From positions 109,853 to 141,852 of the forward strand of contig JBFRWN010000044.1 of the NCBI GenBank assembly GCA_051439605.1: DNA of 32,000 nt, read 5' to 3'. Position 1 is the stretch's first letter. The number at the start of each line of letters is the position of its first letter. The DNA comes from Synechococcus sp. GTDB lineage: Bacteria > Cyanobacteriota > Cyanobacteriia > Thermostichales > PCC-7336. Shown piece by piece: positions 1-32,000 of the stretch. Made by a program: the position numbers and the translations under genes. The notes beneath the pieces were generated by a model that made no database searches, was not told where the DNA came from, and saw only the letters and a program-made list of their open reading frames with translations.

Positions 1-153
1 GAGTCCCCCGCCCACATCGGTCTACGTCGCGGCGAATTGGATCTGCTGCAGTGGGTGAATACGTTTATCTACCACAAGCGATTGGGGGGAGATTTAAACG
101 ACTTTTCCCAAAAATGGTTCGGTCAGCCCCTACCCCCTCTACCTGCTTTCTAG
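1..153 (+). CDS. 3' end of a periplasmic solute-binding protein gene (family-3 amino-acid ABC transporter-like), 5'-truncated by the window edge
   Basis: Frame 1 is open from nt 1 to the TAG at 151-153. It reads ESPAHIGLRRGELDLLQWVNTFIYHKRLGGDLNDFSQKWFGQPLPPLPAF*. The W.N.F...G.L....KWFG ending is typical of C-termini of family-3 substrate-binding proteins. It is absent from the ORF track because no start codon lies in the window. Confidence 0.45.
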   Translation, partial: ESPAHIGLRRGELDLLQWVNTFIYHKRLGGDLNDFSQKWFGQPLPPLPAF

Positions 154-316
154 CAGCAATAAACCTCCTGTCGTCTTGCCCCCCTCTAAGTCTCACTGTT
201 ATGACGACCGTGAAGTCGTTTAGGAAATCTCAGCTATCAGAGCTCCTACTGGGCATAAATTTGTTTGCCGTGGCTGAGATGACCCAAGCTAATAGATGGG
301 GATTTTGATAAATGGA

Positions 317-3300
317 TTAGGTCTCTACTGCTCCTAAAGTCTTCAGCACTGACTTTTGCGCTTGACTCAATCCCGTCACACCATCGATCGCCATCCCTTC
401 GTAGGGGCGATCGGCGCGCAGCCGCTGCAGACAGTCCCCCGTCTCCACATCCCATATAGCAATGGTGGCATCTCGACTGCCGCTAATCAGGCGATCGCCC
501 GAAGGCGTCAGGGCCATGGTTTGGACCCAATTGCTGTGGGCAGGCCAATTGGCCACCTGCTTTCCAGAAGATACATCCCACCACTGCACGCTGCCATCGT
601 TGCTGGCGATCGCCAACCGCTCTCCGCTGGGGCTAAACACGAGCGACCACACCCAACCGCTGTCCACCGCCCAGGTTTGCAAGCAGTCTCCTGATTCGAT
701 GTCCCAAATCCTTACGGTTTCATCTGTGCTCCCACTGGCGATCAGACGCCCGTCGGGGCTACAGGCTAAGGCATACACCCACCGACTGTGGCCGTTCAAG
801 ACCGCTAATTCTTCCCCGGTTGCAGTATCCCAGATGCGCACCGTTTTATCTTTGCTACAGCTGATCAGCCGCTGGCCATCGGGGGTGAAGCGAAGGTCAC
901 GCACCCAGTTTTTGTGATTCTGCAATACGCACCGAGTTTGTCCGGTGGCCACATCCCAGAGGCGGATCGTTCGATCGGTGGAACCGCTGGCCAGTAAGGA
1001 GCCGTCATGGTTCCAGGCTACAGCAATCACCCAGTTGGAATGTCCCTTCAGAACGCGGGCCACTCGACCGCTATTCACATCCCACAGCTGCACATCGGGT
1101 CCATCGCTGCCACTGGCTAAATACCGGCCATCCGGTTTCCAAGCCACGCATTGCTCTCGGTGAGCGTGGCCGGGGAGAGTACGCACTACCTGACCGGTGG
1201 CAAGGTCCCAAAGCTTGAGGGTGTAATCGGTGTGGCTGCTGACTAATAGAGTGCCGGCTGGGTTGAGTGCCACTGCCTGTACCCAGTTGGTGAAACCATG
1301 CCATGTCTTGAGGGTGCGACCGGAGGCGGTTTCCCAGAGCTTCACGGTGTGACCTTCGCAACCGCTAGCTAGCCTTCGACCATCGGGGTTCCAGGCTACC
1401 GTCCGCACGCAGTTTGTATGACCCGGTAACGTCCTGCAGATCTCTCCGGTGGCCACTGTCCAAAGATTTATGGTGCGATCGTCGCTACCGCTGGCCAACA
1501 GGGAACCATCAGGACTCAAGCTGACAGAGCGCACCCAATGTCGGTGCCCCTTCAAAATACGAATCGGTTGCCCCGTCCTAGCATCCCAGAGGCGTATGGT
1601 GCGATCGTCGCCACAGGAGGCAAGGAAGCGACCTTCTGGGCTGTAGCTGACAGAGCGCACCCAGCCCTGGTGCCCCTGCAGTGTTTGCTTGAGCTGACCG
1701 GATTCGACATCCCAAAATCGTACCGTACAGTCTTCACCAGCACTGGCGAGGGTCTTACCATCGGGGCTGAACTTTACCACTCGGACGGAACGGGTATGAC
1801 CCTCCAGAACCCTCAGCAGCTCGTAGGTCCTGGGATTCCACAAACGCACCGTGGTGTCTTCACTGGCACTGGCCAACAACGTAACGGCGGGATTAAATAC
1901 AACCGATCTCACGGTGTCGGTATGGCTGCGCAGCGTCGCCAAAGTATTGCAGCTGGAAGCATGCCACAGTTTCACCGTACGATCCGCACTGGCACTGGCC
2001 AATAGGTAAGGTGCAGTATCCCCCGGACGACCTATTTTCATGGGGGCAAAGGTGACCCCCCAAATGTAATTGGCATGGCCCTGCAGGATGGCGTATTGCT
2101 CGTTAGTACGAGTATTCCACAGGCGAATCTCGGCATTATTATCGGAAGTGGCGAGATAGTTTCCGTCGGGGGAAAAGCTCACCGAAAGAATGCTGCCAAA
2201 GGTGTTGGTAAAAACCGAGTGGGACAGATTGCAATGACTGAAATTGCTCTGTTGCAAATTAGCTTGGCGGAAATCTGCATGCCAAATGGTCAACTTAGAA
2301 AAATCATAACCAGCCAGGCTAATGCCTAAAACACTGCAAAGGTTAATCACATTCCCTGCACCGTATCCCGAACGATAGGCCACATCATTTCTCAACCAAT
2401 CAAATACCTGCAACAGTTTTTGAGTAATCGCCTGCAAAGAACCACCAGTGGACGTTAACTGGTCTGCAATCGGTTTCAGGATGAGCAGCTTCTGGACGTC
2501 GCGGATGTATTCTGCTGCTGTAGCTTTGGTCAGGGCGACACTTTGCAGCAGAGGTAGCCCGGCAATCTCGTCCAAGTTCCCGGATAATTCTATGGATAGG
2601 TGTTGAACGAGACGATCGGTAACATATTCCATCACAACTGGCTGTTGGGTGTAACCTCCCTCCTCCTGCTCAATCAGCGATCGCCAAGTGAGGGATTCTA
2701 AGGTCTGCAAGACAGTGGCCCGAGACACCGCAGGCACTAAGTCCTCTGCTAGTTGTGTCAGCATGACCGGCTCGCGGGCAGTCGCCAGCCAATACATCAC
2801 GCTTTGTTCGAGAGGGGACAGGCGGATAAACTGCTGATCCAGCAATTGTCGAATCGTGTTGAACAGGGTGATGTCCTGTTCGAGGAAGGTGGCAACATTA
2901 CCGTCGAACAAAGTTTGGATGGAGGTGGCTACAATTTTTAACGGTAGCGGGCTATTTCCGTAGCGATCGCACAGCATTTCGAGCTGTGCCTCAGTGCCCT
3001 CCAACCCCCCTCGGTGCAGCAACTCCATCGCCATATCCGCACAGCCTCCCAATTGGAGGGAACGAACGGACAAGCCCACCCCTTCCAAGGCCGCAATTTG
3101 AGCGGGTTTCTCGCGACTGGTTAATGCAACGCAACTTTGGTGAGAGGTTTCTCCCACTAAGCGAAATAGCTTGCCATACAGCTCGTACTCCGGACGATAC
3201 CGTCCCGCTTGGCCCGCCTGCAGAAGAGTCTCAATATTGTCCAAAACAACCAGGCAACGCTGCTTGCGAAGATGATGAATGGCCCGATCTACCGTGGCTT

Positions 3301-3892
3301 CTTTATCCTGACCGTTCGACAAAAAATCAACTAACTCTATGAGGAGATCGTCCAGGGGGGGACCATTACGCAACGATCGCCAGAAAACACAATCAAACTG
3401 CGAAGCGATTTGTTGACCTAGCTTAATGGTGAGGGAGGTTTTGCCCATCCCCGCCATCCCGAACAAGCCCACCAGCCGGCACCGATCGCCCACAATCCAC
3501 TGCTGCAGTTGCTGCAGCTCTTGCGAACGGCCATAGAACATCGAGACATCGGCAGCATCCCCCCAATCTTGGCGGCTGACGTCATTGTCGCGGGCCACAT
3601 GCATTGGGGGGGTCTCATCTGGCCGCACGTAATCGACCGCCTCAAGAGTTAGTCCAAACGCCTTAAAAAAAAACTCAATGGTTTGTCGATCGACCGGCAC
3701 CCGTCGAGCCGTCACTTTTGTCAACGTGTTGGGACTGAGTCCCGTACGCTCGCTTAGCTCCTCAAGCGTAAACGAACGGCTGTAGTTGTCCCGCAACTCA
3801 ACCGCCTCGCGCGCCTGCTGCAATTTTTGCCACCCTCTTGGGCTTAAAATTACGCCCCTTTTGCGTCGAGTGCGCTTGACAGCTCCGGTCAT
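317..3892 (-). CDS. STAND NTPase signalling protein: XRE-type HTH + NB-ARC P-loop + short pentapeptide-repeat stretch + 14 WD40 repeats
   Basis: The ORF track gives 317..3937; the ATG at 3892 ([13 protein letters not shown]...) looks like the more plausible start. HTH: [41 protein letters not shown]. Walker A is [13 protein letters not shown], Walker B-like is CLVVLDNIE, followed by ALTSREKP. Pentapeptide stretch: [23 protein letters not shown]. Fourteen units of the form GH..WV.SV.FSPDG..LASGS.D.T..LWD follow. Confidence 0.85.
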
Positions 3893-4351
3893 TTTGTTCT
3901 CAAGTCGCAGTTTGCAATCTATTTTGCATATTTCCACACAAATTTCTGCTTAAGTTGGGATCTTAAGTTGGGTTTTTTGCGTATTGTTATCTTTCTTTGC
4001 AGTTGCGAATACAAGAGTTAGGAGGGGGACAAACAAAATCGCCCGCTGTCCATAAAAAATACTACAAAAAATAAATATTTTGGCATAAATCAACACCAGT
4101 GGACGCAAAATAGATGAGAAAAAGTCGAGTTTCTCTCATTGATGAAATCTTGGGTAATACAAGCTGTTATCTCGCCTTAAATAGCCCTCTTGTGGAGTTT
4201 GGGCACCTACAGATCTAGGTATCTCTAGCGCCTCTGTTGGTATGCGCTGTCGCAGCAGGCAAGTTTTAGCAAGCACAACGAACCAACCCGATCTGCTGCG
4301 GCCTAATACACCGAATTCTGTAGGCCATACTATTGCCCCAATCGGAAGGAT

Positions 4352-4876
4352 TCACATACCCTTGAGGTAATCGCGGTAGCCCACCTGCTGCAATCGTGCA
4401 TCTTTACCCGCAACCATTTGCCGCAATTCCTGTCGGTAAGCCAACACTTGTACCTGCAATTCTGGCTGGTGGCTGGCCAGGATTTGCACAGCCAATAGGC
4501 CAGCATTTTGGGCATTGCCAATGGCTACGGTGGCCACAGGAATTCCACGCGGCATTTGGACAATGGAATAAAGAGAATCCACTCCACTTAACGTGCTGGT
4601 TTTAACCGGCACACCAATTACGGGCAGCGGTGTCAAAGAGGCCATCATGCCGGGTAAATGGGCCGCCCCGCCTGCCCCTGCCACGATTGCTTTATAGCCT
4701 TTTGCATGGGCGGTTTTGGCAAAGTCCACCATGCGATCGGGGGTGCGGTGGGCGCTGAGGATATGAACGCTGTACGGGACCTCAAATCGATCGCAAATAT
4801 CGCAGGCTGCCGCCATTGTGGGCAGATCGGAATCGCTTCCCATGGCGATCGCAATGACAGGGGCAATATCGGTCAC
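4352..4876 (-). CDS. purE: N5-carboxyaminoimidazole ribonucleotide mutase (class I PurE)
   Basis: 174 aa. Contains VIAIAMGSDSDLPTM, ILSAHRTPDRM and AGGAAHLPGMMAS...PVIGVPV, the canonical PurE motifs, and has the canonical length. Confidence 0.9.
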   Translation of the reverse strand: MTDIAPVIAIAMGSDSDLPTMAAACDICDRFEVPYSVHILSAHRTPDRMVDFAKTAHAKGYKAIVAGAGGAAHLPGMMASLTPLPVIGVPVKTSTLSGVDSLYSIVQMPRGIPVATVAIGNAQNAGLLAVQILASHQPELQVQVLAYRQELRQMVAGKDARLQQVGYRDYLKGM

Positions 4877-5112
4877 AGGTTATCCCGCCAAAACAACTAC
4901 TTTCACAGCCCCTCCTCAGTCACTCCAGTGTCTTGCTGCTGGCGCACAGGAAGAGAGCAAAGCCATCGCTAATTTATCCAAAAACGAGGCGAGGGAAAAT
5001 TGCTCAGCTCAAGTGACGTGACATACCAAACAAACACCTCCCCCGAGCCAAACTGGCAATCAAGGGAGGTGAACGGAGTTGATGAGAGGGAGTTGAGCAA
5101 ATACCGATCGAC

Positions 5113-6999
5113 TTAGGCCAAAGCCTTCTCAGTCAGCTTGGTCAACACATCGTTAGACCGCTGGAGGAAAGACTGCATCGTGTCTGCATCGGGGCTGCGC
5201 TGCGCCATCATGGCCAGATCGTAAATATGGTTGCAAATCAGACCCGTTAGGTCGTCACTACCCACCACTTGCCCTTTGGAAAGCTCCTGCAGGTTTTGCA
5301 CCAATGGGTGGGAGGTATTCACCACCAGCGTGTGCTCGTCAGGTAGCTGAAACGCTGAGGTGTCCTGCTGCATCACCGCCGCCATTTCCTGCATGCGGCG
5401 CATAGCCTCGGGGAGAAGAATCATGGCGGGAACCGCTGCAGACTTGAGCGCCTGCGCCTTTACATCCAGTCTGTCTTTACCCAACGCTGACTTGAACATA
5501 TCCTGCAGGGTCTCGGTGCGGGTCTTGTTGGTGGTGGGATCGACAATGTCTCCGGCACTGTCCTCATCCACCAGCTTGTCATCAAGCTCGGAGTCCACCC
5601 GCTTGAATTGGACCTCACTGTTTTCCCGCTCCAAAAAGCCGGTGAAGTGACTATCAATAAAACCATCCAGCAGCAGAACCTCAAGCCCTTGGCTCTTGTG
5701 CAGTTCGATGTAGGCACTCTGAGCAGATTCGTCGTTGGAATAGTAAACGGTCTTGTCCTGTTTCTCGCTATTGCGCTCTAAATAGTCCGCCAGGGTGACG
5801 TAGGGCTTTTGCTCCTCTGCTTCAGCCTCTAACGTGGTTTTGAACACCAAAATGTCCTTCACCCGCTGGTAGAACTTGTCGCTGTTCATGACGCCGAACT
5901 TCACGAACAGGCTAATATCAGGCCACACCTCCAGATATCGGTCATAGTCCTCTTGGTAAAGGTCGTTGAGGCGATCGCCCACTTTCTTGGCAATGTGGTC
6001 GGAGATGCGCTGGACTTTGCGATCGTTGTGTAGGTAGCTGCGAGAAACGTTGAGGGGAATGTCATTGCCGTCTACATCAATCACGCCGCGCAGGGGCATA
6101 AGGAATTTGGGAATGACTTCCTCAGCGTTGTCGGTGACGTACACCTGATCGCAGAAAAGTTTGATTTGTCCGCGGTTGGGGTCAATGTCGGGACGCAGTT
6201 TGGGGAAGTAGAGAATCCCTTTGACGATCACCGGGTAATCGGTGTTGATGTGAATCCAGAACAGTGGCTCTTCTTGGAATGGATACAGATACCGATAAAA
6301 CTCAAGATAATCCTCATCCTTGAGATCTGAAGGAGACTTGGCCCACAGCGGCTCCTGTTTGTTGACAACAGAATCACCAAAGTGGATGGGCACCTGCAAG
6401 AAATCGCAGTACTTGGTAATCAGCTGACGAATGCGAGACTCTTCTAAAAATTCATCATCCTCTTCGGTGAGGGTCAACGTAATGGTGGTGCCGATGTCGG
6501 TGCGATCGGAGTCATCCAAAGTGAATTGGGTCGAGCCATCGCAGGACCAGTGCACTGCCGCTTCATCTTGTTGATAAGACTTGGTGTCGATCTCCACCAA
6601 GGAGGACACCATAAAGGACGAATAGAAGCCCAAACCAAAGTGACCGATAATGCCCTGTTCGTTACCATCCCCTTTGTATTTCTCGATAAATTCTTCAGCG
6701 CTGGAGAAGGCAACCTGGTTGATGTAGTTCCTCACTTCATCAGCGGTCATGCCTAAACCGCTATCGGTGATGCTGAGCTGACGCTTTTCCTTATCGATGG
6801 CCACCGTAATCTTAGGCTCGGGCATCTCTGGGATATCTTCCCGATAGCCAATCCACTTCAGCTTGGAGATGGCATCAACCCCATTCGAAATCAATTCCCG
6901 CAGGAAAATCTCCCGGTCCGAGTACAGGGACTTTTTAATAATCGGAAAAATATTTTCGGTATGGATGCTGATATTGCCTTGTTCGTGCATGCGTTTCAA
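5113..6999 (-). CDS. htpG: Molecular chaperone HtpG (Hsp90 family)
   Basis: 628 aa. The N-terminal GHKL ATPase signature is FPIIKKSLYSDREIFLRELISNGVDA...DSGLGMT...IGHFGLGFYSSFMV. Length and C-terminal dimerisation region are as in bacterial HtpG. Confidence 0.95.
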   Translation of the reverse strand: MKRMHEQGNISIHTENIFPIIKKSLYSDREIFLRELISNGVDAISKLKWIGYREDIPEMPEPKITVAIDKEKRQLSITDSGLGMTADEVRNYINQVAFSSAEEFIEKYKGDGNEQGIIGHFGLGFYSSFMVSSLVEIDTKSYQQDEAAVHWSCDGSTQFTLDDSDRTDIGTTITLTLTEEDDEFLEESRIRQLITKYCDFLQVPIHFGDSVVNKQEPLWAKSPSDLKDEDYLEFYRYLYPFQEEPLFWIHINTDYPVIVKGILYFPKLRPDIDPNRGQIKLFCDQVYVTDNAEEVIPKFLMPLRGVIDVDGNDIPLNVSRSYLHNDRKVQRISDHIAKKVGDRLNDLYQEDYDRYLEVWPDISLFVKFGVMNSDKFYQRVKDILVFKTTLEAEAEEQKPYVTLADYLERNSEKQDKTVYYSNDESAQSAYIELHKSQGLEVLLLDGFIDSHFTGFLERENSEVQFKRVDSELDDKLVDEDSAGDIVDPTTNKTRTETLQDMFKSALGKDRLDVKAQALKSAAVPAMILLPEAMRRMQEMAAVMQQDTSAFQLPDEHTLVVNTSHPLVQNLQELSKGQVVGSDDLTGLICNHIYDLAMMAQRSPDADTMQSFLQRSNDVLTKLTEKALA

Positions 7000-7026
7000 C
7001 TCCCGATCTCGCTCGTCAGTAGTATT

Positions 7027-7047
7027 GCGACCGTCAAGTCGCTAAGG
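7027..7047. repeat. Copy A of a dispersed hairpin-forming 21-mer, GCGACCGTCAAGTCGCT(A/G)AGG
   Basis: The 17-nt core GCGACCGTCAAGTCGCT is identical to 17903-17919. It can fold as GCGAC-N6-GTCGC. It lies 28-48 nt upstream of the htpG start codon, in the 5' leader/promoter zone of the minus-strand gene. Confidence 0.6.
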
Positions 7048-7342
7048 ATTGTCACCAGCCAAATCCCGTTACAGGCCTGGATCTAGTTGCCCAAACTGAA
7101 CTGGCTACGTCCATCAACAAAACTTTGGTTGAACGCACTCAGGTGAATAGCATGCAACACAAATTGGTCAGAGATAGACGATATGAATAATTTCTCGGCA
7201 ACTCAGGTTAGCACCCCTATTCCTGCCATCAGGGTGAAATGCCCACCCAGAACCGTAGAAAATCCCGAACCCCTAACCCCTGTCGGTATCCCACAGTACG
7301 GTTTGCTAAAATAGGAATTAGCCGACGTAGAGACTTTCGCCT

Positions 7343-7792
7343 GTGCTAACTATTCTGAGAAAGCCGGTTAAACACCGCTCAGCTTATACCCTTAGCTTTG
7401 TCTCCACACTCTATGTCAGACCGATACTCGAACTCCTAACATTAGAGGTGCCTCCATGTTGGCAGGCGGAGGTTCAGCTGGGTCTTCAAGAAGCTTTAGT
7501 CAACGCAGTTGCCCACGGCAATCAATTCGATACCAGTAAGCGCGTCACGGTCACCGTATCTTGTCATGCACCGCTCTATCAGTGGACGATCGTCGACGAA
7601 GGCTGTGGGTTTGCCAGCCAGCACTGCTGCGATCGCCAACCCAATGCCGGTATCGACGACCGTGACGAATGCGGTCGTGGAGTTTTTATTCTCAATCAAA
7701 TTTTTGACCGCGTGGAATGGAACGAAAGCGGTAACGAACTCTGCCTGATGAAGGCAATCCATCAGACTCGTACAGACCCTCTTATTCCCTAA
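7343..7792 (+). CDS. Anti-sigma regulatory factor / RsbW-SpoIIAB-like serine protein kinase (HATPase_c)
   Basis: 149 aa with a GTG start. The N-box is LQEALVNAVAHGN and the G1-box is VDEGCGF. Size is typical of stand-alone RsbW-like kinases. No partner antagonist gene is adjacent. Confidence 0.6.
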   Translation: MLTILRKPVKHRSAYTLSFVSTLYVRPILELLTLEVPPCWQAEVQLGLQEALVNAVAHGNQFDTSKRVTVTVSCHAPLYQWTIVDEGCGFASQHCCDRQPNAGIDDRDECGRGVFILNQIFDRVEWNESGNELCLMKAIHQTRTDPLIP

Positions 7793-7833
7793 TCGGTCTG
7801 CTTAACGGGTTAGATACGGCTACTGGAAGTGTG

Positions 7834-7863
7834 CTCCCACTGACTAGCGGTAGTCAGTGGGGG
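7834..7863. terminator. Strong stem-loop between convergent genes (candidate bidirectional terminator)
   Basis: The sequence is CTCCCACTGACTA-GCGG-TAGTCAGTGGGGG: 11 perfect bp, extendable to 13 with one G:U, and a 4-nt loop. It sits 42 nt after the stop of the + strand kinase gene and 19 nt after the stop of the minus-strand mini-ORF. No clear U-tract on either strand. Confidence 0.4.
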
Positions 7864-7881
7864 AGTAACGAGCGAAACAAT

Positions 7882-8001
7882 CTAGAAAATACCAATCAAA
7901 ATTAGGGCGGTGAACAGGCAGAATAGACCGATTGAAATGGCGATCGCCCAAAAGAAGCCCTCTTCAAACGTATTTCTAGGAATTTTGGCAGGAAAACCCA
8001 T
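7882..8001 (-). CDS. Small hydrophobic protein (39 aa, single predicted TM helix), not in the ORF track
   Basis: My own translation is MGFPAKIPRNTFEEGFFWAIAISIGLFCLFTALILIGIF*. The ATG is at 8001-7999, preceded by GAGG about 10 nt upstream; the TAG is at 7884-7882. It overlaps the unconvincing 74-aa track ORF 7902..8126 in another frame. I do not recognise the family. Confidence 0.3.
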   Translation of the reverse strand: MGFPAKIPRNTFEEGFFWAIAISIGLFCLFTALILIGIF

Positions 8002-8128
8002 ATTAGTTGCCTCATACTCATCAGTTTGCGATGACGCTCCGTTATGTCTATTGTAGAGAGTTTGTTCGGCAGAACGTAGAGACAGGAAAAACTATAGCAA
8101 TCGTTTAGCCTAGGGCTGATGGACAAAC

Positions 8129-10003
8129 CTACCTAAGACGGGCCAAGCGATAAGCTCCGGCCTCCGCAATTGTTTCATAGGTGTTTGGCCCTAAGCCAAA
8201 ATCATCAAAGACGTCCGTTTCCCCTAGAAGCAGTGCAGAAGGGATAGGATTGGCAGCATTTTCTGGGTTCAAGGCGCGCTCAAACTGCGAGCGCCCCGAC
8301 AAGTACTGGACATTCTGTCGCATGTAAAAAGTCACGCTGGGCTTCATGAAACCAATCATGAGCATCGGTTCGTTAGACTGAATTTCTTCTGCTGCCAGCC
8401 AAGACAATTGCCTCAGGGGCAGTTGCCGCTGCCCATCCATCAGGGGAAAGGCCACAGAAACAACCACAATGACACAGGCCAGCATGCCGCCGGTATTGGC
8501 TAAACATAGCCACTTCAAGCGATTGGTGAACACTAGTCCCACCGCCACGATCGCCGTCGTGCCCCAAATTACTCCTCCCAGTAGTGGCAGATGGGCTGCT
8601 TGAATAGCCTCCGGCAAATCTGGGGCAGAGGAGTCAGCCCCCAAAAAACTCGTCAGCATTAGGCTGCCGATGGCTAGTGCCACAAAGAACAGGATGTTGC
8701 AGACAGTTTGAATCCACATCCCAATCGAGGGCTTAGTCTGTGTTAACTCCGAAGTGCGATTGGAACTTGAAATACGATCCGACCACAGCAGCGCCACCAT
8801 AATCGCAGCAGCGGGCAACAGCGGCAGGATATAGCTGGGTAGCTTAGTCACCGAAACAGTAAAAAATCCAAAGATGGAAATGAACCACCAAAAAGCGAAC
8901 AACCCCAGTTGATAGGGGCGCGATTGCTGTCTCCAAGCTCCCAATCGCCAAACTTGCAGTTGCCCAATCGCCCCAGGAAGCTCGAAGGAAAACGGAGCAA
9001 AGCCCCCCAGAACAATGAGGAAATAAAAGTACCACGGGGCCGAGTGTTTGTTCACCACACTCGTGAACCGCTCAAAGTTGTGGTAGCCAAAAAAAGTATC
9101 AATGTAGTCTGAGCCATGAATGGTACTCACCGCCAAGAACCACGGAACCGTCAAGGCGGCGATCGTCACCACCCCCCTCACTGGCAGTGCCTCACGCAGC
9201 ACCTCTACCAAACGACCGGCAAACAGCAAAAACGCAACGATGGCCAATCCAGGTAACACGATCGCCACCGGGCCTTTGGTCAAAATCCCCAGACCAATAA
9301 AGGTATAGAAGGCTAAATACCAGCACCGTTGCTTGGAACGATTTCCCTGGCACGCATAGGCATTGAAAAACGACAGCATCGAGCCAGTCATGCAAGCAGT
9401 CAGCAGCATATCCGAGACCCCCGTTCTCCCCCAGGCGACGATCAGAGGGGTGAGGGCAACAATGCAAGCCCCCAGCCAAGCTGCTGACCAATTATCTGCT
9501 GGCGGGAGCACTTGTTCTGAAGTGCGTTGAGAAAGGTCTCCCTCAACGCACTCGATGTCCCCCCGAGAGAACCCAGACCGATAGCCAAATTTGAGCAGCG
9601 AGAACGCCACCAGCACCACTACCGAAATCGCAGATAGTGCGGAGGGGAGGCGCACTCCCCATTCGTTCACCCCCACCAGCTGGTAGGCGATCGCCATCAA
9701 CCAGTAAATCAAAGGGGGTTTGTCAAAACGAGTTTCCCCGTTGAAATAGGGGGTAATCCAATCGCCAGTGACAACCATTTGCCGTGCGGCTTCGGCGAAC
9801 AGCGGTTCAGTTTCGTCCACCAATCCAACCGTTCCCAGCTGCCATAGGTAGCTCACCCCACCCAGCCCAGTCACCAACGCAATTGAAATCCCCCACAAAA
9901 AAACGGAGCTGTGGAGGAAATGGCTGGATTTGTTACGATCGCCAGCGTCAAATACCATACACACCTTTATCAGATGACAACTGTTCTTAGCGATGCTGTG
10001 CAA
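8129..10003 (-). CDS. Family-39 glycosyltransferase (ArnT / PMT_2-like, polyprenyl-phosphate-sugar dependent membrane glycosyltransferase)
   Basis: 624 aa and polytopic. The signature is DETEPLFAEAARQMVVTGDWITPYFNGETRFDKPPLIYWLMA, matching the DE...KPPL loop of ArnT/PMT-type enzymes. The true start may be the internal ATG at 9958. Confidence 0.8.
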   Translation of the reverse strand: MHSIAKNSCHLIKVCMVFDAGDRNKSSHFLHSSVFLWGISIALVTGLGGVSYLWQLGTVGLVDETEPLFAEAARQMVVTGDWITPYFNGETRFDKPPLIYWLMAIAYQLVGVNEWGVRLPSALSAISVVVLVAFSLLKFGYRSGFSRGDIECVEGDLSQRTSEQVLPPADNWSAAWLGACIVALTPLIVAWGRTGVSDMLLTACMTGSMLSFFNAYACQGNRSKQRCWYLAFYTFIGLGILTKGPVAIVLPGLAIVAFLLFAGRLVEVLREALPVRGVVTIAALTVPWFLAVSTIHGSDYIDTFFGYHNFERFTSVVNKHSAPWYFYFLIVLGGFAPFSFELPGAIGQLQVWRLGAWRQQSRPYQLGLFAFWWFISIFGFFTVSVTKLPSYILPLLPAAAIMVALLWSDRISSSNRTSELTQTKPSIGMWIQTVCNILFFVALAIGSLMLTSFLGADSSAPDLPEAIQAAHLPLLGGVIWGTTAIVAVGLVFTNRLKWLCLANTGGMLACVIVVVSVAFPLMDGQRQLPLRQLSWLAAEEIQSNEPMLMIGFMKPSVTFYMRQNVQYLSGRSQFERALNPENAANPIPSALLLGETDVFDDFGLGPNTYETIAEAGAYRLARLR

Positions 10004-10165
10004 TTCTTGAGCACATCATGAGACAGGCCAGCCATCAATGGTCAGCCATAAAACAGGATCGGTGGGCCACACCCATTAGTCAATGCACTGGAAGAAAAAA
10101 AACAGCGTTGCCATCCCCCCGTTTATAAAGTAGGAGCTACAAAGTAAGAGCTACTGTGACCGTGA

Positions 10166-11395
10166 TTGAACGTCAACACGATACTGCCGGAAAAGGAAAG
10201 TCGAGTGGGTTTAGATTGGCAGCGAGCTAGGCGAGAGACTCCGGGGTGCGATCGTGTGCTGCACTTTAATAATGCAGGGGCAGCCTTGATGCCAGCCCCC
10301 GTGGTAGATGCCACCATTGAGCATCTACGTCTGGAAGCTCAAATCGGTGGCTATGAGGCAGCTGCAATGGCAAGCGATGCCGTGAATCGGGTCTACGATG
10401 CCACCGCAACCCTCTTGGGATGCACCGCTAGCGAAATCGCCATTGTTGAAAACGCCACTCGCGCTTGGGACATGGCCTTCTACTCCATTCCCTTTCAACC
10501 GGGCGATCGCATCTTGACAGCAGTATCCTCCTACGCCAGCAACTACATTGCCTTTTTACAGATTGCTCAAAAATATGGAGTTGATATTCAAGTCATTCCT
10601 AACGATGAGGTTGGGCAAATCTCCATTACGGCCCTATCGAAGGCGATCGACGATCGCGCCAAACTCATTGCCCTCACCCACGTCCCCACCAATGGAGGTC
10701 TGGTGAATCCCGCGGCGGCGGTGGGCAAATTGGCTCGTGCCGCTAACGTGCTGTATCTACTAGATGCCTGCCAGTCGGTGGGGCAAATGCCCACTAATGT
10801 GAAAGAAATCGGCTGCGACTTTCTGTCTGCCACGGGGCGAAAGTACCTTCGCGGTCCCAGGGGAACGGGTTTCCTATATGTGGATCGCAAGCGAATCGAG
10901 CAGTTTGAGCCTCCGTTCCTAGACATGATGGCGGCGGCGTGGGTGGAAAGGAATCGATACCAAGTCAGATCGGATGCCCGTCGCTTTGAAACCTGGGAAA
11001 CCAACTATGCAGGCAAGATCGGACTGGGAGTGGCAATTGACTACGCCCTGCAATGGGGGCTGGAGAATGTCGAGAGTCGCATCCGGCACCTGGCCCAACG
11101 GCTGCGGCAGCAACTGTCCGAGATTCCTGCTGTCACCGTTCACGATTTAGGGCAAATCCAATGCGGCATTGTGACGTTTACGGTGGCCAACCATGCAGCG
11201 ACGGCGATCGCCCATCAGTTGCGTGCGGCAGCTATGAATACCTCCGTATCAGTCCTCTCCTCCACCCGCTTGGATATGGAAACCCGCCAACACACCGAGT
11301 TTGTTCGGGCTTCCGTCCACTACTTCAACAGCCATTCTGAAGTCGATAGCTTCTGCGAGCATCTGGAAACCCTGACGTCTACAAGCCACCTTTAG
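10166..11395 (+). CDS. Class-V aminotransferase-fold PLP enzyme (cysteine desulfurase / SufS-CsdA-like)
   Basis: 409 aa. The start is uncertain (TTG in the track). Motifs: HVPTNGGLVNP, LLDACQSVGQMP and LSATGRKYLRGPRGTGFLY, the last containing the PLP-lysine context of class-V enzymes. Confidence 0.75.
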   Translation: MNVNTILPEKESRVGLDWQRARRETPGCDRVLHFNNAGAALMPAPVVDATIEHLRLEAQIGGYEAAAMASDAVNRVYDATATLLGCTASEIAIVENATRAWDMAFYSIPFQPGDRILTAVSSYASNYIAFLQIAQKYGVDIQVIPNDEVGQISITALSKAIDDRAKLIALTHVPTNGGLVNPAAAVGKLARAANVLYLLDACQSVGQMPTNVKEIGCDFLSATGRKYLRGPRGTGFLYVDRKRIEQFEPPFLDMMAAAWVERNRYQVRSDARRFETWETNYAGKIGLGVAIDYALQWGLENVESRIRHLAQRLRQQLSEIPAVTVHDLGQIQCGIVTFTVANHAATAIAHQLRAAAMNTSVSVLSSTRLDMETRQHTEFVRASVHYFNSHSEVDSFCEHLETLTSTSHL

Positions 11396-11581
11396 GTATA
11401 CGGACCTGTGAAAATTGCCCTCTCTCTTCATCGCGCTCTCTATCTAGCCACATTGAACTATCTGTAGTGCATTAAGTTCATACTAAAAAATATTTCCCAC
11501 CACATATGGTGTAAAGGAGCTATTATTGGCATCAAGTGCTCCCGAACGCACTGTTTTGCCAATTGATTGTTGAAGCAACTT

Positions 11582-12871
11582 ATGGCACCAAACGACCCCA
11601 ACCTAGAGGCCCTCAAGACTCGCGTCCATCAGCAGGCGCAGGCATTAGCGGAGTCAGAGTCGCTTGCCATGCAAAACATGCAATATGCAGCCGAGTTGGA
11701 ACAACAACTCAATAGTTGCCAAGCTATGTTAAACACCCAAGACGTAACTGATGACAACATCAGCCTTTTGCAAACCCAGCTAACCGCCAGCAAACAGCAG
11801 TTGGAGCACCTCCAAGCTGATGTTGAGCGGGTGGTAGGGGAGCGAGATCGTCTAAGGCAAGACTTTGATACCGCACAACAGCGGTGCCAGCAACTGGAGC
11901 AATCGGCGAATAAAATTGCCAAACTCCAAAGCATTGCCGCCACCTTGAAGGTGGAACGGGACGAGCTAGCCCAGAAGCTTGAACAGGCTAAAACTGCGGT
12001 TGCGAACGTGCACTCAACAGAGCGCACGCTACAGCAAGTTCAGCAAAGCCAAGCAGAGCTAAAAGATCGAACACAACAGGTCACCCACGAGCGAGATACC
12101 ATGGCCAAACAGCTAGAGGAACTACAAGCTCAACTTGAGGGGGGAGAGTCAGAGCAGTTGAAGGCTGCTCAAAGGCGGCAAGAGGTCGCCGAGGCCCATC
12201 ACTACGTTCTCAAACGTCAGTACGAATCATTGCAAGAGCGGGTCAAAGAGCTGGAGAAGGAATGCGCCCAAGCCCATGCCCAGGCTCAAGAGTGCGATCG
12301 TGAAATGGCTCAGATCGAGCGCGCCAAAATCGAACTATTGGATCGATGCGATCGCCTTGAGGCGAACAATCAAACTCTACAGGCGAACAATCAAACTCTG
12401 CAGACTCAGCTCGACAGCCTCCATCAAGAAACAAGTCCTACACACACAACCCCAGAGCCCCTCTCAGTCGATTTTGTGCAACTGGAAAATGCCAAACAAG
12501 TTCTGCAGCAGGAACTGGTGGCACTGAGAGCCGAGAACCAAGCCCTGCAAGCCCAATTAGACGAACATCGCGATCGGGGAAGCGAGGAGAAAAAGGAGGC
12601 GACAACTGACGAACCCACAGATAAATCGTTCGTGCAATCTGTACGGGAAGCCACGGCTAGCTGCGACGTTCCTCCTAGCCCTAGCATCTATGATGCTAAG
12701 TTACCCTCCATTCCTCCACTGGAGATAATGGATCGCACTGTACCCAGTTCCAAGAATTTCGACCGCAGGGTGTTTAACCTAGCAGCTGCTTCAGCAGAAT
12801 CAGTCACCCCCAACAATACTATTGTTCGGCCCAAAGTCGTAGAACTGCCCGCATTCGTGCGGAGACGGTAG
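11582..12871 (+). CDS. Coiled-coil-rich protein with disordered C-terminal region ending in ...VELPAFVRRR
   Basis: The track ORF starts at TTG 11567; the ATG at 11582 (MAPNDPNLEALK...) is more plausible. About 340 aa are Q/E/L/A-rich heptad sequence, followed by a Pro/Ser-rich tail. A terminator hairpin follows. Confidence 0.7.
   Translation: MAPNDPNLEALKTRVHQQAQALAESESLAMQNMQYAAELEQQLNSCQAMLNTQDVTDDNISLLQTQLTASKQQLEHLQADVERVVGERDRLRQDFDTAQQRCQQLEQSANKIAKLQSIAATLKVERDELAQKLEQAKTAVANVHSTERTLQQVQQSQAELKDRTQQVTHERDTMAKQLEELQAQLEGGESEQLKAAQRRQEVAEAHHYVLKRQYESLQERVKELEKECAQAHAQAQECDREMAQIERAKIELLDRCDRLEANNQTLQANNQTLQTQLDSLHQETSPTHTTPEPLSVDFVQLENAKQVLQQELVALRAENQALQAQLDEHRDRGSEEKKEATTDEPTDKSFVQSVREATASCDVPPSPSIYDAKLPSIPPLEIMDRTVPSSKNFDRRVFNLAAASAESVTPNNTIVRPKVVELPAFVRRR
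12362..12403 (+). repeat. In-frame 21-bp tandem duplication (2 units, 1 mismatch) encoding ANNQTLQ-ANNQTLQ
   Basis: The two units are GCGAACAATCAAACTCTACAG and GCGAACAATCAAACTCTGCAG. Each unit is exactly one heptad of the coiled coil. Confidence 0.9.
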
Positions 12872-12948
12872 AGAGCAGCGCAGTGGCTAGTTGGATCGGC
12901 CAGTACGTGCGAACTTTAACTAGCGACGACCCGTTTGTGTTTGCCCTC

Positions 12949-12980
12949 AGATCCCCCGTATTTGGGGGATCTTCTCTATT
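12949..12980 (+). terminator. Rho-independent terminator of the coiled-coil gene
   Basis: AGATCCCCC-GTATTT-GGGGGATCT forms a 9-bp GC-rich stem and is followed by T-rich TCTCTATTCTG. It lies 78 nt after the stop codon. Confidence 0.6.
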
Positions 12981-13080
12981 CTGAGCTTAGGGCCTAGTTG
13001 CTTGCAGGCTTTTCCAGGTAAGGGCTGAGCAGCATATGCTATCTCTGCTGGTCGTAGAAATTGGTATGTAAGGAGTCTAC

Positions 13081-14379
13081 GTGAAGCGACCGATTGCAGT
13101 CGATCTGTTCGCCGGAGCTGGGGGAATGAGCTTGGGATTCGAGCAAGCTGGGTTTGAGGTCTTGGCAGCGGTGGAAATTGATCCCATCCATTGCGCCGTG
13201 CACGAATTTAATTTCCCTTTTTGGCGGATGTTTTGCCGCAGCGCAGCAGACATTACCGGAAGGGAGATTCGTGAAGATTCCGCCATTGGCGATCGCTCCA
13301 TCGATGTTGTGTTTGGTGGTCCACCCTGTCAAGGATGCTCCACCATTGGCAAGCGGGCGTTAAACGATCCCCGCAATGGGTTGATGCTCCACTTCCTAAG
13401 GTTAGTGCTGGAACTTCAACCCCGCTATTTCGTAATGGAAAACGTCAGAGGGCTGACAATCGGTCGCCATCGCCAGCTGCTCAAGGAGCTGATAGCAAGC
13501 TTCGCAGACAGCGGCTATCAGATCGTGCAGCAGTACCAAGTCTTAAATGCAGCCCATTTTGGAGTACCGCAGGATCGACAGCGCTTGTTTCTGATGGGGG
13601 CACGAGCGGGTGAACCTTTGGCCCAATATCCCAATCCCACTGTCCTCCCTGCCCGACCCATCCATAATGCAGGATTTCAGGAGGGAGCGACTTCGGAAGA
13701 GCTACCCAACGGCCCGACGGTGGCGGATGCCATTGCCGATCTCCCCGATATCGAACAATATGACGTACTGTTCCAGCAGGATTGGATGGGGGTGGGCCTC
13801 GCCCCGGAAGCCAGCAACTATGCCAAACTTTTGCGCGGCGATCTCCACTCCCCACAAGATTTCTCTTACCGACGTCAGTCTCCCTACACGGGGTTAACTT
13901 GCAGCGGTCGCACCCGCCACAGCGTTGCCACCATCGAGCGCTTCCGCCGCACCGAGCCCGGCACGGTAGATCGCGTCAGTCGCTTTCTCAAACTGCATCC
14001 CGATGGCCTTTGTAATACCTTGCGGGCGGGAACCCCCAGCAGTCGAGGGGCGTTTACATCTCCTCGTCCCATTCATCCATTCACCCCCCGCTGCATCACC
14101 GTCCGCGAAGCAGCTAGGCTCCATTCATACCCTGATTGGTTCCGCTTCCACTCCACAAAGTGGCATGGCTTTCGCCAAATTGGTAATTCTGTGCCGCCGC
14201 TACTGGCGCGGGCGGTGGCCTCCCAGGTGATACAGGCCTTGAACATCTGCCCTCGGCGACCTCGCAAAATATATCCTTTAGGGGACCCTCAACTGCTACA
14301 TCTCAAAATGACTCAAGCATCTGCCCGCTACAACGTCAGCAAACACACCATTGCCCCGCGACAGCGAATTGAAGTCTAA
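13081..14379 (+). CDS. dcm: DNA (cytosine-5)-methyltransferase, apparently orphan
   Basis: 432 aa with a GTG start. Motif I is DLFAGAGGMSLGF, motif IV GGPPCQGCS, motif VI ENVRGL and motif VIII QDRQRLF. Motif IX is ITVREAARLHSYPDWF and motif X is GNSVPPLLA. No endonuclease-like or Vsr-like ORF is on either side. Confidence 0.9.
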   Translation: MKRPIAVDLFAGAGGMSLGFEQAGFEVLAAVEIDPIHCAVHEFNFPFWRMFCRSAADITGREIREDSAIGDRSIDVVFGGPPCQGCSTIGKRALNDPRNGLMLHFLRLVLELQPRYFVMENVRGLTIGRHRQLLKELIASFADSGYQIVQQYQVLNAAHFGVPQDRQRLFLMGARAGEPLAQYPNPTVLPARPIHNAGFQEGATSEELPNGPTVADAIADLPDIEQYDVLFQQDWMGVGLAPEASNYAKLLRGDLHSPQDFSYRRQSPYTGLTCSGRTRHSVATIERFRRTEPGTVDRVSRFLKLHPDGLCNTLRAGTPSSRGAFTSPRPIHPFTPRCITVREAARLHSYPDWFRFHSTKWHGFRQIGNSVPPLLARAVASQVIQALNICPRRPRKIYPLGDPQLLHLKMTQASARYNVSKHTIAPRQRIEV

Positions 14380-14841
14380 CACTTCTGATCTGGGGCTCGC
14401 TGTCACAAACTCCCAGTCCCGCGTCAGGGGATTGAGGTGGCCTGCAAGGTGAAACGGAGCCAGGGACGGGGGGTGCAGCGCCGCAAGCCTGAACATCCCT
14501 ACACCGCCCTCTCACCCAAATCGGAGGTCCATGCCAACCATTGCGAGGCTCACAACAGCAGTATTTGTCCACGCTGGAGTGCCTATCGACGACGCCAAAA
14601 CCACTACGCCAAACATCAGGCAGGGTTGAACCCAGCCATAACGGCCCTTCCCCTCATTCATAACTGGGCGAGAATTCATCCCTCTCTACCCAGAGCAACC
14701 ACCCCGGCCATGGCGATCGGCTTCATTGACAAATCACTCAAGCTCTCAGAAATATGCTCCTGTCGAGGATTTCATGACTTACAGTAATTTCTGTCCAGTG
14801 CCCAAGATTATCCGTGATGAGTACTAGAAAGGGGTATTGCC

Positions 14842-15984
14842 ATGACGATTGTGCGATCGACATTGACCTATTACTGGAATGAATGGTTCTGTAAGCTAAC
14901 CGGACGATTTCGGGCCCATCCCCCCGATCGGCCGGACTATAACGGCGTCTATATTTCTCATGACTACGACCTAAAAAAGAGGGGGGATTGCGATCGCGGT
15001 TCTTACATCGAGATCTATTCACCCAAGCTAGTGTATTCGGAGAATGATACTCCTCCTCGTGTCGTGATTTATCTACATGGCTTTGATTTGGGGGCATCGC
15101 AGATTTACCGCAGCCATATTGAACACTTGGTTAAGCAGGGCTTCTATGTCTTTTATCCCAACTTTCAAACGGGATTCTGCAGTTTTCCCGATTCAACGAA
15201 TTCAAGGAATGACTTCTTTGAATCGGTGGAAGAGCTGATTCAATCCACCATTGGAGAGGGGTTAATTGCCCCTCAAGGGGAATGGATGGAGAACGCCTTG
15301 GATAGCGTGGAATCAGCCTATTCTTTGGTGTTTGGGGAATCGAATCCCGTAGACACCTACCTTTTCGGACATTCTCTGGGGGGCTTGTTTGCCCTCAGTT
15401 GGGCCTATTACGTCGATACAGAAAATCGCGATCCAAGATTGCGGCCCAAGCAGGTGGTCGCGGCAGATCCGGTGACGGATACGGAAACGATTAACTTCCC
15501 TGGTAAGCTCGGAAAAATCATCGATAAGTTCACTGATAAGGTGGACATTCGCACCACTGGCAGCCATTTAGACGTGCCGGTGGCGATCGTGCATGGCAAT
15601 GACGATGTCATCGTGCCGAAGGCGAAGTGGAATGGTCCATTTGAGGCGATCGCCACCGAACACAAAGCGATGTTTTTGTCGTTTTCGGATGCTTACGGCT
15701 GTCCGGCAATGTATGCCAACCACGAGCAAGCCACCACCGATACAAGCTTTTTTCCCCGGTTTTTGGCGCTGACGATTTTGGATGGGGTGGGGGCTGAGAA
15801 CGATTTGGACTGGCGCTACATTTGGCATGCGTTGGACTATGCCGTGCGTGGAGGCGATACCGTTAAGGTCAATCATGTTTGCTTCGAGATGGGGAATTGG
15901 TCCGACGGTCACCCGGTGATTCCCATTCAGCGCTATCTCCCCGTGACGACAGAGATTGAACCAGAGAAAAGGATGTTGGGTTAG
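14842..15984 (+). CDS. Alpha/beta-fold hydrolase (unknown specificity)
   Basis: 380 aa. The nucleophile elbow is GHSLGG. IVHGNDDVIVP and a later His (YANHEQ) are consistent with a Ser-Asp-His triad. AAGGGG lies upstream of the ATG. Confidence 0.65.
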   Translation: MTIVRSTLTYYWNEWFCKLTGRFRAHPPDRPDYNGVYISHDYDLKKRGDCDRGSYIEIYSPKLVYSENDTPPRVVIYLHGFDLGASQIYRSHIEHLVKQGFYVFYPNFQTGFCSFPDSTNSRNDFFESVEELIQSTIGEGLIAPQGEWMENALDSVESAYSLVFGESNPVDTYLFGHSLGGLFALSWAYYVDTENRDPRLRPKQVVAADPVTDTETINFPGKLGKIIDKFTDKVDIRTTGSHLDVPVAIVHGNDDVIVPKAKWNGPFEAIATEHKAMFLSFSDAYGCPAMYANHEQATTDTSFFPRFLALTILDGVGAENDLDWRYIWHALDYAVRGGDTVKVNHVCFEMGNWSDGHPVIPIQRYLPVTTEIEPEKRMLG

Positions 15985-16099
15985 GGAGATTATTTTAGAA
16001 AGGGGGATTGCCTGGAGGATTACTAACTGTATAGAAGGATGCGGAATTTTCAGGAAACCCGTTTAGACTGGTTCCAATTCGGTCAGGCCAGTCCTCATC

Positions 16100-16561
16100 A
16101 TGCCGCGATACGCCACTGTTGCTGACCATCTCACCCAAGTGGAATTAAAGCGCCGTTACCAAAAGGCCACCGACCCAGTGGAGGGTCGGCGGTATCACTT
16201 GATGTGGCTGGTTAAGGGGGGACGATCGCTGAAGCAGGCAGCTGAGGTGGTGGGACTAAACTACGACTATGCCAAGGACTTGCTCAAAGCCTATAACAGC
16301 CAAGGACCCGAGGCGTTGAGCAATGGTCGCAAACGTCCCTATCGCAGGGGACGACCAACATTGCTCAACGACGAGCAGCTGCAGCTGCTTCGATCGACCC
16401 TCACGCAGCCTCCTAAGGATGGTGGCAATTGGACAGGTCCAAAGGTGGCCAAGTGGATCGAAAAGCTAACGGGAAAAAGGGTGTGGCCTCAGCGGGGTTG
16501 GGAGTACTTGAAACGCTGTGGCTACGAGCTGAAGCGATCTCACGATCGGCAAACGAATTAA
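16100..16561 (+). mobile_element. IS630-family transposase N-terminal HTH / winged-helix ORF without a DDE domain (IS relic or domesticated HTH protein)
   Basis: 153 aa. RRYHLMWLVKGGRSLKQAAEVVGLNYDYAKDLLKAYNSQGPEAL and RGRPTLLNDEQLQLLRSTLTQPPKDGGNWTGPKVAKWIEKLTG...GWEYLKRCGY match the double-HTH front end of IS630 transposases. The ORF stops where the catalytic domain should begin. Only about 115 nt remain before the next gene. I found no terminal inverted repeats. Confidence 0.55.
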
Positions 16562-16682
16562 CACAATGCCGGACCAACCTTGAACGCTTTGTAGATTATT
16601 TCTTCAATCTATAAGTTCAGCCAGGGTAACTGACTCTGCATGTAAGAATACTAGGGCCGAGTCGCGACCTGGAGGGGTGACG

Positions 16683-17837
16683 ATGAAAGACAAGCTCCAA
16701 CTCATGATTCCCGGGCCTACCCCAGTGCCCGAAAGCGCTTTGCTGGCTTTGGCAAAGCATCCTGAAGGACACCGCAGCCCTAGCTTCTCAGCTGTTGTTG
16801 CAGACGTTTCCGACAAACTACGCTGGCTGCACCAAACCCAAAATGATGTGTTTATTCTCTCCGCTAGCGGCACCGGTGCGATGGAAGCTGGCCTCGTCAA
16901 TGTCCTCAGCCCCGGCGATCGCGTTTTGTGCGGCGTTAACGGCAAGTTCGGTCAACGGTGGGCGGATATGGCCGACGTGTTTGGCCTTCAGTGCGAGCGC
17001 ATCGAATCCGAATGGGGCATTCCCTACCCTGTTGAAACCTTCGCCGAGAAATTAAGGTCGGATACCGGCAAGACCATCAAGGCCGTCATCCTCACCCACA
17101 GCGAAACCTCCAGTGCCGTCCTGAATGACGTACAGGCCATCGCCGAACTCGTCAAAGAGCACGGTGAAGCGCTCACCATCGTGGATGGCGTCACCAGCGT
17201 CGGAGCCACCAGCGTGCCAATGGACGAATGGGGCCTAGATATCGTCGCCTCCGGTTCCCAAAAGGGCTATATGATTCCCCCCGGTTTGGGCTTTGTAGCA
17301 GTCAGCGAACGGGCCATGTCCGCCGTCGCCACCTCCAAACTGCCGAAGTACTACTGGAGCTTTGCCATGGCTAAAAAGAGCCTCGGCAAAAACACCACCC
17401 CCTTCACCCCTGCCGTAAACATGATTTACGCGCTGCAAGCCAGCCTCGACATGATGAAAGAGGAAGGGCTGGAGAACATTTTTACCCGCCATCTAAAACT
17501 GCGAGACGCCACCCGTGCCGGAGCCAAAGCCCTCGGTCTGGGCCTGCTGGCGGCTGACGACAGCTCCGCCAGCACCGCCGTCACCGCGATTGTCGCCCCC
17601 GATGGTATCAATGCCGAAGATATCCGTGCCATTATTTCGAAACGATTTGACATCGCCCTCGCCGCAGGTCAAGACTCTTACAAAGGCAAAATCTTCCGTG
17701 TCGGTCACTTGGGCTTCATCTGCGATCGCGACATCTTGACCACTTTTACGGCCATTGAAGCAGCCCTTGCGGAGTTGGGCTATCGCTTCACTCCCGGTGC
17801 CGGAGTAACTGCAGCCTCTAAAGTTCTAGCTGGCTAA
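16683..17837 (+). CDS. Alanine-glyoxylate / serine-pyruvate aminotransferase (class V; historically the small subunit of soluble hydrogenase in cyanobacteria)
   Basis: The start is ATG 16683 (MKDKLQLMIPGPTPVP), 6 nt after GGAGGGG; the track starts at GTG 16677. Motifs: LMIPGPTPVP, and GSQKGYMIPPGLGFV containing the PLP lysine. Length is about 384 aa. Confidence 0.85.
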   Translation: MKDKLQLMIPGPTPVPESALLALAKHPEGHRSPSFSAVVADVSDKLRWLHQTQNDVFILSASGTGAMEAGLVNVLSPGDRVLCGVNGKFGQRWADMADVFGLQCERIESEWGIPYPVETFAEKLRSDTGKTIKAVILTHSETSSAVLNDVQAIAELVKEHGEALTIVDGVTSVGATSVPMDEWGLDIVASGSQKGYMIPPGLGFVAVSERAMSAVATSKLPKYYWSFAMAKKSLGKNTTPFTPAVNMIYALQASLDMMKEEGLENIFTRHLKLRDATRAGAKALGLGLLAADDSSASTAVTAIVAPDGINAEDIRAIISKRFDIALAAGQDSYKGKIFRVGHLGFICDRDILTTFTAIEAALAELGYRFTPGAGVTAASKVLAG

Positions 17838-17902
17838 CCCCCATTAAACGCATACGCTTGCTCGCTGATTCCGCAATGGGGTGTCGGCGAGTGATTTTTA
17901 CA

Positions 17903-17923
17903 GCGACCGTCAAGTCGCTGAGG
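17903..17923. repeat. Copy B of the dispersed hairpin-forming 21-mer, GCGACCGTCAAGTCGCT(A/G)AGG
   Basis: The core is identical to 7027-7043, and the next 4 nt match at 3 of 4 positions. It sits in the intergenic region between the aminotransferase gene and dcd. Confidence 0.6.
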
Positions 17924-18115
17924 TCATCTCAGATGCCCAGAACCCAGACTGGGAATAGATCTTGCTGTTCTAGCGGACATAGCAACACCGAATAGGTGAC
18001 GAGCGAATCCCCTCAAGCAATTGATAAGACAATGACTTGAAATCCTGAGGGATGCATAAAACCCACGCCATCATGAACCTATTAAGACAGACCGAGAAAT
18101 CTCACTGATAAACTC

Positions 18116-18712
18116 ATGATTAAAAACGATCGCTGGATTACCACCCAGTCGATAAAAGGAATGCTCGATCCCTTCGAGCCCCAACTGGTCCGGCAGGTGG
18201 AATCCCCCAACGCTGTCCCCCGCCAAGTCCTCAGCTACGGACTTTCCTCCTACGGCTACGACATTCGCCTGTCCCCTGCCGACTTCCGCATCTTCCGTCA
18301 CATCCCAGGCACGGTGGTAGACCCCAAACACTTCAACCCCGACAATCTAGAATCCACCCCACTCCATTCGGACGACAGTGGCGATTTTTTCATCTTGCCA
18401 GCTCACTCCTATGGTTTGGGGGTGGCGATCGAACGGCTGGAAGTGCCCCCCAATATCACCACGATCTCAATTGGAAAGAGTACCTACGCCCGTTGCGGCA
18501 TCATCGCCAACCTCACCCCGGCAGAAGCTAGCTGGCGCGGTCACCTCACCCTTGAATTTTCTAATGCCTCCAGTGCCGATTGCCGTATCTATGCCAACGA
18601 AGGAGTCGTACAACTCTTATTCTTAGAAGGAGAACCCTGCGCCACAACCTACGCCGATCGCGCGGGCAAATATCAAGATCAACCCCAACAGGTGATTGTG
18701 GCTCGGGTATAA
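18116..18712 (+). CDS. dcd: dCTP deaminase
   Basis: 198 aa. Motifs: MIKNDRWI, SSYGYDIRL, IGKSTYARCGI and EASWRGHLTLEFSN. Both size and motifs are canonical for Dcd. Confidence 0.9.
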   Translation: MIKNDRWITTQSIKGMLDPFEPQLVRQVESPNAVPRQVLSYGLSSYGYDIRLSPADFRIFRHIPGTVVDPKHFNPDNLESTPLHSDDSGDFFILPAHSYGLGVAIERLEVPPNITTISIGKSTYARCGIIANLTPAEASWRGHLTLEFSNASSADCRIYANEGVVQLLFLEGEPCATTYADRAGKYQDQPQQVIVARV

Positions 18713-18956
18713 CGACAGCCGCGCAATCCTGGCAGTCCTCCGATCTGTCACGGAGGATGCACCCACGGAATTCCTTACGATTGCCAGCATGAATCCGATT
18801 TCCATAAAGAATTCGTACCCAAACACTAAACTCCATAGGCACCTATGAATGGATACTTTAGAGTGGGGATGGGAAAATTCCAGTACTCCAGCACACGATA
18901 CTTTGTGTCCGTCCGGATCCCGCCCCGCATATTTCGGAGCATTGCAGCGGTAGGTA

Positions 18957-21272
18957 GTGAAAGCGAGCAGACGTGATTTTTTAGTCAGAAGCCTCTTGGG
19001 GACAGCCGGGATCGCCGTTGCCCCCCAGATCGAAGCAGCAGCCCAACGCATATTGGGCCAATCTCAAACCTGGGGATCGGCTATGGCCGCCACCGCGGGT
19101 CGCAAATTTGCATTGTTGGTCGGGGTCGATCGCTACAGCAACGGCCTCGACCCCCTACAGGGATGTGCCACGGATGTCACTTTGCAGCAGGAGGTACTGG
19201 AACATCGGTTTGGGTTTTCCAACATTGCCACCCTGATCGACGAAGCTGCCACACGCGCAGCGATCGAACAAACATTCATTGACCATCTCATCGAGCAGGT
19301 GGGACCCAACGATTCCGTTGTTGTTCACTTTAGTGGCTACGGACGGACTCTTCCCGATGGCAGTCCGCTATTGATGTCAGCCGATGCTCAGGCTAATCCT
19401 GCTGGTGGGGAAATTACCGATCTGCCTCTAGAAACTCTCTACCAGCTGGTTCAAGCCCTCAACACCAGATTAGTCACCGTTGTTTTAGATTGCGGCTTCG
19501 CTACAGAAACCACCGCAGAATTAGGCAATTGGCGGGTGCGATCGCCGCTACCTCTTGCGAGCTTAGAAGTGGCTGATGGAGATGACTCTGATAGTTATCG
19601 CCATCCAGATTACCGATATGCAAAAGCGGTACTAGAGCGGCAAACTAGCATCCACGAGAAATACCGCACTAGCCCCCCCCCTGGAAGCTTTAGCTACGGC
19701 CTCATCAGTCGAGCGCAGGGCAACTGGATAATGGCAGCGGCCCCTGGCCAAGCTGCGGCAGAGGGCTTTTGGAATGGATTTAGTGCCGGCTTGCTGACCT
19801 ACCTCTTGACCCAGTCCCTGTGGGAAATGGGGGGCGTCGATGATTGGCAACAGCTCTATCAACTGACCAGCGCAAAAGCCCAGCAAGCGGCGGTTCCTGA
19901 CGAGCGGCCCATTTTGCAAGGGAAAGGCAATAGCCCCAATCGCCCTTATTCCCCGGATCCGATCGCGATCGGTCCAGCAGGGGCTTCGGGGGTTATCCAT
20001 GCGGTGCAAGATGACCGCACTGACATCTGGTTGGGAGGAATCTCCCCAACTGTCCTGCCTTTTTTGAAGCCAGGGACCCGGTTTAAGGATTGGAACGACG
20101 GTAAAGAGTGGGTGCTGAAATCCCGGGAACGGCTTACCGCTCGTGTAGAGCCAGCCGAGGATCTTTCCCCGCCCACCCCCCTGTCCTCAGAGGACGCTGC
20201 CACCCAGCAGCCCGCCAGTCAGCTGCCTGCTATCCCAGCAGCCGCCTCCACTGGTGGGGCAGCTTCTCAGAGAACGGCATCCCCCCTAGGAGCTCTGGTA
20301 ACGGAAGTCCAACGGGTTATTCCATTGGCGCGGTTAGCCATTGCCCTCGATAACAGTTTGCAGCGGATTGAAAAAGTTGATGTCAGCAGCGTCCTGTCCA
20401 ACGCGAATCTGGCCGGAGAACTGCATGCGCTCGAAACCGCTCAATTGCAGGAGCGTGCGGTGGACTGTTTGTTTGGCCGCATGACACCCGATTTACAGGC
20501 ACAACTGACTCTGGAGAACCCTCCAGAAGTCGGCAGCTACGGCCTGATGTGGTCCGGTCGCGTTCCTCTCTACGATTCCTTCGGCAATGCTGGCGAAGCC
20601 CCCAAAAGCGCTATCAAACGGCTCATTCCCCGGCTGCAGCATCTACTAGCGGTTAAACGCCTGCGCGCAACTCTGAACGACAATGTTTCCCAGCTCTCGG
20701 TGGTGCTAGAGATTGGCAGTGGTGAAACTACCTGGCAAGCGGGAACCGCTCCTGCCGCCACCCAAACCCCCCTTGTCCGCAAGCTGAAACGAGGTCGAGT
20801 GGGCATTCCGCAACTCAAGGTGGGAGCACCATTGGTTTACACCCTTGAAAACCGAGGAAACACCCCCATTTATGTGGTTTTAGCTGTCCTCGATCGCCTC
20901 GGACGATTGTGCGTGTTAGCGAACCAAGGGGGAGATAACGCAGGAGCTTCCATAACGATTGCCTCCCACAGCAAGGTGGATCTGGGGCAAGCCTTGGGGA
21001 TCGGTTTCGCAGTGCGCGCGCCACAAGGACTGACCGAGGTGTTTGCGATCGCTAGCAGTAACCCGATGCCTGCATCGGAAGATGCCCTCCAAACTGTCGC
21101 GCAAGCGATGGGGATCCGCAGCGGATTTGTTATGCTCCCCCAGCCCATAGACTTTGCCCAAACCGTATTGGCGGATCTGACGTCCCCTGGAACAGCCGAA
21201 GGGACCCGGCTACTCGATCACGCCCAAAGTGCCACGATTGGACTAGCCTACACCGTAGTCCAATCTGTCTGA
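18957..21272 (+). CDS. Tat-signal-bearing caspase-fold (peptidase C14) protein with a substituted catalytic dyad (pseudo-orthocaspase) and a ~580-aa uncharacterised C-terminal region
   Basis: GTG start. The N-terminus MKASRRDFLVRSLLGTAGIAVAPQIEAAAQ carries a twin-arginine motif SRRDFLV. The p20-like domain reads KFALLVGVDRYS...LQGCATDV...ATRAAI...VVVHFSGYGR...VTVVLDCGFAT. Tyr128 occupies the His position of SGHG, and D-C-G-F replaces D-x-C-H. Confidence 0.75.
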   Translation: MKASRRDFLVRSLLGTAGIAVAPQIEAAAQRILGQSQTWGSAMAATAGRKFALLVGVDRYSNGLDPLQGCATDVTLQQEVLEHRFGFSNIATLIDEAATRAAIEQTFIDHLIEQVGPNDSVVVHFSGYGRTLPDGSPLLMSADAQANPAGGEITDLPLETLYQLVQALNTRLVTVVLDCGFATETTAELGNWRVRSPLPLASLEVADGDDSDSYRHPDYRYAKAVLERQTSIHEKYRTSPPPGSFSYGLISRAQGNWIMAAAPGQAAAEGFWNGFSAGLLTYLLTQSLWEMGGVDDWQQLYQLTSAKAQQAAVPDERPILQGKGNSPNRPYSPDPIAIGPAGASGVIHAVQDDRTDIWLGGISPTVLPFLKPGTRFKDWNDGKEWVLKSRERLTARVEPAEDLSPPTPLSSEDAATQQPASQLPAIPAAASTGGAASQRTASPLGALVTEVQRVIPLARLAIALDNSLQRIEKVDVSSVLSNANLAGELHALETAQLQERAVDCLFGRMTPDLQAQLTLENPPEVGSYGLMWSGRVPLYDSFGNAGEAPKSAIKRLIPRLQHLLAVKRLRATLNDNVSQLSVVLEIGSGETTWQAGTAPAATQTPLVRKLKRGRVGIPQLKVGAPLVYTLENRGNTPIYVVLAVLDRLGRLCVLANQGGDNAGASITIASHSKVDLGQALGIGFAVRAPQGLTEVFAIASSNPMPASEDALQTVAQAMGIRSGFVMLPQPIDFAQTVLADLTSPGTAEGTRLLDHAQSATIGLAYTVVQSV

Positions 21273-21423
21273 CCTAACGGGGTTCGTCATCGCCCATAAT
21301 AAGGAAATACACTAAGTGTAAGATTCGATCGCACTTGCACGGGAAGAAGTCTCCTGCTGTCGCTTCTCCCCTCGAGCTGGATAACCCCCTTCGCTTGCAA
21401 GTCACTCTGGAGGTTTTTAACTA

Positions 21424-22041
21424 GTGTTCTCAGACATACCGACGATGGATCAACGGGAAGTGATGCGCCTCAAGGAGCTTCTCCCCGCCAGCAGTCGGGA
21501 GGACATTGAGGTGCTAGGCGCCTCCATCAGCCAAACCGAAGTCATTCGCGGTCGGCGTCTGTTCCCTTGGCAAAAACAGCTCAAAATTACCATCAAACCC
21601 CGCGATTGGGAACAGTTCAGCCCCAACCAACGCTCGACCATTTTTCTACACACCGTTGGGTATTTCAGTCCCTCTCTGACTCGCAGCTTAGATTTCTACG
21701 CCGCGCTGGCTGGTCTGGGGGGAGTCAGCCTCATGGTTGAAGGGGTGCAAAAGGACCCAGTAGGAATTGCGGTATCCGGTAGCTTGGGGGGATTGGCAAT
21801 ATGGCAGTTAATCAAAGATCGCAATAGCGATCGCCGCCTCCTAGCCGCCGATGCCTATGCCGTCGATCGCCTAGTTCTGCGCGGGCTAGACCGCATTCAA
21901 GCAGTGGAAGCATTGGGACAAGCCCTACATCTCGAAGCCCGCCTTGTGGGGCGATGGGGAAACGATGTGGTGGATGTTTTGCGCTACAAAAATCTCAAAC
22001 GACTGGCTCAGCGCCCAGCAGAAGATATTACCTTAAGTTAG
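21424..22041 (+). CDS. Conserved-looking hypothetical protein with a central Gly-rich hydrophobic segment
   Basis: 205 aa from GTG 21424, or 198 aa from ATG 21445 (MDQREVMRLKELLPASS). It has a hydrophobic pair, FYAALAGLGGVSLMV and IAVSGSLGGLAIWQLI. I do not recognise a family with confidence. Confidence 0.5.
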   Translation: MFSDIPTMDQREVMRLKELLPASSREDIEVLGASISQTEVIRGRRLFPWQKQLKITIKPRDWEQFSPNQRSTIFLHTVGYFSPSLTRSLDFYAALAGLGGVSLMVEGVQKDPVGIAVSGSLGGLAIWQLIKDRNSDRRLLAADAYAVDRLVLRGLDRIQAVEALGQALHLEARLVGRWGNDVVDVLRYKNLKRLAQRPAEDITLS

Positions 22042-22133
22042 TTGAACTCTTAAGGTCAGAGCTGCATCAGCAAATTTAAGGTCACAGATCGTAGGTAGCA
22101 GGATATGGTTATGTAGCTGAATGGTGCAGGCAA

Positions 22134-22829
22134 GTGGAACAGCTACCGCTGGGGGACAGACTGAGGGATGTCGATCCTTTGGAGTATCCCGAATGCCGGG
22201 AGTACGACGGTGAGTTTGTCACGCTGCGTCCCCTGCATGCCGAACAGGACACCGATGCTCTGTTCGCAGTGTCCCACGGCGATAAAGAAATCGAAAAATT
22301 GTGGACCTATATGCCCGTTGGCCCATTCGCCGATCGCGACGCCATGCAGGCTTGGCTGCAGCAACTGGAGTCAGATGACGAGATTATCCCCTTTGCGGTC
22401 TATTCCAAGGCATTGCAAAAGTTGGTGGGCACCATTGCCTATCGGGCAATCGCCCCAGACATGCAGCGGCTAGAAATCGCGTACATTTGGTATACCCCGG
22501 AAGCGCAACGCACCCAAGTCAATACAGAAGCCGTGTATCTGTTGTTGAAAGAAGCCTTTGGAGAAAAGCGCTATCGGCGGGTGGAATGGAAGTGCGATGC
22601 CCTCAATCTCAAATCACGCAATGCAGCGCTGCGTCTTGGATTTAGCTACGAAGGAACCTTCAAACAACATATGGTCGTCAAAGGGCGGAATCGGGACACC
22701 GCTTGGTTTGGCATGCTCGATGACGATTGGCTCAAGCTGCAAGACCACATGGAAAAGTGGTTGTACAGCGGTGAAGAATGCTCGTTATTTGCCCTCAATC
22801 AACCGCAACTGCGGCGTGCTGTTTTCTGA
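22134..22829 (+). CDS. GNAT-family N-acetyltransferase (RimJ/RimL-like, Acetyltransf_3 type)
   Basis: 231 aa with a GTG start. LVGTIAYRAIAPDMQRLEIAYIWYTPEAQRTQVNTEAVYLLLKEAFGEKRYRRVEWKCDALNLKSRNAALRLGFSYEGTF is the typical GNAT core beta4-alpha3-beta5 region. Confidence 0.8.
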   Translation: MEQLPLGDRLRDVDPLEYPECREYDGEFVTLRPLHAEQDTDALFAVSHGDKEIEKLWTYMPVGPFADRDAMQAWLQQLESDDEIIPFAVYSKALQKLVGTIAYRAIAPDMQRLEIAYIWYTPEAQRTQVNTEAVYLLLKEAFGEKRYRRVEWKCDALNLKSRNAALRLGFSYEGTFKQHMVVKGRNRDTAWFGMLDDDWLKLQDHMEKWLYSGEECSLFALNQPQLRRAVF

Positions 22830-22923
22830 AGGTAAAAGCATTCTTGCAAACAGGTCAGACTGACGCCTTCCAGATCATTATTCCACATAATTTATTACGA
22901 TATAGCCTTTGCATCGGCATAGC

Positions 22924-23340
22924 ATGATGGCGGTATTAGGTGATAGTCGTTGCACCGTTGCTCTGTCTGTCGGAGCAGGTCGCTGAATGGGGTTGGGGTT
23001 CGTCAAACACTTGCTCAATTACGAGCAATTTGCCACCATTTATGCCACCTATCGCTCCGTCGATCGCATCTCAGAAGCCGCACTGAATATGCCGATCGAA
23101 ACCGCCTCGATTGAATACCACCGTAAGAGCCCCCAGACCATCCTGCTTGCCTTGCATCCCGGTACCACTAACACCGATTTATCTAAATCGTTTCAAGCGA
23201 GTGTCCCCCCCGAAAAACTGTTTTCGGTCGATCACATCGTCGCGCAATTGTTGGACGTAATTGCCCAAGTGGGACCGGACAACAGCGGCGAGTTTTTCAA
23301 CTGGGATGCCCCCTCCCCTGGTAAGTGCCTGCTTGGGTGA
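22924..23340 (+). pseudogene. Decayed short-chain dehydrogenase/reductase (CsgA/C-factor-like SDR) with an in-frame stop and a large internal deletion
   Basis: One frame reads MMAVLGDSRCTVALSVGAGR-TGA(22984-22986)-MGLGFVKHLL..ATYRS/VDRISEAALNM...LALHPGTTNTDLS...SGEFFNWD. The stop sits inside the glycine-rich NAD(P) motif (compare TGASRGIGLEFV). The sequence jumps from the ATxR region straight to the (Y)xxSKAALNM region, so about 100 aa including the catalytic Ser region are missing. Confidence 0.5.
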
Positions 23341-23395
23341 CTGATGTGGCGTCGCAGTAGTAGCGATGCTGTTGCGTGCTCTGAAATAGCTTGAC

Positions 23396-23761
23396 TTAGA
23401 GTGTTCCCCCAAACTCGCGAAACACCGACACAAACGCTATCAGCATCACAACGAGGGGAAACACCACTCCAAGAAAGCCTATAACCCCTAGAAAACGAGC
23501 CCACCAAAATCGGATGGTTCTCTTGCTAGAATCCGGAATGTTGCGCGCTACGAGCACAACTTTAGCGGAATAGGCCAAAATCAGCGCACCGATGGGACCC
23601 AATACCAAACTGGGCAAAAACCAAACCTGGACGAATTCAAAAGGGTAAACCTTTACTAGCGGCATTGCAGCAAAGCATAAGCCTTCCAAGATCAACCACG
23701 TGAACAGGCTGTGCTTAAAATCTCGATAAATGACAGTTTTGTGGGCAGTCATCGGAATCAT
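23396..23761 (-). CDS. Hypothetical integral membrane protein (3-4 predicted TM helices)
   Basis: 121 aa. Hydrophobic segments are LFTWLILEGLCFAAMPL, VWFLPSLVLGPIGALILAY and FLGVIGFLGVVFPLVVMLIAFVSVF. No recognisable family. Confidence 0.45.
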   Translation of the reverse strand: MIPMTAHKTVIYRDFKHSLFTWLILEGLCFAAMPLVKVYPFEFVQVWFLPSLVLGPIGALILAYSAKVVLVARNIPDSSKRTIRFWWARFLGVIGFLGVVFPLVVMLIAFVSVFREFGGTL

Positions 23762-24024
23762 TGGGCTTAAGCACTATCCAATTTATTCCTAAATATCCAT
23801 TGAGGAAACTTGGGGAACAAAAAAACAAATAAAGTTTGGTAAATTTTAACGAATTCGAGATCGCAGAATGGAGCAATTGTGTCCTTGGAGCGATAGCGGA
23901 AAACCCCCTGTAGTAGTGAGATCGGCAACAAACTCAGACTGGAGTGAGAGTTGCTATCCGAATTGAAGCTTCCACAGTTATGCCATCGATTGTTAAGCGG
24001 AGTAGAGCTGAGCAGACTCAGAAC

Positions 24025-24780
24025 TTATGCTGTTTGTCTGGCAGGCGGGGACTCTTCTGCTGGGAATACCGCACTCACGGCTAAATCCATGTAGAACTCC
24101 TCTTGATGCAGGCGCACCTGAGATCGCGACGCCATCATCAACAAAGCCCAAAACACCGTCGCCAGACTGGCTTTCCCCGGATACAGCTCCTCCTGTAGCG
24201 CAACCAAAGCCTCGAAGGTGAGGGAAGCGGCAGTTTGCCAAGCATTCGCCAAAATAGGCTCGAGTAAAGATACCGTCTCGGCCAAATTTTCCGGGTGCGA
24301 CAGCTGAGAAATGCTTGTAATTCTCTCCCCTTTTACTGCTTTGTTACGCACCTTGCGGGGTTTGCCTGCTCGTTCCTGCACCGCCTGCTCTAGCACTTGG
24401 AACTGCGCAATAATTTCTTTGAGAGTAACGGGGCGGGTTCGCTGAATGCGTGCGACCGGACGGGGACGCAACGTTTGCTCTAGCGGGATGCTGGGCAGCG
24501 GCTCAATTTCTCCCTCAAAAGGAGCCTCATCAAAATCTTCCTCTTCTTCCTCAAGTTCTGCTTCCGCTAGGGCCAATGCCTTGAGATAAACCAGCATTGA
24601 GGCATATAAAAACGCTTGACCGGATTCAGATAAATCGCGGGTGTTGGCAGTAGGGGCTAATTTCATCAAAAACCGATCGATCACGTCGATGACTTGCACG
24701 TCCCACGGATCGATTTCTCCCCGTTCGGCTAACTCAATCAGAAGGGCGATCGCCTCTTCTGCCAGCGAAACTGCCAACAC
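24025..24780 (-). CDS. scpA: Segregation and condensation protein A (kleisin of the SMC-ScpAB complex)
   Basis: 251 aa with a GTG start. The N-terminal AIALLIELAERGEIDPWDVQVIDVIDRFL is the hallmark ScpA motif. An acidic linker (EAELEEEEEDFDE) and a C-terminal winged-helix region follow. Confidence 0.85.
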   Translation of the reverse strand: MLAVSLAEEAIALLIELAERGEIDPWDVQVIDVIDRFLMKLAPTANTRDLSESGQAFLYASMLVYLKALALAEAELEEEEEDFDEAPFEGEIEPLPSIPLEQTLRPRPVARIQRTRPVTLKEIIAQFQVLEQAVQERAGKPRKVRNKAVKGERITSISQLSHPENLAETVSLLEPILANAWQTAASLTFEALVALQEELYPGKASLATVFWALLMMASRSQVRLHQEEFYMDLAVSAVFPAEESPPARQTA

Positions 24781-24973
24781 TACTATCCCTAACTGCCATC
24801 ACAATACTCGACACAGCTCGATAGGGCAGAGTTAAATCGCAGTTTCAATAAAAATTTGCGTAAGCTTGTCAAGCAAGATACTCCCGACAGAATGGAGGAT
24901 ATCGGGCAAGGAAAAAAATCGGGATGCGATCGCGGAATAAATCTTCCTGCAAATCTAGATTGCTCTGGTAGGC

Positions 24974-25195
24974 TTAATTGGCCTTCATATGTTCGCGGTA
25001 GTGAGCATCTAACCAACACTTCGGCAATGCCTCGCCAGAGGGAAATTCTAGATGAGCTTTAGTGAAATATTCTGCATCCTGCATTTCTTGGCCAGCATGG
25101 AAACGACCCATCACTTTGGCCTGATTCGGATCGAATAAAGTATCCATAGAGAGAATTTCGACAAGAGCCCCGTTGGAATGGTGTTGAAGAAACAT
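24974..25195 (-). CDS. Small conserved-looking hypothetical protein (73 aa)
   Basis: The ATG at 25195 is preceded by GGGAGG 5 nt upstream; the track starts at TTG 25213. It reads MFLQHHSNGALVEILSMDTLFDPNQAKVMGRFHAGQEMQDAEYFTKAHLEFPSGEALPKCWLDAHYREHMKAN. Function unknown. Confidence 0.5.
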   Translation of the reverse strand: MFLQHHSNGALVEILSMDTLFDPNQAKVMGRFHAGQEMQDAEYFTKAHLEFPSGEALPKCWLDAHYREHMKAN

Positions 25196-25360
25196 ACAAC
25201 CTCCCAGGTTCAATCACTCTTCCAAACACAGATATAGCATTTGTGGCAGGAGCCCGAGAAGGAGAAGTAACTATATTTGCCTTGATATTTGTAACGATCG
25301 GAAATCAACTGCTTTGGGGCCTCGATTCTGAGGAAGCGAATCTGGTATTCCAGTCGCTCG

Positions 25361-26351
25361 TTACAAGCTGATTAACGATGAAACTGCCTCCTGTGCCATT
25401 GCAGCAATCGTTTCATCAGTTGCTCTGGGTAAGCAGTAGTAATTTCCATTTGCCTGCAAAGCCAGCTCCCGTGCAAATCCTGCCGAGACAAACTTGCGAT
25501 CGGTGTCAATGAGCAATAGTTGCATGCCCAGGGCGCGAATTCTGGCCGCAATCTCCAGCAGTTCCTGTTTGATATCGGGCTGTTCTGCATTCGATTCGGA
25601 AACATGGGCTTGACGTAACGACCTCGATCCTGCGAAAAAATTAGGTTTCCCCCGCCAGCTTTGCCTCGGCGACGGCGAGTCAGCCGGGCAAAGTTTAGCA
25701 GAGTCGGATCGATCTCCATCGGTTTGGGGGGGATCTCAAACTCCTCTGGCAACGTTTCACCATCCTTCGCCAGTTCCACCCCCACCTGCAAATCCTCAGC
25801 ATTGACGATCGTTCGCCCCGATAGGGCCGCACGGGCCTTGGCAACCCATACTGCGCACAATTCCCCCCGGTGGCCCTCCACTTGGGCTCGCTCGGCTTCA
25901 GAGACTAAATAAGCGATCTGGTGCCTGGCGATGGCGACACCAGGCAGTAACTGCCGGGCAAGGGCAACTTGCAATTGCAGATTCTCAACGTCAGCCGCGT
26001 ATCGTTCCAGAAAAGCTTGAGGGTTGTCTTTGTCAGCGATCGCCCGATTTATCCCCTCAATCCGTTGCTCTACTGTTAGTGGGCGATCTCTGCCGACAAA
26101 CCCATGGCAAATAGGTCGAACAAGCGAGAGCGCAACTGTTTTTCTTCAGGATTGTAGGTGGCGATAAAGAGGGGCTTGCAAGGATGTTCGAAGCTATTGC
26201 CTTCCCGCTCGATGCGATTTCGCCCCTCCGTCAAGATGGTTAGCAGCAGATTGGCAATGCTGTCCTCCAGCACATCCAGTTCGTCGACGTAAACTACGCC
26301 GCGATGGGCTGCGGCTAAAAGCCCCGGTTGGAAAACGGTTTCATCCTGCTG
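25361..26351 (-). pseudogene. Heavily eroded Mg-chelatase subunit D (ChlD/BchD)-like pseudogene
   Basis: ChlD-like peptide is read in three different minus-strand frames. (i) 26351->26076: [89 protein letters not shown]. This is preceded by an in-frame TGA at 26352-26354, and there is no Walker A region. (ii) After a frameshift near 26080: [49 protein letters not shown]...HRGELCAVWVAKARAALSGRTIVNAEDL...[19 protein letters not shown]. (iii) After another shift near 25585: [72 protein letters not shown], with the TAA at 25363-25361. Most of the vWA/MIDAS domain is deleted. Confidence 0.7.
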
Positions 26352-26629
26352 TCATGTTCCTAGCATAAGAAGGAGACCGTGATACCCACTGGTGTAAGCC
26401 ATGATTCGCAGACTTACAACTTGGACATTTCGGATTGAACGTGACGGCACGACGTAGCTCGCGAATTCCTAACCTTCACAATTGGAGGGCTACCCATGTC
26501 CAGATAAAGTTCATTTACGATGTCGTCAGATTGTCTGACTCACAAATCAAAGCAACTTTACTTATGAAGTGGCTATTCCAGATGGCTTAACACAAACCTG
26601 TTACTGTCCTGTCTCAAAGCGAGGGCAAT

Positions 26630-27862
26630 ATGCTGAATCATCCAAAACACCAAGCTTGTCTTTGTGGGAGCAATGCAGAAGTCGTTAAAGCACTGACAGA
26701 AACAGAGAAAATAGTAATAGGAAGGGCTCTAGACTGCCAGATTATTTTCGACGCTCCCCAGGAGGATGTCAGCGTCTCCAGACACCATGCAGAAGTGCGC
26801 CCTCTGGCCGAGTCAGAGGATTGGGAAATTTGCGACCTCAACAGTGCTAACGGAACCTTCGTTAACGGACAACAATTGCATGGATGTTTAAGATTGACTC
26901 CGGGCGATCGCCTAACTTTTGGCCAGAGTCCACGGGAATTAGTTTTTGAAGTCCAAACGCTCCCGGCTATAGAGACGGGAACGGAAGTTTCTTCTCCGGG
27001 ACAGAAAGGTCCTTTGTCGAGGCCAACAAATCATCACCGTAGTATTCTCTCTCCTGGAAGCTGGTTTCCACCGTTACGATCCCCCATTCAAAGCTCTGAC
27101 TCAAAACCACGCTCAAGCTGGCAAGAGCTGTGGGAAAAAGGCAGATTCTCGTCGGTATTTATCTACTTAATACTATGTTTGATCGCAGTTTCGGTATCAG
27201 ATCGAGGCATTTCTAACGCACTTTTTACTGGATGCCTGCTAAGCATAGCCATTGCAACCATTTCTAGATTATGTGGCAAGTATAAGCCTTGGTGGCTGAT
27301 CTTAGGATTAGCCTCAATCACTGCGGGTTTAACAGTTGTGGGACATGACTTGTTACCCGATATCCTAGCTGTAAAAAACGGTATATCTATTGTAAGGCAG
27401 TTGATTAAGGCTCCTACAAAAGAGATAATCAAAGCACTACCTGTGCTAAGCATCTATTCTATGGGCAGAATGCTGCCTCGCGCTTTACAGAAGAGAATCA
27501 GAATTGTCGATCCTCTGGATGGAGTCTTATTAACAATTGCTTCAGCAATTGGGCTCGTAGTTGTTGAAAGTTATCATAAAGATCTTGCTCTCATTATTGC
27601 TGGAATTTTGCCCAATACTGCCGGGGATTTAGCTTATAGTGGAGTTTTTGGCTACTACATTGGCCTGAGCGCAATGAAGAGTCCTCGTCACCGTTGGAAA
27701 ATAATCGGATTTGGTTTTTTGCTGACGTCAGTGCTTCATTTTGTTCTAAATCTCAGATTTTTTCCAGTCGAGATTAGGATTTTGCTATCAATTTTAGAAT
27801 ATAGTCTGTTGATAACCTGTATTCTTAAAGGAATAGATGAAGCAGAAAAAATGAGAGCATAG
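26630..27862 (+). CDS. FHA domain protein fused to a C-terminal multi-pass membrane domain (tentatively PrsW-family intramembrane protease-like)
   Basis: 410 aa; GAGGG lies before the ATG. FHA: IVIGRALDCQIIFDAPQEDVSVSRHHAEV...WEICDLNSANGTFVNGQQL...LTPGDRLTFG. A Ser/Pro-rich linker follows, then at least 7 hydrophobic segments. The motifs APTKEIIKALPVL, IGLVVVESYHK and LTSVLHFVLNL loosely resemble the PrsW EExxK / E / HxxxN motifs, with the first Glu replaced by Lys. GC is visibly lower than the backbone. Confidence 0.7.
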   Translation: MLNHPKHQACLCGSNAEVVKALTETEKIVIGRALDCQIIFDAPQEDVSVSRHHAEVRPLAESEDWEICDLNSANGTFVNGQQLHGCLRLTPGDRLTFGQSPRELVFEVQTLPAIETGTEVSSPGQKGPLSRPTNHHRSILSPGSWFPPLRSPIQSSDSKPRSSWQELWEKGRFSSVFIYLILCLIAVSVSDRGISNALFTGCLLSIAIATISRLCGKYKPWWLILGLASITAGLTVVGHDLLPDILAVKNGISIVRQLIKAPTKEIIKALPVLSIYSMGRMLPRALQKRIRIVDPLDGVLLTIASAIGLVVVESYHKDLALIIAGILPNTAGDLAYSGVFGYYIGLSAMKSPRHRWKIIGFGFLLTSVLHFVLNLRFFPVEIRILLSILEYSLLITCILKGIDEAEKMRA

Positions 27863-27982
27863 ATCTGGCTTAAAATTCACGATTGCAGAATCAGGCAAGC
27901 ATGCTTTAGATACATTAGCTCGCTTGTAATCAGTTTAGGCTTGATGTTCTCACGCTACTAAGCAGCACTCATTTTGAGAATA

Positions 27983-29137
27983 TTACCGTTTCTTAAGATG
28001 TAAAGAGACATGGATGATTTGCTGAAGAGATTCGGGAACTTCTAAATAGATTGCATTCGCAATCTCTCCGAAAATAGTTGCTAAAGAACCAGGATATATC
28101 ATAATTGACAAGCCATATTTAACAAGACAAGCAGTCAGAGCAAGCTCTTCGATTAAATATTGGCGAGACAATTCTACAAAGTTTTCGAAATTGTCAGCAT
28201 TCCGTTCGATGTGCCGAAGTGTAAAGTCATCGGCACAAGCTTTAACTGAAAGGGCAAATCTGCTATCTTGGGCAACTAAATCTTCTATTCGCTTGAGATT
28301 TTTATAATACTCATCTGAATTTTCGATCTCTGAAGCACAGATCGTATCGATATGGCAGGTGTCTGCATGTCGTTCAAAGATGCCGCTTGACTTGTCTATG
28401 AATTCTCTCCCGAGAAGCAGTGCTTTGGTACGTGCTCGCCTTTCGCCAATACCTCTGTGGATTTGCAATGTATATTGATGAATGCTATCAGCAATAAATA
28501 CCGTGCATCTCTTGTAATGATTTGCGATCCAATCTACTGTTGCTATCAACCTTGGCATTGAAAATTTTTTGTTTTCTAAACTTACTCCTAAAAAGCAATG
28601 TTCGTTCTGATTAAGCTTTTTCCGAGCAGTATTCGGAATAACATTGCTCACCAGTGCGCGATATCTAGAGCGAGTTAAAAAGGATATTTCCTGTCGCGGT
28701 TTTATCAGCTTTTCGTATTCTCTATACTCCATTCTCAAGAGATGTCGGTAAGACCCTAGATAACAGGAAATTTCTTGATTTTGGAGCAAATCTTGCGCAA
28801 GTATGGTTTCCATCTGATAGATATTTCCGAAGGGGGGGATGGTACCATACTCGCACCCGGGAAATAACTGGCTAGCTTCTTGTCGATCGATCAACCTAAC
28901 CTGGGTTGTCCCTAAAGCTTTTTGAAGAGATCCCAAATTAATTGCTAAACTCGCGGGGATCACCACCATAGCTTTGTGATGATGTTCGATTTCTACGATT
29001 ACAGCTTCAATTAGCTCCATTCCTAACATGGATTTATAGTCCGAAAGTTCCTGCTCTGTACAAGCTGGTGAATGTTCGATCGTTATATATTTGATCTTGT
29101 TCTGATTTAAAACATCCTGGACTTTCTGAATCATCAT
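27983..29137 (-). CDS. Fusion protein: N-terminal YbaK/ProX-type aminoacyl-tRNA trans-editing domain + C-terminal cyclodipeptide synthase (CDPS) domain
   Basis: 384 aa. Residues 1-~148 match the tRNA_edit fold: KVQDVLNQNKIKYITIEHSPACTE, KAMVVIPASLAINLGSLQKALGTTQVRLIDRQEASQLFPGCEYGTIPPFGNIYQMETILAQDLL..EISCYLGS. Residues ~175-384 carry the CDPS signature. HCFLGVSLENKKFS holds Ser186 in the G-x-S catalytic context and Asn189. YLIEE gives Tyr327 and Glu331, and IMIYPGS gives Tyr348-Pro349. The Ser-to-Tyr spacing of 141 residues equals that of AlbC Ser37-Tyr178. Sampled 60-nt lines are about 25-45% GC, and there is no HIP1 site. Confidence 0.75.
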   Translation of the reverse strand: MMIQKVQDVLNQNKIKYITIEHSPACTEQELSDYKSMLGMELIEAVIVEIEHHHKAMVVIPASLAINLGSLQKALGTTQVRLIDRQEASQLFPGCEYGTIPPFGNIYQMETILAQDLLQNQEISCYLGSYRHLLRMEYREYEKLIKPRQEISFLTRSRYRALVSNVIPNTARKKLNQNEHCFLGVSLENKKFSMPRLIATVDWIANHYKRCTVFIADSIHQYTLQIHRGIGERRARTKALLLGREFIDKSSGIFERHADTCHIDTICASEIENSDEYYKNLKRIEDLVAQDSRFALSVKACADDFTLRHIERNADNFENFVELSRQYLIEELALTACLVKYGLSIMIYPGSLATIFGEIANAIYLEVPESLQQIIHVSLHLKKR

Positions 29138-29149
29138 GACCGATAAATT

Positions 29150-32000
29150 CTATATGTCGTGACAGACTTCTAGTTCTTTTTTGGCTTCGGGATGCGTGGC
29201 TAGATAATCCTTTAGCCAATTGCATCCCTTGTCTATGAGTTCCTCGTAGCTGGCAATTGGCCACAGATAAGCAATTCCATTGGCTGAAGCAGTGACTATC
29301 TGTTCTCCATCGGGACTGAAGCTGGCGCTATGGACTGCATCGCCTTGATGATCCGTAAAAAGAGGGAATAGTTTGCCCTGCAAGTCCCACTGGCGAACGG
29401 AGCCATCTGCCGAGCCAGTGAGCAAATGCTTCCCATCGTGACTGAAACTGACGCTATGGACTGCACCTTCGTGGCCAGCGAATTCTTCTTGCAGTTGATT
29501 GGTCTTTAAGTTCCACAGGCGAGCAGTTTTATCCGCCGATCCAGTCAATAGATAGTCTCCTTCAGGACTAAAGCTAACGCTCCAGATCCAGCCTGTATGG
29601 CCTGGGAATTCTTGCACTTGATTGCCCTGCAAGTCCCACAGTCGTGCCGTGCCGTCAGCCGATCCTGTCGCAACCTGCTGCCCGTCAGGACTGAATTGTA
29701 CACTCCATACCTCAGTCTTCTCGCCGACGACAGTTGCGAGTTCTATCACGTCTGCAACGTCTATAACCTCCCCTTGTGGACGATCTGGCAAGTCATAGAT
29801 ACGAACCGTGCCGTCAGACGAGCCAGTGACTAACTGCTGACCGTTGGGGCTAAAATCGACCCCCCAGACCCAATCCTTGTGACCAATAAATGTGGCTAGC
29901 TGATTCCCTTCTAAGTCCCACAAGCGGGCGCTACCATCTGCCGATCCGGTTGCAAGCTGCAGTTCGTTGGGGCTAAAACTCACCTCCAGTACCGTTCCCT
30001 CATGGCCGATAAAATTCGCTTGCTGATTCCCCTGCAAGTCCCATAAACGAGCGGTGCTATCTGCCGAACCTGTGGCTAGTTGCTGCCCGTTGGGGCTGAA
30101 ACTGGCGCTATAGATGAGACCCGAATGACCGATGAACTTAACCTGCTGCATATTCTTCAAGTTCCACAGTCGAGCAATGCCATCGGTCGAACCCGTTGCA
30201 AGCTGCTCTCCATTGGGACTGAACTCAACGCTCCAAACTTGGCCACGATGCCCTCTAAATTCTTCAAGTTGATCTCCCCGTAAGTTCCACAGGCGAGCTG
30301 TGCCGTCTTCCGAGCTTGTCACTAATTGCTGGCCATCCGAGCGGAACCGGATGTTATAAACCGGCCCACGGTGACCTCTCAATTCTTTCACTAGAGCACC
30401 CTGTAAATTCCACAGGCGAGCTCTTCCATCTTCTGCGCCGGTTGCTAACTGTTGCCCATCGGGACTGAAATTCACACTGTAGACTGCACCTTCGTGGCCT
30501 GTAAATTCGATCGAGCGATCGCCCTCGATATCCCACAGACGGGCGGTGCCACCTGCCGAACCCGTTGCGAGATACTTTCCATCGGGACTAAAGTTGACAC
30601 TCCAAATCCAGCCGTTGCTATCTGAGTATTCATGCAGGAGGTTGCCCTCTAAGTCCCACAGACAAGCTGTACCGTTATCCGAACCGGTAGCCCACTGCTG
30701 ACCATCGGGGCTAAAACTAATGCTCAAGACTTTGCCCTGAAGGTCCTTAGTGAATTGAATCAATCGATCGCCCTGTAAGTCCCACAGGCGAGCCGTACCA
30801 TCCCACGATCCAGTCGCTAGGTACTGACCATCGGGACTGAAACTGACAGTCTGGACTCTGTCCAGATGGCCTTCTAACTCTCGCAGTAGATTGCCCCGTA
30901 AATCCCATAAGCGGGCCACACCATCTTGCGAGCCGGTAGCCAGCTGCTGACCATCGGGACTGAAACTGACACTCCAGATTTCACTCTCAAGGGGTTGAAA
31001 TTGATTGCGTTCTTCAATCCCGTAAAGAATTTTCCCCAGTGCCATCACAACCGTCGGTGCTTGTGCAAGTAGATTTTTTCCTTCACCCATTCTTTGTGCA
31101 GACTGCATTGACATCAGCAAGGCTTTTAACTGTGAAGAGGTCTCGAACTCGCGCAAAGCCTCTAACCCCTCCCGTTCCAGTTTCAATGCGCGCAGTCTAG
31201 ATTGACTTTCCCTAAAGACCAGTCCTCCGACTATGGTTGAGACTGTCAGACCGATCAAGAGTACTGCCGTCGCTTGTTGAAGCCGCTGCTTTGCCTTGCG
31301 AGAAGCATTATTGACGTGTTCTAGTGTTTTATTCGCTTGTTCCAGGCTTTGGTTGACTCGTTCCAGTTTTTGATTGGCTTTTTCTACTTTTTCCTTAGCG
31401 TGGCGTAATTTCTCTTTCGCATCTTGTTCCGCCTTCTTTGCTCGACGCTCGCTCTTCAACGCTGTTTCAATGTCCTGTTTCTCTCGTTCCCGACTGGCAT
31501 CTAAAAACTGATTGTCGTCATCGCTCAAGCTTTTCCCCTTTGCCCATACCTTCGCCTGCTGCAATGCCTCGCCCCGCAACAGACAGGTATCATCCTGGCG
31601 GTTGGAGGCAAGCCAAGCATTGAGGAATGCAGCATAGGGGCGCAGGTTCGCCAATTCCCCTGCCACCCAGTCCAAGTCAAAAATGGCCTGGTAGATAGGA
31701 TTGCGGGAGCGGATTTTATCCCGATCCTTCACCACCAACCCCGACAGGCGCAGGTCAATCTCCTCCAGACTTTCCGTAGCGCTAACTTCCCCCTGTTGCA
31801 GCACCCGTTCGTAAAGAGCCAGGATGCGCCCTTTACGGGGGTTAGGATTGCTCAAATCCTCTCTTAGCAGGCGATCGCGAATAGTCTTCAGGTGCTCGGG
31901 AACATCCTGTGCCTCCCACTTGTAAAGGATGCGATCGCGCACCAATTGGGCTACCCGGTCTAGCTCTTCCCCAGCAGCGATGGGGGACTCGGACGATTGA
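29150..32000 (-). CDS. Large WD40 signalling protein, 5'-truncated by the window: C-terminal part of an AAA-like/STAND-type module + coiled coil + one TM helix + 14 near-identical WD40 repeats
   Basis: The track start at 31945 is a TTG. The frame stays open to nt 32000 (...SPIAAGEELDRVAQ|LVRDRILYKWE), so the gene continues beyond the window. LRLSGLVV...NPIYQAIFDLDWV...LRPYAAFLNAWLASNRQDDTCLLRGEALQQAKVWAKGKSLSDDDNQFL is the usual tail of cyanobacterial AAA-like NTPase modules. A Lys/Glu coiled coil follows, then the TM helix ATAVLLIGLTVSTIVGGLVF (31214-31273). Fourteen units of FSPDGQQLATGS.DGTARLWDLQGN....F.GH.G.V.SV come next. The stop TAG at 29152-29150 is 12 nt before the next gene's ATG. 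Confidence 0.85.
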   Translation of the reverse strand, partial: QSSESPIAAGEELDRVAQLVRDRILYKWEAQDVPEHLKTIRDRLLREDLSNPNPRKGRILALYERVLQQGEVSATESLEEIDLRLSGLVVKDRDKIRSRNPIYQAIFDLDWVAGELANLRPYAAFLNAWLASNRQDDTCLLRGEALQQAKVWAKGKSLSDDDNQFLDASREREKQDIETALKSERRAKKAEQDAKEKLRHAKEKVEKANQKLERVNQSLEQANKTLEHVNNASRKAKQRLQQATAVLLIGLTVSTIVGGLVFRESQSRLRALKLEREGLEALREFETSSQLKALLMSMQSAQRMGEGKNLLAQAPTVVMALGKILYGIEERNQFQPLESEIWSVSFSPDGQQLATGSQDGVARLWDLRGNLLRELEGHLDRVQTVSFSPDGQYLATGSWDGTARLWDLQGDRLIQFTKDLQGKVLSISFSPDGQQWATGSDNGTACLWDLEGNLLHEYSDSNGWIWSVNFSPDGKYLATGSAGGTARLWDIEGDRSIEFTGHEGAVYSVNFSPDGQQLATGAEDGRARLWNLQGALVKELRGHRGPVYNIRFRSDGQQLVTSSEDGTARLWNLRGDQLEEFRGHRGQVWSVEFSPNGEQLATGSTDGIARLWNLKNMQQVKFIGHSGLIYSASFSPNGQQLATGSADSTARLWDLQGNQQANFIGHEGTVLEVSFSPNELQLATGSADGSARLWDLEGNQLATFIGHKDWVWGVDFSPNGQQLVTGSSDGTVRIYDLPDRPQGEVIDVADVIELATVVGEKTEVWSVQFSPDGQQVATGSADGTARLWDLQGNQVQEFPGHTGWIWSVSFSPEGDYLLTGSADKTARLWNLKTNQLQEEFAGHEGAVHSVSFSHDGKHLLTGSADGSVRQWDLQGKLFPLFTDHQGDAVHSASFSPDGEQIVTASANGIAYLWPIASYEELIDKGCNWLKDYLATHPEAKKELEVCHDI

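Follow-up and report, generated by a model that had tools for sequence, protein, structure and literature searches.

Results

Gene layout of the locus

What does a cyclodipeptide synthase (CDPS) gene do beside the genes of a WD40 protein and an FHA-containing membrane protein? This question is raised by one end of a 32,000-nt stretch of DNA from Synechococcus sp. (GCA_051439605.1, contig JBFRWN010000044.1, positions 109,853–141,852 of the forward strand), which we call the window. An earlier note on this DNA had proposed a three-gene module in which a STAND/WD40 sensor is paired with a CDPS effector. The three open reading frames with the domains claimed for them are present at 26630–27862 on the plus strand and, on the minus strand, at 27983–29137 and from 29150 to at least 31999. 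Their features are as follows.

26630..27862, plus strand: FHA and PrsW-like polytopic membrane protein, 410 aa (ORF, Pfam)
26711..26923, plus strand: FHA domain, aa 28–98, phosphothreonine-binding motifs GR/SRHH/NG intact (Pfam, family alignment)
27146..27814, plus strand: PrsW-like membrane region, aa 173–395, degenerate catalytic motifs (Pfam, family alignment)
27863..27982, no strand: 120-nt spacer where the FHA-PrsW and CDPS genes converge (coordinates)
27983..29137, minus strand: YbaK-like and CDPS fusion, 384 aa (ORF, Pfam, TIGR04539, AF2/Foldseek)
27986..28660, minus strand: CDPS domain, aa 160–384, XYP subfamily (TIGR04539, BcmA match)
28694..29137, minus strand: YbaK-like (tRNA_edit) domain, aa 1–148 (HMMER alignments, family survey)
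29138..29149, no strand: 12-nt gap from the WD40-gene stop to the CDPS start (coordinates)
29150..32000, minus strand: gene for AAA_35 NTPase, coiled coil, hydrophobic helix and 14 WD40 repeats, 3' 2.85 kb, open to the window edge (ORF, Pfam)
29153..31204, minus strand: WD40 region, 684 aa, 14 repeats, CDPS-linked clade (14 Pfam WD40 matches, BLAST, NJ tree)
31214..31270, minus strand: hydrophobic helix TAVLLIGLTVSTIVGGLVF, flanked by the coiled coil and the WD40 region (Kyte-Doolittle score 2.18)
31679..32000, minus strand: C-terminal tail of the AAA_35 NTPase module (translation; AAA_35 match on the full protein)

The 12-nt gap is consistent with an operon of the WD40 and CDPS genes; at other loci the corresponding gap measures 18–73 nt. 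A consensus scan found no convincing terminator in the 120-nt spacer. The full NTPase-WD40 gene was taken from a sister contig (L018), whose DNA is 99.9% identical to the window. There it occupies positions 2808–6452 and encodes 1214 aa; the window holds aa 266–1214 and stops short of the 794 nt at the 5' end of the gene. The same contig shows a fourth gene just past the window end, a Ser/Thr kinase fused to AAA_35 (Pkinase+AAA_35). Its HRDIKPSN and DFG motifs suggest an active kinase. Thus, the proposed module is real and conserved, but it consists of four genes, with the kinase-AAA_35 gene off-window. The STAND/WD40 assignment stood for the 14 WD40 repeats and needs revision for the NTPase: the window contains the NTPase tail only, and the full protein is AAA_35 (match at aa 19–372) and not a classical NACHT or nSTAND. 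A second WD40 protein in the window is just 31–35% identical to the NTPase-linked WD40 region.

The CDPS gene (GC 0.397, GC3 0.377) and the FHA-PrsW gene (GC 0.436, GC3 0.38) form a GC dip against neighbours with GC3 of 0.5–0.66. Beside them, at 25372–26273, lies a broken ChlI/MoxR-like ATPase gene in which AAA_lid_2 alone was detected. Both the compositional discontinuity and the gene remnant noted earlier are thereby confirmed.

The fusion protein combines an intact CDPS with a lysine-less YbaK-like domain

The CDPS domain scored 103 bits with TIGR04539 (cutoff 45) and matched BcmA (9j61) with E 4e-42. In the AF2 model of the fusion (pLDDT 79.8), Foldseek gave TM 0.93 to the same structure, and the YbaK-like part gave TM 0.82 to 3op6 and 0.72 to H. 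influenzae YbaK. Using the BcmA residues S43/Y185/E189/Y206/P207 as a reference (PMC11580168), we mapped the catalytic set to Ser186 (codon 28580–28582), Tyr327, Glu331 and Tyr348-Pro349. None of these residues varies among the fusions or across 26 representative clusters at 50% identity. The sequence shows a CDPS domain with its catalytic equipment intact. The P1 pocket reads FGFAALTM in the window, and several Nostoc members carry FGLGCIFM, as BcmA does. Since both the P1 and P2 pockets of the window protein are unlike those of BcmA, its product is not predictable. A distant locus (P0022) carries a P450 and resembles a classical pathway.

The tRNA_edit/YbaK profile matched aa 22–144 (E 8e-16), and the GxxPPFG loop is kept. 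The position of the catalytic lysine was set by HMMER alignment to 2dxa (E. coli YbaK), 1dbu (H. influenzae YbaK), 1wdv (APE2540) and 3op6 (Legionella). It turned out that this position is Glu44 in the window fusion (codon 29006–29008), and in the family survey the column holds E, D, A or N in the cyanobacterial clade, never Lys. The lysine is also lost in fusions without an NTPase neighbour (L008, L023, L026, L032). The earlier description of a YbaK-CDPS enzyme is thus right about both domains, with the qualification that the YbaK domain is without its catalytic lysine.

The fusion gene recurs behind two different NTPase-WD40 chassis

We examined whether YbaK-CDPS homologues have recurrent partners, as the earlier note had suggested. 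An NTPase-WD40 gene lies immediately upstream on the same strand at 13 of the 19 distinct fusion loci (the window species, L028/L059/L060, L019, L001/L030, L002/L027, L003–L007, L021/L022 and L025), with gaps of 12–190 nt. This adjacency spans Nostoc, Amazonocrinis, Prochloraceae, Leptolyngbyaceae and metagenome lineages. At the remaining six loci (L008, L009, L023/L024, L026, L032, L033) no adjacent NTPase-WD40 gene was seen, the upstream side of L009 being a contig end; hence the fusion can work alone.

The four-gene cassette of the window was found again in a second lineage, where FHA-PrsW is likewise convergent with the CDPS gene and holds the same position (L019, L028, L059). Elsewhere (Nostocales, Prochloraceae and Leptolyngbyaceae), the gene directly upstream of the fusion encodes a different NTPase, nSTAND1-WD40. 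These cassettes add a Metallophos-SIR2 protein and C3, a small three-helix membrane protein whose gene changes place between loci and keeps its membership. PADLOC matched the Metallophos+SIR2_2 protein to PDC-S60 and an effector endonuclease; its models do not cover the CDPS, FHA-PrsW or C3 proteins. From the SIR2, Metallophos and NTPase content we infer a defence role. The flanks differ between cassettes (atpG/ScpA versus hemC), and the cassettes adjoin TnpB fragments in AT-rich islets.

In Crocosphaera (L057), the kinase/AAA_35/FHA-PrsW chassis lacks a CDPS, and its WD40 region is unrelated. Between the window and Crocosphaera, the NTPase regions share 70% identity and the WD40 regions only 29%; with the nSTAND1-type CDPS-linked proteins, the window WD40 region shares 48–57%. 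The helix TAVLLIGLTVSTIVGGLVF is, by hydropathy alone, a possible membrane span. A hydrophobic helix at this place is also predicted in L019, L028, L057 and 66 of 120 background WD40 proteins, and was absent in all eight nSTAND1-type proteins tested. Of the two CDPS-linked chassis, AAA_35 alone has such a helix ahead of WD40. A membrane-permeant ligand would suit both layouts.

The membrane partner follows the AAA_35 chassis. Pfam places an FHA domain at aa 28–98 (E 9e-18) and a PrsW-protease match at aa 220–380 (E 8e-11), and the protein has five hydrophobic helices. The FHA motif columns are conserved across the family alignment. Compared with the general cyanobacterial FHA-PrsW family, which retains its motifs, the window protein has KExxK in place of EExxK and GD in place of GH, and cassette-linked paralogues have lost EE, GH and mostly HxxxN. 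This loss makes proteolysis doubtful. FHA-PrsW belongs to the AAA_35 chassis and not to the CDPS, since Nostoc-type cassettes lack it and Crocosphaera, where it adjoins the AAA_35 chassis, has it without a CDPS. The suggested FHA-membrane partner is thus a companion of the chassis, with a degenerate protease-like domain.

The WD40 region and the CDPS are inherited together

In a neighbour-joining tree of 132 regions (661 columns) with the best 120 database matches as background, all 11 CDPS-linked WD40 regions formed an exclusive clade in 30 of 30 bootstraps. When the window WD40 region was the BLAST query, the top five matches were all CDPS-linked and stood above the best 120 database matches. 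Closest to the clade from outside are P0170 and P0151, neither of which has a CDPS gene beside it. The pairwise identities of CDPS and WD40 correlate (r = 0.79, 55 pairs), each averaging 0.55 across the two chassis; generic cyanobacterial WD40 proteins reach 45–51% identity. The clade signal is robust in the tree, but the margins are 5–10 identity points over a background of the best 120 sequences. This exclusive clade indicates that the CDPS gene and its WD40 domain are passed on as a single unit, and refutes the earlier worry that the WD40 gene was native and the linkage accidental. We consider a functional linkage of the two highly probable. In the literature searched we found no description of such a partnership, which puts a cyclodipeptide synthase into two different signalling or defence cassettes.

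Discussion

The CDPS follows the sensor across chassis that own other outputs. This favours, if still tentatively, a role of the CDPS on the input side, with a cyclodipeptide as signal rather than a killing effector. Two unrelated NTPase chassis, each with its own output genes, would have acquired this WD40+CDPS unit. From what is known of the CDPS family, the enzyme would condense two aminoacyl-tRNAs into a hydrophobic cyclodipeptide. The YbaK-like domain may have lost deacylation and may serve as a tRNA-end-binding or regulatory module instead. The cyclodipeptide, or less probably the enzyme itself, would be read by the WD40 clade, and through the CDPS the NTPase switch would respond to the state of the charged-tRNA pool or to a cue passed between cells. 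In the window type, the output would be a phosphorylation that the FHA domain recognises at the membrane; that of the Nostoc type may be degradation of NAD+/nucleotides together with damage to the membrane. As a rule, the ligands of WD40 propellers are proteins and not small hydrophobic molecules, which counts against the reading of a cyclodipeptide. So do the six fusion loci at which no adjacent NTPase-WD40 gene was seen.

Co-inheritance suits a docked effector equally well, as it is also expected if the propellers are a docking platform, and this too counts against the signal. In the effector model put forward earlier, which we now regard as possible but less probable, WD40 senses an invader or stress, the NTPase oligomerises and a docked YbaK-CDPS is switched on. 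Specific aminoacyl-tRNAs would be drained, with an abortive-infection-like arrest of translation, and/or a toxic or alarm diketopiperazine would be released. Toxins that target aminoacyl-tRNA are known (CapRel toxSAS, the TacT/AtaT acetyltransferases). The position of the CDPS as the last gene of the operon, 12 nt after the sensor gene, its strictly conserved catalytic residues, and the conflict-type domains of the cassettes (SIR2_2, Metallophos, STAND-type NTPase) beside TnpB fragments in AT-rich islets agree with this model. However, both chassis already have outputs of their own, and the AAA_35 one is also found without any CDPS. The STAND-type norm is variable effectors with a co-evolving NTPase and sensor, and here it is the NTPase that varies. 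CDPSs are slow enzymes, so depletion of the aminoacyl-tRNA pool is doubtful. Besides, if the window-type helix spans the membrane, WD40 cannot touch a cytoplasmic CDPS.

The same helix would part YbaK-CDPS from WD40 in the guard or bait model, which we consider unlikely. Here the YbaK-CDPS protein is itself the ligand held between two WD40 propellers, like cytochrome c in Apaf-1; its modification by an invader or stress, or its tRNA loading, frees the NTPase, and cyclodipeptide chemistry is secondary. WD40 double propellers typically bind proteins, with Apaf-1 as the precedent (PMC7159879). WD40 and CDPS are co-inherited and co-diverging, and a YbaK-like domain without the deacylase lysine could freely turn into a surface for binding. 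But a pure bait does not need invariant catalytic residues, and the lysine is lost in the NTPase-free fusions as well. Ordinary secondary metabolism, in which a stand-alone cyclodipeptide gene lies beside common WD40/NTPase genes (1747 matches at E<=1e-100 in cyanobacteria) in a neighbourhood kept by shared ancestry, is very improbable and already disfavoured: the fusion does occur in unrelated contexts (P450 in L023; NnrS/DUF455/ABC in L032; racemase/MCP in L033; UPF0182 and malic enzyme in L008), but adjacency has held over several families, two NTPase chassis, a permuted C3 and differing flanks, the WD40 clade comprises CDPS-linked genes only, and the NTPase-WD40/CDPS cassettes contain no tailoring enzymes (P450, oxygenase, methyltransferase).

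The closest solved structure to the window CDPS domain is BcmA of the bicyclomycin pathway (XYP subfamily, PDB 9J61), which shares its Ser/Tyr/Glu/Tyr-Pro catalytic set and fold (PMC11580168). The window fusion differs in its N-terminal YbaK-like domain, its NTPase-WD40 cassette and the lack of tailoring genes. CDPS fusions reported so far carry C-terminal methyltransferase, P450 or ABC domains (PMC5816076). The YbaK-like domain has the fold of the YbaK/ProX/ProXp trans-editing deacylases, with Legionella lpg1207 (PDB 3OP6) as the closest solved structure; unlike YbaK, ProX, APE2540 and 3op6, it has Glu44 for the conserved lysine and is fused to a CDPS. The kinase and FHA protein resemble Hanks-type kinase/FHA pairs in the HRD and DFG motifs and in GR/SxxH/NG, but here AAA_35 is joined to the kinase. 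Of the PrsW/CPBP-type intramembrane proteases, it is Pfam PrsW-protease that the membrane region matches, with motif residues lost.

The STAND-NTPase conflict systems of multicellular bacteria (nSTAND1; Kaur, Burroughs, Iyer, Aravind 2020/2021) and the antiviral STAND (Avs) proteins share with the cassette a P-loop NTPase with C-terminal superstructure-forming repeats, links to SIR2, calcineurin-like phosphoesterase, kinase and FHA modules, and an enrichment in cyanobacteria. In both of those papers the word "cyclodipeptide" has 0 occurrences. The window NTPase differs in being AAA_35 and in having no N-terminal effector or EAD domain; its partners are separate genes. The window cassette and its relatives would be a further form of the NTPase-switch conflict systems, one with a CDPS as partner.

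Gene Content of the Cassette

The window contains the following genes of the cassette and its surroundings:
317-3937, minus strand: second large WD40-repeat protein, 1206 aa (WD40 repeats)
13081-14379, plus strand: C-5 cytosine DNA methylase
18957-21272, plus strand: caspase (Peptidase_C14) protein, 771 aa, of the conflict/cell-death type, ~5 kb from the cassette
25372-26273, minus strand: broken ChlI/MoxR-like ATPase (AAA_lid_2 signature only)
26630-27862, plus strand: ORF for an FHA + PrsW-protease-like membrane protein, 410 aa (FHA at aa 28-98)
27983-29137, minus strand: fusion of tRNA_edit/YbaK (N-terminal) and CDPS (C-terminal), 384 aa, both domains above curated cutoffs
from 29150, minus strand: 14xWD40 ORF (WD40 repeats), open up to base 31999 at the window edge

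The three ORFs that the earlier note had combined into a signalling module were all found in their places with the domain types assigned to them. The CDPS protein of the window is identical on the public contig L018 (8.45 kb), and the DNA is 99.9% identical across the overlap. On L018, the WD40 gene is present in full and encodes 1214 aa, in the order AAA_35 NTPase (aa 19-372), coiled coil, a single helix of strong hydrophobicity, and the 14 WD40 repeats. The gene on its 5' side encodes 639 aa, in which a Hanks-type kinase (HRDIKPSN, DFG) is joined to another AAA_35 module. Since this kinase gene lies on L018 beyond the window, the note had seen three of the four cassette genes: these genes do belong together, but the module is larger than proposed.

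The GC content is 0.39-0.44 across the CDPS and FHA-PrsW genes and their GC3 is 0.38, as compared to 0.5-0.66 in neighbouring genes, which confirms the compositional discontinuity noticed earlier. The gene remnant described beside the module is also there, and it retains just AAA_lid_2. The contig of a sister strain (L031), 98.7% identical to the window with 3 gaps over 4.5 kb, has a longer ORF of 303 aa at this site (L031:2106-3017), which points to a recent decay of the ATPase. In both lineages with the window layout, the CDPS gene exceeds all other cassette genes in AT content: its GC3 is 0.38 versus 0.51-0.63 in L018 (6465-7619), and 0.30 versus 0.40-0.49 in L028 (6401-7555). A 434-aa ORF upstream of the methylase (11567-12871) had no Pfam match; the two may form a restriction-modification pair. 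No tRNA genes were found within the window, and scans of the window for promoters and terminators gave results no better than chance.

The Fusion of YbaK-like and CDPS Domains

The C-terminal domain of the fusion matches PF16715 (58.7 bits, cutoff 27) and TIGR04539 (103 bits, cutoff 45). The AlphaFold2 model of the fusion (pLDDT 79.8, pTM 0.70) was compared by Foldseek with BcmA, the CDPS of the bicyclomycin pathway (9j61), giving a TM of 0.93-0.95. The catalytic residues of CDPSs, Ser/Tyr/Glu/Tyr (AlbC S37/Y178/E182/Y202) with a Pro after the last Tyr, are intact in the window enzyme as S186, Y327, E331 and Y348-P349. None of these residues varies in any fusion, the 26 representative clusters at 50% identity included. 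Judging by the sequence, the structure model and the catalytic residues, the window enzyme is a bona fide CDPS of the XYP type; as such, it would be expected to form a cyclodipeptide from two aminoacyl-tRNAs. BcmA served as the reference for mapping residues and pockets (PMC11580168). The P1 pocket of several Nostoc members is the same as that of BcmA, of Leu type. The P1 pocket of the window enzyme is FGFAALTM; with neither its P1 nor its P2 pocket matching that of BcmA, the cyclodipeptide product is not predictable.

The N-terminal domain has the tRNA_edit fold (PF04073, 58.7 bits, cutoff 25.5; match to the YbaK-like structure 3op6, E 2e-26). The TM of the fusion model is 0.82 with 3op6 and 0.72 with H. 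influenzae YbaK, and the TIGR00011 score is 36 bits against a cutoff of 153. The conserved Lys of the YbaK family is a catalytic or substrate-positioning residue. It is present in E. coli YbaK, H. influenzae YbaK (K46, 'FKTLLV'), APE2540 and 3op6, and it aligns with Glu44 ('IEAVIV') in the window fusion. In every cyanobacterial fusion this column is occupied by E, D, A or N, and Lys is found only in some distant fusions. Thus, the domain shares the fold of the canonical YbaK/ProX deacylase but not its conserved Lys, and given the established role of this residue, canonical deacylation is unlikely. Apparently, the editing domain has decayed in this family, and the synthase has not.

Recurrence across Cyanobacteria

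In the protein search, the fusion was represented by about 20 clusters, exclusively from cyanobacteria, followed by stand-alone CDPSs with ~33% identity. Using genome and metagenome scans and contig look-ups, we collected 19 distinct fusion loci. The window layout (type A) consists of kinase-AAA_35, AAA_35-helix-WD40, YbaK-CDPS and a convergent FHA-PrsW gene. It is carried by the window species (L018, L031) and by a second lineage (L019, L028/L060, L059), whose proteins are 61-72% identical to those of the window. The flanks are hemC in the second lineage versus an atpG fragment and ScpA in the window species.

Another ten of the distinct loci belong to type B (L001/L030, L002/L027, L003-L007, L020, L021/L022 and L025). 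In nine of the ten, an intact gene of an nSTAND1 NTPase with 14 WD40 repeats (1057-1354 aa) is located 18-190 nt upstream of the fusion; in L020 the NTPase-WD40 copy is split, with two WD40-family ORFs. The NTPase-WD40 gene is preceded by a gene for a Metallophos+SIR2_2 protein (SIR2_2 only in L001). Seven type B loci also encode C3, a three-helix membrane protein of ~170 aa. Its gene either precedes the SIR2 gene or follows the CDPS gene, so that the order is permuted and the membership kept; C3 is always in an nSTAND1-type cassette, on either side. For C3, there was no Pfam family at E<=1 and no PADLOC match. The C3 proteins (L002:11319-11819, L004:2961-3473 and five others) share the motif WxLESQWKHFQRGFY in their alignment, A2.

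The Crocosphaera loci L057/L058 (type C) contain kinase-AAA_35, AAA_35-helix-WD40 (1713 aa) and a convergent FHA-PrsW gene without the CDPS. Three tandem AAA_35-WD40 genes with overlapping or abutting ends were observed in L061:1479-10862. The fusion also occurs without an adjoining NTPase, near UPF0182 and malic enzyme (L008), near NnrS, DUF455 and an ABC permease (L032), near a racemase and an MCP (L033), and beside AcrVA2-like, HNH_2 and AAA_15/AAA_21+DUF3696 genes (L026:4720-8828). The surroundings in the last case look like a prophage or a defence island. A cytochrome P450 comes after the distant fusion P0022 (30% identical) in L023:10001-12751. Since the P1 and P2 pockets of P0022 are those of BcmA, a classical pathway with tailoring of cyclo(Leu-Ile/Val) is probable here. 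The fusion gene of L009 begins at the contig end, and hence the upstream neighbour is not visible.

The neighbourhood check suggested in the earlier note asked whether WD40/STAND or FHA-membrane genes recur beside YbaK-CDPS homologues. It turned out that NTPase-WD40 recurs in types A and B, and FHA-PrsW in type A. FHA-PrsW as a universal partner of the CDPS was rejected, as tblastn gave no match in L001-L017. Fragments of TnpB/Cas12f-like or OrfB_IS605 genes directly adjoin cassettes (L020:5259-5573, L021:5188-5502, L057:3340-3999), which hints at mobility.

Relationship between the WD40 Region and the CDPS

The NTPase region of the window protein (aa 1-510) is 70% identical to the CDPS-less Crocosphaera protein. 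For the WD40 region (aa 531-1214), identity drops to 29% with the Crocosphaera one but reaches 48-57% with the CDPS-linked WD40 regions of nSTAND1 type. Cyanobacterial WD40 repeats are consensus-like, and therefore the specificity of this similarity was tested. The database search with the WD40 region yielded 1747 proteins at E<=1e-100, the best 120 of which were 30-51% identical. The identity of 48-57% alone is weakened as proof of orthology because generic WD40 proteins reach 45-51%; rank and tree tests were used in place of raw identity. In BLAST with the window WD40 query, the top five matches were all CDPS-linked, three of them on the nSTAND1 chassis, and the other ten CDPS-linked queries gave the same ranking pattern. 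A neighbour-joining tree was then built from 132 WD40 regions (661 columns, background being the best 120 of the 1747 WD40 proteins). The 11 CDPS-linked regions (3 AAA_35-type and 8 nSTAND1-type) formed an exclusive clade in it, and 30/30 bootstraps recovered this clade. No CDPS neighbour was found for the nearest outsiders, P0170 and P0151. The second WD40 protein of the window (317-3937), an internal control, was 31-35% identical to the CDPS-linked WD40 region. Pairwise identities of the CDPS and WD40 regions correlate with r = 0.79, and each averages 0.55 across the two chassis.

Taken together, the chassis swap, the exclusive clade and the correlated identities argue that the CDPS-linked WD40 domain and the CDPS gene are inherited as one unit, which has been attached to two NTPase chassis. 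These comparisons strongly support a functional linkage of WD40 and CDPS, which we consider very probable. The earlier caution that the linkage may be accidental does not agree with such a clade on two chassis.

NTPase, Hydrophobic Helix and FHA-PrsW

NTPase and C-terminal repeats are in one polypeptide in both chassis (AAA_35 and 14 WD40 in L018; nSTAND1 and 14 WD40 in L001-L007). The AAA_35 of the L018 WD40 protein has the P-loop GKS in 'RQMGKSS' and Walker B 'FIDEID'. GK[ST] and hhhhDE motifs were found in both AAA_35 modules, with the strict GxxxxGK[ST] pattern unmatched; the window-type NTPase is named AAA_35 after its Pfam family. The hydrophobic helix before WD40 was found in L019, L028 and L057 and in 66 of the 120 background WD40 proteins, and in none of the eight nSTAND1-type proteins tested. 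The helix is a feature of the chassis. Should it really cross the membrane, the propellers of both layouts would be accessible only to a small molecule that permeates membranes.

The FHA-PrsW protein of the window scores 42 bits with PF13367 (cutoff 23.5), but 18 bits with NF033739 (cutoff 225). It had been described as a phosphothreonine-reading membrane protein with a protease-like domain. The first part agrees with the intact FHA motifs. As for the second, HFVLN (HxxxN) is kept, but EExxK is replaced by KEIIK and GH by GD. In the cassette-linked paralogues (P0028-P0034), EExxK, GH and mostly HxxxN are replaced, and the cassette-linked relatives of the window protein also lack the N of HxxxN. 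The wider cyanobacterial FHA-PrsW family retains the residues of all three motifs. The membrane domain in the cassettes may no longer be a protease.

Discussion

Effector domains in nSTAND1 cassettes are SIR2_2 and Metallophos, with PADLOC matches to PDC-S60 and effector endonuclease; the partners in the window-type cassette are the kinase and FHA-PrsW only. PADLOC has no models for CDPS, FHA-PrsW or C3 proteins and gave nothing for them. Its PD-T4-6 matches of the kinases reflect generic kinase similarity. From the domain content and the island-like setting (low GC, TnpB fragments, differing flanks), we infer a conflict or defence function of the cassettes.

Both chassis bring plausible outputs of their own: a kinase that would act on the FHA-membrane protein, or SIR2, phosphoesterase and membrane protein. 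One chassis also exists without the CDPS and then carries an unrelated WD40 region. Thus, the most economical reading of these gene arrangements is that the CDPS would be part of the input arm, and that the CDPS-linked WD40 clade would take its cue from the cyclodipeptide which this enzyme makes out of aminoacyl-tRNAs. In a bolder form of this reading, a charged-tRNA pool upset by phage takeover or starvation would lead the CDPS to produce a diketopiperazine able to pass membranes. The co-evolving double propeller of the clade would read this molecule in the cytoplasm (nSTAND1) and possibly outside the membrane (AAA_35). That an immune or stress system built on an NTPase switch has a tRNA-dependent cyclodipeptide as its dedicated signal is a tentative idea, and we rate it as rather doubtful.

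According to the effector model of the earlier note, the CDPS would use up aa-tRNA or give off a diketopiperazine as a toxin or alarm. This model still stands, although the chassis' own outputs favour the input arm. A guard model, in which the WD40 propellers hold the CDPS enzyme itself, also stands and would involve the same co-inherited pair. An ordinary secondary-metabolism gene, as the locus with cytochrome P450 might suggest, is unlikely in the cassettes. If the cyclodipeptide is indeed the signal, cells could use it for self-signalling and also to alert their neighbours in filaments or colonies. Prokaryotic immunity would thereby gain a new class of messenger that is not a nucleotide, and CDPSs their first physiological role outside secondary metabolism. 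A CDPS co-evolving with the sensor propellers of a switch would link programmed responses of cyanobacteria with the aminoacyl-tRNA pool or with a signal in the form of a diketopiperazine. One WD40 clade and one enzyme also offer a concrete testable pair in the search for ligands of bacterial WD40 sensors.

STAND-like NTPase systems use nucleases, NADases, proteases and pore formers. To our knowledge, CDPSs are known solely as the first enzymes in natural-product pathways. In the literature searched, we found no account of a YbaK-CDPS fusion or of a CDPS linked to NTPase/STAND/WD40, and CDPSs in conflict systems or anti-phage defence were not described; the word 'cyclodipeptide' is absent from the two Aravind-group papers and the DGR/STAND paper. 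The YbaK-like-CDPS fusions make up a family of ~26 clusters at 50% identity that this literature leaves undescribed. Fusions in the CDPS overview are C-terminal only (PMC5816076), whereas the YbaK-like domain of the window fusion is N-terminal. In their general build, the cassettes are similar to the conflict systems centred on NTPases that Kaur et al. described in multicellular bacteria.

Follow-up and report, generated by a model that had tools for sequence, protein, structure and literature searches.

In this study, we analyzed a window of cyanobacterial DNA (the whole stretch, 32,000 nucleotides) and found that the ORF at 27983..29137 on the minus strand, from its ATG start to a stop codon at 27985–27983, encodes a 384-aa YbaK-like + CDPS fusion, with a tRNA_edit domain and an XYP-type cyclodipeptide synthase (CDPS) domain in a single polypeptide; this assignment holds. 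CDPSs are regarded as small enzymes that stand alone and build scaffolds in antibiotic-type pathways; little is known of what they do naturally outside actinomycetes, and several from cyanobacteria were inactive in E. coli. The fusion appears to represent a large unrecognized class of CDPS, whose N-terminal domain is derived from a tRNA-editing enzyme and has repeatedly lost a key residue. Moreover, it reveals a specific linkage of predicted cyclodipeptide synthesis with NLR-like NTPase-WD40 cassettes that carry SIR2 or kinase/FHA partners. The best explanation for the whole combines an active CDPS, a pseudo-deacylase N-domain, and a sensor cassette, and we consider it to fall just short of an even chance.

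Architecture and active site of the fusion protein

The tRNA_edit family (PF04073) matches residues 22–144 (E 8e-16; 58.7 bits, cut-off 25.5), and the CDPS family (PF16715) matches residues 171–334 (E 9e-16; 58.7 bits, cut-off 27), both above their curated cut-offs; NCBIfam TIGR04539, with a cut-off of 45, reaches 103.1 bits. Together with the PDB matches, these hits confirm the fusion of a YbaK-type domain to a CDPS that a preliminary description of this DNA had proposed. Residues 1–148 (28694..29137, minus strand) form an N-terminal domain of the YbaK/INS superfamily that is predicted to be non-catalytic. As had been described, the likeness runs from end to end: the free-standing YbaK-like protein lpg1207 (3OP6) matches residues 1–148 with an E of about 1e-25 to 2e-26, the loop LFPGCEYGTIPPFGNIY is confirmed at residues 91–107, and Foldseek gives a TM of 0.88 to 3OP6 and of 0.78–0.80 to 1DBU and 1WDV. 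Residues 155–384 (27986..28675, minus strand) form the XYP-type CDPS domain. Its best match in both sequence and structure is SsBcmA (9J61), which covers residues 147–384 at 37% identity (E 4e-42) and superposes on the predicted domain with a TM of 0.93–0.96 and an rmsd of 1.2–2.0 Å. The TM to 5OCD and 5MLQ is 0.84–0.86, and the Rossmann-like CDPS fold is present in the AF2 model. The model of the two-domain chain has a mean pLDDT of 93.5 and a pTM of 0.90, and it predicts that the N-domain packs rigidly on the synthase.

Alignment to SsBcmA places the CDPS hallmarks exactly where they had been described. Ser186 (28580..28582, minus strand) occupies the position of the acyl-enzyme serine (SsBcmA S43/AlbC S37; residue roles from PMC11580168). 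Tyr327 to Glu331, within YLIEE (28145..28159, minus strand), supply the catalytic Tyr and Glu (SsBcmA Y185/E189), and Tyr348-Pro349 (28091..28096, minus strand) matches the XYP signature of SsBcmA (Y206-P207), which bears out the XYP type. All four catalytic residues, S186, Y327, E331, and Y348, are thus present (AlbC S37, Y178, E182, and Y202), and Asn189 fills the X position of XYP, as N46 does in SsBcmA. The set S/N/Y/E/Y-P is invariant across 41 of 41 sequences. Based on these residues, the gene product is predicted to be an active XYP-type CDPS, in which two aminoacyl-tRNAs would pass through a Ser186 acyl-enzyme in a ping-pong reaction to release a 2,5-diketopiperazine. In SsBcmA, the residue roles include F193, whose replacement by Ala abolishes activity (PMC11580168); the window protein has Thr at this position, and therefore its activity or specificity may differ.

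BcmA makes cyclo(L-Ile-L-Leu) in the bicyclomycin pathway, with SsBcmA as PDB 9J61 (PMC11580168). Besides the catalytic S/Y/E/Y-P, the window protein shares with it the N46 equivalent and the pocket positions F39, G41, M204, and G208. In contrast, BcmA is a single domain of 249 aa that is clustered with oxygenases, whereas the window protein carries 148 additional N-terminal residues as a further domain, and neither the window nor the near-identical contig L045 has bcm-type 2-oxoglutarate/P450 oxygenase genes beside the CDPS. The P1 pocket reads FGFAALTM, which departs from the Leu-Ile/Leu-Leu consensus found in its closest relatives and agrees with the cLI/cLL motif FGLGC(I/V)F(M/F) at only three of eight positions; most Nostoc orthologues do have FGLGC(I/V)FM. 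The P2 pocket reads CDFRGLA, compared with F-x-Y/F-K/R-G-F-S in the BcmA group. Three subclade members keep P1 FGFAA(L/I)TM and P2 C(D/E)FRGLA at only 61–64% identity. The product is probably built of hydrophobic residues, and the distinct conserved pocket motifs predict new products.

The architecture recurs widely. Both Pfam domains lie on one chain in 20 database proteins, and the same fusion is encoded at 11 genome loci and approximately 10 metagenome loci. Approximately 20 cyanobacterial orthologues share 45–64% identity with the window protein, and some 30 more distant fusion clusters include proteobacterial and Bacteroidota MAGs. Among relatives, the N-domain and the CDPS domain have mean identities of 63% and 62% and median dN/dS values of 0.29 and 0.31, respectively; the two domains evolve at an equal rate, and the N-domain is under purifying selection. 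No relative was found in IMG/VR viral contigs, and the plasmid collection holds CDPS and YbaK genes only as separate genes.

The preliminary description knew of no such CDPS, and this survives our search of the literature on CDPSs with YbaK, editing, or deacylase domains, in which the fusion is not described; most subscription journals lay outside this thin coverage, so absence is not proof. Known fusions include CDPS 71-P450, methyltransferase, and ABC-transporter fusions as well as a C-terminal domain in Legionellaceae (PMC5816076). Like the window protein, these place a CDPS within a larger multi-domain polypeptide; however, the added parts are C-terminal and serve tailoring or transport, whereas the window fusion has an N-terminal, degenerate tRNA-editing fold. 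One member of the family, BAT53543.1 from Nostoc sp. NIES-3756, was assigned to the predicted cLI/cLL group in a 2018 CDPS overview. Across the region shown, it is near-identical to the database protein P0012. It was catalogued as a sequence that begins MKYVDFEKL, which corresponds to Met136 in the window protein; the overview therefore missed the N-domain.

Residue losses and possible roles of the N-terminal domain

The N-domain lacks the strictly conserved Lys of the INS superfamily, represented by K46 of E. coli YbaK and K45 of Cc ProXp-ala. This loss had been noted correctly, but it had been assigned to Ala45, one residue off: in HMMER alignments to 2DXA (E. coli), 1DBU (H. influenzae), and 1WDV (APE2540), the catalytic Lys stands opposite Glu44 (GAA, 29006..29008, minus strand; 3OP6 was also aligned), and Ala45 stands opposite the next Thr. 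In the census of this column, Lys occurs in 24 of 24 free-standing relatives, whereas the fusions (n = 21) have Glu (18), Asn (2), or Ala (1) and never Lys. Further systematic replacements distinguish the fusions from their free-standing relatives, namely H22Y, N126Y, H130Y, and A35K. The GxxxP loop of the editing fold is retained in the window as GTIPPFG (residues 98–104; 28826..28846, minus strand). According to the column census, G98-T-I-P-P102 is conserved in the close clade, and the loop is deleted in the distant fusions P0022 and L018; many fusions lack either the loop or a recognizable N-domain and yet have a full CDPS. Lys and loop are both kept in a few deep-branching fusions (P0103, P0111, P0109, and L056).

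The closest free-standing counterparts are the lpg1207-type proteins (3OP6; approximately 155 aa, labeled Ala-tRNA(Pro) deacylase by JGI), which share 35–45% identity across the whole N-domain, the same fold (TM 0.88), and the same GxMPPFGNLY-type loop. In contrast, all 24 sampled proteins of this type have the Lys of AKT together with H22, N126, and H130, where the fusions have E44, Y22, Y126, and Y130, plus K35. Our literature search found no biochemical characterization of this free-standing clade. Across the INS superfamily, this Lys touches both A76 and the C75-A76 phosphate, and binding as well as hydrolysis depends on it (PMC10164551, PMC11286415); accordingly, microhelix binding is lost in K45A ProXp-ala (PMC10164551). 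Since the Lys is needed for CCA-end binding, both proofreading and canonical capture of aminoacyl-tRNA are weakened. With the Lys that holds A76 now Glu and the polar residues now Tyr, the N-domain would be expected neither to edit nor to bind the CCA end canonically. It is predicted from these residue states to be a pseudo-deacylase descended from a free-standing YbaK/INS-type aminoacyl-tRNA deacylase, and it may have an accessory, non-catalytic role in regulation, in docking, or in the binding of a ligand. Because the GxxxP loop is kept in the close clade, some binding of an acyl-adenosine-like ligand may persist.

The capture or selection of aminoacyl-tRNA suggested in the preliminary description is weakened by these findings. 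In that reading, the YbaK domain would still bind the aminoacyl-CCA end without its Lys and hand a specific aminoacyl-tRNA to the CDPS, a form of substrate channeling. The free-standing relatives do belong to an aminoacyl-tRNA-binding family, the close clade keeps G98–P102/G104, the N-domain is maintained by purifying selection, and the high confidence of the model across both domains points to a fixed geometry. Moreover, the deep-branching fusions with both Lys and loop indicate that an ancestral fusion may have bound aminoacyl-tRNA. However, A76/CCA binding depends on the Lys (PMC10164551), and a Glu or Asp in its place should repel the C75-A76 phosphate. The conserved His and Asn of the free-standing relatives are now Tyr, the loop or any recognizable domain is gone from many fusions whose CDPS remains full, and stand-alone CDPSs of the same clade do without such a domain. 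We therefore regard channeling as unlikely.

Two other features of the N-domain were considered. K35, present in 100% of the close clade, might have been a migrated lysine that pairs with or replaces K44; it is absent in distant E44/D44 fusions and is therefore no general explanation. The median net charge of the N-domain is −5 in the fusions and −4.5 in the free-standing relatives, so near to equal that charge or pI tells nothing about tRNA binding.

Gene neighborhood and relation to STAND systems

The fusion gene is the last of an operon-like cassette headed by an NLR-like P-loop NTPase-WD40 protein. Only 12 nt (29138..29149, minus strand) separate the stop of the WD40 gene from the start of the fusion gene, with no promoter-like or terminator-like site in the gap; counts from the promoter and terminator scan around the fusion gene were equal to or under those of shuffled sequence. 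By its Pfam matches, the upstream gene encodes an AAA_35 NTPase-WD40 protein, of which the window holds the 3′ part (29150..32000, minus strand) with the frame open to the window end. The complete protein has 1214 aa on L045, and orthologues stand at the same position in L046 (57.6% identity) and L050. Downstream, a convergent gene for an FHA + PrsW-like membrane protease (26630..27862, plus strand; Pfam) also keeps its position in L045, L046, and L050. The cassette of the window subclade comprises AAA_35-WD40, a Ser/Thr-kinase-AAA_35 gene, and the convergent FHA-PrsW gene (L045, L050), and that of its relatives comprises nSTAND1-WD40 with SIR2, with Metallophos-SIR2_2 in L001 and others. Within the window, the upstream gene had itself matched nSTAND1 (E 2e-12); the extended contig assigned it to AAA_35 and placed the match in a helical region before the WD40 array. 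The upstream WD40 gene is visible in the window and was overlooked in the preliminary description.

Among the 16 informative loci of the clade at 45% identity or higher, a P-loop NTPase-WD40 gene is adjacent and co-directional at 14. Two unrelated families, AAA_35 and nSTAND1, fill the NTPase role. SIR2 is joined to the NTPase in L016 and L055, where the genes also follow a permuted order, and 30 of 36 locus pairs have unrelated flanks. The close loci L004 and L015 do not have the NTPase-WD40 neighbor, and distant fusions stand in other contexts (P450 + TerB, aldo-keto reductase, and GGDEF-EAL); therefore, the fusion is older than the cassette and can do without it. Dedicated tRNA genes were not found in the cassettes, save one unrelated tRNA-Val in L013. 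Filamentous cyanobacteria have WD40/STAND genes in abundance, and a second one lies within the window.

STAND conflict systems of multicellular bacteria include nSTAND1, NACHT, and related types (PMC8195603, PMC7159879), and Avs5 is an example of an antiviral STAND whose effector is SIR2 (PMC11897194). The cassette resembles such NLR-like systems in pairing a P-loop NTPase with a sensor made of WD40 repeats and in its SIR2, calcineurin-like, Ser/Thr-kinase, and FHA partner domains, which are those given for STAND conflict systems in PMC8195603; it also moves as a unit, as these systems do. In contrast, neither a CDPS nor a tRNA-editing domain is given among their effectors, and the cassette has both. 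PADLOC did not recognize the cassette as a known system: the fusion had no match, and the partners had only partial or weak ones (PDC-S60 N-terminus, weak ThsA, and WD40-driven HEAT-ARM_XIII). The literature on CDPSs with defense, STAND, or SIR2, with thin coverage of subscription journals and hence absence that is not proof, does not describe the association.

Based on this linkage, cyclodipeptide synthesis would be an output of the NTPase-WD40 sensor. If the linkage is functional, it ties the making of small molecules from aminoacyl-tRNA to signaling in bacterial conflict or immunity. More specifically, the pseudo-YbaK-CDPS might be a component of NLR-like counter-invader systems in filamentous cyanobacteria, either as an effector that diverts aminoacyl-tRNA or as a generator of a cyclodipeptide signal, a proposal that we regard as possible but doubtful. 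As a signal generator, it would produce a cyclodipeptide acting as an alarm or toxin, either within the cell or throughout the filament, beside the SIR2 or kinase/FHA-protease arms. If true, a tRNA-dependent enzyme that forms peptide bonds would for the first time be placed in a bacterial immune pathway, and a cyanobacterial CDPS would gain its first physiological role.

The same neighborhood bears on a simpler reading, in which the protein is an ordinary natural-product CDPS, the N-domain is vestigial or structural, and its gene lies beside NTPase-WD40 genes through shared ancestry or because such genes are abundant. Other CDPS fusions are on record (PMC5816076), cyanobacterial genomes encode many WD40 proteins, L004 and L015 stand apart from any such neighbor, and distant fusions adjoin P450 or unrelated genes. 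However, the neighbor is present in 14/16 loci, two different NTPase families fill its role, the order is permuted in L016 and L055, and the flanks are unrelated in 30/36 pairs. The 12-nt gap and an N-domain dN/dS equal to that of the catalytic domain likewise argue against it. Furthermore, the Pfam scan of neighboring genes bears out that no classical tailoring gene is adjacent, and the cassette holds no tailoring, transport, or resistance genes. Collectively, these observations make an ordinary natural-product role distinctly unlikely.

Possible hydrolytic activity and integrity of the fusion

The pseudo-deacylase assignment leaves very little room for active proofreading, in which the N-domain would be a working deacylase that clears wrong aminoacyl-tRNAs before the CDPS or protects the cell. 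The fold and GxxxP loop are retained, and tRNA deacylases in biosynthetic clusters do serve self-protection (PMC13149037). However, the strict Lys is missing in 21/21 fusions, and the YbaK-proper equivalogs score far under their cut-offs (TIGR00011, 36 bits against 153; PRK10670, 14.5 against 243). In addition, a deacylase joined to a consumer of aminoacyl-tRNA would destroy its own substrate. Proofreading of the acyl donor, which the preliminary description had offered as an alternative, is effectively excluded by the Lys census (0/21 fusions against 24/24 free-standing proteins), and we consider it highly improbable. The N-domain is a clean candidate case of pseudo-enzyme evolution, one where hydrolysis would work against the supply of substrate to its partner.

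An assembly or frameshift artefact that merged two separate genes has a negligible probability and is refuted: internal stops in two relatives, L017 and L053, are all that speaks for it, whereas the frame is continuous in the 20 database proteins and at many loci, with identical length in more than 30 independent loci or proteins, and the ORF is reproduced in a second assembly, a Logan contig 99.9% identical across 4851 bp. The preliminary description had overlooked that this architecture is common in sequence databases.

Architecture and distribution of the fusion protein

The fusion gene (window 27983..29137, minus strand) encodes 384 residues from an ATG start. PF04073 (tRNA_edit) matches residues 22–144 (E 8e-16) and PF16715 (CDPS, cyclodipeptide synthase) matches residues 171–334 (E 9e-16), and the two Pfam matches are equally strong. 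In NCBIfam, the tRNA-dependent cyclodipeptide synthase model TIGR04539 scores 103 bits (cut-off 45), and the protein falls far under the cut-offs of the YbaK equivalog models. A search of solved structures matched residues 147–384 to the bicyclomycin cyclo(Ile-Leu) synthase SsBcmA (9J61, E 4e-42) and residues 1–148 to the free-standing YbaK-like lpg1207 (3OP6, E 1e-25); no single solved chain among the matches spans both halves. The AlphaFold2 model, computed from an alignment of 51 sequences, is confident along the whole chain (mean pLDDT 93.5, pTM 0.90), and its C- and N-terminal halves superpose on 9J61 (TM 0.93–0.96) and 3OP6 (TM 0.88), respectively. Collectively, the ORF, family matches, and superpositions confirm the YbaK–CDPS fusion noted in the preliminary description. 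The residues and codons named there also hold, except that the catalytic Lys lies opposite Glu44, not Ala45, when the sequence is aligned with the YbaK proteins of E. coli and H. influenzae and with APE2540; the interpretation offered there is partly supported.

Among 5.8 billion proteins searched, 20 combine the two Pfam domains in a single chain. Their identity to the window protein is 45–64%, and all are annotated plainly as "tRNA-dependent cyclodipeptide synthase"; the sources are Nostoc, Amazonocrinis, Anabaena, Leptolyngbyaceae, and Prochloraceae. Genome and metagenome scans added more fusion loci, and a Logan contig 99.9% identical to the window across 4851 bp has the same ORF, which excludes a frameshift artefact joining two separate genes. 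HMMER, run exhaustively against 1.84 billion cluster representatives, yielded ~30 additional CDPS clusters (357–406 aa) with an N-terminal extension of 135–160 aa that ranges from clearly YbaK-like to undetectable; named members belong to Methylococcaceae, Bacteroidota, and other cyanobacterial MAGs. In the close clade, the N-domain and CDPS domain evolve at an equal pace (mean identity 63% and 62%; median dN/dS 0.29 and 0.31), indicating that the N-domain is maintained by selection. The fusion is real, old, and widespread. Two copies (L017 98-1246 and L053 2518-3681) contain an internal stop or frameshift, possibly through decay or sequencing error.

Known CDPS fusions are C-terminal and involve tailoring or transport domains, whereas the partner here is N-terminal. 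One family member, BAT53543.1 of Nostoc sp. NIES-3756, was catalogued in 2018 as a truncated sequence from the Met136 equivalent, so its extra domain went unnoticed. Neither the fusion nor any CDPS tied to defence or STAND systems is described in the full-text literature searched, which leaves out most subscription journals. The architecture is present, though uninterpreted, in public databases; new here are the pseudo-enzyme state and the linkage to the cassette.

Catalytic residues of the two domains

Based on alignment to SsBcmA, with roles as assigned in PMC11580168, the full CDPS catalytic set is present: the Ser at the acyl-enzyme position (S43 in SsBcmA, S186 here), Asn (N46, N189), Tyr (Y185, Y327), Glu (E189, E331), and the Tyr-Pro pair (Y206-P207, Y348-P349). 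These residues are identical in 41/41 fusion and stand-alone relatives examined. The protein thus belongs to the CDPS family and its XYP subfamily, with all testable defining features present. Most Nostoc orthologues have the P1 pocket motif FGLGC(I/V)FM, which a 2018 CDPS overview assigns to the cLI/cLL group. P1 FGFAA(L/I)TM and P2 C(D/E)FRGLA are shared instead by the window protein and the two relatives closest to it (61–64% identical), and this conservation argues for a functional pocket of another specificity. At the position of SsBcmA F193, where the F193A mutant is inactive (PMC11580168), the window protein has Thr; a paired change of L71 to Phe may offset it. The differing pocket and the lack of adjacent oxygenase genes indicate that, in terms of pathway, the protein is no orthologue of BcmA.

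The YbaK half has lost its catalytic lysine. The AKT lysine, present in 24/24 sampled free-standing relatives (~155 aa, 35–45% identical), occurs in 0/21 fusion proteins, where the column holds Glu (18), Asn (2), or Ala (1). Five further near-invariant positions are systematically replaced in the fusions: H22, N126, and H130 by Tyr, E85 by Gln, and A35 by Lys. The close clade retains the GxxxP loop (G98-P102), and distant fusions, P0022 and L018 among them, have deleted it. In 10 of the ~30 distant clusters the Lys column holds Glu or Asp, and many of the clusters lack the loop; Lys with a near-intact loop persists in only a few distant clusters or loci (P0103 from Bacteroidota, P0111, P0109, and L056). 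Judged from these sequences, a competent domain was likely fused first and its catalytic apparatus then lost repeatedly.

Every INS-superfamily member characterised relies on the conserved Lys together with the GxxxP loop (PMC11286415). The ProXp-ala Lys contacts A76 and is needed to bind and accommodate the CCA end as well as for hydrolysis (PMC10164551). An acidic side chain in its place therefore speaks against proofreading of the acyl donor, one of two roles suggested earlier for the domain. It also weakens, less decisively, the other, capture of the aminoacyl-tRNA 3' end in the canonical manner. By sequence, the N-domain is a YbaK/INS homologue and a pseudo-deacylase; without the defining Lys, the protein should not be filed as a deacylase.

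Linkage to NTPase-WD40 genes

A gap of 12 nt, with no promoter-like site in it, separates the start of the fusion gene from the stop of a co-directional WD40 gene (29150 to beyond 32000, minus strand, frame open to the window end). The near-identical locus L045, which reaches 3.6 kb further, shows the full arrangement: Ser/Thr-kinase-AAA_35 (639 aa), AAA_35-WD40 (1214 aa), the fusion gene, and a convergent FHA-PrsW gene (window 26630-27862). L050 (fusion protein 61% identical) repeats all four genes, and so does L046 (64%) as far as the contig extends. The other lineages have an nSTAND1-WD40 gene (1057–1312 aa) immediately upstream, preceded by a SIR2_2 gene, which in Nostocales carries a calcineurin-like domain. 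A second Prochloraceae copy (L016, L055) has inverted order, with a fused SIR2-NTPase-WD40 gene after the CDPS gene.

At ≥45% identity, 14/16 informative loci have an NTPase-WD40 neighbour, the two without being L004 and L015, and SIR2/nSTAND1 cassette flanks are unrelated in 30/36 locus pairs, indicating that the cassette travels as a unit. The AAA_35 and nSTAND1 modules show no detectable similarity; the association has thus survived NTPase replacement. Distant fusions have different neighbours (P450 and TerB-like; aldo-keto reductase; GGDEF-EAL), so the fusion predates its recruitment to the cassette.

A Prochloraceae MAG (L008/L016/L048) and a Leptolyngbyaceae MAG (L011/L015) each hold 2–3 diverged fusion paralogues, 45–56% identical to the window protein, each with its own NTPase-WD40 partner except at L015. 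A ~167-aa protein with three apparent hydrophobic, putatively transmembrane segments, judged by eye, often accompanies the SIR2/nSTAND1/CDPS cassette, either after the CDPS gene or ahead of SIR2 (L001 11312-11815; homologues in L005 and L010-L014). No Pfam family covers it, PADLOC gives just a weak match to PDC-M50A, and no homologue was found in the window.

Proposed function and neighbouring systems

The complete CDPS catalytic set, the editing-fold domain without the binding and catalytic Lys, the equal constraint on both domains, and the tight, conserved linkage to NTPase-WD40 genes are directly seen. The fusion enzyme would build a cyclodipeptide from two aminoacyl-tRNAs, with the N-domain as a non-catalytic accessory for regulation, ligand or product binding, or partner docking. 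Cyclodipeptide synthesis may be controlled by, or be the output of, the NLR-like sensor. CDPS overexpression in E. coli is generally tolerated, so a toxic effector acting purely by depleting aminoacyl-tRNAs appears less likely. For product analysis, this host has been used to overexpress more than 100 CDPSs (PMC5816076). A signalling or toxic small-molecule output would fit better. Such a link between tRNA-dependent cyclodipeptide synthesis and NLR-like cassettes, resting so far on sequence, structure prediction, and gene context, is surprising, conserved, and directly testable.

The partner domains SIR2, calcineurin-like, Ser/Thr-kinase, and FHA are those of the effector vocabulary of STAND-NTPase counter-invader systems in multicellular bacteria (PMC8195603). 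Neither that paper nor its 2020 companion mentions CDPS or YbaK, and PADLOC did not recognise the cassette as a catalogued defence system.

Other CDPS partners were also observed. A TerB-like protein of ~160 aa accompanies a second cyanobacterial CDPS clade (L031 10013-13925; L006 9095-9580; L018 11279-11776, minus strand; L024 12342-12839; L077 8550-9224, minus strand); in Prochloraceae L031, which has three CDPS genes in tandem, it is fused N-terminally to CDPS (454 aa). TerB-like is another undescribed CDPS partner or fusion. In the representative search, two N-extended CDPSs, P0138 (697 aa) and P0164 (713 aa), have an additional ~330-aa N-terminal region whose start matches a response-regulator receiver weakly and below cut-off; this region and the GGDEF-EAL neighbours at L042 and L044 hint at frequent wiring of the CDPS family to signalling modules.

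The window holds other conflict-type genes. A second NLR-like gene (317-3937, minus strand; 1206 aa) combines HTH, an NB-ARC/NACHT-type NTPase, and WD40. On the plus strand, a 434-aa ORF with no Pfam match adjoins a C5 DNA methylase (11567-14379), and a dCTP-deaminase-like gene accompanies a 771-aa caspase-like (Peptidase_C14) protein that lacks any Pfam match in its C-terminal 457 aa (18116-21272); both stretches have a defence-island flavour. Two short ORFs (25372-26273, minus strand), an AAA_lid_2 match and a 65-aa piece, resemble remnants of a broken Mg-chelatase-type AAA gene.
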